From a virus: a stretch of 64,000 nucleotides of DNA. A program made the translations under genes and the position numbers. The stretch spans positions 32,001-96,000 of IMG/VR virus record IMGVR_UViG_3300042301_004349. One strand, 5' to 3'. Numbering within the stretch: position 1 is the stretch's first letter; each line of letters opens with the position of its first letter. Below are positions 1-64,000 of this stretch, one piece after another. The notes under the pieces are model-generated. The model saw nothing but the letters and a program-made list of their open reading frames with translations, was not told the origin of the DNA and made no database searches.

Positions 1-51
1 ATTTTGAACACCGGAATTCTTCTTTTCATATTTTCCCTTTTTTAACAGTGA

Positions 52-405
52 TTACTCAGCTGTAACCTCTTCTTCAGGTGCTGTAGGTGCTGCAGGTACT
101 TCTGCTGCTGGTTCTTCTACAGGTTGTTCTTCAGGCATGATTGCCTTCTTGATCATTAACCTAATGTCCTGGATAGGAATTAAGAAACCAATAACATTAT
201 CAAAAGGAACATCTGTATCCATATTTGCAGTCATATTGAATTGTTGCAAACCTTGGTTTAATTTTGATTGTAACTTTTGAGTCATAGCAGCTTTATCATC
301 ACCTACTAATGTTTGAGGCAATGCAAATTGTACCTTAATACCCTTTTTAGTTGGGTTATGGTTTACATCTACTTTAAGTTTTGGTTTTATGTTTAAATCT
401 GCCAT
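52..405 (-). CDS. hypothetical protein with Pro/Glu/Ala-rich C-terminal tail
   Basis: 117-aa ORF preceded by the ATATTTAT motif; no family recognised. Confidence 0.6.
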   Translation of the reverse strand: MADLNIKPKLKVDVNHNPTKKGIKVQFALPQTLVGDDKAAMTQKLQSKLNQGLQQFNMTANMDTDVPFDNVIGFLIPIQDIRLMIKKAIMPEEQPVEEPAAEVPAAPTAPEEEVTAE

Positions 406-432
406 TGTATTGTGTTTATATATAAATATTAA

Positions 433-975
433 TTATTCTATAATCTCATCAACTAGACCATATTTTTGTGCTGTTTTAACATCAAAATACCATTCAGCCT
501 GTCTATCTCTATGTGGTTGTAATATCTTCTGAGTGAGCTTTGTTTTTGATATTAGGTAAGCATCACATATTTTATCAATACGTTCTGTTTCTTTTAATTC
601 CTGTTTATGGAACGCTACTTTACCATTAATCTCATATGCTGCTTCGTGATACATGAATGTCGAATATTTACTCGCAATTCTGTGATGTCCCGCAGCATAT
701 ACTATTAGAGCCATTGACATTGCTGTACCATGGCATATAGTATGGATTGGAGTCTGCGAATTATCAATTACATCAATTAATGCTAACCCACTAAATACTT
801 CTCCACCAAACGAGTTGATAATGAGTTTAATTGGTTCTACTGTTTGTTTTTTAGCGTCTTCCTCGTTAATCTCATATATGTCTTGTATAATTTGATTAAC
901 TGTTTCACATTCAATGTCCCCCAATGTTATGATTCGACTTAACGGGTCTAATTTAGAACGACGCTCTCTTGACAT
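433..975 (-). CDS. clpP: ClpP-like serine protease (Clp protease proteolytic subunit)
   Basis: IKLIINSFGG, catalytic Ser in AMSMA, His in FMYHE, C-terminal AQKYGLVDEII. Confidence 0.9.
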   Translation of the reverse strand: MSRERRSKLDPLSRIITLGDIECETVNQIIQDIYEINEEDAKKQTVEPIKLIINSFGGEVFSGLALIDVIDNSQTPIHTICHGTAMSMALIVYAAGHHRIASKYSTFMYHEAAYEINGKVAFHKQELKETERIDKICDAYLISKTKLTQKILQPHRDRQAEWYFDVKTAQKYGLVDEIIE

Positions 976-1027
976 AATTTATAATTTTCTCTTATAAATA
1001 TAAGTCCAAACTATTGCTTAAACAAAT

Positions 1028-1636
1028 TTATTTTATATCACTATCCCCATGAGTCTGGAAGCATATAAGAGGATAATGTCCATAGTAGTTTATTAAATTT
1101 TTCTTTCCTAGGTTATGAAGATACCAATCTACATTACAACTAGTTGATTTTTTATTATCTACCAGCTCAATTAACTTAGCTGCTCCTGTTTTTGATATGA
1201 TATAGGCTTCAGTAGTAAATGCGTTTTTTCTAGCAAACTCCGGTTTGTAAATACCTAAACTATATGTCCCACCCTCATAAGTTCCTCCTATAAATAATAT
1301 ATCAAAATCTTCTGGGGTTGATTCTGTGATGGTTTTTAGAGTGTTTTCAAATTCAGATTTAAACTTAACATCGTCTTCTAATACAAGAGCAATTTCTTCT
1401 TCTGCTTCTATAATCATTTTCCAAGTATTATAGTGACTTGCAAAGCATCCCATAGCTCCATCAGAATCAATAAAATTTTCTTCTGTGATTAATTTATTAA
1501 TCCAAAATTGTTTATCTTCATTTGGTAATTTAGAATAATAAACTGCTCTAACTAGTTTAGGTTGAGGGATTGGATTTTTAGTTACTGTAGAAAGTCTATC
1601 TATTCTATGTGGGAGATTAATTATATATGTTTTCAT
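1028..1636 (-). CDS. glycosyltransferase family 25
   Basis: YIINLPHRIDR start, GCFASH, LVLEDD, TEAYIIS..GA.KL and VDW motifs typical of GT25. Confidence 0.88.
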   Translation of the reverse strand: MKTYIINLPHRIDRLSTVTKNPIPQPKLVRAVYYSKLPNEDKQFWINKLITEENFIDSDGAMGCFASHYNTWKMIIEAEEEIALVLEDDVKFKSEFENTLKTITESTPEDFDILFIGGTYEGGTYSLGIYKPEFARKNAFTTEAYIISKTGAAKLIELVDNKKSTSCNVDWYLHNLGKKNLINYYGHYPLICFQTHGDSDIK

Positions 1637-2193
1637 TATTTCTTTTTAAACAACATCAATGTGTTTTTAAACCACCATGCTTTGGCTGATTTTCTTAACC
1701 CTGTTGATACACCTTCATTATATTCAAATCCTAAAGATGTAATCTTATCAATAATATAATCATTTGGTTGTTCATTAACATGTCCGTCTCCTCTTTGATC
1801 AGGAATTGCCCAACTTAGTAAAACATAATTATGAGAATGTTTTAAAACATTATTAATGTAAATATCTTCAAATTCTTTAGGAATATGTTCTCCTACTTCT
1901 AAACTTAAGACAAAATCAAAGGTTTTACCTAAATCCATATTTTCACTTAAGTCAACTACCTTCCCCAACCCATTAGTAAGTTCTGGAGTATTTGGGTTGC
2001 CATCATACGCTTCACATTGAATATTTTCTTTGATAATCTCACCTACATAAAACGCAGGCCCACATCCTAAGTCTAATAAAGTTTTAATTTCATTAGTCTT
2101 TAAAAAATCAACCAGTACTGAGCAGAGAGGGATATCATTGTGGTGCCCCACTGTTGTATCATTCTCCCAAAATCCCCTTGTATTAATTTTCAT
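1636..2193 (-). CDS. class I SAM-dependent methyltransferase
   Basis: LLDLGCG motif I, FDFVLSLEVGEH, GDGHVNEQ; start placed at MKINT (2193). Confidence 0.8.
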   Translation of the reverse strand: MKINTRGFWENDTTVGHHNDIPLCSVLVDFLKTNEIKTLLDLGCGPAFYVGEIIKENIQCEAYDGNPNTPELTNGLGKVVDLSENMDLGKTFDFVLSLEVGEHIPKEFEDIYINNVLKHSHNYVLLSWAIPDQRGDGHVNEQPNDYIIDKITSLGFEYNEGVSTGLRKSAKAWWFKNTLMLFKKK

Positions 2194-2644
2194 TCTTAAA
2201 ATATTCAATGTAATTTAAAGCTTCCATATATGTGCTTCCAAAATGTTGGATCGTAGTCATATCTGCTTTATGTGTAGCACCTTCAGGAAATTTAGATTTT
2301 TCTTCTTCAGTAATAGGAGTAGCCTTAACCCCAGCCCACTGCCAAGTATTATCTACTAAATCAACAAATACCATTCCTTTAGTTGGATGGTTTATTGTTG
2401 AAGGATACCAATAATATCCGTTTTCATCTAGTTTTTTAATAGCTCTATATAACTCAGGTAATACGGCTTCTGTTTGTTCTAAGTCAACTTTTTCAATATG
2501 TTGGTCTGAATTTGAAGCAAATCCACATCCAAAGCAATGCCATAGTTTCTTTTGGTCATGTTCTACCTCATAGCAAAAATTTGATTCGCATATAGGACAT
2601 GTTATTAATTTATCCATCTGATTTTTATTTTGTTGTTGTGACAT
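2183..2644 (-). CDS. hypothetical zinc-ribbon protein
   Basis: CPIC...CFGC cysteine pairs. Confidence 0.55.
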   Translation of the reverse strand: MSQQQNKNQMDKLITCPICESNFCYEVEHDQKKLWHCFGCGFASNSDQHIEKVDLEQTEAVLPELYRAIKKLDENGYYWYPSTINHPTKGMVFVDLVDNTWQWAGVKATPITEEEKSKFPEGATHKADMTTIQHFGSTYMEALNYIEYFKNEN

Positions 2645-2822
2645 TTAAACCTAATTTATCTAATTCAATTATATAAGTGTTAGGTTCATCATTTATTTTA
2701 GATAGTTCTTCTTTTAATAGATCCCATTGCTTAGGAGTTGGTTGATATTCATGACAAGCCTCAACAAATCCTTTCAACCAGATTATAAATTCTTTACTTG
2801 TCATCTTCTTTAATTTTAACAT
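2625..2822 (-). CDS. hypothetical protein
   Basis: short ORF overlapping both neighbours; probable start MTSKEF. Confidence 0.5.
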   Translation of the reverse strand: MLKLKKMTSKEFIIWLKGFVEACHEYQPTPKQWDLLKEELSKINDEPNTYIIELDKLGLNVTTTK

Positions 2823-4047
2823 TATTATCTAATATCTCAATTAGCTTCTCTCCCATTTTTTCTAAGCTAAATTCATTACGACAAATATACGACTGTCTTT
2901 TTGCTTTTTCAACATATTCTTTATAATCAGTATAAACTGTTTTTAAAGCTAAAGTAGCTTCATCATAATTAGGAGTAAACCATTTTGACTCAGCTATCAA
3001 CATGTTTTCAACCACTGCACTCTTATCTATTGGTTTTAATTCACCTCCAACAAACATACTGAATTCTTTGTTTAGGAAATCTGTATGTCCACTCCACCCA
3101 CTTACAATAATTGGTTTTTGTGACTGAGTGAATTCAATTAGGGGTCTACCATAGCCTTCTCCTTTAGTTAAACTAAACATAGCTTTTACTTTTGGATGAT
3201 TATATAAACTATTCATTTCATCATCAGTTAATTCACCATGTAGTAAATAAATGTTTGGTAAATCACCTCCAACTTTTGATTTAATTTCTTCAATTTTAGC
3301 AATCATAGCATCTCTATCCATAATTGAATAAGTACCTCCATTTACTTTTAAAATCAATCCTGGTTTTACTTTTCTATCTTTAAATGCTTGGAGGAATGTT
3401 GCAATCGTGCCTCCCATATTTTTTCTATCTTCACCAAAATCACCTTGTAACCAATGGCCTACAACTAAGAAATTAAAATGTTCAGGTATGCCTTCTAAGA
3501 CATAATCTATATCTTTATTTATTTCTGTTGTTTTATTATAAATTTTAGTATCAACCCCTTCAAATAACACTTCCATAGGAACTGTAGTTTGAATAATTCC
3601 TACAACTTCTTCAGGATTATCTTTTTTACGTTGCTCATACTTAGAATTTAAAAATACATTTTTAGCATGTTTGCAGGATGTTAATACTAAATCCATTCTA
3701 TTACAACCTTCAATCCATGTTGTTGAACATAAATCTGTTTCAATACCAGCTGTAATTCCAATATTATATTTACCTACCTTTTGAAATTCATTAGGTACAG
3801 TAATCTGAATCCAAATGTCTGGAGTTTGATCTAGTCTAGTATTACTTGGTTGAATACAATCAATAATCTTTTTATGATCAGGATTACTTGGTTGAAGGAA
3901 ATTTTGTGGTGTACCACCCCATTTTTGTGATAGGATTTTTACTTCATATTTGTCTGAATCAATGAGTGCTTTTACTACATCTCTTGATCTTGCTCCGTAT
4001 CCACTAAATGTATTTACTGGAGCACTTATTGCTATAACTGGTTTCAT
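2794..4047 (-). CDS. glycosyltransferase, GT-B fold (GT4-like)
   Basis: SGYG N-terminal motif, RKN, GEGYGRPLIE (E-x7-E) motif. Confidence 0.85.
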   Translation of the reverse strand: MKPVIAISAPVNTFSGYGARSRDVVKALIDSDKYEVKILSQKWGGTPQNFLQPSNPDHKKIIDCIQPSNTRLDQTPDIWIQITVPNEFQKVGKYNIGITAGIETDLCSTTWIEGCNRMDLVLTSCKHAKNVFLNSKYEQRKKDNPEEVVGIIQTTVPMEVLFEGVDTKIYNKTTEINKDIDYVLEGIPEHFNFLVVGHWLQGDFGEDRKNMGGTIATFLQAFKDRKVKPGLILKVNGGTYSIMDRDAMIAKIEEIKSKVGGDLPNIYLLHGELTDDEMNSLYNHPKVKAMFSLTKGEGYGRPLIEFTQSQKPIIVSGWSGHTDFLNKEFSMFVGGELKPIDKSAVVENMLIAESKWFTPNYDEATLALKTVYTDYKEYVEKAKRQSYICRNEFSLEKMGEKLIEILDNNVKIKEDDK

Positions 4048-4049
4048 AA

Positions 4050-5504
4050 CTATTTTGCTATTAAATAAGGATTATAATTTAAAGGTTGTTCAGGAGTTTT
4101 AACATGTATTAGTTCATATGAATATCTTGGTTGAAATTTTTCAAGAGTTTCTTCAATACCACTAATAACATTTTTAGACATCCATCTAGCAGACATCATT
4201 GATTCATCTGATGTTACCCATTCACGAGCAGCTTTACCTCTTTCTTCAAAATTTTGAGGTGTGATTGTTTTAAGACCATATAATACTGATATTTGTTCAG
4301 CAATGTCTTCTGGTGTTATCCTATCATCAAATATATAAGGTGTTGGTTGTGAGCCTACTAAACTTAGATTATTTGGGAATATCGGGAAAGCCCATTTGCC
4401 ACAGTTTTTATATTTACCTCTATGATTTGATCCAAATTCAGGAGTGAATTTAATCCATTTACCATTTTCATCTTCAAAACGCATTTGGTCTTGCATACCT
4501 CCAGTTACGGTTGCTATAATAGGTTTACCTACCATCATTGCCTCAGTTAAAGACAATCCCCATCCTTCATTACTACTAGGTAATATAGTGGCATCACAAG
4601 AATTATAAAGTAAATTCATTACCTGCACTGGTTGTTTACCTTGGGATATGATAATACTTTTATCGTTTCTTCCAAAAAGCATTTCTTTAACTGCAATCAA
4701 ATCACTACCATGTTCATCTTTAGGTTGTGTGTGCATTACTAAGCAAACCTTGTCTGCTTGTTTTGGTGATAATGTATCTAAGAATAATTTCCAACCTAAC
4801 ATCAAATCAGGAACTGATTTGCGTCTTATGTTTCTAGCATTATATAATAAACTAAAATCATATTCTTTTTCACTGAATAATTGTTTTTTGTACTCTTGTA
4901 AAGCTAAATATTCAGGTTTAGTTTCATCAATTGGATAGAAATGATCTTCATTTATACCATGAGGCACATATTTAATCACTTTCTCTTCAGCTACATCTCC
5001 CAATACTACTCTATTAATGTTTTCTGTTTGTTTGCTGATTGCAAATAAAGTATCACATGATTCATAGTATGATTTGTTATACATTGGGTATGGAATACTA
5101 TCCCAAATATTTAAATAAATAAGTGGAACTTGTTTTCTTAACTCATGTTCAAACTGAAATAACCAAATCCAGTATCTAGGATCTGTGAAAATCATTATTG
5201 CATCTGGTTTTTCTAAATGCATTATTTGTTTAACATATTCTATAGTACCATATCCTTTAACGGGATAAATAAATACACTAGCATCTTCAATCTTAGCATA
5301 TTCATTAGTACTAGCACATATGTCCATCTTTTTACCTTCTTCAGGGTGGTTTACACCACCTCCTAAGTTGACCCAATTAAAGTGATGAGCGGTACCCACT
5401 ACTATTTCTCTAGCCATAGTGGATATACCGCTCGTCATTCTAATATCATCACAAAGTAATAAGATTTTTTTTCTTTGTTCTTGTGGGATATAACCTTCTT
5501 TCAT
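4050..5504 (-). CDS. glycosyltransferase, GT-B fold (GT4-like)
   Basis: VPHGI, NARNIRRK, NEGWGLSLTEAMMVGKPIIAT..GG motif. Confidence 0.88.
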   Translation of the reverse strand: MKEGYIPQEQRKKILLLCDDIRMTSGISTMAREIVVGTAHHFNWVNLGGGVNHPEEGKKMDICASTNEYAKIEDASVFIYPVKGYGTIEYVKQIMHLEKPDAIMIFTDPRYWIWLFQFEHELRKQVPLIYLNIWDSIPYPMYNKSYYESCDTLFAISKQTENINRVVLGDVAEEKVIKYVPHGINEDHFYPIDETKPEYLALQEYKKQLFSEKEYDFSLLYNARNIRRKSVPDLMLGWKLFLDTLSPKQADKVCLVMHTQPKDEHGSDLIAVKEMLFGRNDKSIIISQGKQPVQVMNLLYNSCDATILPSSNEGWGLSLTEAMMVGKPIIATVTGGMQDQMRFEDENGKWIKFTPEFGSNHRGKYKNCGKWAFPIFPNNLSLVGSQPTPYIFDDRITPEDIAEQISVLYGLKTITPQNFEERGKAAREWVTSDESMMSARWMSKNVISGIEETLEKFQPRYSYELIHVKTPEQPLNYNPYLIAK

Positions 5505-5511
5505 AACGTAG

Positions 5512-5706
5512 TTAGTCTTCTTTTTTTAATTGAGTGTTTAGTTGGTTGTGTACCATTTTGCGAAATTCTTCATCAGTTAAATATAAATACATTGCACGCT
5601 CTGTTAATTTCTGGATGCTGAATTTATGTTTAACACAGGCTATTTTGAATTCTTCAAATAACGATTCAGGCACCTTTACACTGGTTAATTGCATTTTTTC
5701 TGCCAT
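5512..5706 (-). CDS. small ribbon-helix-helix-like DNA-binding protein
   Basis: LTSVKV strand followed by two helices; upstream ATATTTAT motif. Confidence 0.55.
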   Translation of the reverse strand: MAEKMQLTSVKVPESLFEEFKIACVKHKFSIQKLTERAMYLYLTDEEFRKMVHNQLNTQLKKED

Positions 5707-5748
5707 AGTTTGTAGTTTTTATATATTCGGATATAAATATATAAACTT

Positions 5749-6690
5749 TTAGGAAACTACGATTTTGTCGCAAAGCTCTGGTTTATCCATATAAGGACAC
5801 CATTTACATGAGCTTTCACCAACATTCTTAATATATGATTTTATTTGTGGTTTTCCAACACTATCAAAACAATCTTTAAGAAAATTATTAAAATTATCTA
5901 TTGCTTGCTTTCGTTTGATTTTCCCACTTGCTGGTTTAAATGATTGAACCCTTGGGGTTGGGTATTCTGATTGTTCCCATATTTTACGTTTAACGATAAA
6001 ATATTCTACTTCAATCTTTTCAATATCAACCCCAAATTGTTTTGAAAAGTACTCCTTGTATAATAATACTTGAGCAATTTTACTATCATCTTTTTTTTCT
6101 CTATCACCCCACCCTCTTGTTGATGTTTTGATGTCATATATATAAATTTTATCTAAATCTTCATCATATAATACAAAATCGATAAATCCTTTTAAAAACA
6201 CATTATTAGCAACATTCGTTAATATTGGTATTTCAATACCTAATAATTTTACTCGACGGATGGTAAATAATACGTTTCTATTTTTCTTAATCCATTTCAT
6301 TATAGCAACAGCATCCTCATAAAACTCTCCCATTTCTTGAGGAGTGGTAAAATGAGCTCCCATTTTTTTATATTCTTTAGAATATACTTCTGAGAATTTA
6401 GCTTGAAATAGTTCTTCTAGATCCATTCTATCAGCTGCTGCTCCACTCACATTATACATCGTTTCAAGATACGATTGTATAGTTTCGTGAAATGCGGTTC
6501 CAAACACAGTATGTATACTAGCTTGGTATGGTTGTTTATTTTCTACATAAGTTAAATACCACTTATGAGGACATGAAGCCCACATAGTATATTGAGAATA
6601 AGATACAGTTTTGTGAAATGCAAGATTAACCTCAGGTTGTTGGTGGTTTTTTATCTTAAGTTCAACTTCAGATAGTTTCTTTTTTGCCAC
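5749..6690 (-). CDS. PD-(D/E)XK exonuclease, Cas4/AddB-like with Fe-S cysteines
   Basis: SYSQ...CP, FGTAFHE, GFID, DIKT, Q..LY, C-terminal CKWCPY...C. Confidence 0.85.
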   Translation of the reverse strand: MAKKKLSEVELKIKNHQQPEVNLAFHKTVSYSQYTMWASCPHKWYLTYVENKQPYQASIHTVFGTAFHETIQSYLETMYNVSGAAADRMDLEELFQAKFSEVYSKEYKKMGAHFTTPQEMGEFYEDAVAIMKWIKKNRNVLFTIRRVKLLGIEIPILTNVANNVFLKGFIDFVLYDEDLDKIYIYDIKTSTRGWGDREKKDDSKIAQVLLYKEYFSKQFGVDIEKIEVEYFIVKRKIWEQSEYPTPRVQSFKPASGKIKRKQAIDNFNNFLKDCFDSVGKPQIKSYIKNVGESSCKWCPYMDKPELCDKIVVS

Positions 6691-6943
6691 TAATTTCCTG
6701 TTTAATTTTTTCTAAATATAAAATTGCATCCATATGCTCTTGTTTGGCATGTTCAATCCATTCAAGAATCGATAGATCGGTACGATCAAGATCAACACCA
6801 TATTTTTTCTTACCCATAAGGGCTCTTGATGTAAATTGATCAATAATTGAGCTTACAACTGAATCTAATTCATGTAATACACCATTATCGTCTTCAACAC
6901 AGTAATTTCCTTCAAAGGGGTGGCGTTGTTCTTTATTTTCCAT
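6668..6943 (-). CDS. putative all-alpha NTP pyrophosphohydrolase (MazG-like)
   Basis: R...GKKKYG...EWIEHAKQEHMDAILY, resembling the acidic helix of the MazG-like superfamily. Confidence 0.45.
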   Translation of the reverse strand: MENKEQRHPFEGNYCVEDDNGVLHELDSVVSSIIDQFTSRALMGKKKYGVDLDRTDLSILEWIEHAKQEHMDAILYLEKIKQEISGKKETI

Positions 6944-7307
6944 TGATTTGTGATATTATATTGTTTAATTCGTCTTTAGGAAGCATTGAAATATATTCTT
7001 TTGCTTCCTTCTTACTTACTTCAAAATACAATGATACTGCCTCTATTTCGCCAGCATCAAATTCAGCTTTATTTTTAGCTTTGATATATTTAAGATACTT
7101 GTATTGTTTTGGGATAATATCTCTATACAAATTATACAGATACTCCCCTTTCATTTGCCAAGTATTCTTTTGAACCACATTAACAACCTCACAATAATCA
7201 GGATCCATACTGAGAAAACGATTAATCATCCAGTTGTTCCATCCTTCATCACCTAAGTATGCTCCTTTATTAGTTGTGATATTCTTAATGTGGTCAAATA
7301 TATTCAT
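6933..7307 (-). CDS. clamp loader small subunit (T4 gp62-like)
   Basis: NNWMINRFLSM...YFEVSKKEAKEYI pattern; near the clamp loader large subunit. Confidence 0.7.
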   Translation of the reverse strand: MNIFDHIKNITTNKGAYLGDEGWNNWMINRFLSMDPDYCEVVNVVQKNTWQMKGEYLYNLYRDIIPKQYKYLKYIKAKNKAEFDAGEIEAVSLYFEVSKKEAKEYISMLPKDELNNIISQINGK

Positions 7308-7576
7308 TAGTATTGTCTTGTATTTTGTAACACGTCATTTTTTAATTTATCAATACGACTTGTAAAGTGGCTGTATTGAGATTTGATTTGCTTATCTAGA
7401 TTATCATTGATTGCTCTTTGGAGATTTTCCGCTCGTTCAGTTTGAGAATGATTATCATAGATTTGTTGACCTAATTCATTTATTTGGTCTTGGAGTTTAT
7501 CCATTCTTTTGGCGCTATAATATGCTGTAACGGCATTGGCTACTGCTATTATAAGTAATGCTATTGATGTTATCAT
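7307..7576 (-). CDS. hypothetical membrane-anchored coiled-coil protein
   Basis: N-terminal hydrophobic helix followed by heptad-like sequence. Confidence 0.55.
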   Translation of the reverse strand: MITSIALLIIAVANAVTAYYSAKRMDKLQDQINELGQQIYDNHSQTERAENLQRAINDNLDKQIKSQYSHFTSRIDKLKNDVLQNTRQY

Positions 7577-7579
7577 AAT

Positions 7580-7858
7580 TTAAAATTTAATAATTCGTCC
7601 ACCTTCTTCTTCAGGTTCAGTGGGTTGTGATTGTGTTTGTTGTCTCATTTGTATTGGTAGAAATTCTGCATTTACATTACCACAAGCCATACAAGCAAAC
7701 ACTTGAATAGGAATCAAAGCATCTTGTGCTGTTCCTGTTAATAATCGAGATGCTTTTCTAAGCAATACTCCTTCTTGGAAGACTTGACTACCACACTTAT
7801 CACAAGATACAGGTGATGTTTTGTCTAAACCAATGTTTAGGTTCATTTGTTGATCCAT
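7580..7858 (-). CDS. hypothetical zinc-ribbon protein
   Basis: CDKC...CMAC; start probably MDQQM (7858). Confidence 0.55.
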   Translation of the reverse strand: MDQQMNLNIGLDKTSPVSCDKCGSQVFQEGVLLRKASRLLTGTAQDALIPIQVFACMACGNVNAEFLPIQMRQQTQSQPTEPEEEGGRIIKF

Positions 7859-8778
7859 TATAATACTTGTTTTTGATTTGTTTCTAATACTTTGGCTATA
7901 CAAGCAGCAAAGTTAATTTCTTTATCAGGTACAACACCTGCTCTCCAAATAAAATCATCCAATATAACTGATAATTGAGCATCATTACCATAACTAAATT
8001 CAGTTAGATGGTCAAACATATAGCGATAAGCCGTTTGAAAGTCGTCTATTTGAGCATCAGCTACAAGTTGGCGTACTTGATACCAAGCGTTTTTCTCGCG
8101 TTTAGATAGTATTTGAACCAATTGTTTAGTCCAATTATCATCTAAAGCAGTAATAACTAATTTACTTTCCTTAACGTTAGATTGTAATACTTTAATTACA
8201 GAACGAATATCAGGATAAAATTCATTAATAACTCTAGCCACATCAGCCATTTCATATGTAACACCTTCAACATCTAAAATGTTGATGCATATGTGTTTTG
8301 CAACAGCACCTTTAGTTGGTGGTTTTAACATATGTAATTCACAACGTGATTGTAATGGCTCAATTAAACGCTCAACATAATTACAAGTCAATATAAAGCG
8401 AGTATATGCTGAATATTCCTCAATTAGATTACGTAGTGCTGCTTGAGCTGGTTGTGTTAAGAAATCAGCCTCATCTAGGATTACTACTTTAATAGGCTGG
8501 AATGATGCTGTTGAGGCAAATCCCTTTACTTTATCTCTAATAGTATCAATCCCATTCTCATCGCTAGCATTGAGGTAAAGATAGTCGCATTGAATATTTC
8601 CTACAATTAGTTTAGCTAATGTAGTTTTACCTGTACCTGCGCTGCCAGCAAATATGAAATGGGGGATATCGTTTTTAGCAATACAATCGGCAATACGGTC
8701 TTTAACAGCATCGTTACCAATGTATTGTTCTAATGTTTGGGATCTATATTTCTCAATCCAGAGTGTGTGTTGTCTCAT
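7858..8778 (-). CDS. clamp loader large subunit (RFC / T4 gp44-like AAA+ ATPase)
   Basis: WIEKYR, Walker A GSAGTGKT, LNASDE, Walker B ILDEAD, SRC motif. Confidence 0.95.
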   Translation of the reverse strand: MRQHTLWIEKYRSQTLEQYIGNDAVKDRIADCIAKNDIPHFIFAGSAGTGKTTLAKLIVGNIQCDYLYLNASDENGIDTIRDKVKGFASTASFQPIKVVILDEADFLTQPAQAALRNLIEEYSAYTRFILTCNYVERLIEPLQSRCELHMLKPPTKGAVAKHICINILDVEGVTYEMADVARVINEFYPDIRSVIKVLQSNVKESKLVITALDDNWTKQLVQILSKREKNAWYQVRQLVADAQIDDFQTAYRYMFDHLTEFSYGNDAQLSVILDDFIWRAGVVPDKEINFAACIAKVLETNQKQVL

Positions 8779-9140
8779 AACTTATTTTGATGTTTAATAA
8801 CATTATTAATATACGCTTCTATATTTGCCTTACCAACTGGGTTTGCAGAGTGGCAATTCCATGTGGGGAACGGTATATTATGGTCAAGGCAATATTCACC
8901 TAGCCATTTAGCAGCATCATAACCACTTAATGTTTCTTTCTTCTGCTCTCTAGCTTTGCGTTTAGACATTCCTGCCTCTACTTTAGCTTTAGCTACATCT
9001 TCTCCCAAATCATGGTCGAATGATACTTCATCAGGAATCCCATTTAATCTAACCCACGCTACAAAATCTTTGTAGTTACGAACAATAACCCACCCCTCTG
9101 TTTGAGGGGTGCGGATATCGTCCAAGTATAATTTCTTCAT
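8775..9140 (-). CDS. cyclic-phosphate-processing receiver-like domain protein
   Basis: LYLDD.R.P, SFDHDLG, GYD..KWL, HSANPVG motifs. Confidence 0.7.
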   Translation of the reverse strand: MKKLYLDDIRTPQTEGWVIVRNYKDFVAWVRLNGIPDEVSFDHDLGEDVAKAKVEAGMSKRKAREQKKETLSGYDAAKWLGEYCLDHNIPFPTWNCHSANPVGKANIEAYINNVIKHQNKL

Positions 9141-9149
9141 GGGGTAAAA

Positions 9150-10778
9150 TTACATCCCAAATCCTGCCATACCACCCATGTCATTGTCCTTTTTCTCATT
9201 AGGTTTTTCATGGATAACACATTCAGTCATCAATAATGTAACTGCAGCTGCAGCAGCGTTTTCAAGGGCGCAACGAACTACTTTAGTTGGATCGATGATA
9301 CCTGAATCAAATGCATCTACAATTGCTCCTTTGCTAATATCTGGTACCATGTTTTTAGTTTTAATTAATTGCATCCACCAATCGCTAGAATCTTCACCAG
9401 CATTAGTTAAGATTTGATTAAATGGTTTACCACAAGCCATAAACACGATTTGTTTACCTTTACTTTTATCATCACTTCCTAATGAATTGTTGATATCAAG
9501 TGCTTTTCTAGCTTGTAATAAAGCAACTCCAGCACCTGGTAAAATACCTTCTTCAAGAGCAGCTTTTGTTGCTTGTAAAGCATCGTCAATACGATCTTTC
9601 TTTTCTTCGATTTCAATTTCATTACCACCACCAACATTGATAATAGCAACACCACCAACCATTTTACCTAAACGCTCTTGATATTTTTCAATCTCATAAG
9701 GTGTAGTGTCTGGTTTGTCCATTTGAGCTTTAATATTCAAGATACGCTCTTCAATCTTATCAACATTACCTTTACCATCAACAATTGTAGTTGTATCTTT
9801 TCCAACAGTAGCAACTCTAGATTTACCTAACCAGTTAATATCTAGTTTAGCTAATGTCATACCTTTATCAGATGAAATAACCTGACCTCCAGTTAATGTA
9901 GCAATGTCTTCCAAAATTGCTGTTCTACGATCTCCAAATTCAGGAGCCTTAACAGCACATACTTGCAATACACCTCTAGCTTTATTCATTACTAGGGTAG
10001 CAAGTGCTTCACCATCAATGTCTTCAGCAATAATTAAAAGAGATTTACTCTCAGTAGAAACACGTTCAAGTAGTGGAAGTAAATCCTTAACTGCACTAAT
10101 ACGTTTGTCATAAATTAAAATATAAGGATCATTTAAAGTAACTTGCATTGAGTTATTATCAGTTACAAAGTAAGGTGATTTATAACCTCTATCAAATTGT
10201 AAACCTTCTACAACCTCAAGTGTTGTTTCACCTGTACGTGATTTTTCTACTGTTACTACTCCATCTCTACCTACTTTATCAATTGCTGTTGCAACGATAT
10301 TACCAATTTCTTCATCACCATTTGCTGATAATGTAGCAATTTGTTTAATTTGGTTTTCGTCAGTTACATCTACTGACATTGATTTTAATTCATCAACTAC
10401 AATCTTAACTGCCTCTTCAATACCACGTTTTACCTGAGTAGCATTAGTTGAAGCATAAGCTGTCGCTTGTAAGGCCTGTGTTGCAATTGAATAAGCTAGT
10501 ACTGTTGATGTTGTTGTACCATCACCTGCTTGATCAACCGTTTTAGATGCTGCTTGTTTAATAACAGTAGCTGCCATGTTTTCAATTGGATCTTCCAATG
10601 TAATTGACTTAGCTACAGTTACACCATCTTTTGTTGATGCTACTTGGCCATATTCTTTTTCAATTAATACGTTACGTCCAAAGGGACCCATCGTAGTTGC
10701 TACAGCTTTGTAGACCTTGTCTACACCTTCCTGTAGTTTTTCTTTTGCTTCGCGATCGAAACTGATTATTTTACTCAT
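9150..10778 (-). CDS. groL: chaperonin GroEL
   Basis: TMGPFGRNV, TKDGVTVA, AGDGTTT, GLQFDRGY, GIIDPTKV, GGM tail. Confidence 0.98.
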   Translation of the reverse strand: MSKIISFDREAKEKLQEGVDKVYKAVATTMGPFGRNVLIEKEYGQVASTKDGVTVAKSITLEDPIENMAATVIKQAASKTVDQAGDGTTTSTVLAYSIATQALQATAYASTNATQVKRGIEEAVKIVVDELKSMSVDVTDENQIKQIATLSANGDEEIGNIVATAIDKVGRDGVVTVEKSRTGETTLEVVEGLQFDRGYKSPYFVTDNNSMQVTLNDPYILIYDKRISAVKDLLPLLERVSTESKSLLIIAEDIDGEALATLVMNKARGVLQVCAVKAPEFGDRRTAILEDIATLTGGQVISSDKGMTLAKLDINWLGKSRVATVGKDTTTIVDGKGNVDKIEERILNIKAQMDKPDTTPYEIEKYQERLGKMVGGVAIINVGGGNEIEIEEKKDRIDDALQATKAALEEGILPGAGVALLQARKALDINNSLGSDDKSKGKQIVFMACGKPFNQILTNAGEDSSDWWMQLIKTKNMVPDISKGAIVDAFDSGIIDPTKVVRCALENAAAAAVTLLMTECVIHEKPNEKKDNDMGGMAGFGM

Positions 10779-10781
10779 AGT

Positions 10782-11072
10782 TTATTTTTCTAATACAATT
10801 AACAAATCTGTTTCCTTCATAATAATATATTCCACATCATCAACAGTAACCTTGTTACCCCCGAATGAAGGAAATACCACAACATCTCCTACCTTAAGTG
10901 TTGTTGGAACAAAAGCCCCTGTTTCTGTTGCCCTACCAGGACCAATTTCCACAATCTCACCTTGTAGTGGTTTTTCTTTACCTAAGTCAGCAACAACAAT
11001 ATTGCCATACTTTTGTTCTTGATTTTCATCTTGTTTAATCACAACGTGATTATGTAATGCTTTTATTTTCAT
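10782..11072 (-). CDS. groS: co-chaperonin GroES
   Basis: IKALHNHVVIK, EKPLQGEIVEIGPG, LKVGDVV, IMKETDL; adjacent to groEL. Confidence 0.95.
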   Translation of the reverse strand: MKIKALHNHVVIKQDENQEQKYGNIVVADLGKEKPLQGEIVEIGPGRATETGAFVPTTLKVGDVVVFPSFGGNKVTVDDVEYIIMKETDLLIVLEK

Positions 11073-11099
11073 TGTTTTATTTATTTTATAACTAAAATG

Positions 11100-11117
11100 A
11101 AGATACTGACAGGTCTT
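11100..11117. repeat. arm 1 of the inverted repeat enclosing hsp20
   Basis: aagatactgacaggtctt is the reverse complement of 11773-11791 except for one extra base. Confidence 0.85.
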
Positions 11118-11130
11118 CGGTTTTCAAAAC

Positions 11131-11721
11131 TTATTTTATTGTAACTTTTTTAGGCTTGTTTTCTTTAGCAAATGGAATTTCTAAAATTAACAATCCTTTT
11201 TCTAAAGTAGCAACCATTTTTTGTAAGTCATACTTACTTGAGATTTTAATCCCAATATCAAAACTTGCTTTTTTAATTGTTCTTAACAAGTATCTATACT
11301 CGTTCTTTTCTGATTCTTCATCCTTATCTGTTTTACGATAAGCCACACGTAGTGTTTCTGAATCCACAATTATATCCAGATCTTCTTTGTCTAGACCTAC
11401 TGCTGCAATTTCTATCAGCAGCCCATTTTCTGTTTCTTGAATATCGCAAGGAATACTTGCTACTTTTTCCTTAATAGGACGATACCCTGCATTACTATCG
11501 AAGAAAGATTTCCATAATAGATCCCATTCTTCATTGTAATTCCAAAAGTCGTCGTATGTTGGTTGGATTAATGAATTACCACTATTAAAAATTGAAGTGG
11601 TACCAATAGCTGGAGAGTAACCAAATGTGAGGCTTGTATTGCCTGATGTTGTGTTGAATACGGCTGATGTGCTTGTTCCTTGCAAGGTAACAGGGACATC
11701 CCCAAAGTTTGTTTTTGTCAT
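11131..11721 (-). CDS. small heat-shock protein Hsp20 (alpha-crystallin domain)
   Basis: DIQETENGLLIEIAAVGLDKEDLDI...ATLEKGLLILEIP. Confidence 0.88.
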   Translation of the reverse strand: MTKTNFGDVPVTLQGTSTSAVFNTTSGNTSLTFGYSPAIGTTSIFNSGNSLIQPTYDDFWNYNEEWDLLWKSFFDSNAGYRPIKEKVASIPCDIQETENGLLIEIAAVGLDKEDLDIIVDSETLRVAYRKTDKDEESEKNEYRYLLRTIKKASFDIGIKISSKYDLQKMVATLEKGLLILEIPFAKENKPKKVTIK

Positions 11722-11772
11722 TTTTTAAACGTTTGTGCTTCCCTAAGGTAAGCGGTTGATAGATAAATAAAT

Positions 11773-11791
11773 AAGACCTGTCAAGTATCTT
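11773..11791. repeat. arm 2 of the inverted repeat enclosing hsp20
   Basis: aagacctgtcaagtatctt; 18/19 complementary to 11100-11117. Confidence 0.85.
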
Positions 11792-11811
11792 AAATATAAA
11801 TATATACGAGC

Positions 11812-12534
11812 TTAAATTTTTGCTAACATCACATAAGATGATTTTTGTCCATCTTCACTTGCAAAATCTAATTTCATTGCCCCTTCATTGCTAACCCACA
11901 TAGTGCCTGCTGCTCCGTAATTAGCATCAAAAATAGACTTTAAATATTCTGCATTGAATTGTAATGGTGTTTGAATACCATCTTTTGATTCCAATGGCAC
12001 TTCCTCAAAATCAATCTTATTTGAATGGCCTTCGGGTTCGCCTAAAGTGAAATTAATTATTTTACCTGTGTCTTTTGATGATAAACTAATAGTGCAAAAT
12101 TCACTACCTAATGCTTTCTTAGCTTTAATCCATTTACCAATAAATTCATTTGTAATACCGAATGAATAATCGCTTTCAAATTCCTCAACTGTAAAGTTTA
12201 CTTGTGGTGCTAACATCAAATTAGCAAGCGCATACTCTAAGTTGTATTCATTGTCGGCTACTAATAGTTTAGTGGCGATGTTGCCTTGGAATTGTATATC
12301 CGTAGTAAGGAATTGGTTACATATACCAACAAGCTTTAGAAATTTACTTGTGTCAAATATAACAAACTCACTATCGACTAATTCAACAGGACCTGTTACT
12401 ACACCTACCATATCTTTAGTGGCAGAGAATGTCTTGATAGTTGCTACCTTATCTTTAACACTCCATCTTACTTTTTCACCTACTCCATTTAAGTAGTACT
12501 TGTCTATCAATGAGACGAATGATTGTTTTTCCAT
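11812..12534 (-). CDS. DNA polymerase sliding clamp (T4 gp45-like)
   Basis: 240 aa alpha/beta pattern (F.IFDTSKFLK, FNAEYLKSI, SNEGAMKLDF); lies between PolB and the clamp loader. Confidence 0.7.
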   Translation of the reverse strand: MEKQSFVSLIDKYYLNGVGEKVRWSVKDKVATIKTFSATKDMVGVVTGPVELVDSEFVIFDTSKFLKLVGICNQFLTTDIQFQGNIATKLLVADNEYNLEYALANLMLAPQVNFTVEEFESDYSFGITNEFIGKWIKAKKALGSEFCTISLSSKDTGKIINFTLGEPEGHSNKIDFEEVPLESKDGIQTPLQFNAEYLKSIFDANYGAAGTMWVSNEGAMKLDFASEDGQKSSYVMLAKI

Positions 12535-12535
12535 A

Positions 12536-12874
12536 TTATTTCCAAAATATTTGAATTAAAATTATAACAACTCCTAGGCTTAAACAAGTAAGTGTTTTAG
12601 GAGTTAGAGGCTCATCAAACATATAATGAGACATGATTGTGAATACTGCTACTCCAATACCAAATCCAATTAAACGTGAAGGCCATATAGCACCATCATA
12701 TGCTGCTACAAAATATTTTACAGAATACATAAATAATAGCGAAATAGGTACTCCCATACATGCTACTAATAATGTATTGTTTTTAAACCATTCATATTTA
12801 ATTTGTCCTTGTAATTGGAGAAATGTAATGATTTGAGCTAACAGACCAAATATAAAACCTTTGAATAAATTCAT
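12536..12874 (-). CDS. four-TM small membrane protein (SMR/DMT-like)
   Basis: four hydrophobic segments, FDEPLTPK before the last helix. Confidence 0.55.
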   Translation of the reverse strand: MNLFKGFIFGLLAQIITFLQLQGQIKYEWFKNNTLLVACMGVPISLLFMYSVKYFVAAYDGAIWPSRLIGFGIGVAVFTIMSHYMFDEPLTPKTLTCLSLGVVIILIQIFWK

Positions 12875-12878
12875 AACG

Positions 12879-12910
12879 TGAATATACGATTAATATTTGG
12901 ACTAACCAAA
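12879..12910 (-). promoter_or_regulatory. Bacteroidota-type promoter upstream of the membrane protein / clamp genes
   Basis: TTTG-N20-TATATTCA, 4 nt from the ATG. Confidence 0.5.
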
Positions 12911-15475
12911 TTTAAAAAATTTACTTGCTTTTTCATGCATCGATGGAAAATCCCAACCCAAATCCTCATATATACCTACTAACTTATTCATTAATGTTGC
13001 TTCGAATCCCTCATCTCTATCAGCATATTGATCAATAAACTGGTTGATGAATTCTGGGTCTTTGCCTGTGAAACCAATTACATCAATTCGGTATGGGTTA
13101 TCCTTTAGTTGGATATATTTCATTTTATCACCTTCAGTGAAACATGGATATTGCTTATCTAGTTTCTTGAAGCGCAATAAATCATTATACCATATTGCTG
13201 CTTTGGTATTAATAGGACATTTTAATTTTAATGTACTAAATATCTCACCAATGCCTGGTTTACGATCAATGTATGAGGATACTTGTTTTACTCCTGTAGG
13301 TTTAGCTAGTTCAGCAATGGGGATTGTTTTAACAAGTTTCTTAAAATCAATTATTTGTTGATCAATATCTGATTTAGGTTTACCAAACATAATGTCTTGG
13401 ATCAATTTCTCCCCAAATTTAGAATACATTGGAGTCATATTTGATTTCATCAAGTCAAGACCCTTCATGTCTAGTTCATCAACAGTAACACCCTCCTTAT
13501 TTACAATATACATTGCATAACGGCGCTTACCTGCAAAGTAACCTCTTTCAATAATCACTTCCTGCTTTAATTCAAAGTAGTGAGGACGTTCTTTAACATT
13601 GAAATATTCTCTAGTTACTTTATCAATATTATCATTTGCTGCTTTTTGTATTTCTGTAGCAATTTCTAATACTGCTTTAATATATTCATCCTTAGTTTTA
13701 GTTTCAGGATAACGCTGTAACACTAAATCTTTACATTCAATAAACAATGAATCAGTATCAGAGGTAACTACATAGTCCTTATCTGTAGTGCCTAACTCTT
13801 TATTCATCCACTTGTTTACAAATTTGATTGATTCTTGTGTTACGCGTTGGCCTGTTAATGTGATTGCTTTGGATATAAGTTTATGACCATCGGTATAGCG
13901 CCAACCATTAATAGCATAGCAACCATAAACGTCATTCAATTTAATTTTATAGGCGTGTTGTCTTCTATTATAAAATTCACCTTTAACAGCATCACCTGAT
14001 TTGTATGCTTGTTTCATTAGGTTCTTATATTCAACACGTTTATTAAACCAATCAGTTAATACATCACATACTACTGATGATTTATCTGTTCTAAACATAG
14101 CACCAGATGCTGCAACTAGTATATCACCTTTTTCAATGAAACTGATAATTTGCTCTACTGTAGTTTGAGATTGGTTAGTTGTTTTATCATCTTTAAGACG
14201 CTCAATAGTAATCATTTGTTTAGGATCCATTCGTTTTAGATCACCTAATGTCCATTGATTGTCATACTTATCATTATTAACTATTCGGCCAACATATGTT
14301 TCAATGCCAATGTTAAGTGAACGTATAATTGACGGATACAGCGATGTAAAGTCCAAGTCAATAACCCATTCATAAAGTCCAGGTACTGGGTCTTTTAAGT
14401 AGCCACCAGCATATTCTTCCTTGATGTCATATAGTGCAGGACGAGTAGTAGTTGGTTTGTTTGGTGAAACTATACCTTGACGTTTTAGATATGTTAATAT
14501 AGCTCCATCATTTAACGCTGTTGATAGATAGATTTGTTCATAAGGCACATGACACAAATGACAAATAGCAATAGTTAATTCAATAAATTTAAATCGTTTT
14601 TCTAATTCAATAAGAATTTCAACGTCACGAATGTTATATTCAATGAATTTATTTATGTCCTCAGTAAATAATCTATCAAGATTACCTTCATATTCGATTT
14701 TAGATAATTTAGCATATTTCTCTCCAATATCACCTAATCGATAAGATGGTTCTTGTTTAGCGTTGTATTTTTTAAATAACAACATATAGTCCAAATGATT
14801 CAACCCTGCTAATTCTACAGGAGAATCATTTACATATTGTCCAAATTTAACTTTCTTAAGTGGAGATAAACGAATAGCTTGATTAGCTCCTAATTGGTTC
14901 TCAATTCTATAATATAAGAATGGAACGTCAAAATATTCACTATTCCAACCAGTAACAATAGTAGGATCTAATTGTTCCCACAAATTAAGAAATGCATGTA
15001 ATAAATCATGCTCATGAGGGAATGGAATAATTGCTCTACTTTCTTCATTAATAGTTTGTAACTGTTTTTTCTCATCTAGGATTAAACAATAATACTTTTT
15101 AGTAGTATTATCATAAACAGCAATAGAAGTAATTTTAGTAGGAGCACGTTTGATAAGATCAGGTGTTAATGCACCTGCAATCTCACACTCAATATCGAAA
15201 TAAACAATATTCTGCCATTCAGGGGCATCATCACTATCTCTGTATTTATCAATCAATACTGCTGTATTAGCATCTAAATCAGATTCATATAGTGAATTAT
15301 CCTTCCAATCATATTTAGTAATTGGGTTTGCTCGTTTACCATCTAATGTAGGAAATTGACCATTTGGGTCAATAATGTAGCGTGGACGATTATATTTAAA
15401 TTCGTTCCAACCAGTTTTGTCATCACGTAGATGAAATGTATAGGTAGACCTATCGTAATAAATTGCTTGATACAT
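12902..15475 (-). CDS. family B DNA polymerase
   Basis: ExoI FDIE, ExoII GWNSEYFD, DLDFTSLYPS, K..LN..YG, SDTDS; no intein seen. Confidence 0.97.
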   Translation of the reverse strand: MYQAIYYDRSTYTFHLRDDKTGWNEFKYNRPRYIIDPNGQFPTLDGKRANPITKYDWKDNSLYESDLDANTAVLIDKYRDSDDAPEWQNIVYFDIECEIAGALTPDLIKRAPTKITSIAVYDNTTKKYYCLILDEKKQLQTINEESRAIIPFPHEHDLLHAFLNLWEQLDPTIVTGWNSEYFDVPFLYYRIENQLGANQAIRLSPLKKVKFGQYVNDSPVELAGLNHLDYMLLFKKYNAKQEPSYRLGDIGEKYAKLSKIEYEGNLDRLFTEDINKFIEYNIRDVEILIELEKRFKFIELTIAICHLCHVPYEQIYLSTALNDGAILTYLKRQGIVSPNKPTTTRPALYDIKEEYAGGYLKDPVPGLYEWVIDLDFTSLYPSIIRSLNIGIETYVGRIVNNDKYDNQWTLGDLKRMDPKQMITIERLKDDKTTNQSQTTVEQIISFIEKGDILVAASGAMFRTDKSSVVCDVLTDWFNKRVEYKNLMKQAYKSGDAVKGEFYNRRQHAYKIKLNDVYGCYAINGWRYTDGHKLISKAITLTGQRVTQESIKFVNKWMNKELGTTDKDYVVTSDTDSLFIECKDLVLQRYPETKTKDEYIKAVLEIATEIQKAANDNIDKVTREYFNVKERPHYFELKQEVIIERGYFAGKRRYAMYIVNKEGVTVDELDMKGLDLMKSNMTPMYSKFGEKLIQDIMFGKPKSDIDQQIIDFKKLVKTIPIAELAKPTGVKQVSSYIDRKPGIGEIFSTLKLKCPINTKAAIWYNDLLRFKKLDKQYPCFTEGDKMKYIQLKDNPYRIDVIGFTGKDPEFINQFIDQYADRDEGFEATLMNKLVGIYEDLGWDFPSMHEKASKFFKFG

Positions 15476-15515
15476 AACTTAAATGTAAGATGGGGGTTTT
15501 GACACCCCCAATTTA

Positions 15516-16061
15516 CTATAATGAACTTCTTTGCTTATCACCCTGCCACTGCCCATTGTATTCTTCGGCAGAATCACATTCATGGAAATAAATTTGTGCT
15601 ACACGAGCATCTTTTTCAATGAATATAGTTTCATGAACATAAAGCAACGTACCCATATTTTCAGTTTCAAATCCTGGATCAAACACGGGGCTATTAATAA
15701 TTGCTCCGTTGCGATATAATGATGAACGTTGTTTAATGAATGCTACTCTATTATTAGGAATTTTGCAACCTTCGTGGAATGTAATATCATATACACCTTC
15801 ATACAACAACCAACCTTCATCTCCATCTAACCTAATAGGATCAACTGGAGTGTATTCTGTTAGTTCGGTTTTGGATTTTAAGACTTTACCAATTTTGTTA
15901 CTCTTTTTGTTTAGAATTCCTCCCTTTCCATTTTCAACATACTGCATTCCCACTTTATTTACTGATTTAAGGGATAAATCGTAACCAACTTGTGCAGGTT
16001 TGCCTTTTGTGTTTTCTAACTTAAGTAATCCTTGTTCAAGGATTTGTTCAGCGTTTAACAT
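15516..16061 (-). CDS. dUTPase / dCTP deaminase family protein
   Basis: GYDL, QRSSL.R.G, FDPGF, RVAQI, YNGQWQG. Confidence 0.85.
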   Translation of the reverse strand: MLNAEQILEQGLLKLENTKGKPAQVGYDLSLKSVNKVGMQYVENGKGGILNKKSNKIGKVLKSKTELTEYTPVDPIRLDGDEGWLLYEGVYDITFHEGCKIPNNRVAFIKQRSSLYRNGAIINSPVFDPGFETENMGTLLYVHETIFIEKDARVAQIYFHECDSAEEYNGQWQGDKQRSSL

Positions 16062-16065
16062 AACT

Positions 16066-16248
16066 TTATTTTATTTTTTTAGACTCTACGTATTTTGCTT
16101 TTAATATTTCAGCTCTACGTTTAACTGATGGTTTTGTGAATGTTTGTCTTTCGCGTAATTCTTCAACAATACCCATTTTACTATGTTTGTTTTTGTATTG
16201 TTTTAATACTTGCTCAATAGGTTTATTACGTGCGTCGATTATAATCAT
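16066..16248 (-). CDS. rpsU: ribosomal protein bS21 (Bacteroidota-type)
   Basis: IEQVLKQYK.K...GIVEELRERQTFTKPSVKRR..I.KA.Y matches the bS21 signature. Confidence 0.88.
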   Translation of the reverse strand: MIIIDARNKPIEQVLKQYKNKHSKMGIVEELRERQTFTKPSVKRRAEILKAKYVESKKIK

Positions 16249-16252
16249 ACAG

Positions 16253-16260
16253 ATAAATAT
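16253..16260 (-). promoter_or_regulatory. ATATTTAT putative phage late promoter, 4 nt upstream of the bS21 ATG
   Basis: one of 18 copies found just upstream of gene starts. Confidence 0.55.
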
Positions 16261-16261
16261 A

Positions 16262-16423
16262 TTAAAGTTCCTCTACAATTCCTAATATTTCTGCTAATCC
16301 TAATAGGATTGCAGTATCCACGAACATTTGATTAAATAAAAACCAACAAGCTGTCAGTCTTAATGCGCTTTTGAATAAACTTATCCAAAAGTGTGTGTTT
16401 GTTTTACTCTCCTTTGGCTGCAT
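16262..16423 (-). CDS. small membrane protein (53 aa, absent from the ORF track)
   Basis: MQPKESKTNTHFWISLFKSALRLTACWFLFNQMFVDTAILLGLAEILGIVEEL; fills the gap exactly. Confidence 0.6.
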   Translation of the reverse strand: MQPKESKTNTHFWISLFKSALRLTACWFLFNQMFVDTAILLGLAEILGIVEEL

Positions 16424-16817
16424 AGTCTGCTATTGTTTTTGAATCAGCTCTTTCCCATGGATATACAATCCATTCATCTTCAACTACTTCATGAAAGAAT
16501 GTAGGTTGAACTGATGCTGTTAATTTAGTATGAATTGTTGTAAATGGGATTCCATATTTCCAATAATTGTACATTGTAGTTCCAGAATCACAAATATCAT
16601 CAACAACTAGTGTTGTATTATTTATTACCATTCCTGGTTTAAATAATGGGATACTTAATTTATGAGATAGCATTACCATAGGAATTAATCCTCCTCTAGG
16701 CATACCATAAACATGTTTAATATCATAATTGCTGGATAGTATTTGAGCCGCTATATTTTCTATAGCGGCATCAATGTACTCCCAAGTAATAAACCTTTTA
16801 TTAGAATTTTGCTCCAT
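16404..16817 (-). CDS. type I phosphoribosyltransferase (xanthine/guanine PRT-like)
   Basis: GMPRGGL, PRPP loop LVVDDICDSGTT, WIVYPWE. Confidence 0.88.
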   Translation of the reverse strand: MEQNSNKRFITWEYIDAAIENIAAQILSSNYDIKHVYGMPRGGLIPMVMLSHKLSIPLFKPGMVINNTTLVVDDICDSGTTMYNYWKYGIPFTTIHTKLTASVQPTFFHEVVEDEWIVYPWERADSKTIADYAAKGE

Positions 16818-17433
16818 TTACTTCAATTGCATGTAAGAATTCTTCTCTAATTAAATTATCTTTCTCCATAAACACACCACTAAATTTATTTGTAGTCATT
16901 ACAGAACCATGTTTAATACCTCTGTGTGAGCAACAAGTATGTTTACAAGCAATACTAACTGCTACTGATTCACACTGCATTTTATCTGCAACATAATCGT
17001 GAATTTGTGTTGTTAATGATTCTTGCATTTGTGGTCTACGACCAAACCATTCAACAATACGATTCAATTTACTCAAACCAATAACATTTTCAGCAGGAAC
17101 ATATGCTACGGTAGCATAACCTGTAAATGCTAAATTGTGGTGAGCACACATACTAACAATAGGAATACCTGATTGAATTACTAACCCATCGTATCCTTCA
17201 TCATTAGGGAATACTGTAATATTTGGCTCGTCAGTAACAGAACCTACAATTAGATCTTTCAACCATGCCTTAGCAACACGACGAGGTGTATCTACTGTTT
17301 GACGATCTGCTTTATAATCGAATCCAACTGCTGTAAGGAACTGAGCGTATGCTGCAGATGCATTTTCGATCATTTGCTCAATTTCTTCTGGTGTACGAGC
17401 TAGATTACCATTTGATTTTTCTAATAATTTCAT
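16801..17433 (-). CDS. folE: GTP cyclohydrolase I
   Basis: TPRRVAK, SMCAHH, GLSKLNR, RRPQMQE, HTC..HRG. Confidence 0.95.
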   Translation of the reverse strand: MKLLEKSNGNLARTPEEIEQMIENASAAYAQFLTAVGFDYKADRQTVDTPRRVAKAWLKDLIVGSVTDEPNITVFPNDEGYDGLVIQSGIPIVSMCAHHNLAFTGYATVAYVPAENVIGLSKLNRIVEWFGRRPQMQESLTTQIHDYVADKMQCESVAVSIACKHTCCSHRGIKHGSVMTTNKFSGVFMEKDNLIREEFLHAIEVNGAKF

Positions 17434-17434
17434 A

Positions 17435-17530
17435 TTATTTTAATTTATTAATTTGTCTAATCATGTTTACAGCACCAAATGCTGATAGTATTGCTATTAC
17501 AATATAACCTCCAATAATTAATTCTTCCAT
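17435..17530 (-). CDS. tiny single-TM protein (31 aa)
   Basis: MEELIIGGYIVIAILSAFGAVNMIRQINKLK fills the queE-folE gap. Confidence 0.45.
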   Translation of the reverse strand: MEELIIGGYIVIAILSAFGAVNMIRQINKLK

Positions 17531-17531
17531 A

Positions 17532-18362
17532 TTATACGTTTAATGTTTTATTCCAAGCAGCAATATGCAGTCTTGTCAAACCACGGAAACGATATTTTTT
17601 AGCCATTTCCAAACAGAATTGAGTACGCTCCTCAAACTCAGCAGCATCATCTAAACCAGGCATACAAACAACGTTTTTAAGTGGTATATTAAATGGTACT
17701 ACAAAGTCACGGAATAATTCTTGTACATCTTCTTCTGTACTAATAACGAACTTAAATTGGTAGTTTGAATGTTCCATAATGCGACTAATAGCAGCGGGAA
17801 CAATACGTTGCTTCTCAGTCATACCTGAGTTAGCTAACTTAGGTGAGCAATTAATTTGGTCTAACTGACTGAATAATTCATCTCCAATATAAATTGTACC
17901 ATTTGTTTCAATTTCACTATATGGAGTAATTGAAGTATCTAATTTATACCAGTAATATAGGAAATTACAAATTGCCTCTTGATGTCCCTTAATTGTAGGC
18001 TCACCACCAGTCCAAATAATATGAATATTACCATCTTTAATATCATCATAAACATCCTGTTCTTTCCAACGATCAATTAGATATTGAAAATCTTTATCTT
18101 CACCTCTCCACAACCACTGGCTTGTAGAATCACAAGTCCAAGTTGCTTTACCTTCAGCATGAAGGTCACCAACGAATATTTCTCCATCTTCTAATGTTTG
18201 TTCTTTCATTAACTTGTTGGTAAACATTCTGCTCATACCACAGGTAAGATTACAAACACCAAGACGGACAAAGTAAGAAGGAACTCCAGAAGAAATACCT
18301 TCACCCTGCACACTGTAAAAATCACTACTGATTAGTAGTTTATTTGGATCAATTTTGCTCAT
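17532..18362 (-). CDS. queE: 7-carboxy-7-deazaguanine synthase (radical SAM)
   Basis: FYSVQGEG, FVRL..C, TGGEP, IETNG, CSPK, KFV, RLH..W; cysteine motif is CX3CX35C. Confidence 0.9.
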   Translation of the reverse strand: MSKIDPNKLLISSDFYSVQGEGISSGVPSYFVRLGVCNLTCGMSRMFTNKLMKEQTLEDGEIFVGDLHAEGKATWTCDSTSQWLWRGEDKDFQYLIDRWKEQDVYDDIKDGNIHIIWTGGEPTIKGHQEAICNFLYYWYKLDTSITPYSEIETNGTIYIGDELFSQLDQINCSPKLANSGMTEKQRIVPAAISRIMEHSNYQFKFVISTEEDVQELFRDFVVPFNIPLKNVVCMPGLDDAAEFEERTQFCLEMAKKYRFRGLTRLHIAAWNKTLNV

Positions 18363-18481
18363 TTAAATATTGTTTTTATATAATTGAATATAGGACTAAA
18401 ATTATGCCATTCCAAGATTATAAACATAATGCTTGGATGTCTATCTCCACAAAGTCCTAATACATGGATTATTTCGTGCAT
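18359..18481 (-). CDS. small hypothetical protein (40 aa)
   Basis: MHEIIHVLGLCGDRHPSIMF...; its TGA overlaps the queE ATG (ATGA). Confidence 0.4.
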   Translation of the reverse strand: MHEIIHVLGLCGDRHPSIMFIILEWHNFSPIFNYIKTIFK

Positions 18482-18482
18482 G

Positions 18483-19328
18483 TTATAATGATTTAATATA
18501 TTGTTCTAATCTATCTTCTGGTTGCCATCCCAATCTTTGGGTAGCATCCTTATTTTTTCTTAGTGTTTTTCTGTAATTACCTTTTTCATCCTTCATATAG
18601 ACTTTTACACAGTAAAATTTATTTATAAACATCTCAGCAACTTCATTTATAGAATAATTTTTACCAGTTCCTAACTCCCAAGCATCTTCATGCTTTTCAT
18701 CATTGAAGGCTACTCTAATTAAACCGTCTACAATATCGTCAACATGAGTAAAATCTCTTCTTTGTTCACCATCACCTACTATTGTTATGGGATAATTTTT
18801 TGCTACTTGTCCTCTCCACCTTCCTATAACTGCGGCCCAATCTCCTTCTAAAATTTCGTTTGGTCCATACACATTATAAAACCGTACAATTTCTGCATTT
18901 AAGCCAAAGGATTGTTTATACATCTTAACAATTTCTTCTCCCATGTGTTTAAAAGCAGCATAAGGGGATTGATAAGGATTATGCCATCTAGAAGAAGAAC
19001 CAGAATAAATAACCTTAGCACCTATTTCATTTGCAAATTTACATACACTTAGAGTACCTTGAGTATTAACTCTAAAAGTTTCTTCTGGGTTTAGAAATGA
19101 AGGTTGGATTCTGCTTAGTGCTGCTAAATGGAAAATTAAATCAAAATCTTTATCCATTAAACCAACACTCTCAATATCACCATAGTAATAATAACAACCT
19201 GGTGTTTCATTTTCTTTTAATCCTATAGAAAGATCATCCAATGAACTGACATTGTATCCTTCTTCTAATAATCTTTTAATAAGATTACTTCCTATAAATC
19301 CATTTCCTCCAGTTACTAATATTTTCAT
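18483..19328 (-). CDS. NAD-dependent nucleotide-sugar epimerase/dehydratase
   Basis: ILVTGGNGFIG, HLAA, YAAFK (YxxxK), RFYNVYGP, GDGEQRRDFTHVDD. Confidence 0.92.
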   Translation of the reverse strand: MKILVTGGNGFIGSNLIKRLLEEGYNVSSLDDLSIGLKENETPGCYYYYGDIESVGLMDKDFDLIFHLAALSRIQPSFLNPEETFRVNTQGTLSVCKFANEIGAKVIYSGSSSRWHNPYQSPYAAFKHMGEEIVKMYKQSFGLNAEIVRFYNVYGPNEILEGDWAAVIGRWRGQVAKNYPITIVGDGEQRRDFTHVDDIVDGLIRVAFNDEKHEDAWELGTGKNYSINEVAEMFINKFYCVKVYMKDEKGNYRKTLRKNKDATQRLGWQPEDRLEQYIKSL

Positions 19329-19348
19329 GGTTGTATAATACACAAATT

Positions 19349-19380
19349 AAAAAACATCCACCTTTTTAGGGGTGGATGTT
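19349..19380 (-). terminator. intrinsic terminator
   Basis: AACATCCACC...GGTGGATGTT stem followed by a T run on the minus strand. Confidence 0.75.
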
Positions 19381-19390
19381 AAGGAGTGAA

Positions 19391-19627
19391 TTAAGCTTCT
19401 GCTAATTCAGTGTTTTTCATGCGACGACGAGTCAAGTTATACATTGCGTTTGCAATTGTATTGTTTACTCTACGTCTGAAGGATGTAATGTTAGACAAAT
19501 GGCTAACAGAATAACCTGTTTCTTCAGATAATCTTGTCAAATCACCAATACGTTGACGGTGAGTGAAGAATGACAATTTTGCTGTGCGGTTTAAGTAGTT
19601 TGCACGTACTTTAGTTTGATAACTCAT
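19391..19627 (-). CDS. small basic HTH-like protein
   Basis: LTRLSEETGYSVSHLSNI resembles a helix-turn-helix; Arg-rich. Confidence 0.55.
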   Translation of the reverse strand: MSYQTKVRANYLNRTAKLSFFTHRQRIGDLTRLSEETGYSVSHLSNITSFRRRVNNTIANAMYNLTRRRMKNTELAEA

Positions 19628-19646
19628 AACTATATTTGATTTTTGT

Positions 19647-20522
19647 TTACGAATTGTGTTCAGCTAATACTTTTTCCACATGAGCCTTAGCTACTTCCCA
19701 TGTTACGGGTCCTGTTTCGTCAGCATATGCTACAGGATCAGGACGTCCTAATTTAATGAATGCTTCAATACGCTCTACTGATGCAGCTGATTTATAATCA
19801 CTAAACCAAGCTGTATAACTTACTCTATCATCTACTTTTATAGAATGTATCATCGGTTTATAAGATGTATTTGTACGAGCATATACTTCATCAAAATTGA
19901 GACCCAAGATATCACAAGATTTTTGCCCATCCTCTAGAATATCAAATTTATTAACTTCAAGATATGGGGTATAATGATATACTAAATCAGCGTCCCAATT
20001 ACCTGCTTTAAATGCTTCAAAATCAACATCACGGAACTCTTGTCTGCAATCAGGATAAATTGCATGATCACCAGCATGGATTCCCATTGCAATGGCTACT
20101 GGTTGTCCTACAGTGCAATCTTCTCCAATATTTTTAGTTGCAACTGATAATGCTACAGCCTGGATTAATGATGAGAATATTTTGTTTCTATTAGGTACAA
20201 CTGTTTCTTTCATGTTGTCCTGTTCGTAATGTCCTTCAGGAACATCACTACCACCAGTTACTAAAGATGAATTTAATAGTTGAGATAAACCATCCAATTT
20301 AATAATTTGAAAGTTTACTTTACATCCATTAAAACAACTTTCATTTTTAGGGCACGTTTCATTAATGTACTCTACTAATGATGTAGCACGCTCTAATTCT
20401 ACTTTGTGTTTTTGACCATAGTCAAATCCTAATGCTGTTACTTGATAGCCGTTAGCTAATAGGTGTAACAATAATGAACTACTGTCCATTCCACCTGACA
20501 GTGATAATACTGCTTGTTTCAT
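19647..20522 (-). CDS. queC: 7-cyano-7-deazaguanine synthase
   Basis: SGGMDS, FDYGQKH..EL, VPNRN, HAGDHAIYPDCR. Confidence 0.93.
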   Translation of the reverse strand: MKQAVLSLSGGMDSSSLLLHLLANGYQVTALGFDYGQKHKVELERATSLVEYINETCPKNESCFNGCKVNFQIIKLDGLSQLLNSSLVTGGSDVPEGHYEQDNMKETVVPNRNKIFSSLIQAVALSVATKNIGEDCTVGQPVAIAMGIHAGDHAIYPDCRQEFRDVDFEAFKAGNWDADLVYHYTPYLEVNKFDILEDGQKSCDILGLNFDEVYARTNTSYKPMIHSIKVDDRVSYTAWFSDYKSAASVERIEAFIKLGRPDPVAYADETGPVTWEVAKAHVEKVLAEHNS

Positions 20523-20541
20523 AGATAATTTTTATTTGTTT

Positions 20542-20585
20542 GGGATTGTATTTATTTATTAAACGCTTACTCCCGTTTAAGCGTT
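20542..20585 (-). promoter_or_regulatory. candidate H-type RNA pseudoknot in the queC leader
   Basis: AACGCUUA-AACGGGAG-UAAGCGUU hairpin, A-rich linker, then UCCC complementary to the loop GGGA. Confidence 0.45.
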
Positions 20586-20789
20586 ATCAAACAATGCTTT
20601 GATTTTAAAGAATTGATCTAGAAATGGTTTTTCATAAATGAAAATAATACCATTTTTATAAGGTGAGTGAGCAATAACCTTAGTACTACGTCTTGCTCCT
20701 ACAAGACTAGCATATTCTGCTACTTGTTTTCCTAGACGAGAACCTGCTGGTTTGCCTAGATAATCATAAAGTGAAATCATTAGTTGCAT
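20577..20789 (-). CDS. hypothetical protein
   Basis: SLYDYLGKPAG..LG.QV motif; 70 aa. Confidence 0.55.
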   Translation of the reverse strand: MQLMISLYDYLGKPAGSRLGKQVAEYASLVGARRSTKVIAHSPYKNGIIFIYEKPFLDQFFKIKALFDNA

Positions 20790-20794
20790 AACTT

Positions 20795-21580
20795 TTATTT
20801 TATAAATTTTCTAAATTGTTGTACGTTAAATGTAATATCTTCAACCTGCCCACTCAAATCTTTCTCAAAATAATGCTCTAGTTTTTCTTTTGGTTTCCAG
20901 GTCAAACCACTATCAGTGTATCTCTGTCCTTCAGCACCAACTAAAATAGGATTAGACGTATCCACTGATTTAACAAATGTCCAATCTTTATATGACATAA
21001 ATTCTTGTGGTAATGAACATCCTAATAAATGATGATAATGAGATTTTCTAATGGTATTAGACGCAACTAAACGTCTAATAAATTCCATTCTACCATACAT
21101 TGCTGCTTTTAAATGATCCATTCCTTCATATTCTTTCTGATATGCAATACTTGAATGGTTAAAAGCAATATGAGTATAACCTAAGTCTACTAATGTTTGA
21201 TATGTTGTTATTAATTCACCCATATCTTGTCCCTGACACACTGCCATTAAGTTAACACCTTCTGGTAGGTTTGGCTTATGGTTTATCATCCAACTTTTAG
21301 CATTAACTAGAGTTGTTGTTGAATCATTCCAGGCATCAGGTACAATGAATATATCTGGTTTTATTAATTCAATTTTAGACAATAGATCCTCTGTTGTATG
21401 AACTACTCCTTCAAATAGACCATTATCACATATTATAAACCGTTTATCTTTTCTAGATTTTTCAAAAAATAACTTATATTGATCGTATTGATCAATTAAA
21501 TGTGGTAAGCAATAATCATAATCATTCCATTTGTATGCGTTATGCATCAATGCTAATGGTAATTCATGACTAATTTTCAT
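20795..21580 (-). CDS. TGT-fold transglycosylase, DpdA-like (7-deazaguanine insertion into DNA)
   Basis: ICDNGLFE (DSG-like), VPD, AVCQG, HHLLG, SVDTS; lies within the que cluster. Confidence 0.7.
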   Translation of the reverse strand: MKISHELPLALMHNAYKWNDYDYCLPHLIDQYDQYKLFFEKSRKDKRFIICDNGLFEGVVHTTEDLLSKIELIKPDIFIVPDAWNDSTTTLVNAKSWMINHKPNLPEGVNLMAVCQGQDMGELITTYQTLVDLGYTHIAFNHSSIAYQKEYEGMDHLKAAMYGRMEFIRRLVASNTIRKSHYHHLLGCSLPQEFMSYKDWTFVKSVDTSNPILVGAEGQRYTDSGLTWKPKEKLEHYFEKDLSGQVEDITFNVQQFRKFIK

Positions 21581-21857
21581 AATGATGTAATTTAGCTTTT
21601 AATTTATCTATTCTAATTTGACAATACCATTTTCCTAACCAACTAGAAGCATTTTTGTATCTTTCTTCCCAATATTTGATTTCTTTATTAATAGGTTTAT
21701 TGAATTTTTCAAGTATATCAATATCATAATAGCTATTATTTTCTAACATAGCTTCTTCCCAATACCCTTCAGTATAATGGGGGTGTTGTTGTTCATATTC
21801 TTCACGAAGTATTTTACGACGTGCTTTTTCTAGATTTTTTTCAAGTTTCTTACTCAT
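21570..21857 (-). CDS. hypothetical protein
   Basis: 95-aa ORF overlapping both neighbours. Confidence 0.5.
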   Translation of the reverse strand: MSKKLEKNLEKARRKILREEYEQQHPHYTEGYWEEAMLENNSYYDIDILEKFNKPINKEIKYWEERYKNASSWLGKWYCQIRIDKLKAKLHHYEN

Positions 21858-22311
21858 ATATGGCAGTATTTTTAGCGTGTTCCATGAATTCTACTCTCAC
21901 AACACTAACTCTACCACTAGTTTCTTCCTGAACAAATGTATTTAGTTTTTCAAAGACATATTTTGCAAATTGTTCTGCACCTGTAGCCGGGATTACTCTT
22001 AATTGAATGATTCCTAAATCATTCATTGTTTTAAATCCACCTAATGCAGGATCATCTTCAGCTACTATTGTTGTATGATCAAACATATAATCCATCCATG
22101 CTTTTGGGTTCATACCATCGATATTACCTTTGGCACGTTTCATACCACCAAAATCCCAAACCCAATTTCGTTCGTCTAATTCACCTTCGAACCATACTCT
22201 AAACGATACACCATAACCATGAAGGAACCTACAATGAGTACCTTCTGCTTTCCATTGACGGAACACTGTGCTAAAACCGTCAAACAACTTTGTTGATTGA
22301 TACTTTGCCAT
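21850..22311 (-). CDS. queD: 6-carboxy-5,6,7,8-tetrahydropterin synthase
   Basis: HCRFLHGY, WVWDFG, FDHT, GAE, VEFMEH. Confidence 0.88.
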   Translation of the reverse strand: MAKYQSTKLFDGFSTVFRQWKAEGTHCRFLHGYGVSFRVWFEGELDERNWVWDFGGMKRAKGNIDGMNPKAWMDYMFDHTTIVAEDDPALGGFKTMNDLGIIQLRVIPATGAEQFAKYVFEKLNTFVQEETSGRVSVVRVEFMEHAKNTAIYE

Positions 22312-22312
22312 A

Positions 22313-22546
22313 TTATTTATCTTTTTTTATTGTGATATTTGATCTGAATAAGATACCTGCCATTAGATTTAATCCACATGCTTCCCAGAATCCAATATAT
22401 CTTAATCCAAAAATACTTGGCATTAATTGGTTCCATAAAAATTGTAAAGGTAATCCAAACAGCAATGCTGCTAGAATTAATAATGCTACAATGTAAAATA
22501 CTTGTCCTATTGGTTTCATATCGTTATTCATTTTCTGTTCCTTCAT
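22313..22546 (-). CDS. small membrane protein
   Basis: two hydrophobic segments, LWNQLMP.IFGL..I.FWEA. Confidence 0.55.
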   Translation of the reverse strand: MKEQKMNNDMKPIGQVFYIVALLILAALLFGLPLQFLWNQLMPSIFGLRYIGFWEACGLNLMAGILFRSNITIKKDK

Positions 22547-22727
22547 TATTTAATTCATCTAATTCTTCTTGATTTACCATTCTCCAGTTTTTATCATCAT
22601 CAATAATGCTATAAACCTGATCCATAATTTCTTCTAACTCTTTAGTTAGTAAAGCAACATCAACATTATCTTCTGTTAATTGAGTTTGGATTTGCTCTGC
22701 TCTATTTAGTAATTCTATTAAGTTCAT
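22524..22727 (-). CDS. hypothetical acidic protein
   Basis: 67-aa ORF coupled to its neighbours. Confidence 0.5.
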   Translation of the reverse strand: MNLIELLNRAEQIQTQLTEDNVDVALLTKELEEIMDQVYSIIDDDKNWRMVNQEELDELNNEGTENE

Positions 22728-22924
22728 TTTTTCTTATTTGGAGTGAATTTAAGTATTTCCTCTGACAATACCACTCTTCCTTTGGTATTTCTTGGTTCAT
22801 AGGGGCAGTGTCTACATTGATCACCACAGCAACTACCTCTATTAATGTGGAAGAGCGCAGTAAAAATTACGCGCTCTCCCTCCACATAATAATCAATTTC
22901 GTTTTTTAATTGTTTAGGCTTCAC
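22724..22924 (-). CDS. DUF5522-like Cys-rich protein
   Basis: DYY...VIFT..FH..RG.CCG..CRHCPY. Confidence 0.7.
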   Translation of the reverse strand: MKPKQLKNEIDYYVEGERVIFTALFHINRGSCCGDQCRHCPYEPRNTKGRVVLSEEILKFTPNKKK

Positions 22925-24638
22925 AAGATACGCATTCAGATAAACGTTGTAAATTGTCTCCTCTCAATACAGATTCAGTACGCAAATAATACAATGTTTT
23001 AATACCAGCTTTATGTGCTTCTTTATGTACTTGAGATATCCATTTTGGGGTATCGTTTGGATCAAAACACAAGTTTAATGAAATAGCTTGATCAATATAT
23101 TTTTGTCTAATAGCGTTTTGTTTTACTATTTCTAACTGATTAATTTCTTTAAATGTTAAGAAGATTGATTTTTCTTCATCAGTTAGAATATAACCAGGAA
23201 CGTTAACTACTGATCCTTGATCTTTTAGAATCTGATCCCAAACACTATCAATATTATATCCTTTTTTCTCTAACAGGTCTTCTAGTATTCTATTTCGTTT
23301 AATGAATACACCCTTTGCTGTTTTAAGGTTATATACATTCGCTGGAATTGGTTCAATCGATGGTGACACACCTCCAGAGATATGAGCATTTGATACCGTT
23401 GGTGCAATTGCTAAATGATGTGAATGTCTTAGCCCAGTACCTTTACACCATTCAGGTTCACCATATAGTTCTGCTTGGTCACGTGATGCTTTTAGTGCTT
23501 CTGCCTGAATAAATTCAGATATAACTCTAGTTAAAGCTGATGATTGGATACTTGCAAATGGTAATCCTTTTGATTGTAGTAATGTATGCCATCCTAAAAC
23601 ACCAATTCCAATTGCTCTACCTTTAGTTGCAGAACGAACTGTATTTTCCATGAATTTAATGTTCTTAGCTCTATCAATAAATTCTTGTAATACACCTTCT
23701 AAGAACCAACATGTTACTTCAGGTAATGTCATACCATTCTCAAACTTATAGTCCTTCCACTCACCCCAACGTGCTAAATTCAATGATGATAAGCAACAAA
23801 TAAATGAATGTAGTTCATCTGTGTATAATGAAATCTCACTACAAATATTTGTCATTGATACATGAAGATTTAACTTCTTATATCCTTCAGGATTTGCATT
23901 ATTAACATTATCTTCAAACATGATATAAGGTTCACCAGTTTCAAGACGTGTTTTTAATATCTCACCCCACAAACGCATAGAACGTTCATCTTTATTTTCC
24001 AACTTTTCCATAAATGTGTCATCAACAACAACACATTGGTGTAAATTCAAACACTGGCGATTAACATCACCTTTTGGTCTACGAATTTGTAAGAATTCTT
24101 CAATATCTGGGTGGTTGATGCTTAGATTAACAGATGCTGCACCTCTTCTAACTGATCCTTGATTTGTAGCAAGGATAGTTGAATCATAAATTTTACACCA
24201 AGGCACTACACCTTCAGAAATACCATTATCTTTAATAGCTTTACCTCTACCTCTAATACGAGACACCCCAATACCAACACCACCACCTTGAGATGATAAT
24301 CTCATTAGTTCGGAGTTTGCATCAGCAATACCTTCAATAGAATCACCAACATCAATACCAAAACATGAAATAGGCATTCCACGCTCAGTACCTAAATTTG
24401 ATAATACTGGAGATGCTAAACATAGCCAGTTTTTTACTATTGCTTCATAGAATATTGGTTGCAAATCTTTACGTCTTAATCTACGTGAAGCTGCTTTACT
24501 TACTCTCTTAAATGCACCAAATACATCTTCATCAGGCATCAAATATCCTTTAGAAATCATACTTAATGCTATCTCATCCATCCAGGAAGGAAAATCTTTA
24601 CCTTTAACCCAGGTACTGGTATCTACTTGTATACTCAT
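22914..24638 (-). CDS. nrdA: class I ribonucleotide reductase alpha subunit (no ATP cone)
   Basis: SPVL.N, PISCF, GGGVG, NICSE, APT, TLYY, C-terminal CVSC. Confidence 0.95.
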   Translation of the reverse strand: MSIQVDTSTWVKGKDFPSWMDEIALSMISKGYLMPDEDVFGAFKRVSKAASRRLRRKDLQPIFYEAIVKNWLCLASPVLSNLGTERGMPISCFGIDVGDSIEGIADANSELMRLSSQGGGVGIGVSRIRGRGKAIKDNGISEGVVPWCKIYDSTILATNQGSVRRGAASVNLSINHPDIEEFLQIRRPKGDVNRQCLNLHQCVVVDDTFMEKLENKDERSMRLWGEILKTRLETGEPYIMFEDNVNNANPEGYKKLNLHVSMTNICSEISLYTDELHSFICCLSSLNLARWGEWKDYKFENGMTLPEVTCWFLEGVLQEFIDRAKNIKFMENTVRSATKGRAIGIGVLGWHTLLQSKGLPFASIQSSALTRVISEFIQAEALKASRDQAELYGEPEWCKGTGLRHSHHLAIAPTVSNAHISGGVSPSIEPIPANVYNLKTAKGVFIKRNRILEDLLEKKGYNIDSVWDQILKDQGSVVNVPGYILTDEEKSIFLTFKEINQLEIVKQNAIRQKYIDQAISLNLCFDPNDTPKWISQVHKEAHKAGIKTLYYLRTESVLRGDNLQRLSECVSCEA

Positions 24639-24653
24639 CTTATAATTTTAATT

Positions 24654-25604
24654 TTAAAGGTCTGACCAATCTGCGTTTGACTTAGAATAACTAGTCACAC
24701 GTCCTGCAAAGAAATCTTGATGTGTTTTTCCACTTGTTAAATGTCCGAACCAATCCATTTGTTTTAATAGGTTAGGATCAATATCATTGAAAATACCATT
24801 ATAACCTAATTCAACCATTTTCTCATTCGCTCTCGCTTTGATAAATGTTTTTAATTGTTCTATATTTAATCCTTCAATATCTCCCATTTCAAATGCTTTA
24901 TCAATAAAATCAAATTCTAATTGAACTGATAATCGACAAGCCTCTGCTACATTTGAACGCATTTCTGCTGTATCTAATTCAGGTTGTTCTTCTAATAATT
25001 TTTTAAATAACCAACATCCTGCTTTTGAATGTAATGATTCATCTCTAACACTCCATTCTACAATCTGACCAGTTCCTTTCATTAAGTTTCTTAATTGGAA
25101 TGACATTAATATAGCGAATGAAGAGAATAAATTAACACCTTCAGTAAATGCTGAGAATATAGCTAGTGATAATGCTTTTTCTTCAATATTATCACCTGGT
25201 ACTTCAATTAAACGATCAATTTTTGCTTTTGATGTTTCATCTTCTAAAAATGCTTGGAAATCATCTAAGCCTAGTTCTTCATTTAATCGAGCATAAGCTT
25301 CAGCATGGATGCTTTCAAAATCAGCAAATACACGAGCCATAGCTTGAATTTCTGGTTTTGGGAACCACAATGATACTTTAGTAGACCAATAATCATTAAC
25401 GTGTACTTCAGTTTGAGCAAATGATTTTAGAATATTTCCTATCAAGTTCTTCTCTGAATCGGTTAATTTTAATTTCCAATCATTTAGATCGGAAGCTAGA
25501 GGTACTTCATCAGCCAACCAATGCACTCTGTGTTGATCTTTATAGAAGTTAAATGCTTCTTGGTATTCAAATGGTTTGTAGAAAATACGTGGTTCAGTTA
25601 TCAT
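24654..25604 (-). CDS. nrdB: class I ribonucleotide reductase beta subunit
   Basis: QTE, ESIHAEAY, TEG..LFSSF, RDESLH, DFF..RV..Y. Confidence 0.95.
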   Translation of the reverse strand: MITEPRIFYKPFEYQEAFNFYKDQHRVHWLADEVPLASDLNDWKLKLTDSEKNLIGNILKSFAQTEVHVNDYWSTKVSLWFPKPEIQAMARVFADFESIHAEAYARLNEELGLDDFQAFLEDETSKAKIDRLIEVPGDNIEEKALSLAIFSAFTEGVNLFSSFAILMSFQLRNLMKGTGQIVEWSVRDESLHSKAGCWLFKKLLEEQPELDTAEMRSNVAEACRLSVQLEFDFIDKAFEMGDIEGLNIEQLKTFIKARANEKMVELGYNGIFNDIDPNLLKQMDWFGHLTSGKTHQDFFAGRVTSYSKSNADWSDL

Positions 25605-25861
25605 TTTAATGAATTTAATAAGTTAATTAATGTTGGTTTTGATTGCATACCCAAGGTACGCTTTACTTCTTGCCCATCAACTTCTATTACCAAAGTAGGT
25701 ACTGAACGAATATTATATTTTAGTGTTAGATCGGGATTACTATCAACATCTATTGTTTCAAAATTAACATCTGTTAATTCTGATTGAACTTGCGCTACTA
25801 AAGGAGCAAGCTGTTTACATGGGCCGCACCAAGCAGCCGTGAACCTTTTTACCGTTACCAT
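25601..25861 (-). CDS. trxA: thioredoxin
   Basis: WCGPC and SVPT. Confidence 0.95.
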   Translation of the reverse strand: MVTVKRFTAAWCGPCKQLAPLVAQVQSELTDVNFETIDVDSNPDLTLKYNIRSVPTLVIEVDGQEVKRTLGMQSKPTLINLLNSLK

Positions 25862-25896
25862 AATTTTTATTGTTGTATTTATAAATATAGTATATA

Positions 25897-27279
25897 CTAT
25901 TGACCTCTACTAAGCTCAAAAAACTTTTGTTGAAGGTAATCTTTATCGTCATTATTGACACTACTGTATTGATTTACAGGTCTAGAGTCATCATCATCTT
26001 CATCATCTAATGGCGTTTCGTATATATCTATTTTTCCGTTTGATGTATCTATTTTGGAACCAAATGTTAATCCGTCAGCACCATATCTATTTTTCATAAC
26101 GTGCCAACGTCCTGTTCCATTTACTTTGTCTTTTCTACCACGAGCTAGAGATAAAATAATATCTCCAATCATAATTTTTTCATATGAACCTGCTGCATTG
26201 TCTCCTTCAATAATGTTGCTTTTAGCAGCACCTCTATTTGCTTGAGATGGAGATATAACTGGTATTCCTAATTCCTTAGCTAATGCTTTTGCTCCAACAT
26301 AAACATCATCAATTTCTTCCTTACGTTCTCCATTTCTAGAGCGAGATGAACTCTTAACATAATCAAGATAATCAATAATGATTAAATCTGGTTTGAAATC
26401 ATGTTGCATTTCTAGTTGTTGGAGGTGTGCCTGGATAGTGTCGAATGATGCTCGTTTTGGGGGGTATTCTTTAATAACAACCTTACCTCTTACTTTACTA
26501 ATAGTTTCTTCAACTTTAGCTCTATGTTTATCTAGAGTATCAACAGGAATCCCTGTAAATACAGCATCGTATCTTTTACCTACATAACCTTCAGCTAATT
26601 CTAATGAATAGTGTACTACATTAAATCCTAAAGCGGCAGCATAGGCTCCCATATCAATAACAGCCCATGACTTACCACCTCCAGGATTACCAAACACTAA
26701 TACCAAATCTCCTTTACCCATTCCTCCCTGAGTTAGGCTATTGAATACAGGCCAAGGGAAAGGTATTGCGTTTCTATCATCTATTCTGTATCTTGATTCA
26801 ATATCTTTGTCATATTCATGACCAATATTTTTATCTTCACCTGCTTTTAAGGCATTATTCATTAGTGTTTTAATACTATCATAATCACCCATACCAAGCA
26901 AATCAACAGAAGTCATGATTGCTTTTTTTACTTGTTGATTTTTACAAAAATTAGTAAACTCATTCTCTACCCACTCTAAATCATTTGCTTGTGATTCCTT
27001 ATACGCTTCTCTTAATCCTTCAGTAATAGCAATTTTTAAAACATCATTATCAATTTTCTTTACTTCAGTAGATAGTACCTCCATTGTTGGTACTGTGTGG
27101 TACTTAGAGAAATATGATTGTATTTCTTTAACAACCCACTGATTTGCTTGATTTTCAAAATATTCTTTTTCAAGAGAATCAGATACGTTTACTAAGAAGT
27201 TTTTCTGTGTTAATAATGCTCCAATTACTTTTGTTTGGAATTGTGGTCCGTATGCTTGTAATTTTTGTAATGTTGTCAT
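25897..27279 (-). CDS. replicative DnaB-like helicase (T4 gp41-like)
   Basis: GNPGGGKS, SLEL, IIIDYLD, SQANR, KNRYG. Confidence 0.93.
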   Translation of the reverse strand: MTTLQKLQAYGPQFQTKVIGALLTQKNFLVNVSDSLEKEYFENQANQWVVKEIQSYFSKYHTVPTMEVLSTEVKKIDNDVLKIAITEGLREAYKESQANDLEWVENEFTNFCKNQQVKKAIMTSVDLLGMGDYDSIKTLMNNALKAGEDKNIGHEYDKDIESRYRIDDRNAIPFPWPVFNSLTQGGMGKGDLVLVFGNPGGGKSWAVIDMGAYAAALGFNVVHYSLELAEGYVGKRYDAVFTGIPVDTLDKHRAKVEETISKVRGKVVIKEYPPKRASFDTIQAHLQQLEMQHDFKPDLIIIDYLDYVKSSSRSRNGERKEEIDDVYVGAKALAKELGIPVISPSQANRGAAKSNIIEGDNAAGSYEKIMIGDIILSLARGRKDKVNGTGRWHVMKNRYGADGLTFGSKIDTSNGKIDIYETPLDDEDDDDSRPVNQYSSVNNDDKDYLQQKFFELSRGQ

Positions 27280-27292
27280 AACTTTTTTAAAT

Positions 27293-28321
27293 TTAATTAA
27301 GAGAATTTATATAACCAAAAACTTCTGTAAGCCAATTATCTACGTTTGGTATTGATTCTCCCAATTTATCATTCACGTATATTTGGTGAAATAGATACTT
27401 ATTTAATTCATACGAATCATTAAAAGCATCTTTTACCAACTGTTTATTTTCAGGTGATAGGAAACTTCCATCTAAAGACATTAATTTTTTATTAATTTCT
27501 AATTGATGTCTTCTTTCTACCACTGACAAATATAATTTATTTTCATTTATTTTATTAGCAGACGATTCAATAATGTCACTTAATTCAATTTTATTCTCAC
27601 TAGTTAATTCAGGGAATAATTTAAGCAATTTAACAGGTCCTAATCCACTAATTCCAGGAACGTTATCAGATTGATCACCCATCAATATCTTATAATTAAG
27701 AAAATTATAACTACTAACACCGAATTCTTCTAATACATCTTTTGGTTTGTATACTTTCTTTTTAACTGGAGAATATACTTGAACTTTATTAGAAATTAAT
27801 TGTAAGAAGTCTTTGTCGGCAGACATAATTGTTACGCTTGTCGTCTCATTATATACCTGGAATTTATTTGATAAATAACCGATAATATCATCTGCTTCTA
27901 AACCATCAATACTAATAACAGTAACTGGTAGGCATTTAAGATACTGAATCAATCTTGCCATCTGGTTGTTTATACTCTCTGTTTCTTCTTCTTTTGAGGA
28001 GAAGATAGAGTAATTTGTCATACGATTAACATGACGATTTGCTTTATACTCAGGGTATAAGTTTCTCCTAGCATTCGAGCCACCAACACCATCAAATACA
28101 ATTATTACTTTAGTAGGGTTAAGCATTTTAATTGCATAACCGATTGACTTTAAAAATCCAGTTAGGCCACCAATGTGGTGGCCATTTGGATTTATGTGGT
28201 TAATCATGGTAAACGCTCTTAGGAAAGTGTTTAAACCATCTATTATTAAAATTGAATCTAGTGATGTACGAGTGTCAGGTTGAATACTTGAGATTAAATC
28301 AAAGTATTTATTCTTGGACAT
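27293..28321 (-). CDS. 5'-3' exonuclease / flap endonuclease (T4 RNase H-like)
   Basis: IIDGLN, VFDG, YKANR, EADD, SADKDFLQL, GDQSDNVPG. Confidence 0.93.
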   Translation of the reverse strand: MSKNKYFDLISSIQPDTRTSLDSILIIDGLNTFLRAFTMINHINPNGHHIGGLTGFLKSIGYAIKMLNPTKVIIVFDGVGGSNARRNLYPEYKANRHVNRMTNYSIFSSKEEETESINNQMARLIQYLKCLPVTVISIDGLEADDIIGYLSNKFQVYNETTSVTIMSADKDFLQLISNKVQVYSPVKKKVYKPKDVLEEFGVSSYNFLNYKILMGDQSDNVPGISGLGPVKLLKLFPELTSENKIELSDIIESSANKINENKLYLSVVERRHQLEINKKLMSLDGSFLSPENKQLVKDAFNDSYELNKYLFHQIYVNDKLGESIPNVDNWLTEVFGYINSLN

Positions 28322-29399
28322 CTACTAAATTTATTTCTTTGAAATTTTCTTCCATTTCATCTTCCTCAACAATATCGAAGTCAGCTGATCCTAGAATCTG
28401 TAGCCACTCATTTGAGTGTTCTTTTTTATAGATATCAATTGCTTTTTTATCATCAGGGATAAAACCATGAACTGTCATTGTAACAGTACCTTTTGTTTGT
28501 ACTCCAGTAACGTGATTTTTATCAGCAGATATCTTAGTACGCTTAGCAAATTCTACGTCTTTACCGTCTTTAGTTGCTTTAATCTTACTAGTACCACTAT
28601 TTGATACGTTGCCGAATGTAATTACAAATGATGAATCGAAGAACATTGTATCACCACCCTTATTTTTCAATTTAGGTTGTTCCATTGGTGAATTTGGTTT
28701 TGCAACCCATACCTTATTAACTGCTACAAATGTATTTGTATACGGTTGATTTTCTTTACGAGATAAGATAATCTTTTGGTTAATAAAGTTACCAAATGTT
28801 TGAGACATTGCTCCTGCATTCCACTCATTGTTATTTTTGTTTGATTCAACTGATAGTCTACATGGGATTGATCCTACTGAGTCCCACAGGAATAGTAGAT
28901 CGAATGGTAGTTTTCCTGCTGCTTGTTCACTTAACAAATCAGCTACAAACGCACCTACATCTTCAATTGTGTTTAATGAACCTCTATCAACATAAAGGAA
29001 GAAACCTTTATAATCAATAACTTCACCTGTTTCAGGATCAGCTACAGAAGTTAATTCAAAACCCATTTGTTGAGCATGTTCCCAATTCCATTTCATCTCT
29101 GTAATGATGAAAACAGGTAGAACCCCCATTTTTTGTGCAGATACTGCTGCTTCAAGCATTGCAGTTGTTTTACCTGTATCGGAGTGACCACGTAACAAGG
29201 TTATATGGCCCATAGGAATACCAGGAATAGACAGTACGTCTTGGAATGCTTTTGAAAGCGGAATCCACCTTTGCGGTTTAAATTTAACAGATTGATCTAA
29301 GAATTTAGATTTCTTAAAAGCATCAATGTTAAATGATTTTTTTAACGATTCAGATACTACAGTCGTTAAACTGTCTTTACTTTTTGCCATCTTAGCCAT
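28308..29399 (-). CDS. RecA/UvsX-like recombinase
   Basis: PGIPMGHIT, GHSDTGKT, WDSVGS, KGG..MFF. Confidence 0.88.
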   Translation of the reverse strand: MAKMAKSKDSLTTVVSESLKKSFNIDAFKKSKFLDQSVKFKPQRWIPLSKAFQDVLSIPGIPMGHITLLRGHSDTGKTTAMLEAAVSAQKMGVLPVFIITEMKWNWEHAQQMGFELTSVADPETGEVIDYKGFFLYVDRGSLNTIEDVGAFVADLLSEQAAGKLPFDLLFLWDSVGSIPCRLSVESNKNNNEWNAGAMSQTFGNFINQKIILSRKENQPYTNTFVAVNKVWVAKPNSPMEQPKLKNKGGDTMFFDSSFVITFGNVSNSGTSKIKATKDGKDVEFAKRTKISADKNHVTGVQTKGTVTMTVHGFIPDDKKAIDIYKKEHSNEWLQILGSADFDIVEEDEMEENFKEINLVDVQE

Positions 29400-29402
29400 T
29401 TA

Positions 29403-30221
29403 TTAGTCATTAAATAGTGAATCAAATTTATCAGTTGCTGTTTCTCTTGGTTTTACATCTAGTGTGTAAGGTTGGATTGGAGAATTTAATGATTTCAAGA
29501 AATCATCTTCATCATCTACAATCGAGGTTGGAGTAGCATCTGGTGTTGATTCATCTTCAGGAGACAACCATTTTTGCAATACATCTTTCAATGCCTCGTA
29601 AGTATATTTACGATTAATAGCCAAAATGTCTGGTTGTTCTTCTAATGACTTGGTTACAAACGCAGCATCTTCAGAGATAGGAGTGGATTTTGGTTTAGGT
29701 CTTAAAGTACATTTAATACCTTTTCTACCAGCGATAACATCTTCAATTGCTTCAACTGTAAAGTCACGACCATCTGTAATGTCGGTAAAATCACCGTAAT
29801 CTTCATCACTAGCGATACCCATTAATTGATCATTTACTAGTTTACCAACTTCCCATAGACGTACACCTGCACCCTCTTCACCGCGAACGATTACTGGAGC
29901 GAAATAACGTGTTTTAGGGGAGATTTTGTTAGCTAGAGTCCAATCATCTTTATCTGATGATTTACGTAGTTTCTTAGCAAAATCTGTGATTGGGTCTTCT
30001 TCACCCCAGTTGCTAAGTGCTAAAATTGGTCCTTTTGAAAAACCATAGTGCATTTGAACTTCGCGCAATGGCCACTCTTTTCTAAAAGTGTTTGGGACGA
30101 TTCTGATCTGGTGTTTACCTGCTTTTGGTTTCCAGAAAATTTTAGTGTAGTCGATTTTTTCACGACCTGCGCCTTTGTTGGCGTTCGCTTCAAGCTTCTG
30201 CTTGACAAAACTTAAATCCAT
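29403..30221 (-). CDS. single-stranded DNA-binding protein (T4 gp32-like)
   Basis: FWKPK.G..QIRIVP, DFTDITDGRDF, acidic C-terminus ending FDSLFND. Confidence 0.8.
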   Translation of the reverse strand: MDLSFVKQKLEANANKGAGREKIDYTKIFWKPKAGKHQIRIVPNTFRKEWPLREVQMHYGFSKGPILALSNWGEEDPITDFAKKLRKSSDKDDWTLANKISPKTRYFAPVIVRGEEGAGVRLWEVGKLVNDQLMGIASDEDYGDFTDITDGRDFTVEAIEDVIAGRKGIKCTLRPKPKSTPISEDAAFVTKSLEEQPDILAINRKYTYEALKDVLQKWLSPEDESTPDATPTSIVDDEDDFLKSLNSPIQPYTLDVKPRETATDKFDSLFND

Positions 30222-30268
30222 ATTGTTTTTTGTTTAATTGTAAGTCGTTCTATGAACGGAATATATTG

Positions 30269-30300
30269 TGAATCTATGATTCTAAATTTGGACCTCCAAA
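30269..30300 (-). promoter_or_regulatory. Bacteroidota-type promoter upstream of SSB
   Basis: TTTG-N20-TAGATTCA. Confidence 0.55.
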
Positions 30301-30717
30301 TTATTTATTGAAGTCTATTATTTTATGGATTGCTGTATCTAATCGACGCAAGTCAGGACCATCTGTCAATAAGATACAATTTTTATAATCATTCCAATTT
30401 ACGATGAAATTTTTGTCCACCACACCATTGTTTAAAGTTCTTATTAAAGTATTAAGAGCATTAATGGTGTATAATGTATTGGATTCTTTTTTACGATGTA
30501 ACAAGATAGTATTAGCCATCGGAGCATCTTGCATGTTGCCCGAGTCAATATTATAAGTACATATCAATTCTTCACTTTGAGGAGATTCTAGAATGAATAT
30601 CTTGTTAAAGAGAATAGCGTAACGACGGTTGATTGTACTAACTGTATTTTCCAAATCCAATGGAGTTGTGAATGTACAGAATAATTTGTTCAAGTCTAAT
30701 TCGTTTAGTTGTTCCAT
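30301..30717 (-). CDS. hypothetical protein
   Basis: 138-aa ORF (NKLFCTF...HRKKESNTLYTINALN). Confidence 0.6.
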   Translation of the reverse strand: MEQLNELDLNKLFCTFTTPLDLENTVSTINRRYAILFNKIFILESPQSEELICTYNIDSGNMQDAPMANTILLHRKKESNTLYTINALNTLIRTLNNGVVDKNFIVNWNDYKNCILLTDGPDLRRLDTAIHKIIDFNK

Positions 30718-30726
30718 AATAAATAT

Positions 30727-32016
30727 TTATATTTTCTCCAAACCGTGATACGATTGGCCTTGTTTAATGGTTACTGGATATTTTAGTGTATTTATTATAT
30801 CCGAAATTAATTCTTTGTCTTCTTCACTATAATCAAATAAGAAAGCATCATAAGTATACAATACTAATTTTGTTTTTTTACCTTCTAATTTACTTAATAC
30901 TAATCTTAGTAATTCAACATTTGTTGATGTTTCTTTACTTTGAATTATATAATTAAATAATTTTGATCGAGTCATATCAGCATCGAACATAAATATTTTA
31001 TTATCTGTCGCTAGGTGTTTTCCATATTGGTACGTATCCCACATACTATCTATAAACATATCTACCTGTTTAAAAAATGGCTTATTTTTATATTCAGCCC
31101 AAACACCACCATATAATTGCTTGAATGTTAATTCTTTAGCTTCTTGTGGTGTAACATCTAACACTGTGGCTAATGTTTCATAGGTACTTCGGGTATTAAG
31201 AAACTCAAAGCCAATCATTTCACCAATCAATCGTGGGTGATAACCCTGGAAATCAAGTTCAATAAATTTATCGTTTTCAGGTTTAAAACACATACGTTCA
31301 CCATCATCTTTATTTAAAGCAGCAAAATTAATGCTATTAAATGTATTGGATGGGCGTGAAGTTGTTGTATATAAATTATATTGAGTGTATATTCTACTGC
31401 GATTTAAATTAAATTGTGGGTTTGTTAATTTCCCATTGTAATAATCAATAAAGCAGTTTTTATCGACCATTATGCCGTTTTTTTCAATATGATAGAATAC
31501 GTCTGCGGTGTAGAAATTTTGAAATTGAAATGCTGTATCACCCAGTGTGTGTTGTTTAATAACAGGTAATGCTATGTTAAATATTTCTTCACACATTTCA
31601 TAATGTTTGCTGATTGGGATTAAACAGTTAACATTGGGTATTGAATAATGTTTGCTATAGTAATAATTAATACAGGTATTGTCTAGTGATTTAATATCAA
31701 CTTGTTCAATAAAGTTTACATCATATAATTTGTCAGACAGTGGGTAGAAGTAATGCAATGCTTTTTTCTTATCCAACGTCCATAACTTATCTGTGTTATT
31801 TAATAACCAATCAAGTAATTCTGTTTTGTCTATACCGAAAGATTCATTATGGTTTAGACACAGTATGTATCCTTTTTTACCATTAAGGGGTCTAAGATAT
31901 ACTAAACTTAATTCAGTAAGGGAGGGATGAAAATTATCATTAAACGGGATGAACCGAATGAAGCAATCTCCAAATGCACGAGGCAGTTGCGATGATTTTT
32001 CAATAATATAAAACAT
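30727..32016 (-). CDS. minimal family A DNA polymerase-like protein
   Basis: TTSRPS, motif A ELDFQGYHPRL, motif B AKELTFKQLYG, NYIIQS, motif C LYTYDAFLFD. Confidence 0.8.
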   Translation of the reverse strand: MFYIIEKSSQLPRAFGDCFIRFIPFNDNFHPSLTELSLVYLRPLNGKKGYILCLNHNESFGIDKTELLDWLLNNTDKLWTLDKKKALHYFYPLSDKLYDVNFIEQVDIKSLDNTCINYYYSKHYSIPNVNCLIPISKHYEMCEEIFNIALPVIKQHTLGDTAFQFQNFYTADVFYHIEKNGIMVDKNCFIDYYNGKLTNPQFNLNRSRIYTQYNLYTTTSRPSNTFNSINFAALNKDDGERMCFKPENDKFIELDFQGYHPRLIGEMIGFEFLNTRSTYETLATVLDVTPQEAKELTFKQLYGGVWAEYKNKPFFKQVDMFIDSMWDTYQYGKHLATDNKIFMFDADMTRSKLFNYIIQSKETSTNVELLRLVLSKLEGKKTKLVLYTYDAFLFDYSEEDKELISDIINTLKYPVTIKQGQSYHGLEKI

Positions 32017-32060
32017 AACCTTTTTTTTTGTAGACTTAAATGTAATGTAAAGACTTTGAC

Positions 32061-32555
32061 TTAAAAAGTTTCTTCTTGAAGATAAAGTTTTATTCCAGGC
32101 ATTTCTTTATCAGCTTGTTCTATTTCATTTATATCAAATGTTCCTCCTTTTCTAAATGCAAACCTTGTATCACACCTTAATACTAAAATTTGATATAAAG
32201 GATTGTTTTTTACAGAATTATAAGTATCTATATTTATTTCCTTTATATAAACAGGGATAGTATGTATATATTTAATAAAATATCTCAACACAAATTCTGG
32301 ATTTTCTGATACATTTCCTTCTTCATCTTCAGGAGGAATAACATCATTTATGTTAAAATAATACCCATTTGCTTTATTATTTTTAACTAAACTAGATGCT
32401 AATATTAGTTGTTTTGCTCTCCCTGTATATACTTTTCCAGGATATGCTTTACCCCTAACTTCACAATAATATCCTACATAAGGGTTAAAATTTGAATCCA
32501 AATATTTTCCCCCAGTTGTATAATTTACTTTTGCTATATTTTTAGGTACTCTCAT
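32061..32555 (-). CDS. hypothetical protein (tail/baseplate region)
   Basis: 164-aa ORF translationally coupled to the hub gene. Confidence 0.55.
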   Translation of the reverse strand: MRVPKNIAKVNYTTGGKYLDSNFNPYVGYYCEVRGKAYPGKVYTGRAKQLILASSLVKNNKANGYYFNINDVIPPEDEEGNVSENPEFVLRYFIKYIHTIPVYIKEINIDTYNSVKNNPLYQILVLRCDTRFAFRKGGTFDINEIEQADKEMPGIKLYLQEETF

Positions 32556-35500
32556 TATAAATTATTAAGTATATAATCTTTAATTGTTTTGCCTTCAGTA
32601 ATTGGTCTATCTGAAGTGAGTTCACCATGTCCAAAAATTTGATTCTTTTTAAATCCTAAAAATTGTATAAGACGTGCTGCTGCTTCTACTTGAACAGGTA
32701 ATACATCTGCATCATTTTTTGCTACCACTTCTACTCCTATTGATTGGCTATTATAATTACCAGCATGCCATCCTTTACCACCATCAGGTATAAATCTATA
32801 AATTCCTCCATTTCTACCAATTACATACTGTGCTGGGTATCCTCTATCATAGAAAACTCTATATGTATGAATTGATCCCTCACGACCATCTCTTCCATCA
32901 CTTCCCGCAGTATGGTGAACAACAAACATTGTTGGTGGTGAGGCAATTGTGCCTAAATTAAATCTGTTTAATTTTGTATCATCAATAATTCCAGATTCTG
33001 TTAAAGGTGTTAAGCCTTTCTTTGATAGATTAATATCTGAAGTTCCTTTTACAAATTTGTATTCTGGGTAGTATTTAGATAAGTTTTGGGTTGATACTGC
33101 TTCTCCTTCTTTAACTAGCCTTCCTCCTGCTCTGTTATTTACTGATTCTTTCCATGTACCACTACCATCTGTGTAATTAGTACTTCTAGATCCCCCTCCA
33201 CTACCTCCATTACCTCCGTTTCCGCTTCCAAGTTTTAAAACTACATCAAACCAATTTATTGGTTCACCATCTGGGTCTTCCAAAATAATTGTTTGTCCTT
33301 CTAATTTAGTGGTCCAACCATTATCATTAATAGTATGTGCTATACCAGTTAAAATATAGCCTAATCTTCTACCAATATCTTCACCATCAGTTTTATATCC
33401 TCTAGGAAGTAAATCTGGGTGTATATTAAATATATGTCCTATGATTAGGTTTGATATACCATCTATCTCTAGTGATAATTTTGTAGGTATGATTGCTTTG
33501 AATTTGATTGGGTTTTTAGATAATGCTCTAAAAACTGCTATAAGATCCCTAAGAGCACCCTCATATTTACTTGCATCTGCTAAATCAAAATCTGCTTCCC
33601 ATCCACCCATCCAACTAATAAATTCATATATAGGTTCTAAATTAGTTAATAGATTTTGTAATTGAACACTAGCTTCATTTTGGTCTTTAGGAGTGTTCAT
33701 AGCACTCATCCTAGGTTTTAAGCGGTCTTTTACCCCCTGATTAAAACCAACCATAGTATCATTCTCTAATCCTAATTCACCACCACCTGTTTGAGCTCCA
33801 ATTGCTACAATAGAAGATTGCTCAGAAAATATTTGTGATTCTAATGAATAACTTCTTACAGTAGAAAATAAACCATTATATTTTCCTGTTGGTTTACCAT
33901 CTTCTGAGTAGAATGTAAATGTCTTATCATAAGTGTCTTGTTTTGATTCTGGGTCGACAAAATTAAGATCTACAATTCTAGCTATAGAGTCAAGTGGGTC
34001 AACATGTATATCAAAGTTATTTACATTCCCTGTTGCAGTAGCTATATCTGCTAACATTTTCTTTAGAAAATCATACAGGTTAATAGTATTTTTTTCAGTT
34101 TTATCTTCTCCTTCTAATCCAGGATCTTTACTTATTTTTAATAAATAACGTAAACTAACATATATGTTTCCTATTTGACCTAAACCTGCTTTACAAGCAG
34201 GATCTGCGGTTCCAAGAGCATCAGATACAGAAAATGGTTTTAATTTAGATAAAAATTCAAGATTATCAGCAGCATCTTCTTGTTTATCTTTTATTTCTTT
34301 TATTTTATTTTCAGTTTCAATTTGAGCTGTAATTGTAGCTTTTCTAGTTTTAATTATGCCTAAATCTGTTCCTTTTAAATTTGCTAAACTTAAAGAAATA
34401 GCTTCTATTTCTGATTCCCATAAAGTAGCATCTAAAAATTCATAAAATTGTTCTTGTTTATAACTAATATCTCCACCTATAGTCACATTAGGAATTTCTT
34501 TCCCGTTTGCGTCTTTTCCTCTATCAACAGTTGCTGCTAATTCATATTGTCTTTGCAGTTCACGAACAGCTGAATCTTCATTAATACCTGCTATTTTACA
34601 GGCTTCAAGATAATTTATAATAGAATTTATAATAGCATCATCATTATTACTAGATCCACTAGATATTATACCTTGAGGTATTACTGTGCCCGTAATTACA
34701 GTTTTAGCAGCTGCTTCTACGGTAACACGAGAACCACCAAATTCCATTTCTTTTTGGGTGCCATCACTGTTTGTAACTTGAGGTCCAGGATCTCCAGGAA
34801 CTGTTGTAGGTTCTGATCCTGATGGGGTAGTACCAAAATCTTCAGGTAATTGGAAACTTCCCCAAACATCGTTTTTAATTAAACATACTGAAGGGTTTAC
34901 AGATATTTGTAAAGGATGGCATAAACTTAATAAGTAAGGGGTTGAAGGTTTTTTTAAATTTTCAGAAGACATTGATCCTCCATTTTGATAAGGCCTATCA
35001 CTTGTTGTTACCCCAATAATCGGTTTATTTCCACCTTCAGCTACAATGCCTACTGTTATGTGGTTATTTATTAACTTACATAGAGATTCTAATGAAATAT
35101 ATTTTTGGCAATCCATATCACCAAACTCTTCATCATCTTCTGTTGTTCCATGTAATTCAATATCCATAGCAAACATATCGTATGTAACGCCGTATTTATC
35201 AGTTACAGTAGAAGAAGCACTAGAATTTCCTGAGTCAATAGATTCCCATAACTCATATATTAATCCTGAGATAAAGTTTCTTTGATAGAATTTTTTCAAT
35301 TGACTTGGAGCAGGGGTGAATGCTGATTTTTGTATTTGTAGATATCCACTTGCTTCTAATGCTACTAGTGATAAATTAGCTGATTGGTAATTTATTTTTA
35401 ATGATTCTATCATTTCGCCGATAGAGATTAAAGTTGTACTACAATCATATCCACCATCTGGTCTTGCTGACCATTTATAGTTTTTAATTATGCCTAAGAA

Positions 35501-36109
35501 CCCACCATAATTTCCTTGTGCCCTTTCCTCTTTTTCAAATAGTTTATTAAAAACATATTGATAATCCTTATTATTGTATTCACTATTAAATATATCAAAT
35601 GGGGCTTCTGGGGTAGTTACTAAATTTCCACTATTATCAATATAAGAAGTCCAACCCCATTCTAATAATACAGAATAACCTGGTCTCATATAAAGTAATT
35701 CTAAATCTTCTAGTTGAGTTATGTCCCAACAATTAAAATTTATTGTTACTTCTCTTAATGAACCATAAGCACCTTTTGATTTAACTTCAGCACTTGTAAC
35801 ACCAGGCATTGGTCTAATACCGTACAAATGGGTTTTACCATTTGGTGTTTGTAATGAATAGGCGTTTTCAGGACCCTTACCAACACCACCTCTTAATTTA
35901 TCATTGTATAAAGCACCCCCTGCTAAAATATAATTTTTAGCTAATGCTCCACCATCCCCATCAACCTCAACAGATGAGGACATCCTTAACCAGGATTTTG
36001 ATCCGTTATGGATTACTAAATCTGATAAACTACGTCTAGCAATAGCCTTGCTTCTTGCTATAAGTTGTTCTTTAATAGTGGGTGAAAATGATTGTTTAAA
36101 TAAAGACAT
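32555..36109 (-). CDS. large baseplate hub-like protein with C-terminal N-acetylmuramoyl-L-alanine amidase (Amidase_2)
   Basis: C-terminal VVHHTAG, QYVIGRNG.IY, WHAG..NSQSIGVE, IFGH after a Gly-rich linker; position in the tail module. Confidence 0.75.
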   Translation of the reverse strand: MSLFKQSFSPTIKEQLIARSKAIARRSLSDLVIHNGSKSWLRMSSSVEVDGDGGALAKNYILAGGALYNDKLRGGVGKGPENAYSLQTPNGKTHLYGIRPMPGVTSAEVKSKGAYGSLREVTINFNCWDITQLEDLELLYMRPGYSVLLEWGWTSYIDNSGNLVTTPEAPFDIFNSEYNNKDYQYVFNKLFEKEERAQGNYGGFLGIIKNYKWSARPDGGYDCSTTLISIGEMIESLKINYQSANLSLVALEASGYLQIQKSAFTPAPSQLKKFYQRNFISGLIYELWESIDSGNSSASSTVTDKYGVTYDMFAMDIELHGTTEDDEEFGDMDCQKYISLESLCKLINNHITVGIVAEGGNKPIIGVTTSDRPYQNGGSMSSENLKKPSTPYLLSLCHPLQISVNPSVCLIKNDVWGSFQLPEDFGTTPSGSEPTTVPGDPGPQVTNSDGTQKEMEFGGSRVTVEAAAKTVITGTVIPQGIISSGSSNNDDAIINSIINYLEACKIAGINEDSAVRELQRQYELAATVDRGKDANGKEIPNVTIGGDISYKQEQFYEFLDATLWESEIEAISLSLANLKGTDLGIIKTRKATITAQIETENKIKEIKDKQEDAADNLEFLSKLKPFSVSDALGTADPACKAGLGQIGNIYVSLRYLLKISKDPGLEGEDKTEKNTINLYDFLKKMLADIATATGNVNNFDIHVDPLDSIARIVDLNFVDPESKQDTYDKTFTFYSEDGKPTGKYNGLFSTVRSYSLESQIFSEQSSIVAIGAQTGGGELGLENDTMVGFNQGVKDRLKPRMSAMNTPKDQNEASVQLQNLLTNLEPIYEFISWMGGWEADFDLADASKYEGALRDLIAVFRALSKNPIKFKAIIPTKLSLEIDGISNLIIGHIFNIHPDLLPRGYKTDGEDIGRRLGYILTGIAHTINDNGWTTKLEGQTIILEDPDGEPINWFDVVLKLGSGNGGNGGSGGGSRSTNYTDGSGTWKESVNNRAGGRLVKEGEAVSTQNLSKYYPEYKFVKGTSDINLSKKGLTPLTESGIIDDTKLNRFNLGTIASPPTMFVVHHTAGSDGRDGREGSIHTYRVFYDRGYPAQYVIGRNGGIYRFIPDGGKGWHAGNYNSQSIGVEVVAKNDADVLPVQVEAAARLIQFLGFKKNQIFGHGELTSDRPITEGKTIKDYILNNL

Positions 36110-36113
36110 AACA

Positions 36114-36413
36114 TTATTTGTAATTTAAATCATTAAACAATTTTAAAACGGCTCCTAAATCTGTTGGGATTCGTAATTGAGTTCCTGGTGTTAAAAACAT
36201 GGATCCCTTGTTTATATTATTGTTTGCTGATGATATAATCCACCAATATTCGGGGTTTCTGTAGTATGAATATGCTAATAAGTCTAATCTATCACCTATT
36301 GTTGTAATAACATAGATATCATCCTCAGATAAAGGAATATTTGGGTATCTCTTTAACTTAAGGTATTTAGTACCTGTGGGTAATTGTATAATATCTCTTG
36401 TTGTGTATCTCAT
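36114..36413 (-). CDS. LysM-like baseplate wedge protein (gp53/gpX-like)
   Basis: GDRLDLLAY.YY....WWII..AN...G.QLRIP. Confidence 0.8.
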   Translation of the reverse strand: MRYTTRDIIQLPTGTKYLKLKRYPNIPLSEDDIYVITTIGDRLDLLAYSYYRNPEYWWIISSANNNINKGSMFLTPGTQLRIPTDLGAVLKLFNDLNYK

Positions 36414-38734
36414 TATCTAGCTTGTGCTCCTGTTAAATAACCAGTTCCGGATATTGGATTTGGTAAATAATTTAAAAATCCACCTTCTTTATATGTAGGT
36501 AATTCTTTTCCAATAATAGTAAAACTAAATTGTGCATTTATATACATTGCTAATTTTTCATCTATATCCCAAGATGAAACATCAGGTATGTCAAAAGAAA
36601 TTGATGTTAATATTCCTGGTTCGCTTACTAAATAATTTCCTAATGTTACTTTTGTAATTATTCCCCCTAATCTGTTATTACTATCATATTTTCCAGCACC
36701 TGCTGATTGCAATTCACTCAATGCTCTATGTTTTTCAAATAAATGAGTTTTGTTGAAACATGGAATTTGTATATTAAAACTTACATCTCTCTTATGCTCA
36801 GTGAAGGTATAAAAACTTTCTGACCTACCCACATATTTTACTGGGTTCCAGGTGGAGTTTGAATTATATTTAAAACCTGATAGATATGCTGAAAATACTA
36901 CATTTCTTGCGTCTGTTGCTGTGAATGGGTCTATTGTGTCAAAACTAACAAGCATTATGTCTCGATCAACTCTATTAAAATGAGGAGTTGTATTTTCCCC
37001 ATTAAAATAAAACCCACGTTGGTTTTGTCTGTTTACTGGTACATCTGCTAATTTAAAGGACTCAGCCTCAGATGTTGATGTCATCTCATTGTTTTGGAAA
37101 ACTGTCTCTAATTTCCCTTCCATTTTAGAAACATCTATAATAGAGGCTTTAACAGATTTTGATATCCCCGGTTTACCACTTTTAACAACTAACTCATCCA
37201 ATTCATGCATTTCTTTATCCCAATTAGATAATTGAGCATCAGCTTCTGCCTGAGTTTTGCCATAAAAAATTTTATCTCCTGTACCAATATTAAAATTTGT
37301 TGGGGATTCTACGCCTGCCCCCCCTGGTGTTTCTTGTTGAATTTTGATTACTCTTGTACTTTTTGTGTAATCAGTATCTTCTTTTTGAGTTTTTAATACA
37401 ACAAATTTATCAGATAGGACATCTCTTAATGGGTTTATTGCTGGGGTTCCTTTTGCACCTTCAACTACACTAATATTTCCATTTCCAATATCCTTTTGTA
37501 ATTTACTTTCTGGGTGTTGGGGATTATATAAAAATTGGTTGGTTCCTGGTTTTGTAGAATCAATTTCAAGTGGAGTTCTCTTTAATGCATCAAATTGGCC
37601 TAATTCTTTAACATTATTTAAAGGAGTAATTTGAGGGGATATAGGAGTTGCAATTTTTCCACCTTTCCACCTAAGGATTTCTTGTCTTGTTTTACCTTGT
37701 TTGTCCTCAAGTACATAACTATCCCCAATATACCTACTTCTTTCGGTTAAAGGGTTAAAAGATAAACTTCCAAGTATAGTTTGAAATTCTGATTCAGTAA
37801 GAGCATCTCTTATTTTTCTTCTATCATCGGTAAATGCATATCTATTAATAGTGGTTCTTCCTATACCATACAATGAATTAGGACCCCCATTGTAACTATC
37901 AATAGTAAATTGTTCAAGTAATGATTTTACATCTAGTTTATTTCTTTTAAATTTAGTACGGTCAAAATCAGAACGAATAAATTTTTCTCGAAAAAAATCA
38001 CCACCTTCTTCCTCAGTTTTTTGTTTTAAAAGTTTATTAGTATCTCTAGTAGCTTGTCTTCCGTCTCTATTAGCTGCTCTATTAAGTTGTCTTCCTTCTC
38101 GGTTATTTGCTCTATTTTCTCTTCTTCCTTCTCGGTTAGCGGCTCTATTTTCTCTTCTTTCTTCTCGTAAATCAAAATCTTCACCAACTCCTCCTATCTG
38201 ATCTCCTAGATTAAATTTATCAGTTAAACCAACTAACCTATTATTATCAGAATTTTTATTATTTTCAGTAACTACACTAAGGTATTTAATACTGTCGTCT
38301 GTTACTGGGAAAAGACCATGTCTTGTTAAGTGTTTACCAAATGCTGTAAGAGGGATTTGGCGAAGGGTATTAATACCTAAATTATATAAACGAGTTGAAC
38401 CAAGTGCCCCACCAAGTCCTTTTTTTCTTTCAAGTTTAGGATTAGATAATTGTAACCCAACTTGTTTAGCTATAAATAAGGGTCCTTTAGGTGAGTCTTT
38501 AAGAAACTTACCTATACGAATTGTATCAACTACGGATGAATTTAAAGCACCGATTGCTCCCCCTCTGATTAAACCATCATCATATTTAGTAAGTCTAACT
38601 CTGGTAAGAGGTTTATCTAAATCTTCTAATTCGGTTTTTATATAAGGTTGCCCACTGTTACCTCCATCTGAGGTATCATTACCGTATTTTAAGCTGCGTA
38701 GTTGGGTAGCATTTAATTGCGTAATTATAGGCAT
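36413..38734 (-). CDS. putative baseplate / tail-tube-initiator protein
   Basis: C-terminal W...KYVGR.E.FY.F....R.VSF tube-like domain; lies downstream of the tape measure. Confidence 0.55.
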   Translation of the reverse strand: MPIITQLNATQLRSLKYGNDTSDGGNSGQPYIKTELEDLDKPLTRVRLTKYDDGLIRGGAIGALNSSVVDTIRIGKFLKDSPKGPLFIAKQVGLQLSNPKLERKKGLGGALGSTRLYNLGINTLRQIPLTAFGKHLTRHGLFPVTDDSIKYLSVVTENNKNSDNNRLVGLTDKFNLGDQIGGVGEDFDLREERRENRAANREGRRENRANNREGRQLNRAANRDGRQATRDTNKLLKQKTEEEGGDFFREKFIRSDFDRTKFKRNKLDVKSLLEQFTIDSYNGGPNSLYGIGRTTINRYAFTDDRRKIRDALTESEFQTILGSLSFNPLTERSRYIGDSYVLEDKQGKTRQEILRWKGGKIATPISPQITPLNNVKELGQFDALKRTPLEIDSTKPGTNQFLYNPQHPESKLQKDIGNGNISVVEGAKGTPAINPLRDVLSDKFVVLKTQKEDTDYTKSTRVIKIQQETPGGAGVESPTNFNIGTGDKIFYGKTQAEADAQLSNWDKEMHELDELVVKSGKPGISKSVKASIIDVSKMEGKLETVFQNNEMTSTSEAESFKLADVPVNRQNQRGFYFNGENTTPHFNRVDRDIMLVSFDTIDPFTATDARNVVFSAYLSGFKYNSNSTWNPVKYVGRSESFYTFTEHKRDVSFNIQIPCFNKTHLFEKHRALSELQSAGAGKYDSNNRLGGIITKVTLGNYLVSEPGILTSISFDIPDVSSWDIDEKLAMYINAQFSFTIIGKELPTYKEGGFLNYLPNPISGTGYLTGAQAR
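38050..38165 (-). repeat. 11-aa tandem repeat (RRENRAANREG x about 3.5)
   Basis: RRENRAANREG RRENRANNREG RQLNRAANRDG RQATR. Confidence 0.8.
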
Positions 38735-38749
38735 TCCTTAATTTATTTA

Positions 38750-39046
38750 TTAGTAACGACCTTCTGTTGGACCTAAATCGCTATATTTACGACCTTTTTT
38801 TGATTTGTATTGGGTTGCACGTGGATTACGTGGTGCCTTTGGATCTAATTCATCTAATGTAGATTCTGGTCTAACTTTAGAAGAACCATTAAAGTCAACT
38901 AATTTAACTTTAGGATCGGTATGGATTGAGTACTGATTGTGTAATTTATCAGTAGCTGTACCAGCAAAATATCCAAATTTTCTACCTTCTAATCTATTAG
39001 CTACTAAACCTAATTTGCTTTTGTCTTTTTGGTTAATGATTGCCAT
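38750..39046 (-). CDS. hypothetical basic protein
   Basis: 98-aa ORF with upstream ATATTTAT motif. Confidence 0.6.
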   Translation of the reverse strand: MAIINQKDKSKLGLVANRLEGRKFGYFAGTATDKLHNQYSIHTDPKVKLVDFNGSSKVRPESTLDELDPKAPRNPRATQYKSKKGRKYSDLGPTEGRY

Positions 39047-39086
39047 TTTTATTTTAATTTAAAATTGTCTATGTATAAATATTTAC

Positions 39087-41756
39087 TTAGGCCGTTTTAT
39101 AACGCCCGTTCATATTTTGTGTTGTACCTACTTTCACGCTATCCATCATCACTATACCTTCTTTATTGATTAGTTGACCAATAGCAGCTCTAACTTCATT
39201 AAGGGCTGAAACTACTGGTGATAGGTCAATAGCTACTCCACCACCTCCACTACTTTCACCACCCATTAAATCTGTACCTACTTTGATTTTACCATCAGCA
39301 CCGTACATTGCTTTATCGTTTGGATCTAATTGAACTGATCCAAACCCCCCAGTCATTACTGGTCCTTTGCTTGGGTCAATCACACCATCTCTCATAGCCA
39401 TGTAAGTACCTAAAGAAGCCATAACAGCGGCTAAACCTGCTATAATCCATACTGTAGCGGCACCGAATGAAACGGCTTCTGCTGCGGTAACTGTGGCTGC
39501 TGCTGTTCCTGCTGCAAGTGTTGCTTCTGTAGCTCTTAAACCCAACAATATTGGTATTTTAGCTATTTGTGCTAATATCCCAGCTTTACTAATTCCTTCA
39601 AATAGGGCTTTTCCTCTAGCTACAATTAAATCTTTAAGAGCCCAACCATATGCTATTACTTTAGTAGCTAATGATTCTTTTTCTAATGCTGAGCTTAATT
39701 GTCTAAATGATAATTTACTTCCTTCAGTGGCTAATCCTATTGCTGCCTGGGCGTTACCAAAAGTTGATAATGTATTTTCTGTTATTTTGTGTGTTAACGA
39801 TGCCGCTTGGTAACCTACTTTTCGACCCATTAAAGTTGCTGATAGTCCTTCAGTAATTGCTATTGCTTTGCCAATTCCATTTATAGCTAACATTGTTCCA
39901 TAAATGCCTAGAAATAATCCTCCTATTATTTTAATAGGAGTAGCCATATAATTAATTATATTTAAAGCTCCACTTAACATATCTATAAATGAACCTAACG
40001 GACCCGCCATTAAATTGCCAAATAAACTTTGTAATTTTTCTACAGCAGCATTAAATTTATCTTGAATATTTTGTCTTTCAAGAGCTTGTGCTGCTTCTTC
40101 CTCACTTATTTGTTGTAATGATTTCCCAGATTTAACTGCTTCTTCTCTTTTTCTCAATTGTTCAGCTAATTTATCTGAGGTAGTTCCTAAAGACTGAGCA
40201 TAAGCGTCTTGTGCTAATACATTCATTTTAGAGAACTTAGTAGCAGTCATACCTTGGTTTGCTAATTCTTGAGCAACACCAGCCATATCACCTTGTAAAG
40301 CTAATGCTCTAGCTCTTTCTAAATTTAGAGCCTGACCTGTTAATAACTCAGCTTTTAACTCATTTTCAATTGATGATTCAAAATTTAATAAAGATTCTGC
40401 TTGTGACTTAGTATCTTCTAATGTAGTACCTAATGCTTTAGCTTGAACTACAGCTCTAGCTATACGTTCAGGATTATATCCTAAATTAGCAGCCAATTGG
40501 CCTGATACTTTAACAGCTTCTGCTAATGTTGCTTTAAAATCAATACCAACTTTAAGTTGATTTCTTGCAGTTGTTAAACCTCTAACAAACGATCTGTATG
40601 TTTCTTCTGATGATTTACCTGATAATGTTGCAAATCTTTGAACTTGAGCAGCTTCTTCTGCTTGTAATCCAACTTGTTTTGTTAATTTAATTTGAGTTTC
40701 AAGTTGATCAGCAGTAAATTCATAAGCAAATCCTGTTACTTTAGCCAATTCTCCAAAAGCTTGGGTTAAATTAGCAGTAGTGACATTTAGATTATTAGAT
40801 GAGCTTTCAATAGCAACCATCTTTTCTCTAAAAGCATCAGCTCTTTGAGTTCCATAACCTAATTGCTTTCCTAATTCAACTGCTTGTGCGTTTGCATTTA
40901 AAGCAGCTTTAAAGAAGAAATTAGCGATTTTTAATAATATAGTAAGTTGTGTAACTGGGTCTTTTAATGCTTGGCCTATGCCAGAAACAATTCCTGTCAT
41001 TCCTTTCATCATCACCTCCCACTTAGTTCCTGTTTTAGCGGTATCTCTCATATCTTCCTTTAAATTCTCAAAGAAATCACTACTAATACCTAATTTACCT
41101 AAAGAACCAACGATACCATCTACTATTTTTCCAGATATACCTAGCTTTTCAATAATTTTATTTTCCTCATCTAATCTTTGTTGAGTAAGTGTTTGTGCTC
41201 TATATAAATAATTGTTATTCTGATCTAAAAATTTACCTTCCTTATCAAATAATCCATTTAATTCTCTGTATTGAGATATTTCTTCTAAAACATTTTTAAG
41301 GCCTCTTTCTTTAGCGTTTGCTTCAATTCTATCTAAATTTTGACCTTTATATTTACTATCTAAAAATTCTTTACTTTTATATAACTTTTGAGTTTCGATT
41401 TGAAGTTTTTTCTGGTTGCTTATTAAGTCTTGTTTAGATAGTCTACTAATATCTTGAGAGTCATATTTCAATTTATCAGCAAGACCACTTATTTTTTTAA
41501 AACTTGAATTAATATCTCTAGAAGTAACATTAGTTTTAGATAAGTCTCTTACAACATTTTTTAATTGATCTGCTAGATCTGTAAAATCATTAGATAAAGA
41601 ATCAAAGTGACGTTGAGCATTAATTAATTCTCTATTAAATTCAGCAGTACTAGCCTTAACCTCATCCATTCGCTTTCTAAGTTCGGTAGCGTTTAGACCT
41701 GAGTCTTTTAAATACTGTTCAATCTGTTTTAATAATTTCTCATCCATGAGTAGCAA
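39087..41756 (-). CDS. tail tape measure protein
   Basis: 889 aa, Ala/Leu/Gln-rich helical, hydrophobic segments; follows tube and chaperone genes. Confidence 0.85.
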   Translation of the reverse strand: MLLMDEKLLKQIEQYLKDSGLNATELRKRMDEVKASTAEFNRELINAQRHFDSLSNDFTDLADQLKNVVRDLSKTNVTSRDINSSFKKISGLADKLKYDSQDISRLSKQDLISNQKKLQIETQKLYKSKEFLDSKYKGQNLDRIEANAKERGLKNVLEEISQYRELNGLFDKEGKFLDQNNNYLYRAQTLTQQRLDEENKIIEKLGISGKIVDGIVGSLGKLGISSDFFENLKEDMRDTAKTGTKWEVMMKGMTGIVSGIGQALKDPVTQLTILLKIANFFFKAALNANAQAVELGKQLGYGTQRADAFREKMVAIESSSNNLNVTTANLTQAFGELAKVTGFAYEFTADQLETQIKLTKQVGLQAEEAAQVQRFATLSGKSSEETYRSFVRGLTTARNQLKVGIDFKATLAEAVKVSGQLAANLGYNPERIARAVVQAKALGTTLEDTKSQAESLLNFESSIENELKAELLTGQALNLERARALALQGDMAGVAQELANQGMTATKFSKMNVLAQDAYAQSLGTTSDKLAEQLRKREEAVKSGKSLQQISEEEAAQALERQNIQDKFNAAVEKLQSLFGNLMAGPLGSFIDMLSGALNIINYMATPIKIIGGLFLGIYGTMLAINGIGKAIAITEGLSATLMGRKVGYQAASLTHKITENTLSTFGNAQAAIGLATEGSKLSFRQLSSALEKESLATKVIAYGWALKDLIVARGKALFEGISKAGILAQIAKIPILLGLRATEATLAAGTAAATVTAAEAVSFGAATVWIIAGLAAVMASLGTYMAMRDGVIDPSKGPVMTGGFGSVQLDPNDKAMYGADGKIKVGTDLMGGESSGGGGVAIDLSPVVSALNEVRAAIGQLINKEGIVMMDSVKVGTTQNMNGRYKTA

Positions 41757-41785
41757 TAATAGGTAATAATTACTCGTATAAATAT

Positions 41786-41812
41786 AAAAAGCGCCTATTT
41801 CTTAGGCGCTTT
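41786..41812 (-). terminator. intrinsic terminator overlapping the stop of the frameshift ORF
   Basis: AAAGCGCCTA-AGAAA-TAGGCGCTTT followed by TT. Confidence 0.7.
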
Positions 41813-42073
41813 CGTTGAATATGTAGGTTGTGATACGTTGGGTGTTAATGGTTTTGATGATGGTTTTGTTTTATTCTCAAGCTGTTTATTTTGTTTTTCA
41901 ATAGCTTCAGCTTCTTCTTCATAAAACTTTTTCATCTTATGGAATGTAAATCGACGCAACCATATCGGCATATTATATACTGTATTCCAATCATATCCAC
42001 CTTTTCCATGAAATACAATTTCGTGGATTTGGTCAAATATTATAGGTCTATCTTCCTGAGTCAGGCCAAAAAA
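41795..42073 (-). CDS. tail assembly chaperone extension (gpT-like), probably reached by frameshift
   Basis: +1 frame opens at the T7 run: FFGLTQEDRPIIFDQIHEIVFHGKGGYDWNTVYNMPIWLRRF...APKK*; first ATG is internal (41971). Confidence 0.7.
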   Translation of the reverse strand, partial: FFGLTQEDRPIIFDQIHEIVFHGKGGYDWNTVYNMPIWLRRFTFHKMKKFYEEEAEAIEKQNKQLENKTKPSSKPLTPNVSQPTYSTKAPKK

Positions 42074-42800
42074 AGTTAATTCCTACTGGAATAGAAATGC
42101 CCTCCTCTGCACCTTCATGGTAATAAGTCATATCAATGTCTGGTTGGATTTCTGCATAGTATTCACGTAATGCTCTAGCGTCTTTTGCTGTTAATCCATT
42201 ATCAACAAAGTCACGAATAGTTGCTAATTCTCTACTACCATTAACCGATGTAATAATATATTTTAAACGTGTAGTGATTTCAAATGAACTTTGTGGATTG
42301 ATTTTTTTCAAACCTTTAATTTCACCATCAATTTTTTGTTCATCACCGTGTGTTAACAACTTAAATGTTACTGTATTTCCTGATAAAGGCATTTTAAATG
42401 TAAATTCATTTACACCTTCTTTAAACAATGATAAATCAACTTCTTTTTCTTTTAATGTTGATAAGTCAACAGTTATCATTTCTTCTACACCTGTCTCGTA
42501 GTTATAATTTTTGAATTGATATTCAGCACCATAACCTAAAATACGTGCTCCTAATAGTATTGCGTTTTTATCGCATACTAATATATCATTAAAACTAACT
42601 GGTGTTACGATTAATGATTGCATTACTCTGTTGAGTACTGATCCATCTTTAATATAGTTAGCATTGGTGAGAATATCTTCTTCCTTAGCTGTCATATATT
42701 TCATTTCAATTTCACCTTTAGAAAGTGGTGAGTCTTTCGGATATAGTAATCCTTTTGAAGGTAACGAAACCGTTTCGGTTGGCATTTTAAAATCGCTCAT
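42048..42800 (-). CDS. tail assembly chaperone / T4 gp26-like baseplate hub assembly protein
   Basis: LPSKG..Y, MTAKEEDIL, D.NAIL..ARI..YG..Y, ends NFFWP; lies between tube and tape measure genes. Confidence 0.75.
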   Translation of the reverse strand: MSDFKMPTETVSLPSKGLLYPKDSPLSKGEIEMKYMTAKEEDILTNANYIKDGSVLNRVMQSLIVTPVSFNDILVCDKNAILLGARILGYGAEYQFKNYNYETGVEEMITVDLSTLKEKEVDLSLFKEGVNEFTFKMPLSGNTVTFKLLTHGDEQKIDGEIKGLKKINPQSSFEITTRLKYIITSVNGSRELATIRDFVDNGLTAKDARALREYYAEIQPDIDMTYYHEGAEEGISIPVGINFFWPDSGR

Positions 42801-42849
42801 ATAACATTTTTATTTTGTTCGTATATAAATATATAGAAAAAGAAAAATA

Positions 42850-43338
42850 TTAAATATAGTTTTTAATAAAATTTAAATACGTTTTCTTCGGATGAAATAT
42901 TTGATTGTATTTAGTTGCAGCTTGCCCTTGGATTGGGGAGGACCCCGTTGTAGATGATCTTTTCTGTGTTATTGCTGGGTATACTGTTGGGTCATTTGCT
43001 TGCTTATATGGGATACCACCGCTTACTCCTGTTTTTTCAATATCAAGGTTAGTAGCATCAAATATTGTGTGTTTAGGTGCTGATTCGCTAGTAGCATCAA
43101 GACCAGTTAAATTTAGTAAATTACTTTTACTAGGTATTTCTTTAACATGTTGTAAATACGTTTCTTGTGGAACGAATTTTTGGAAAAAATGTTTTGGAGC
43201 ACCAGGATTAGCTTTATTTGTTGGAGTGCCTGAGTTATTTTGGTTAAAAGTAGTACTAGTATCAAGTCTATTAAAGCCAGATGGTTCCGGACTTTCTAGA
43301 TCTAATTTTGTTCTGTTGAATGATTTTAGTAATCCCAT
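42850..43338 (-). CDS. hypothetical protein with internal duplication
   Basis: start MGLLKS 4 nt after ATATTTAT; halves F..T.LD(L/I)E....SG...Q.F.P..TYL..(V/I)K repeated twice. Confidence 0.6.
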   Translation of the reverse strand: MGLLKSFNRTKLDLESPEPSGFNRLDTSTTFNQNNSGTPTNKANPGAPKHFFQKFVPQETYLQHVKEIPSKSNLLNLTGLDATSESAPKHTIFDATNLDIEKTGVSGGIPYKQANDPTVYPAITQKRSSTTGSSPIQGQAATKYNQIFHPKKTYLNFIKNYI

Positions 43339-43351
43339 GGATATAAATATG

Positions 43352-43383
43352 AAAAAAAAAGAAAGCGTCTGCAAAGCAGACGC
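43352..43383 (-). terminator. intrinsic terminator after the tail tube gene
   Basis: GCGTCTGC-TTT-GCAGACGC followed by TTTCTTTTTTTTT. Confidence 0.85.
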
Positions 43384-43411
43384 CTCTAAAAAAGAAATAT
43401 GAAAGGGGAAA

Positions 43412-43897
43412 TTAAAAATTCAATACACAATAATCCATAGCAATAGTAAGGGAAATGTTTATTGCTGATTCACTAGCCCAATCGTATTCACCAAAGTTTG
43501 CTGATTTTACATAAGCACCTTTGATTACCCATTCGCTAACAATGTCACCTACTGGGCCTAATACGTTTAATACTAAGTCTTTTTTATAGAAATCAGAATA
43601 ACCATCACGGCCTGTTACTGATTCGTGAGCCAAACGAGCCCATTCCATTACAGCTTGAGCACCACTTGGAGTGATTGGATCATAAAGTTCTAAGGTCATA
43701 TCTTGCCATCTAACTTTACCTTTTACTTTACGGTAAACGTTAATGTGGTCTAATACGATTTCACCGGCATCAAATTGAGGTGACGCTGCCTTCTTAATCA
43801 AATATGCAGGAATACCATCTACATACATGATGAAACGGTTTTGCACCTTTGGTTCGAAAGCGGTGAACATTATTTGATTTGCGTCTAATACAGCCAT
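43412..43897 (-). CDS. tail tube protein (T4 gp19-like)
   Basis: FEPK..NRF, W....L..YDPI.PSGAQAVMEW, YKKD, W..KGA. Confidence 0.9.
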   Translation of the reverse strand: MAVLDANQIMFTAFEPKVQNRFIMYVDGIPAYLIKKAASPQFDAGEIVLDHINVYRKVKGKVRWQDMTLELYDPITPSGAQAVMEWARLAHESVTGRDGYSDFYKKDLVLNVLGPVGDIVSEWVIKGAYVKSANFGEYDWASESAINISLTIAMDYCVLNF

Positions 43898-43943
43898 TTT
43901 ATGTTAAATTTTGTCTATTAATAAATATTATTGTTTATAACTC

Positions 43944-45656
43944 TTACGCTGGGAATGTTGCCCCAGTTGGTAATACTGTGAAATCTAACACAATGAATTC
44001 TGCTGTTTTACTTGGTTGTAAATAGATTTGACCAACTAATTGGTTTCTATCGATTACATCAGGTGTGTTATTAGAATCATCCATTACCACTTTATAAGCA
44101 TATAAACCTTGACGTTGTACTACTGATTCTAAGTAAGGGTTTGCAATGCTCATAAATCTGTTTCTTGTAGCTGCTGTATTTTGTTCAAATACTAATGAAC
44201 GACCTACTTGACCTAAGAAACCTTTCAAGGTAATCAACAAACGACGAACGTTAATTCTGTCTAATGAAGTTGATTTTTTCTGTAATGTCTTTTGACCAAA
44301 CGCTACAACACCTTCTCCAGGGAATGAAGCTAATGGGTTAATGTTTGTATCATATAAAGTATCACGATCTTCTTGAGATAATCTTCTTTCAGCTCTTAAT
44401 ACTGATCCAATTCCACCACGGTTTAAACCTGCTGGAGCGAACCATTCAGCACCTACTTGGTCGTTGAATGCGAATACACCACCCATTACTACAGATGGAG
44501 GACACCATACAGCCTTACCTAAGTTATTGCTAAACAATTGTACCCATGGATAATATGCAGCACCATAACTTGAACCATTAGCAGCAGCCGCTGTAACAGC
44601 AGCAGCTACGTTAGCTCCATATGCTGTAGTATCGATAATTGCCATTGAATCACCTCTACCTTCACATACTGCAATTACATCATCTGAGATTGAACTTAAA
44701 GCACCAGTACCTAATGTTACACCAGGAACTAATAATAAGTTAAAGCTATAATCATCTTTATTTGATAATAAAGTTAAAGCAGATGTGTAATCAGCAGCAG
44801 CAAATCCTTGACAGTTTGTAGCTGCCGTGTCATTTGCTTCAAAAAATACAGCTGTTCTGTTAGTTGCAGCTACACCACCACTAAATGAACCACTACCTGC
44901 TGCTGGTAAATAACCACCAAAAGTTGAAGTTTTATAATTACCTAAGTTATCAATTGAATCGATAGTGTTGTTTACTGTTTTAACACGTACATGTGAAGAA
45001 CCACCTTGGAAACTACCTGAAATTTCTACTAAGCCTTTTGAAGCATTGTAAACAGGTTTTGCATCACCTACTACACGAGAGATGAAGTTTGGTTGAGCTG
45101 GGTCTAAAGATAAGTTTGAGAATGTTTCTAGAACATTTTTGTTATTTGTGTTGTCATCACCACGACGAACTACTAATGTAAATGTACCTTTTGTACTGTT
45201 AACATTAGTTACTTCCCAACGTACGTTCTCTATTGAACCAGAAGCTAAAGCACCTGATACTTCAGAACCACTGTTGTTTGCGATATCACCCCACTGAGTA
45301 GCTTCTAAAACAAAAGAAGCAGTTGCGTTTGATGTTGCTGCTGCTGATGAGCTAGCATAAGTGTCATAAGAAGAGCCACTAATAATTTTAGTTACTAACA
45401 ATGAATTTCCACCATTGTTGAAATATTCTTTAGCAGCAAGTGATGTAAAATATTCATAGTAGTTACTTCCACTTTTGAATATATCACCAAAAACTGATAA
45501 ATATTCACTATAAGAAGTTACAACTGTTGGGGCCATTGGGTTACCTTTAACTGTAGGACCAACAATAGCAGCTCCAACCTCTTGAATACCTCTTTGTACT
45601 AAACTCTTGTCGTTTTCGCGAGTAAAAACGCCTGGAGAGATAATTTTTTCTGCCAT
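43944..45656 (-). CDS. contractile tail sheath protein (T4 gp18-like)
   Basis: SPGVF.RE.D, YYPW, WFAPAG..RG, INP, GQKT, RINVRRL, FEQN, P.K.AEFI. Confidence 0.95.
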   Translation of the reverse strand: MAEKIISPGVFTRENDKSLVQRGIQEVGAAIVGPTVKGNPMAPTVVTSYSEYLSVFGDIFKSGSNYYEYFTSLAAKEYFNNGGNSLLVTKIISGSSYDTYASSSAAATSNATASFVLEATQWGDIANNSGSEVSGALASGSIENVRWEVTNVNSTKGTFTLVVRRGDDNTNNKNVLETFSNLSLDPAQPNFISRVVGDAKPVYNASKGLVEISGSFQGGSSHVRVKTVNNTIDSIDNLGNYKTSTFGGYLPAAGSGSFSGGVAATNRTAVFFEANDTAATNCQGFAAADYTSALTLLSNKDDYSFNLLLVPGVTLGTGALSSISDDVIAVCEGRGDSMAIIDTTAYGANVAAAVTAAAANGSSYGAAYYPWVQLFSNNLGKAVWCPPSVVMGGVFAFNDQVGAEWFAPAGLNRGGIGSVLRAERRLSQEDRDTLYDTNINPLASFPGEGVVAFGQKTLQKKSTSLDRINVRRLLITLKGFLGQVGRSLVFEQNTAATRNRFMSIANPYLESVVQRQGLYAYKVVMDDSNNTPDVIDRNQLVGQIYLQPSKTAEFIVLDFTVLPTGATFPA

Positions 45657-45694
45657 AGTATTTTTTAATTAATTTGATTTAAATTATTCTGATA

Positions 45695-45702
45695 ATAAAT
45701 AT
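45695..45702 (-). promoter_or_regulatory. ATATTTAT putative late promoter upstream of the tail sheath gene
   Basis: same motif upstream of tube, chaperone, tape measure and fibre genes. Confidence 0.6.
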
Positions 45703-45728
45703 TCGGAGAAATACGTAACCGCTTGGGG

Positions 45729-45989
45729 TTATGGTAAGATCTCACCTGTCTGGGTGTCTAGATCTCCTTCTCCATATTTTTCACGAATCTTGGTAAGATA
45801 GTCATTTTGACGTTGATAGTTTGATGTTATATCCCCGTACAATTCTGTTAATTCAGTATCAATTATTTTTAATTGATTTTCTAGTTCGTGTTTTTCGTAT
45901 TGTATATGACCAATTTCAAATATTGTTTTTGAATATTGTTCACGAAGCTGGGTGAGTTCAGCCATTTCTTGTTCTGTAATTTTATTCAT
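45729..45989 (-). CDS. hypothetical coiled-coil protein
   Basis: ends KYGEG.LD..TGEI. Confidence 0.6.
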   Translation of the reverse strand: MNKITEQEMAELTQLREQYSKTIFEIGHIQYEKHELENQLKIIDTELTELYGDITSNYQRQNDYLTKIREKYGEGDLDTQTGEILP

Positions 45990-45990
45990 A

Positions 45991-46218
45991 TTATTTTTCC
46001 CATTTATTTTTTGGACAACTTTTTTCTACAGGGCTAAATACCTTTTTATTTAAAGGACACCCACAAGCACCACAAAACCAAAATTTCATTACATCTTGGT
46101 GAGTTTTGTGTTCACACCCATCACACACTGCTAGTCTATGTTCTGCTATTAGTTGTTGTTCTGGTGTTGGGTTAGCTGCTGCTATCCAGGCTTTTCCTAT
46201 TTCTACTAGTTTATTCAT
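45991..46218 (-). CDS. hypothetical Cys-rich protein
   Basis: R..VC..C...C..CGC.L..K......CP..KW. Confidence 0.6.
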   Translation of the reverse strand: MNKLVEIGKAWIAAANPTPEQQLIAEHRLAVCDGCEHKTHQDVMKFWFCGACGCPLNKKVFSPVEKSCPKNKWEK

Positions 46219-46233
46219 ATAACTTAATTTAAT

Positions 46234-46260
46234 AAAGAAAAGCCCCTAAATTAGAGGCTA
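46234..46260 (-). terminator. probable intrinsic terminator
   Basis: AGCCTCTAA-T-TTAGGGGCT followed by TTTCTTT. Confidence 0.5.
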
Positions 46261-46283
46261 TTTCTTCGTCTTATATAGAGGGA

Positions 46284-46754
46284 TTAGTCTTCAACTTTAA
46301 TCAATTGGAAGAAGGTACTATAATTACCATCTGTTTCAACATGCTTAAAATCATCTATGTTGAATGGTTTGTACTCTAATTCTCTTTCTTGGTTCAACAA
46401 ATCGTTGTATTCTTTTTGGAATTCAAAGAATTGTGGGTTTGGTTCGTTAATGAACTTTGGATTTCCATCTCCATCAACACCATCCTCTTTTCTGAAAGAT
46501 GGGATTAATTGCCATCCACCTTGCTCATCTTGAGTTCCGAACTTCATAATTAGCTCATCACGAAGTTTGTTAATTGATTCTTTTTCAGAAGTCAATCTTT
46601 TGTTTAGATCAGTAATCCAATACTTAGTAACCATATTAAGTTTTTCACCTAATAGTCCTTTAGAAATTGTTTCACCTGTTTGTTGGTTGATCAAACCATT
46701 AATTTCAGCCTCGAGATTTAGAAACTCGAATAATTTTAGACTAATTTTTTCCAT
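46284..46754 (-). CDS. hypothetical protein (DUF1617-like)
   Basis: helical; ...RDELIMKFG...FQKEYNDLLNQE pattern. Confidence 0.5.
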   Translation of the reverse strand: MEKISLKLFEFLNLEAEINGLINQQTGETISKGLLGEKLNMVTKYWITDLNKRLTSEKESINKLRDELIMKFGTQDEQGGWQLIPSFRKEDGVDGDGNPKFINEPNPQFFEFQKEYNDLLNQERELEYKPFNIDDFKHVETDGNYSTFFQLIKVED

Positions 46755-46769
46755 AACTGCAGTTGTTTC

Positions 46770-47033
46770 TTATTTTGTTTTGTTTGTTACTTTTTTCTTA
46801 GGAGCCGTTGAAGGTTGAACTTTTGGAGCTTTAGGTGCTCTAGTTTTTTTAACTTCAGCAACTACTTCTTTTACTTCGGCAACAGCTTCTTTTACTTCTT
46901 CTGTTACTTTAGCAGCTACATTTTCAAGAGCATCAGGAATGTTGTTGTTGTTTGCATCGGCTATTTTACCCTTTCTCATTAGAACAAAGGTAACAGCAGC
47001 CACAAGTACTAATACGATAATAAGTGTTAACAT
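46770..47033 (-). CDS. membrane-anchored protein with basic tail
   Basis: N-terminal TM helix, DANNNNIPD, Lys/Pro/Ala-rich tail. Confidence 0.6.
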   Translation of the reverse strand: MLTLIIVLVLVAAVTFVLMRKGKIADANNNNIPDALENVAAKVTEEVKEAVAEVKEVVAEVKKTRAPKAPKVQPSTAPKKKVTNKTK

Positions 47034-47088
47034 GTTTTATATTTTTTTGTTCGTATATAAATATATAAGAAAATCCAAAAACGCAATC

Positions 47089-47319
47089 TTATAAAGAAAG
47101 AAGACGAGTTTCTAATTCTTGTCGAACAGCATTAAATACTTCCTCTGTTGATTCTTCAATAACACCACTAGCTACATCTTCAGATATTCTATTGAAGAAT
47201 AAAGCGGGTGCTGCTACCCTCATAAAACATTCATTTGGTTCATTAACCAATGAAATAATTTTTTGGGTTTCACTATCTACTGATAAGTAAATTTGTTTCC
47301 CTTTGTAATAATTTATCAT
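47089..47319 (-). CDS. hypothetical protein
   Basis: 76-aa ORF. Confidence 0.5.
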   Translation of the reverse strand: MINYYKGKQIYLSVDSETQKIISLVNEPNECFMRVAAPALFFNRISEDVASGVIEESTEEVFNAVRQELETRLLSL

Positions 47320-47336
47320 AATTTTATTTTATTAAT

Positions 47337-48749
47337 TTATATAAAGCATTCAGAACATCCATAATAATAACAAGGGTTTGGGTATTGTTCACAACCGAAC
47401 CCACAATCACAATAATAATTCTCTCCAGCATTATAACCACAAGTGAGTGAATTATATTCTTGTACTGTACCATAAATTCCACAGTTTCCATCAGTATATT
47501 GATTAATTAAATCAAAACCTGAACAGTATTGATCTACAAAAATATTAGCAGCAGGGCAACTTGGTCCAGTACCACCACCCAATGCTGTGGGGGCAATAAC
47601 CACTGATGTCCAGTTTTGAGAACCTGCCGAACTGAAGCCATCTACTCTTACATATGAGGCACCATAATTTCTTGATAGGTATAAATAATTATTAGAATAA
47701 CCATCAGCATCTGCTACTAGTACAGTTTTTCCACTAGATGATATTGATACCCCAATTCCCCAAAAATTACTATCTGGTGTTGTTATTCCAGTATTGCTCC
47801 AATATCCCGCTACTCCATAATTATTATTTTTTCTAACCCCAAAAGTAGTATTTGTTGTAGCAGCAACAACATATTGCCCAGTTCCTGATATGTCTACTGA
47901 TAGGTAGCGACCTGCATTTCCTGCTGTTGTGTTCTGCCATGATATTCCATAATTATTAGATACTGCAATCCAAGATTGCCAACCACCACCAATCCATCCA
48001 TCATTTCTAATAACTACTTGATATTGACCTGTATCAGATATTGCGCTTCCTTGATAATAATAAACATCAGTTGCAGCAGACCCAGCAACAGACCAACTAA
48101 CTCCATAATTTGTTGATCTATATAATCTATCATGATTATTACCTGCAGAAGCAAGCATATATTGCCCATTTCCTGATATTGATACATTTTTCCATTCCCT
48201 ACTTCCTATTGATGCTTTAGCAGTCCAATTTACTCCATAATCGTTGGAAACCCAAATATATCCTGGTGAAGAACTATTAGAAGGTTTACTTTCTGCCAGA
48301 ACAACATATTGGCCACTTCTAGAAACAGCTATATCTGTAAAATAGGAGGAAGATGCAGCTTTTACACTATTAAAAGAAAATTCACTCCCATAACCTGATG
48401 ATTTTAAAACATAAGAACCATCAGTAACGAAAACATATTGCCCGTTTTCAGATACATCTACTTTTACCCAATTAGCAGGTCCAGCACTTACAAACGAGTT
48501 ATACCAAGATAGACCACTATCATTTGATTTTTTCAAATAACTTCCACCTACCGTAGCATATTGTGTAAAATCTTCTGTTGGACAAACACCCACTTCATTT
48601 ATAATTCCTGTAGAGTTTGTTCTATAGTAATAATTTACCCCAGATACGACAGCAGATAAATACCCATCTGCATATATTGATGTTCTTTTAATGTCATTGT
48701 ATACAGGGCAGCTTAGAGCAAGTGTAGAACAATATGAATATTTACTCAT
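47337..48749 (-). CDS. beta-propeller (BNR/Asp-box repeat) virion protein with Cys-rich tail
   Basis: about seven repeats of S..GQY...S.(D/N)YG..W. Confidence 0.75.
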   Translation of the reverse strand: MSKYSYCSTLALSCPVYNDIKRTSIYADGYLSAVVSGVNYYYRTNSTGIINEVGVCPTEDFTQYATVGGSYLKKSNDSGLSWYNSFVSAGPANWVKVDVSENGQYVFVTDGSYVLKSSGYGSEFSFNSVKAASSSYFTDIAVSRSGQYVVLAESKPSNSSSPGYIWVSNDYGVNWTAKASIGSREWKNVSISGNGQYMLASAGNNHDRLYRSTNYGVSWSVAGSAATDVYYYQGSAISDTGQYQVVIRNDGWIGGGWQSWIAVSNNYGISWQNTTAGNAGRYLSVDISGTGQYVVAATTNTTFGVRKNNNYGVAGYWSNTGITTPDSNFWGIGVSISSSGKTVLVADADGYSNNYLYLSRNYGASYVRVDGFSSAGSQNWTSVVIAPTALGGGTGPSCPAANIFVDQYCSGFDLINQYTDGNCGIYGTVQEYNSLTCGYNAGENYYCDCGFGCEQYPNPCYYYGCSECFI

Positions 48750-48769
48750 AGATTTAAATTATTTAACAA

Positions 48770-49516
48770 TTATGATATTATTCCATACCCACAATTACAA
48801 GAACTTAAGATATTACTATCTTCACAACCATATGTGTAGGTTACTAAGGAATATGCTTTAATATAATAGTTTGTATTTGCTTGGACTGTGAAAGTATAAC
48901 TTAATGATTGAAGTGTTGAAGATGAATTATTAGCTGGTTTAAATATGTTTTGATCACTTATTAAAGTTCCATTAGCAGATACTTCTAAAAATCCGTATCC
49001 TGGAGCTTCCCAACCATAACTCCCTGCATCGGGAGTAGGTAAGCCAAAATTTGCTTGAACATAAACACTATTTCCTACCCTCACCGCAGCATTCATTTGA
49101 GGAGAATATTGTGGTCCTCCAAAGAACATTCCACTTAAACCATTAGAAGGATCTAATAGAAGAGAATTTCCATTTACATACCCAAATAAATCTGTATTTA
49201 GATAAGGATTACCTTCTTGTCTCATCTCAAATAATACTGAAGATGATCTTAATGAGTTTATGTAGTTATAATTGCAAGTTAAGTTTGGAGAAGGTCCTGT
49301 AAAGAAAGTACTACCAATAGTCCAACTACTATTAGGAATAAAACCACCATCAGGTGAATCCCCAGTATAGACATGAACTGAGTTTGCTACTTCCTGACGA
49401 GTTAAACAACGGTTTGTAGCAGGTATTGATTGGCCTGCCTTCAAGCCAAGTAAATTTTCATTTACCATAGCTTGCAATTCATTTCCTGTTATCTGAAAAT
49501 TACTACTTCTAGCCAT
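48770..49516 (-). CDS. hypothetical virion/fibre-associated protein
   Basis: coupled (TAATG) to the collagen fibre gene; Ser/Asn/Gly-rich. Confidence 0.55.
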   Translation of the reverse strand: MARSSNFQITGNELQAMVNENLLGLKAGQSIPATNRCLTRQEVANSVHVYTGDSPDGGFIPNSSWTIGSTFFTGPSPNLTCNYNYINSLRSSSVLFEMRQEGNPYLNTDLFGYVNGNSLLLDPSNGLSGMFFGGPQYSPQMNAAVRVGNSVYVQANFGLPTPDAGSYGWEAPGYGFLEVSANGTLISDQNIFKPANNSSSTLQSLSYTFTVQANTNYYIKAYSLVTYTYGCEDSNILSSCNCGYGIIS

Positions 49517-52095
49517 TATTTAGATTCTAATTCTTTTATTCTAGCTTCTAATTGTTGAATTGCTTTTATCAACACACCTACTGTTGATGCAACATCCATT
49601 GTATTTTTATTGATTGTTGATAGGTCTGATGGAGTATCTTCAGCAATGAAACCAATATGGGGTGTTTGTAATTCATCGTTTTTATAGCTAAATCTAACTA
49701 CATTAACTTGATTTAATAAAATTAAAGCATCATTAGTATAAGGAATGACATTATGTTTTAAGTAACGAGATGAATTTTGGAAGAAACCATCAGCATAAAT
49801 TGTATTTCCACTTACATATACACTTGCATTTGTATAGGCACCTGTTGAGGTACCGTTTGAAATTACAATTGCTGTATTTGTTGCAGGTGAAATTGCATTA
49901 AATCCAGGACCTGGTGTTCCGGGGTCGCCTTTATCGCCTTTAAAACCTTGGAATCCTCTATCGCCTGGGTCGCCTTTATCGCCTGGGTCGCCTTTATCGC
50001 CTTTAAAACCTTGGAATCCTCTTTCTCCTGGGTCGCCTTTATCGCCTTTAAAACCTTGGAATCCTCTATCGCCTTGATCTCCTTTGTCTCCTTTTTCTCC
50101 TTTGTCGCCTTTAAATCCTTGGTCGCCTTTGTCTCCTTTTTCTCCTTTATCGCCTTTAAAGCCTTGATCACCTTTGTCGCCTTTGTCTCCTTTAAAACCT
50201 TGGAAGCCTCTATCACCTTGATCACCTTTGTCGCCTTTAAAGCCTTGGAAACCTCTGTCGCCTTGGTCTCCTTTATCGCCTTTGTCGCCTTTAAAGCCTT
50301 GGAAACCTCTGTCGCCTTGGTCGCCTTTATCGCCTTTGAAGCCTTGGAAACCTCTGTCGCCTTGGAATCCTCTGTCGCCCTGGTCGCCTTTGTCGCCTTT
50401 ATCACCTTTTAATCCTATGTCACCTTGGAAGCCTCTGTCTCCTTGAAAACCTCTGTCGCCTTGGTCGCCTTTGTCACCTTTATCGCCTTTGAAACCTTGA
50501 AAGCCTCTGTCGCCTTGGTCGCCTTTGTCTCCTTTGAAGCCTTGAGTTCCAATATCGCCTTTATCGCCTTTTAATCCTGTAAAACCTTGGAAGCCTCTGT
50601 CGCCTTGGTCACCTTTGTCGCCTTTAAAGCCTTGAGTTCCTGTACTACCTTGATCACCTTTATCGCCTTTTAATCCTTGAACTCCTATACTACCTTGATC
50701 ACCTGTTGCTCCTACAGTCCCCTGAGGGCCTTGAGCTCCATTTGTACCTGCTATACCTTGAGCACCCTGTATACCAGTATCTCCCCTATCACCTGTTCTT
50801 GCAAATGTAATAATAATGTCTAAATCATTTGTAAATGAACTTACACCTGATAGCCAGGTAACAGGAACTTCAAAATAATTTGTGTTGTGAGTATGAGCTC
50901 CAGTTATTGAAAATAAAGCAAAATTTGTTGTTGATCCTTTTTCAGAAACGGTAAAATGTCCTTTAATTGCTGAAGTTGAATCATCAATTGTTTGTAAATA
51001 GTTGTATACAGAAACACTAGCATCATCTACCTCGCTTATATATAATACTGAGGCTGATGGTAGTGATAAGTTGTTTAATTTTAATTTTCCATTTCCAGGA
51101 ATTGTATTTGATGTATTTGTACTAAATGTATAATCAAAAGCAGCACCACCAAAATTACCTGTTAGACCTTGGTGACCTTGTGGTCCTTGAATCCCCTGAG
51201 CTCCAAATCCCGTTTGGCCTTGAATACCTTGAGGACCTATTGGTCCTTGAGGACCAGGAACTGTAGAATCATTTCCTGTTATACCTTGAAAACCTATATC
51301 ACCTTTAGCTCCTTGGATACCTTGGTTACCTGAGGGGCCTTGTATGCCTTGATCACCTTTTTCTCCTTGGTCACCTTTTATTCCTTGTATACCTTGATTA
51401 CCTGCTGAACCTTGAATACCCTGAATGCCAATAGGGCCTTGTATACCTTGATCACCAGTTGATCCTTGGTCACCTTTAATACCTACAGCTCCTTGAATGC
51501 CTTGAATACCTATAGGACCCTGGATGCCTTGATTGCCTATAGGGCCTGTAGTGCCTTGAATACCAACAGGACCTTGTATACCTTGGTCGCCAGTATCGCC
51601 TTTATCTCCTTGATCACCTTTCACACCTATACTACCTTGTACACCGATAGGGCCTTGTATACCTTGAAAACCTATACTACCTTGATCACCTTTTGCTCCT
51701 GTACTTCCTTGTACACCTATACCACCTTGAGCTCCTGTAGCACCTTGATCGCCTGATGGGCCTTGTATACCTTGGTCTCCTGTGTCACCTTTATTGCCTT
51801 TTGATCCTTGAGCACCTGTTGATCCTTGGACACCTTGAGCTCCATGATCACCTTGACTGCCTGTATCACCTTTAATACCTTGAATGCCTTGAGCACCAAC
51901 GGGACCTACAATACCTTGAGGTCCTATTATTCCTTGGGGGCCAGTTGCTCCTGTTAATCCAGTAGCTCCTTGAGCTCCTTGGGCACCATTTGATACAGTA
52001 ATTTGATCTATACTACCACTCAATTCGACCCAGTTTGTATCCATCTCTTCCCATGTGAGTGGACGACCTAGATCTGATCTTAAAGATAAAGCCAT
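49516..52095 (-). CDS. collagen-like tail fibre with C-terminal peptidase S74 intramolecular chaperone
   Basis: two long (Gly-X-Y)n tracts; SSRYLKHN...HIGFIAED...LIKAIQQL. Confidence 0.9.
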   Translation of the reverse strand: MALSLRSDLGRPLTWEEMDTNWVELSGSIDQITVSNGAQGAQGATGLTGATGPQGIIGPQGIVGPVGAQGIQGIKGDTGSQGDHGAQGVQGSTGAQGSKGNKGDTGDQGIQGPSGDQGATGAQGGIGVQGSTGAKGDQGSIGFQGIQGPIGVQGSIGVKGDQGDKGDTGDQGIQGPVGIQGTTGPIGNQGIQGPIGIQGIQGAVGIKGDQGSTGDQGIQGPIGIQGIQGSAGNQGIQGIKGDQGEKGDQGIQGPSGNQGIQGAKGDIGFQGITGNDSTVPGPQGPIGPQGIQGQTGFGAQGIQGPQGHQGLTGNFGGAAFDYTFSTNTSNTIPGNGKLKLNNLSLPSASVLYISEVDDASVSVYNYLQTIDDSTSAIKGHFTVSEKGSTTNFALFSITGAHTHNTNYFEVPVTWLSGVSSFTNDLDIIITFARTGDRGDTGIQGAQGIAGTNGAQGPQGTVGATGDQGSIGVQGLKGDKGDQGSTGTQGFKGDKGDQGDRGFQGFTGLKGDKGDIGTQGFKGDKGDQGDRGFQGFKGDKGDKGDQGDRGFQGDRGFQGDIGLKGDKGDKGDQGDRGFQGDRGFQGFKGDKGDQGDRGFQGFKGDKGDKGDQGDRGFQGFKGDKGDQGDRGFQGFKGDKGDKGDQGFKGDKGEKGDKGDQGFKGDKGEKGDKGDQGDRGFQGFKGDKGDPGERGFQGFKGDKGDPGDKGDPGDRGFQGFKGDKGDPGTPGPGFNAISPATNTAIVISNGTSTGAYTNASVYVSGNTIYADGFFQNSSRYLKHNVIPYTNDALILLNQVNVVRFSYKNDELQTPHIGFIAEDTPSDLSTINKNTMDVASTVGVLIKAIQQLEARIKELESK
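49905..50794 (-). repeat. collagen triple-helix repeat, charged (GDK/GDQ/GDR/GFQ/GFK)
   Basis: uninterrupted Gly-X-Y; 9-nt periodic DNA. Confidence 0.95.
51155..51987 (-). repeat. collagen triple-helix repeat (GIQ/GAQ/GPI/GDQ)
   Basis: Gly-X-Y tract with one short interruption. Confidence 0.95.
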
Positions 52096-52127
52096 AATTA
52101 TTTTTTAATTTGTCACGTATAAATATG

Positions 52128-52152
52128 AAAGGGGATGATTGCTCATCCCCTT
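52128..52152 (-). terminator. probable intrinsic terminator
   Basis: AAGGGGATGA-GCAA-TCATCCCCTT followed by T. Confidence 0.65.
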
Positions 52153-52177
52153 CTAAAAACATATATTAAATATTTAA

Positions 52178-52636
52178 TTAACAGTCTTCGTAGCTTCCTG
52201 TTCCAAATACTTCAATAACTTTTTCTTTTAATTTAGCATATCCAAATTCGAAAATGTTTGCTTCTTCTACTGCAGTAAAATCAGGAACCATTACTGTTAC
52301 ACTTTCAGAAACTGTTGTTTCTACTGTTGTATAAGTGATGCTACCAGATTCACCAACACTTTGAGAAGGCATGTTTACTGTTCTAAAAACAACACTTTCA
52401 GATGGAACTCTTAAATCAACATATAAGCTTTCACCAATTTGTTGGTTACGAGCAGTCATACCACCCATACCTGGGTAAAGGTTTGATCCTGAAGTTGCTG
52501 CTTCTTCGTCTAAAAATAGTTGAGTTTGAAAATTAGCATATCCGCCTTTTTGAATATTGTAATTAACAATACGTAAATATGCTTCGCTTGTAATACCTAA
52601 ATCAGTACCAATTTGAGTTGTGATTTTAATTGCCAT
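52178..52636 (-). CDS. hypothetical fibre-associated protein
   Basis: 152-aa ORF with upstream ATATTTAT motif. Confidence 0.6.
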   Translation of the reverse strand: MAIKITTQIGTDLGITSEAYLRIVNYNIQKGGYANFQTQLFLDEEAATSGSNLYPGMGGMTARNQQIGESLYVDLRVPSESVVFRTVNMPSQSVGESGSITYTTVETTVSESVTVMVPDFTAVEEANIFEFGYAKLKEKVIEVFGTGSYEDC

Positions 52637-52677
52637 GTTTAATTTGCTTTATGTTTTATAATTTGCGTGTATAAATA

Positions 52678-53268
52678 TTAACGATAGTGTTCTCCCCCAA
52701 GCCACAACACAAAAGATCTACGAGTTCCAACAGTAACTGGTGAAACACGGTGCATCATATATGAAGGAAATATAACTACTGTGCCTTTACCGCGAGGTGC
52801 GGTGATATGATCTTTACCCCCTTGCCAAATATCTAAATCTCCACCTTCATATTCGCTAGGATCGGATAATTGGACCGTAATAGACACTTTACGGAGCGAT
52901 AACATCCCAGGCCCAATGTCTTGATGCCAAATATAATGTCCACCTTCACTAGCATAGTATTCAGTGTATTGTATTTGTTCTGGGGCCGAATGTAAGTCAA
53001 AATCCCATAAATTTTTATTAGCTTCAGCAGCCATATCCATTAGTTTGTTATATAGCCAATTCCATTTGAAATTTTGTGGAACCCATTTAACAGAAGATGA
53101 ACGTGATTCTTTATCATCACCACCAACTGTAGTAGCTTTAATAAAATCAATATCAGCAACATCTTTGTATATTCTATCTAATTCTTCACTATCAAAACCA
53201 TTATTAAAATAGTAATAATTTTGTAGATCAGCGTGTTTCTTAGGAAATAAATAACCAGTTTGTACCAT
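52678..53268 (-). CDS. 2OG-Fe(II) oxygenase (PKHD / prolyl-4-hydroxylase-like)
   Basis: WHQD (HxD), RKVSITVQLS..YEGGDL, FPS..MHRV.PV..G.R. Confidence 0.92.
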   Translation of the reverse strand: MVQTGYLFPKKHADLQNYYYFNNGFDSEELDRIYKDVADIDFIKATTVGGDDKESRSSSVKWVPQNFKWNWLYNKLMDMAAEANKNLWDFDLHSAPEQIQYTEYYASEGGHYIWHQDIGPGMLSLRKVSITVQLSDPSEYEGGDLDIWQGGKDHITAPRGKGTVVIFPSYMMHRVSPVTVGTRRSFVLWLGGEHYR

Positions 53269-53277
53269 TTTTATAGT

Positions 53278-53850
53278 TTATTCAGTTTCAAAAATATTCA
53301 TTTTACTTGAGTATGGCTCTTCAGCCCATAAATTTATAGCAATCGCTCTTCTAGTTCCTGTTAAAACAGTATCTACTCTATGAGGTACCTTCCCAGCATC
53401 AAATATAATTAGACGATTTGGTCTACATAACACAATATCAGGAGGGTTAGATTCACCATCTGTATACACATTTAAGGCACCACCTGTGAATTCTGATCCT
53501 ATTGGGTAATAAACACATCCAACTGTTGGTGACATTCTATCTCCTGTTGCTTTTCTATAAGCAACATCATCATCGTAATGCATTTCTAAATAGTTTCTAA
53601 ATCTTCCATTTGGGTCTGCTTCTTGTACGCCTGTCCAATATTCAAATCCATCTATTGTATATAGTTTATTAATTGGACAATTATTTTTCCAAATATATTC
53701 TATTAGTTTCTTTTTAGTAGTATTAACTTCACTATTCCACCAACCATTCCAATAGTAATAAACACCAGGATCCTTAAAAAAGGTAGTGTCATTAGCTATT
53801 TCATCTAGTAAGGTTTGATCTGTTATAAAATCATCAAATACTGTTATCAT
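53278..53850 (-). CDS. 2OG-Fe(II) oxygenase
   Basis: MHYD (HxD), GGAL, NRLIIFD...PHRV......R. Confidence 0.85.
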   Translation of the reverse strand: MITVFDDFITDQTLLDEIANDTTFFKDPGVYYYWNGWWNSEVNTTKKKLIEYIWKNNCPINKLYTIDGFEYWTGVQEADPNGRFRNYLEMHYDDDVAYRKATGDRMSPTVGCVYYPIGSEFTGGALNVYTDGESNPPDIVLCRPNRLIIFDAGKVPHRVDTVLTGTRRAIAINLWAEEPYSSKMNIFETE

Positions 53851-53861
53851 TTTATTTTATT

Positions 53862-55676
53862 TTAGGGATTATAAATATAGTTTACATATCCTTCATCATC
53901 ACCAAATCTACTTTCAACCCATAAAGGATGTTGTGGGTTTTCTTTATAAGCCCAATCTTCCATTCCTAATTCTTCAAATCGTTTTGCAATTCTCTCATTA
54001 TAATGATACATAATTGTTCTTACTCTACGTTGAATATCAGCACGAGATAAATCGTGTGTATTTTGTCCTGAGTGGTTGTTATAGATGAATTGAATATAGC
54101 CAAGTTTAGGTATTTTACAAATTTTAGTATGTAAAAATGTTCTAACTATTAATTCATAATCATCAGCTATAGCTAAATCTCTATTATGTCCACCAACAGC
54201 AAAATAAGTATCTCTTCTCCAAGCACGAACGTGATTTGGAACACCAACAATATGTCTTATTGTTTTTGGATTAATATTTTGTGTAATTACAACATCCCAA
54301 TTATAACCTCTATATTGTTCTTTTCTATATTTACCATATCCAAAAGCAAAACCATCATCATATGTTAATGATTCCCATTTTTCATTTATTTCAACACTAT
54401 CATTGAAAAAGAAACCAGCATCTGGGTATGCTTTTGTAGCATTAACTAGATCCATTGTACAGTTGTCTGTTAATAAATCATCATGGTCTAATTCTGCTAG
54501 TAAGAATCCTCTTGTTAAGCAAGCTGCTCTATATTTTGATTCCCCAATAATACCACCTGTTTTTTCTCTAAAATCATATACTCTTACTCTCGGATCTCGT
54601 CTAGCTATTTCTTCAGCTATCTTAAGTGTTTTACCACCATCAGATGAATCATTAACCAACACCCATTCCCAATCTTCGTACGTTTGTTCAAGCAATGAAC
54701 GAAAAGTATTCCATAATTTATTTCCAGTATTATATATTGGGGTAAAATATGATACTAAATGATTATTTGACGCTGATAGCATTTGGTTCATAGCTACATT
54801 ATAAGCTATATCTCCATTTTCAGCATCATCTTTTTCAACATTTAACCATTTTTTTCTTACTTCAAGAGGTTGAGTAGCTAAATTAGGAAATTCTGAAAAG
54901 TGTTTTCCAATAGTAATAATTGAATCTGGTTTGAATGTTGTTAGCAATTCTTCAATTTTAGTATCATTTGGTACATTTAATACATTTAAACTTGTATCTT
55001 CATATCCTAAATGTTTAGTACTTTTCAATTCTGTTGTACCACCTATATAAAGTACTTTTGGTACTCTAGCTTTTTTAGGTTGGGTTAAACGATTATAGTA
55101 GCAAAGTTCTGAATGGATGAAATGGAATTTATCAGAGAATTGTTTGTATAAATTTTCAATAAATACTCCATCACCGCAATATCCACCTTCATATCTACCT
55201 TGTTTATATAGACTTTGTTTAATAACATATTGAGCTGAGTCTATATGTTTTAATTTCATATGTTCAGGACCTACATTTCTAACTTCTAAGCCAGTAAAGT
55301 CCTTTTTATCAACAAATTGTTCAAACACAAATGCTTCTTTATCAGGATTTGCCTCTATTTCTGATTTAATTGTATTATAGAAATCAGGATGAATAATATT
55401 ATCATCATCTAATATTACAATATAATTTTCAGGGTATAATTTTTCAATTATATCGCTTAATTGAGGGTATAAATAATCACTACCATCTCCTTTTATAAAA
55501 TGGAATCTAGTACTTGGAGATTGCAATTCACTTAATAATTCAGCATCAATGTCTTTTAATGTTGTTGTATCAAAAATGATATGCCAAACAACAGTTATAG
55601 GACTAGGGAATACTGTATTCTTAATTGTTAATAAATTCTGCTGTCGCGTACAACGCGTTAATATATGCATTACCAT
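53862..55676 (-). CDS. two-domain GT-A glycosyltransferase (GT2-like)
   Basis: N-domain ILDDDN...IDSAQY...DG.FI; C-domain FTPIYN, WEWVLVND.S, ELDHDD, DDYEL..R. Confidence 0.88.
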   Translation of the reverse strand: MVMHILTRCTRQQNLLTIKNTVFPSPITVVWHIIFDTTTLKDIDAELLSELQSPSTRFHFIKGDGSDYLYPQLSDIIEKLYPENYIVILDDDNIIHPDFYNTIKSEIEANPDKEAFVFEQFVDKKDFTGLEVRNVGPEHMKLKHIDSAQYVIKQSLYKQGRYEGGYCGDGVFIENLYKQFSDKFHFIHSELCYYNRLTQPKKARVPKVLYIGGTTELKSTKHLGYEDTSLNVLNVPNDTKIEELLTTFKPDSIITIGKHFSEFPNLATQPLEVRKKWLNVEKDDAENGDIAYNVAMNQMLSASNNHLVSYFTPIYNTGNKLWNTFRSLLEQTYEDWEWVLVNDSSDGGKTLKIAEEIARRDPRVRVYDFREKTGGIIGESKYRAACLTRGFLLAELDHDDLLTDNCTMDLVNATKAYPDAGFFFNDSVEINEKWESLTYDDGFAFGYGKYRKEQYRGYNWDVVITQNINPKTIRHIVGVPNHVRAWRRDTYFAVGGHNRDLAIADDYELIVRTFLHTKICKIPKLGYIQFIYNNHSGQNTHDLSRADIQRRVRTIMYHYNERIAKRFEELGMEDWAYKENPQHPLWVESRFGDDEGYVNYIYNP

Positions 55677-56605
55677 TCTACATCAAAGAAAAATAGGTGA
55701 AAGAATCTAGCATTTTCAATTTCGTCTCCGAAATAACCTGTTGCTGCGTGTATTGCTTTTGAATCAAACATAACTAATCTATTGTAAATGTTAGCTATAC
55801 TATCTACTAATTCGAAGGTTGATTTATCGTAGAAATTCATTTCACTACTTAATCCCTTAAAGGTATTATAATACTCATCTCCTCCTGGTTGATCGAACCT
55901 AGTAGCTCCTGTTATTTTGCTTTTATATGTAGCTGTACCTGTTTGTAATGGGGCATCTGGTGTTAAATAAACCATTGCAGCATACGTTTGAGAATCAACG
56001 TGATAAACTATTGGATCTTGAGAGGTACAATATTGAAAAACACCATTTGCATATGATGAATGGTTCCAATTTGTAATTTTCTTACCTAAAATTTCTTCAA
56101 ATTTTTCTTTAGTACCGTTTAGAATAAATCTATCGTAACTGCGTTTGCCTTTATGATAACCTGATTCTTTGAAATCAAGATTATTCATAGCATATTCTCT
56201 TACTAAATCAGGATTGTCATAAAAATTATCTACAACGACAACACCTTTTTTAGCTGTTTGAATAAATCCAGAATGGTATACTATCCATTTTTTAAAAGAA
56301 TCAATATTATCTACTACTGAATTGTCTTGTAATATGATTCCAAGAGGTTTGTTTATGTCTTGTTCTGTAAGAAGAATTTTAAATTCAACTAGATCTGTTG
56401 GGATGTTAGGGTAAAATTCCTTTACATCTGGTCTTGATTCAAATCCAGGAGAAATAATTTCTTCACCAATTGTGAATGCTTTAATAGGTTGTGTTGCGTG
56501 TGATATCCATCCTTTAATAGTGTAAACATTATTATTAGAGAAAACATCATCAATGTACCACAACACACCATCAACATTAGTTAAATGATTAATATGATCG
56601 GCCAT
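55670..56605 (-). CDS. 2OG-Fe(II) oxygenase-like protein (DUF6445-like) with extra N-terminal domain
   Basis: VVDNFY.NPD.VR, YHVD (HxD), VYLTPDAP..GT, YNRLVMFD...IH, R. Confidence 0.8.
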   Translation of the reverse strand: MADHINHLTNVDGVLWYIDDVFSNNNVYTIKGWISHATQPIKAFTIGEEIISPGFESRPDVKEFYPNIPTDLVEFKILLTEQDINKPLGIILQDNSVVDNIDSFKKWIVYHSGFIQTAKKGVVVVDNFYDNPDLVREYAMNNLDFKESGYHKGKRSYDRFILNGTKEKFEEILGKKITNWNHSSYANGVFQYCTSQDPIVYHVDSQTYAAMVYLTPDAPLQTGTATYKSKITGATRFDQPGGDEYYNTFKGLSSEMNFYDKSTFELVDSIANIYNRLVMFDSKAIHAATGYFGDEIENARFFHLFFFDVEW

Positions 56606-56622
56606 AAAAGTTATTGTTTTAT

Positions 56623-56654
56623 GGAATGTACGATAAAACTATTTAATTTCCAAA
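56623..56654 (-). promoter_or_regulatory. Bacteroidota-type promoter driving the oxygenase/GT operon
   Basis: TTTG-N20-TACATTCC, similar to the host consensus TTTG-N19-21-TAnnTTTG. Confidence 0.55.
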
Positions 56655-56658
56655 CCTT

Positions 56659-59600
56659 TTATTTATTATCTACTAAGTAGTTAATTTGTTGTTTTAGATC
56701 TTCGATTTGTTGTTGTTGTTCTTTAATACCTTCAATTAATAGAGGTACAATTCTATCATACTTTACAGTAAGATAATTTTCACCAGTCTTAGATACTACT
56801 TCTCCTGTTTCAGCCACACCTTGCATATCAAATGGAGCTAAAGAAACAGCTTGAGGCAATACAGCCTGAATTTGTTGAGCAGACACACCCGCTTGTTCTT
56901 TTTGGTTTGTATAACCAAGACTACGTGCTAATTCATTTTCCACATATACAAATCCTTCTAATGATTTAATCTTTTCTATAGCATCTGTAATAGTATTTAT
57001 CTTAGTTTTTAATCTTTCATCAGAATAATATGCTGTAACATCTCCTGTACCATAATAGTTACCACTTCCAAAGTTACCACCACCCGCATTCAAACCACAT
57101 AATGATGAACCATTAATTACTTGGTGATGCCATGTTGCTCCGTTACCACAGTTCCAAACTACACCATAACTTTCAGTCATTCTTGTTCCTGTAGAGTTTC
57201 CTATTTCTGCACCAGATCCTGAAAGAACCATAGTTCCCGCTAAACGAAAGTTAGCTGTTCTTACTATATCATTAGATGATATAGCTCCATTTACATCAAG
57301 CTTATATGCAGGAGTAGTAGTGCCTATGCCTACTCTACTAGGGTAAGTATTTGTAGCACCAGATACGTTAAGAAGTATATTTCCAGCATGGTCTCTAACT
57401 CTAAACCCTTCATTAGAATGGGTACCTATAACAGTCCAATACCCATCCTGCATAATATACTTATTCAGGTCAGCATTATCAGCTGTTTTGAATACAACTT
57501 TACCTGATGTTCCACTTGAACCTGATTCAAATATATAATCACCACCCTGAGTAATTTTAAAGTAGTCTCCACGAAAACCTGTACCAATACTAAACTCGTT
57601 ACCTGCTGAACCTGTATGTCCAATAGACCAAGTAGTAGGGCCATTAAAACCTATTCTACCATAGTATTGACCACCACCATAATCGTTATACCCAAGTCTA
57701 ATTCTAGTGTCTCCACTAGGTGTAGTAATTGTAAAAGGTCTTGCATTTGCACTAAACAAACCATCAGTTGTATACCCTGAAAATGTTGCATTAAATCCTA
57801 TATTAGATGCCCCATTAACAATGTACCCAGGGCCGTTAGAAAGTTGACTAAGATTAGTAAGATTACCACTATGCCACATTGTTACCCAACCACCCCATGT
57901 ACCTGCATCAGCAGATCTCATATATAATCTGTTCCCACCTGTATCAAAAAATAATTGTTGGTGATAATTGCCCGGGTGAGTATCTATTTGTAATAAAGCA
58001 CCCCCATTATGAATAACAGTTGGTCTATTACTCCAATCACCCGTAGATCCTCTGTATAAACCTGTACCATTAAATGCATTTACATTAACACCAGGTTGAG
58101 CAGCTTGATATAAAGAATCAAGAATCCCATACCCACTAAGTGTTGTAGGTTTTGATGAAACATTAGCAAATGATATACCAGTTATATATCCAGGCCCGTT
58201 GCTTAATTGGTTAAGATTAGTAAGATTACCACTATGATATACTGTGTTACCATTCCAGTTAATGCCTGTTCTAGTAATTCTAGCTATCTCTTGGTAAGTT
58301 CCAGTTGAAGCAGATTTAAAATACCAACCTGTTGTGTCATTTGCTTCAGCAAACTCTATAAATGTTGTTTGGTGGACCGCTGTAAATGTAGGACTAGAAG
58401 TAGCACCTGTAACAGATGCTCTAAAAGTCATCATATGGTTATTGTTTTCATAACCAGCTATTATACCATATGTATTTACACCCCCTGTACTTACAGTTAA
58501 TCTTCCTCCTGTTATTTGAAGGGACCCCGTTAATGTTCCTCCTGAAAGTGGTAAATAATTGCCTGGTGTAAAATTACCACTATGCCAAACATCTACATAA
58601 GAAGAATATGCTGTTCCTGAACCAAATGTCTGTTGCCATATCCTCATTCCAATTCCACTCTTAAGAAACATTACTAAGTTATCAGAACCTCCAGAACTAT
58701 CAGAATAAGAACGTAAATGTAAATAATCAGCATAAGGAGCACTATCATTATTAGCCCAAGATGTAAACCCAAATCTTAATTCAGCTGCATTATCTTCAGA
58801 AGGAGATATTGTTCTATTATCTCTAGAAGATAATCTACCTGAAGCACCAGATATTGTTGCAGAAGAAGTAATATATCCAGATGGATTACTACTATTATAA
58901 GGAGTATATCCTAAAGCTGTAGTAACTTGACTACTTGTTATACCTGTAAGATAAGATTGATTAGTAACCCAAGTTCTAGTAGCTACTTCATTTCCTCCAT
59001 ATCTTAATATACCACCATTTGATTGTAGGTCTAAATCAAATGAAGCAAAATCACTTGTTCTAGCTGCTTGAACTGCAACTTTATATCCACCGGCAGCTCC
59101 AAGAGATGCTACATATAAATGTACATCAGACCCACCAATCCTTGCATGAGCTACAGAATCTGAGTTTAGAGAAGATGGTCTTGTTAATCCATTACCTATA
59201 TTTACTCTACCATCTAGATTAAGAGTTGTAGATGTAGATGCCCCACGTCCTGTAACAGTAGCTAAAGTTTCACTTGCTGCTAAACCTGAAATATTTGTTT
59301 GGTCTCCTGTATTTGTACCACTTAAGTTTGCAGCACTAAGATTACCTGTAAAGGCAGCAGTACCATCTAAAGCCATACTAAATCTTGTTTCAGAATCTAA
59401 TGCTGCCCAACTTCTAGCTATTTTAAATTTATCAGCATCTGAATTATCAATACCCATTGACCACCCAATAACATCACCTATGTCAAAAGATAATATCGGA
59501 TCTCCACCTGTTGCAGTGCTTGTTCTTAAAGAAAGAACTGCATTTGATGTACTAGTAGTACCAGTATTATATAAATAAATTACTGGAACATTAGTATTTG

Positions 59601-60744
59601 CAGGAGTGCTATAGGTGTTATTAGCATTTGTAATAGTAAAACCAGTATTAGTTGTACCGTTTCTTAATATTACATTTTGTAAAGTACTTGTTTCAGTATA
59701 AGATGTTAAATATGTAGAATTATCATAGCTTATAGTAGCACCACTTGCTTTTACAAAACCAGTACCATTAATATTTGCAGTACCAGTAGCACCTTGGATA
59801 CCTTGAAAGCCTTGATCACCCTTAGCACCTTGAAAGCCTTGATTACCTTGAAATCCAAATCCTTGGAAACCTTGGTCGCCTTTAGCTCCTTGGAAACCTT
59901 GATCGCCTTTCGCTCCTTGGAAACCTTGGTTGCCTTGGAATCCAAAACCTTGAAAGCCTTGATCACCCTTTGCACCTTGATTTCCTTGATCTCCCTTAGC
60001 ACCTTGTGCTCCTGTATTTCCTTGAGGTCCTGTTGGGCCTTGAGCACCAGTATTTCCTTGGTCACCTTTTACACCCTGAGCTCCTTGAGAACCCTGAATG
60101 CCTTGCACAGACATATCTGTAGTAAATGCCCAAGTTCCTCCACTACGTAAATACAATTTACCATAATCAGGATCTGATGTTGATAGAGAACCTGCTACTA
60201 AACCGAATTGTCCTTCAGGACAAGTGGTGTCAGCTAAAAGTGCAGCTACGCTGTTATATGTTTGATAGATTATAAATCCCTGGCCTGTAATACCTTGGAA
60301 TCCTTGGTCGCCCTTAAATCCTTGATCTCCTTTTATACCTTGAATACCTTGGATGCCTTGTGCTCCTGTAGTGCCTTGGTCACCTTGAAAGCCTTGATCG
60401 CCTTTAGTTCCTTGGATACCTTGAAATCCTTGGAAGCCTTGGTCGCCCTGATCTCCCTGAAAGCCCTGGTCACCTTTAGTTCCTTGAATACCTTGTGCAC
60501 CTTGAATGCCTTGAAAACCTTGACGTCCCTGAGCACCTTGTGCTCCATCGGCACCAACATAACCATTAGCACCCTGTGGTCCCTGGTCTCCCTGAGCCCC
60601 AACTGGTGTGAAATGTATTTCTCCAGTACTTTGATTAAGTACTAGATACTTGTCTAATGAACCTGTGTCTTGTGTTAAAGTAGGTAGTTTAAAACTACCT
60701 GATACTTCTAATGAACCTGTAACGGAGGCGTTGTGTATTCTCAT
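56659..60744 (-). CDS. collagen-containing long tail fibre with C-terminal S74 chaperone
   Basis: N-terminal Gly-X-Y tracts, modular fibre repeats (HSGNLTNL.QLSNGPGY), YSDERLK...GVSAQ...LIEGIKEQ. Confidence 0.9.
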   Translation of the reverse strand: MRIHNASVTGSLEVSGSFKLPTLTQDTGSLDKYLVLNQSTGEIHFTPVGAQGDQGPQGANGYVGADGAQGAQGRQGFQGIQGAQGIQGTKGDQGFQGDQGDQGFQGFQGIQGTKGDQGFQGDQGTTGAQGIQGIQGIKGDQGFKGDQGFQGITGQGFIIYQTYNSVAALLADTTCPEGQFGLVAGSLSTSDPDYGKLYLRSGGTWAFTTDMSVQGIQGSQGAQGVKGDQGNTGAQGPTGPQGNTGAQGAKGDQGNQGAKGDQGFQGFGFQGNQGFQGAKGDQGFQGAKGDQGFQGFGFQGNQGFQGAKGDQGFQGIQGATGTANINGTGFVKASGATISYDNSTYLTSYTETSTLQNVILRNGTTNTGFTITNANNTYSTPANTNVPVIYLYNTGTTSTSNAVLSLRTSTATGGDPILSFDIGDVIGWSMGIDNSDADKFKIARSWAALDSETRFSMALDGTAAFTGNLSAANLSGTNTGDQTNISGLAASETLATVTGRGASTSTTLNLDGRVNIGNGLTRPSSLNSDSVAHARIGGSDVHLYVASLGAAGGYKVAVQAARTSDFASFDLDLQSNGGILRYGGNEVATRTWVTNQSYLTGITSSQVTTALGYTPYNSSNPSGYITSSATISGASGRLSSRDNRTISPSEDNAAELRFGFTSWANNDSAPYADYLHLRSYSDSSGGSDNLVMFLKSGIGMRIWQQTFGSGTAYSSYVDVWHSGNFTPGNYLPLSGGTLTGSLQITGGRLTVSTGGVNTYGIIAGYENNNHMMTFRASVTGATSSPTFTAVHQTTFIEFAEANDTTGWYFKSASTGTYQEIARITRTGINWNGNTVYHSGNLTNLNQLSNGPGYITGISFANVSSKPTTLSGYGILDSLYQAAQPGVNVNAFNGTGLYRGSTGDWSNRPTVIHNGGALLQIDTHPGNYHQQLFFDTGGNRLYMRSADAGTWGGWVTMWHSGNLTNLSQLSNGPGYIVNGASNIGFNATFSGYTTDGLFSANARPFTITTPSGDTRIRLGYNDYGGGQYYGRIGFNGPTTWSIGHTGSAGNEFSIGTGFRGDYFKITQGGDYIFESGSSGTSGKVVFKTADNADLNKYIMQDGYWTVIGTHSNEGFRVRDHAGNILLNVSGATNTYPSRVGIGTTTPAYKLDVNGAISSNDIVRTANFRLAGTMVLSGSGAEIGNSTGTRMTESYGVVWNCGNGATWHHQVINGSSLCGLNAGGGNFGSGNYYGTGDVTAYYSDERLKTKINTITDAIEKIKSLEGFVYVENELARSLGYTNQKEQAGVSAQQIQAVLPQAVSLAPFDMQGVAETGEVVSKTGENYLTVKYDRIVPLLIEGIKEQQQQIEDLKQQINYLVDNK
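59782..60600 (-). repeat. collagen triple-helix repeats (GFQ/GDQ/GAK/GIQ) in two tracts
   Basis: Gly-X-Y at about 60278-60600 and about 59782-60103. Confidence 0.93.
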
Positions 60745-60818
60745 TATTTTATACCTGGATTATTCTGGTATAAATATTAATTCTTAAATGTTAGTTAACA
60801 AATAATAATATATTGTTT

Positions 60819-61199
60819 TTAACAGAATGTTGTACAATACCCAACAACACTTCCTGCAACTCCATTACTAAATGAATAAATTGCTGCATCAAGATTATAA
60901 ACTCCTGAAAGTGGAGTAGAGCCAATGCTATTACCTCTTAACCATCTACCTGCACTTGTTTGATAAACAGTTAAATTCTCATTACAACCGCAATACCAAT
61001 CTAATGAAAAATAATAGGCATCCATTGCATTGCTCGTTACACCAGTCATAGATTCTGAGGCATAACCATAAAATTCACTCATAGCATCTGGTGTAGAGAA
61101 GCCTGCTAAACTACTGAGGGCACGTAAACTCCCATTACTAGTACCTAATTCACTTCTAATTTGTGAGATACTTATCTGTCCACTACTTGGTAAAGGCAT
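60819..61199 (-). CDS. small fibre-associated virion protein
   Basis: MPLPSSGQISISQIRSELG...MSEFYG N-terminus, typical of proteins encoded after S74 fibres. Confidence 0.65.
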   Translation of the reverse strand: MPLPSSGQISISQIRSELGTSNGSLRALSSLAGFSTPDAMSEFYGYASESMTGVTSNAMDAYYFSLDWYCGCNENLTVYQTSAGRWLRGNSIGSTPLSGVYNLDAAIYSFSNGVAGSVVGYCTTFC

Positions 61200-61211
61200 A
61201 TATATAAATAT

Positions 61212-64000
61212 TTACTTTTGTGATTTTAATTCGTCTATTTCTGCTTTTAATTCTTTGATTGCTTCGATAAGCACACCAACTATATTACCATACTTAACAC
61301 CATACTCATCTACGTCAGCAGCATAAGTGACAACTTCAGGTAATACTTCGTTTATTTCTTGAGCAATAACCCCTGTTTGTCTTCCTTTTTCTACTTCATC
61401 TATTTTAGTATAATACACACCTCTTAATTGTGTTACTTTATCTAAAGCATTATCTATAGTAGTAATATCTGTTTTCTTTCTTCTATCTGAGTATGCTGTA
61501 ATGTCTCCTGTTGCGTAAAGGCTACCATTAACATACACACGGTATGAACTAGATGTTGATGAATCACCAAGACCTAGACATACATTTCCTCTATGCCAGT
61601 ACCATGGCCAACGTCCACCCTGATTTTCACAGTATAAACCACCATTTCCACCTTCGTGCATATAGTTGCTAAAATATCCAGCATCATCTTTAATTAAAAG
61701 ACCATTGTAACCACCTTTAGCATATCCAAATATCTCCCAAGTACCATGGGATGATGATGCATTTCTTCTAAAATGTCCACCATAATCTTGTGAATATAAA
61801 CCAACATCACCATAAACCCTAAACCAGTTATTTGCATAAACAGCACCAAAAGAAGGATTTGTTTTATCAAAACCTGATAAACTTCCAGCACTACCAGTAA
61901 CATTAATACTCCATGTACCAGAGGCACCACCTCCTGTTAATGTAGGAGAGTAACTAGTATAGTTGTAATCAGTAAGTAATCTCTTCCAAGCTTTCCAGGT
62001 TCCATTATCTCCATTTCTACTTCTCATAGAAAATGAATCCCCTCCATAATCACCATTAAGTTGAATACCATACCCTGCTGCACCAAAATGTGCAACACAT
62101 CCTGTTAAAGGAGCACCATTAGAATAAGTAAATGCTGACCTATTACTAGGCATATTGTTTGCATTTGTTCCTGGGTATCCCTCAGTAAATCCATAATCAA
62201 AGAAATATCTGCCATCTAAAGTGCTAGTGTAATTGCTTGTAGTAAGGCCACCTGAAACACTTCCTGCACTGTTTGCATAGTTTACTGATTGGGATCCAAT
62301 ATTACCAGCATGTATAACAGCATTTCCAGTAGACATACCCCCACTAGTACCATTAACATAGAGCATACCTCTAATCTTAGTATTACCAGATGTATCTATT
62401 ATTAAACGACCATGATGAACATCACTACCTGACCAACCATCTCCAACCCCGTAATGGCCATTACCATCTTGTTGGTCACTGTATCCTATACTAAAAATAC
62501 CTGGGTTAAGATTAGCTATACCCATTGTCCATAGTCTATAACCTCCAGCACTTAAGTTACCACTCATTACAATATATGCCCCATGAGTACTGTTGTTAGC
62601 CGCATAGGCGTTAAGATGTAATCCAGGATAATATTCTGCATTAATAACTAATGCTTTTCTTGCATTATCATTAATAACTCTAGATGTGTTTGTTGATCCA
62701 ATAAGTAAAGCTGCTCCTGAAACTGCATTATTTACTATAAGCCTACTTAAATTTGATGTATCATTAGGATCTAGATAGTATCCTGTATCATTAGAATCGT
62801 AGAAAATTGGAGCACGTAATGAACCTGCGGCTTCTAAATATACATCAGTGTAAATATAAGAGTTAGCAATTACCATTCTTCTACTACCAGCCCACATCAT
62901 ACTAACATCATGTCCTGTATAACTTCCTATATATACAGAACTAGGAGTGTGTACATACATACCTGCTTCAATACCAGGAGATCTAGCATGTAAAACAAAT
63001 TTAACGTGAGGGCTATTACTAAATCTTACTTGTGTACCCCATCCTCCTGGATCTGACCAATCATCACCACTATCTCCTACATAAAGGTTTCTTAAACGAG
63101 AACCCCCTGCTGGGTTTAAATAATATGCTGTGTCATTTGAATCATAAAATATAGGAGCACGCATAGAGTGGTCACTAAACCAGTTTCCGCTATTATCACA
63201 ATAAGCACCCCAACTACTAGAAGTATTTAAAAATCCTATTCTACCACTATTAGTATGAATACGTCTAGTATTTTCATCAGTATCAGTCATATAGATATCG
63301 GATGATGTACTATTCCCTACGGTTAACGCTCCATATATTTGAACATTATAACTATTGTCCATTCTTAATCCCCAGTTACCTCCAGAGTTTAAGAAACCAA
63401 TTTCATTTGATGTATTAGCATATACATAACCTCTTAATGCACTCATATGACCACCAGTATAAAATCTAATTGATGATACACTAGTTGTTGATGACATATC
63501 CCAATACCCATTTGTATTAGAAGACAAGTGTTGGGTTGTTACCTGATTATATAAACCTTCATTTGAGCCATTATTTCTAAACCAGTTGTCTGCATAGACT
63601 TCAGTAAATGTTGGGGATGAACCACCTGTAACTAATCCTAATTGACTAATTAAGTGGGCAGGTGTAGATTTTCTTAAATAGTTATCTCCTGTACTTTGTG
63701 TCCATATCTGACCAATGGTAGGATTTTCTGAGTTGCCAGCAGATGAATTAAAATACGATCCAAAAATGTAGTTACCACTGATATGACCACTTCCATCTCT
63801 ATATACAATGGTATTAGCAGTAGCTGATGTTGTTGGGTTGTTAAATCCTGATATAGAACCTGCTGTACCTGTAATATGAATGCCCCAAGTGCCACTATTA
63901 GTTACAATAGTTTGCCATGCTCCTTTACCCCCACCGGTTGCTGGTCTTAAATAAAATTGACTTGTTGTACTATCATTACATGCTAAATCAAAACCTGCAA
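61212..64000 (-). CDS. tail fibre with C-terminal S74 chaperone (5' end probably beyond the window)
   Basis: frame stays open upstream of the TTG at 63527; RAPIFYDSNDT repeats; YSDRRKK...GVIAQE...LIEAIKEL. Confidence 0.85.
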   Translation of the reverse strand, partial: AGFDLACNDSTTSQFYLRPATGGGKGAWQTIVTNSGTWGIHITGTAGSISGFNNPTTSATANTIVYRDGSGHISGNYIFGSYFNSSAGNSENPTIGQIWTQSTGDNYLRKSTPAHLISQLGLVTGGSSPTFTEVYADNWFRNNGSNEGLYNQVTTQHLSSNTNGYWDMSSTTSVSSIRFYTGGHMSALRGYVYANTSNEIGFLNSGGNWGLRMDNSYNVQIYGALTVGNSTSSDIYMTDTDENTRRIHTNSGRIGFLNTSSSWGAYCDNSGNWFSDHSMRAPIFYDSNDTAYYLNPAGGSRLRNLYVGDSGDDWSDPGGWGTQVRFSNSPHVKFVLHARSPGIEAGMYVHTPSSVYIGSYTGHDVSMMWAGSRRMVIANSYIYTDVYLEAAGSLRAPIFYDSNDTGYYLDPNDTSNLSRLIVNNAVSGAALLIGSTNTSRVINDNARKALVINAEYYPGLHLNAYAANNSTHGAYIVMSGNLSAGGYRLWTMGIANLNPGIFSIGYSDQQDGNGHYGVGDGWSGSDVHHGRLIIDTSGNTKIRGMLYVNGTSGGMSTGNAVIHAGNIGSQSVNYANSAGSVSGGLTTSNYTSTLDGRYFFDYGFTEGYPGTNANNMPSNRSAFTYSNGAPLTGCVAHFGAAGYGIQLNGDYGGDSFSMRSRNGDNGTWKAWKRLLTDYNYTSYSPTLTGGGASGTWSINVTGSAGSLSGFDKTNPSFGAVYANNWFRVYGDVGLYSQDYGGHFRRNASSSHGTWEIFGYAKGGYNGLLIKDDAGYFSNYMHEGGNGGLYCENQGGRWPWYWHRGNVCLGLGDSSTSSSYRVYVNGSLYATGDITAYSDRRKKTDITTIDNALDKVTQLRGVYYTKIDEVEKGRQTGVIAQEINEVLPEVVTYAADVDEYGVKYGNIVGVLIEAIKELKAEIDELKSQK

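Follow-up and report, generated by a model that had tools for sequence, protein, structure and literature searches.

Gene context and predicted folds suggest that an oxygenase-glycosyltransferase pair in a phage tail fibre block may decorate collagen-like fibres

Does this phage chemically modify its own collagen-like tail fibres? The question is raised by four enzyme genes, predicted to encode three 2OG-Fe(II) oxygenases (ox311, ox190 and ox196) and a glycosyltransferase (GT604), which lie among fibre genes in the window analysed here, a stretch of 64,000 nucleotides of viral DNA, and which an earlier note had proposed to hydroxylate and glycosylate the fibres as animals and mimivirus do with collagen. 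The genome around the window is that of a T4-like myophage, whose closest isolate by sheath protein, the marker with which relatives of this genome were picked, is Flavobacterium phage immuto. The genes were found at the coordinates claimed earlier, all on the minus strand (Table 1). Their description as lying between two collagen fibres holds in so far as colA and colB flank the four enzyme genes, but collagen-like fibre genes number five in this genome, in one contiguous row, the enzyme cluster sitting between the first and the second, and two more fibres following colC. Gly-X-Y triplets in runs of at least six number 191 in colA, in two blocks, and 71 in colB; both proteins match PF01391 and PF13884 and therefore qualify as collagen fibres with an S74 intramolecular chaperone. 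Gene context and folds point, with a probability that we put at roughly 55%, to a late-expressed module that would hydroxylate and glycosylate collagen-like fibres, the target residue being left unspecified.

Table 1. Coordinates of genes and expression signals in and around the enzyme cluster.
Feature	Position	Strand	Description
colA	49516..52095	-	859-aa collagen-like tail fibre; Pfam Collagen E 7e-90, C-terminal Peptidase_S74
TATTTATA (coding strand)	52118..52125	-	late-promoter-like motif, 22 nt upstream of colA start
hairpin	52128..52153	-	terminator-like, 11 pairs, 3' of the 152-aa gene
152-aa protein gene	52178..52636	-	no known family; kept beside ox196 and colA in close relatives
TATTTATA	52670-52677	-	motif 33 nt upstream of the 152-aa gene
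ox196	52678..53268	-	196-aa PF13640 Fe/2OG oxygenase, PKHD/PiuC-like; motif H115-x-D117...H173...R183
ox190	53278..53850	-	190-aa PF13640 Fe/2OG oxygenase; motif H91-x-D93...H157...R167
GT604	53862..55676	-	604-aa soluble two-domain GT-A glycosyltransferase (predicted); start overlaps ox311 end by 7 nt
TATTTATA	53870..53877	-	motif 19 nt upstream of ox190 start, within the 3' end of the GT604 gene
ox311	55670..56605	-	311-aa DUF6445 (Syn9 gp52-like) Fe/2OG oxygenase; conserved GT604 partner
colB	56659..60744	-	1361-aa collagen-like fibre with S74 chaperone domain; Pfam Collagen E 3e-27, Peptidase_S74
TATTTATA	60769..60776	-	motif 24 nt upstream of colB
colC	61212..64000, continues beyond window end	-	third collagen-like fibre, 1300 aa

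The oxygenase ox311 belongs to DUF6445 (Pfam PF20043, 44.4 bits for a cut-off of 24), its nearest Atlas cluster being 99% DUF6445 (TM 0.77) and Syn9 gp52 being among its tblastn matches. An N-terminal beta-sandwich (residues 1-110) precedes a DSBH catalytic domain (118-311) which is modelled at pLDDT 94.5 and has the features of the 2OG-Fe(II) oxygenase superfamily, including the motif H202-x-D204...H286...R300, of which, in 59 sequences, H202 and D204 are invariant and H286 and R300 conserved to 90% or more. The HxD...H...R motif is intact in ox190 and ox196 as well, in agreement with the three oxygenases counted earlier. For the N-terminal domain (1-115), no usable match came out of an Atlas feature search, and searching the literature for DUF6445 yielded no result; the Syn9 gp52 family has been placed in secondary metabolism (PMC2938197). 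Fusion partners of DUF6445 include GT2, GT17, GT25, GT47, FkbM methyltransferase and TPR domains. The family is common in cyanophages and is present in giant viruses too.

On structure comparison, which the earlier note had named as a check on prolyl and lysyl hydroxylases versus nucleic-acid oxygenases, protein prolyl hydroxylases were the top matches of the ox311 catalytic domain (OGFOD1 Z 13.8, TaPHD 13.2, PPHD 12.6, Tpa1 12.5 and PHD2 12.3, the Dictyostelium prolyl hydroxylase 6t8m matching at Z 11.7) and stood above AlkB-type and TET structures (Z 9.5-10.4). The lysyl hydroxylases L230 (Z 10.6) and LH3 (Z 9.8), however, ranked under the prolyl hydroxylases and several small-molecule oxygenases. 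Since the ranking mixes small-molecule or sugar oxygenases (HalB Z 12.5, PolD 11.9, AviO1 11.4 and HygX 10.7) with the prolyl hydroxylases, the fold leaves the substrate class unfixed.

GT604 consists of an N domain (residues 1-200), a linker (about 205-300) and a GT2 C domain (305-600), with Pfam matches to PF00535 (E 5.8e-20) and PF13641, the GT2 match covering residues 311-450. The C domain resembles PmHS2, WrtF, SpsA and RmlT (Z 20-23), as a GT2 enzyme of GT-A fold does, shows likeness also to the wall-teichoic-acid glycosyltransferases TarP, TarS and RmlT, and carries the invariant motif D397-H-D399-D400. In the N half, an invariant DxD is found at about residues 90-93 (D90-D92; D91 and N93 after strand 4) together with a beta-alpha-beta pattern; its profile gave nothing significant against PDB sequences (best E about 0.1-0.3, SpsA being at 0.29), and the GT-A assignment of this half is made because of the AF2 model (pLDDT 88.6), residues 1-590 of which align with K4CP, a chondroitin polymerase with two GT-A domains (Z 23.7, 440 aligned). 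In the model, GT604 would thus carry two GT-A domains on one chain, each with its DxD, as the "dual GT-A" enzyme described earlier. The likeness drawn at the time to GT25 or PLOD-type glycosyltransferases was not borne out, GT604 being a GT2 enzyme with K4CP leading the whole-model matches and with no match to GT25 (PF01755) at E up to 0.1. None of the four enzymes has hydrophobic segments, and no NCBIfam family reached its cut-off for any of them. Relatives of GT604 number in the hundreds and are full-length and metagenomic. Some of these relatives lie on marine contigs with ribosomal protein S21, PhoH and DnaJ and a pelagimyophage-like gene content.

The DUF6445-GT2 pair is accompanied by collagen-like genes well outside this genome. 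In IMG/VR lineages (70% clustering), a collagen ORF was found within 4.1 kb in 14 of the 15 lineages with the full-form pair, and within 155 bp in 7 of the 15, whereas among the 24 other DUF6445 lineages no more than 3 had a nearby collagen (Fisher p 6e-7; well-flanked loci only, 4e-5), although these counts are not fully independent because phage lineages share ancestry. The gene contexts of the full-form pair vary from lineage to lineage. Exceptions are the full-form-like L012, with collagen absent from a 66-kb fragment, and L111, with none within 10 kb. Of the larger records, seven carry DUF6445, the window's genome among them, and all seven have collagen; phage immuto has neither. One complete related genome carries many collagen fibres and no DUF6445, so that having collagen fibres does not in itself call for the enzymes. 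Short-form DUF6445 proteins occur in glycan clusters without nearby collagen. A nucleotide search of the phage collection with the cluster gave a sole match of 190 bp, in a 735-kb uncultured phage in which the GT and ox196 homologues lie about 600 kb apart.

In Thiothrix/Thiolinea, whose carriers include the isolate Thiothrix eikelboomii ATCC 49788, a chromosomal island between dnaE and rnhB/lpxB comprises DUF6445, a GT2, a 524-aa collagen-like protein and two small ORFs, outside any phage or LPS cluster and with housekeeping genes on either side. Its DUF6445 is full-length (40% identity over residues 7-309) and its GT2 is homologous to the C domain of GT604. The trio of oxygenase, GT and collagen was also found in Vicinamibacterales and Vampirovibrionaceae MAGs and on one short Acidimicrobiaceae MAG contig; in Methylococcus, one MAG contig carries DUF6445 and a collagen ORF, with no GT detected. 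A collagen linkage arising solely from position inside the fibre block was rejected on the Thiothrix island. The co-occurrence with collagen genes on which the earlier note had staked its proposal was therefore encountered, for the DUF6445-GT2 pair, in divergent phages and bacterial chromosomes, and because the trio recurs in such distant genomes it most likely decorates collagen-like proteins.

The same cannot be said of the two smaller oxygenases. The motif residues of ox190 (H91, D93, H157 and R167) are invariant in 32 sequences and the protein passes the PF13640 cut-off of 27 with 29.6 bits, with weak profile matches only in the PDB (P3H1, PHD2 and PiuC, E 0.03-0.2). Its slot is variable, a small GT2 or a methyltransferase being there in close relatives, and its orthologues elsewhere usually lie between RecA/UvsX recombinase and DnaB helicase genes, in the replication module. 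The protein ox196 (52.9 bits, same cut-off) is nearer in sequence to PKHD/PiuC than to P4H, is an accessory retained in some relatives, and belongs to a family widespread in marine phages, in records without annotated collagen context. Against the earlier view that all three oxygenases form one system, ox190 and ox196 are, judged from these gene contexts, not collagen-specific, the collagen tie being limited to the pair of ox311 and GT604. In the clusters of relatives, small GT2s, methyltransferases, ATP-grasp ligases, or a sulfotransferase with APS kinase are swapped in, and the region would therefore be a variable glycan-decoration island for fibres.

With regard to expression, the enzymes had been credited with their own host-type promoter at 56623-56654, unlike the motif of the fibre genes, and with expression ahead of these late genes. 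None of this was supported. A sigma-70 scan gave no site at 56623-56654, its promoter-like sites not being in excess (43 found, 50 expected), and the cluster follows colB, ox311 starting 53 nt past the colB end with no terminator-like site found between the two. The motif TATTTATA also precedes ox190 and the 152-aa gene, so that the enzymes have no distinct promoter type. This motif is biased in strand (54 vs 6) and was found before terminase, head-completion, baseplate-hub and fibre genes. The copy upstream of colB is probably the promoter of a colB-ox311-GT604 unit, and the hairpin listed in Table 1 likely ends the transcription unit that includes the enzymes. The enzyme cluster appears, from these signals, to be co-expressed with morphogenesis genes.

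The residues available for modification were considered in the partner collagens. Lys at the Y position is frequent in the fibres, as had been pointed out earlier (26% of triplets in colA, 14% in colB and 15% in colE), and the C-terminal end of the colA helix carries six Y-position Pro in repeated G-D-P triplets. Y-position Pro nevertheless amounts to 0-3% in the five fibres of this genome and to at most 4% in the relatives' partner fibres examined, and Y-Lys to 0-2% in the partner fibres of five lineages (L010, L053, L051, L005 and L007) and 1-2% in fibres adjoining GTs 84-87% identical. The Thiothrix partner has Y-Lys in 4 of 135 triplets, no Pro and almost no Lys, and the only residue types common to all partner collagens are Gly, Gln and Thr. 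Enzymes of C-P4H/vCPH type would combine a PF13640 domain, which ox190 and ox196 have, with a Y-Pro substrate, which is scarce in these fibres; likewise, Y-Lys does not occur wherever the enzyme does, as a PLOD/L230-type activity would imply. Many partner collagens being at 0-2% Y-Lys and about 0 Y-Pro, the animal-type chemistry of the earlier note is not supported: Lys and Pro are unlikely as the general target on this compositional evidence, and decoration of collagen-like proteins probably does not follow the animal lysine/proline route.

Taken together, the proposal that the phage modifies its own fibres survives for enzymes acting on collagen-like fibres, in view of the gene linkage, the structural closeness of ox311 to prolyl hydroxylases and the apparent co-expression with morphogenesis genes, but not for the animal chemistry, the early promoter or the participation of all three oxygenases. 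The core would be ox311 translationally coupled to GT604. Late in infection, this pair would be transcribed with colB, ox311 would oxidise, and most likely hydroxylate, a fibre residue or the first sugar, and the two GT-A domains of GT604 would put two different sugars or a repeating disaccharide on the fibre, in the cytoplasm and before assembly; further hydroxylations might be added by ox196 and, less certainly, by ox190. No such oxygenase-GT-collagen module was found in the literature searched. A more specific version, speculative and rather unlikely in our estimate, is that full-form DUF6445 is a new class of hydroxylase of collagen-like proteins, aimed not at Pro or Lys but at a position shared by prokaryotic Gly-X-Y repeats (Thr, Gln, Asn or Asp, for example), whose beta-sandwich reads the triple helix, with GT604 building a repeating glycosaminoglycan-like chain that would be sulfated in the relatives with sulfotransferase and APS kinase. 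On this view, proteoglycan-like proteins would include a surface collagen of Thiothrix and the tail fibres of some phages.

It is conceivable, if doubtful, that the enzymes instead make or change, during infection, a polysaccharide of the host envelope (LPS, capsule or S-layer glycan), for instance blocking further adsorption to infected cells, and that the fibre linkage reflects no more than the exchange, as a single host-recognition cassette, of genes for binding and for modifying the receptor. Glycosyltransferases of the pelagimyophage "host recognition" cluster have been interpreted as remodelling host-surface glycans (PMC7029224), GT604 resembles polymerases of capsules (K4CP and PmHS2), with a C domain like TarP, TarS and RmlT, and the sulfotransferase, APS kinase, RmlC-like epimerase and GT1/GT9 domains of relatives are typical content of surface-glycan clusters. 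A short-form DUF6445 lies in a nucleotide-sugar cluster of cyanophage S-SSM7, apart from fibres. Such a role is difficult to reconcile with the Thiothrix island, where oxygenase, GT2, two small ORFs and collagen-like gene stand together with no phage or LPS cluster, and with a linkage specifically to collagen-bearing ORFs, often within 155 bp. Membrane segments are, moreover, absent from the enzymes, the flanking proteins scanned (part of the window) yielded no transporter or lipid-carrier family, and TATTTATA is shared with morphogenesis genes, unlike what early host takeover would entail.

The animal and mimivirus pathway, in which Y-position Lys (and some Pro) would be hydroxylated by the three oxygenases and Gal-Glc then placed on hydroxylysine by the two GT-A domains, seems improbable. 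The Y-Lys shares of colA, colB and colE and the G-D-P run of colA would suit it, as would the P4H-type family of ox190 and ox196, the presence of L230 and LH3 among the ox311 matches and the DUF6445 hydroxylase-GT fusions, which recall PLOD and L230. It is opposed by the low Y-Lys beside closely related GTs and, at 0-3%, in other lineages and the Pro-free Thiothrix partner, by the scarcity of Y-Pro, by the GT2 nature of GT604, by the lower rank of the lysyl hydroxylases and by the place of ox190 orthologues in replication modules. Hypermodification of DNA, with one or more TET/JBP- or AlkB-like oxygenases acting on bases and GT604 glycosylating the hydroxylated base, is highly improbable. Systems of phage 5-methylpyrimidine dioxygenase and GT are reported (bioRxiv 10.1101/2023.12.21.572611), AlkB-type and TET structures do figure among the ox311 matches and, in other phages, ox190 orthologues do have a recombinase gene on one side and a helicase gene on the other, but nucleic-acid oxygenases rank under protein hydroxylases, the cluster sits in the fibre block with a morphogenesis-type motif, collagen genes accompany the pair in phages as well as in bacteria, and no cytosine methyltransferase match was found among the cluster genes scanned.

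As a rule, the collagens of prokaryotes and phages are described as lacking modification and as being stabilised without hydroxyproline. If the proposed fibre modification is true, many aquatic phages would chemically decorate their receptor-binding fibres, with a bearing on host range, fibre stability, evasion of host defences and the reading of "LPS-like" glycosyltransferases in phage host-recognition clusters. It would also provide a function for DUF6445, make the culturable T. eikelboomii strain a tractable test system and add to the evidence on a pre-eukaryotic origin for collagen modification.

Among known systems, virion glycosylation in mycobacteriophages was reportedly described by Freeman and colleagues in 2023 (cited in PMC12619734), phage GTs acting there on the phage's own capsid and tail-tube C-termini, not on fibres. 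The collagen-like region of Bacillus BclA is glycosylated, and Thr-rich bacterial collagen-like repeats carry O-glycans. The enzymes of these mycobacteriophage and BclA systems are not known to have an oxygenase partner and belong to other GT families. Animal PLOD/LH3 with COLGALT1 and mimivirus L230 share with the present cluster a 2OG-Fe(II) oxygenase and GT-A enzymes, collagen-type substrates and hydroxylase-GT fusions (here in DUF6445); in contrast, DUF6445 is nearer the OGFOD1/PHD type, the GT2 enzyme has a K4CP-like layout and the partner collagens are often without Y-Lys. E. coli K4CP, Pasteurella heparosan synthase 2 (PmHS2) and LARGE1 have the same two GT-A domains with DxD on one soluble chain, but at an identity of only 13-21% and without the extra linker domain of about 100 aa found in GT604; they are polysaccharide polymerases that do not require a protein acceptor, which counts against the fibre reading. 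In the hydroxyproline glycosylation of Skp1, as generally described, the cytoplasmic prolyl hydroxylase PhyA makes the site and soluble GTs, Gnt1 and the two-domain PgtA, extend the glycan, an arrangement similar to that proposed here except that Skp1 is a globular protein modified at one defined Pro. A related idea was already put forward for bacteria (Iyer et al. 2010, PMC2938197), with collagen-like or tail-collar proteins as the predicted substrates of hydroxylase-sulfotransferase operons. The present cluster differs from these operons in its GT2/dual GT-A partner and its place in a phage fibre block, but the logic is the same, co-encoded 2OG dioxygenases acting on proteins like collagen or phage fibres with the hydroxyl then derivatised, and the sulfotransferase and APS kinase are shared with relatives of the cluster.

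The window's source is an IMG/VR virus record of 171,171 bp with direct terminal repeats and a G+C content of about 32%, from a contractile-tailed phage whose nearest isolate is Flavobacterium phage vB_FspM_immuto (sheath protein 53% identical). Five collagen-like fibre genes stand in a row from window position 49516 to beyond 64000 (genome 81516-106439), encoding proteins of 859, 1361, 1300, 1311 and 1641 aa with 63-191 Gly-X-Y triplets per fibre; the enzyme cluster separates the first two. The two flanking collagen fibres described in the earlier note are both real, but they belong to a block of five consecutive genes. Transcription proceeds from colB through ox311, GT604, ox190, ox196 and the 152-aa gene to colA. 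Elsewhere in the window is an 1184-aa protein with matches to endolysin and amidase PHROGs in its last 130 residues; it may represent a tape-measure fusion or a lysin associated with the tail.

Features of the window discussed in the text
Feature	Position	Strand	Length	Family or remark
1184-aa protein	32555-36109		1184 aa	C-terminal endolysin and amidase PHROG matches
colA	49516-52095	-	859 aa	Collagen and Peptidase_S74 domains
colA final helix triplets	49905-50040
152-aa protein	52178-52636	-	152 aa	no known family
ox196	52678-53268	-		PF13640
ox190	53278-53850	-		PF13640
GT604	53862-55676	-	604 aa	GT2 match in C-terminal half
ox311	55670-56605	-	311 aa	DUF6445
colB	56659-60744	-	1361 aa	Collagen and Peptidase_S74 domains
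TATTTATA, examples	421-428, 993-1000, 41777-41784, 42824-42831, 47056-47063, 52118-52125, 60769-60776

The motif TATTTATA, reverse complement of the T4 late-promoter box TATAAATA, occurs 54 times on the coding strand and 6 times on the other strand of the whole genome. A copy stands 8-45 nt ahead of each of 27 start codons, among them those of the terminase large subunit gene and of fibre, baseplate-hub and head-completion genes. For this phage it looks like a promoter element of late or morphogenesis genes. Neither this motif nor a terminator was found between colB and ox311, and a hairpin lies 3' of the 152-aa gene. Judged from sequence motifs only, the simplest reading is that the cluster would be co-transcribed with the fibre genes, late in infection. 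The host-type promoter previously proposed ahead of the enzyme operon was not supported; ox190 and the 152-aa gene are preceded by the same motif as the fibre genes.

Homologues of ox311 and GT604 were always adjacent in relatives from IMG/VR and metagenome assemblies, down to 45% identity. The ox190 slot is variable: phages with a GT 84-87% identical have a methyltransferase, a small GT2 or a gene of unknown kind there. Other T4-like phages keep ox190 orthologues (52-57% identity; ENA and JGI contigs L214-L217) in a conserved slot flanked by a RecA/UvsX-like gene and a DnaB-like helicase gene; this slot is empty in the window's genome, where ox190 sits in the fibre block instead. The PKHD/PiuC-like family of ox196 is widespread (353 phage records, mostly cyanophages). 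Consequently, the DUF6445-GT pair is the sole conserved unit of the cluster, and the proposal that all three oxygenases form one system was not supported for ox190 and ox196.

Genes beside the pair in other lineages encode ATP-grasp ligases, a sulfotransferase and APS kinase, an RmlC-like epimerase or GT1/GT9 enzymes. At two comparison loci (L049 5104-8494 and L051 4503-7143) the pair is accompanied by a Sulfotransfer_1 enzyme and by two or three additional 2OG oxygenases, with an APS kinase also present in L049, which suggests that the products of these clusters are sulfated. DUF6445 fusion partners in phages and giant viruses include GT2, GT17, GT25, GT47, methyltransferase and TPR domains. 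At another locus, the DUF6445 gene is separated from the collagen fibre by a 370-aa ORF (L010 5538-6650) with a weak intein splicing-domain match, below the Pfam cut-off. The short-form DUF6445 protein of Synechococcus phage S-SSM7 (L132, 198-213 kb) is annotated 'minor coat protein' (PHROG 1644), a label that looks wrong; its gene belongs to a cluster of about 13 kb that also encodes several GTs, nucleotide-sugar epimerases, UDP-glucose dehydrogenase and three other 2OG oxygenases.

Linkage to collagen genes was assessed on the best 80 IMG/VR DUF6445 loci and the loci fetched earlier, clustered at 70% identity, whereby full-form lineages, in which DUF6445 has about 310 aa and the dual GT about 610 aa, were compared with the others (short or fused DUF6445, GT2 of about 415 aa). 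A collagen ORF lay within 4.1 kb in 14 of the 15 full-form lineages versus 3 of 24 other DUF6445 lineages (Fisher p 6e-7; 4e-5 on well-flanked loci only), counts possibly inflated by shared ancestry and position within fibre blocks; in 7/15 full-form lineages the distance was no more than 155 bp, the collagen gene usually being the next one upstream. Of the larger records with DUF6445, all seven (the window's genome plus six more) had collagen genes, and immuto has neither gene type, a pattern that agrees with the DUF6445-collagen link. The converse fails, as a complete 183-kb relative with many collagen fibres is devoid of DUF6445. Between sheath and collagen fibres this relative (locus L213, genome G008:C1:89000-108900) encodes a GT1/GT9 protein, a GT2, four tandem 2OG oxygenases, a 1109-aa protein combining GT1, FkbM methyltransferase, GT2 and rhamnosyl O-methyltransferase, and a 1732-aa DUF5122 beta-propeller protein.

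The concern that ancestry or fibre-block position alone inflates the phage counts is answered by bacterial chromosomes. Thiothrix and Thiolinea genomes, among them that of the isolate T. eikelboomii ATCC 49788, carry a small DUF6445/GT2/collagen island between dnaE and rnhB/lpxB, with a full-length DUF6445 40% identical to ox311 over residues 7-309 and a GT2 that is a homologue of the C domain of GT604. MAGs of Vicinamibacterales and Vampirovibrionaceae carried the trio as well, as did a short contig from an Acidimicrobiaceae MAG; on a Methylococcus MAG contig DUF6445 and a collagen ORF were present and a GT was not detected. Besides DUF6445, the island (L221 7333-12707, Thiolinea MAG; L226, ATCC 49788) contains ORFs of 179 and 165 aa, a GT2 whose tail is methyltransferase-like, and the collagen-like gene; the product of the latter is 524 aa long, carries G-S-T-G-A-Q repeats and is rich in Cys and Trp at its C-terminus.

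The HxD...H triad and downstream Arg are kept in all three oxygenases, and no hydrophobic segments were found in any of the four enzymes. The ox311 model (pLDDT 94.5) displays an N-terminal beta-sandwich (1-110) and a DSBH catalytic domain (118-311). Among about 48,000 PDB representatives its best matches were protein prolyl hydroxylases, namely OGFOD1 (Z 13.8), Trichoplax PHD (13.2), Pseudomonas PPHD (12.6), Tpa1 (12.5) and PHD2 (12.3), with viral collagen P4H (11.3), mimivirus lysyl hydroxylase (10.6) and LH3 (9.8) ranked lower. The predicted fold leans towards a protein hydroxylase without fixing the substrate, since small-molecule or sugar-acting oxygenases are intermixed in the ranking (HalB 12.5, PolD 11.9, AviO1 11.4, HygX 10.7). 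The GT604 model (pLDDT 88.6) consists of two GT-A domains, each half with an invariant DxD motif, with a small alpha/beta domain linking them; residues 1-590 align with the chondroitin polymerase K4CP (Z 23.7), and heparosan synthase 2 and LARGE1 also match.

Collagen hydroxylation and glycosylation are established in animals and mimivirus, and the earlier note, pointing to the many Y-position Lys of the collagens, proposed that the phage hydroxylates and glycosylates its own fibres. Such Lys is indeed common in the fibres of the window's phage, but amounts to 0-2% in many relatives' partner fibres and is rare in the Thiothrix collagen, which has no Pro. Among the collagens examined, Y-position Pro is near zero almost everywhere and only Gln and Thr are universal at this position. 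In the final colA helix triplets, beside the S74 domain, G-D-Q changes to G-D-P, with six Y-position Pro in all; no other sites within the five fibres would plausibly suit a classical P4H. Because Y-position Lys is scarce in many partners, Y-position Pro in nearly all, and GT604 belongs to GT2 with no GT25 match, an animal-type Lys/Pro route appears unlikely as a general mechanism, and the literal pathway improbable.

Taken together, the observation behind the earlier note was real, with corrections, and its interpretation is partly supported: a late-expressed module would modify the collagen-like fibres of the phage, a reading to which we give a probability of roughly 0.55. Remodelling of host glycans by the enzymes would suit the interpretation of pelagimyophage fibre-cluster GTs as LPS modifiers (PMC7029224); set beside the collagen linkage in phages and bacteria, it is rather unlikely. 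DNA modification would find its counterparts in AlkB-type (Z about 10) and TET (9.6) structures among the ox311 matches, which rank below the prolyl hydroxylases, and is very improbable.

The literature searched contained no account of the DUF6445, GT2 and collagen trio, and a Baltic Sea study described viral P4H as having a 'cryptic' role. In mycobacteriophages, glycosylated virions are known (Freeman et al. 2023, as cited in PMC12619734). Fibre modification by the module would recall the bacterial dioxygenase-sulfotransferase operons predicted by Iyer et al. (PMC2938197) to modify co-encoded collagen-like or tail-fibre-like proteins; in that work, however, the Syn9 gp52 family was assigned to secondary metabolism, whereas here DUF6445 is paired with a GT beside collagen.
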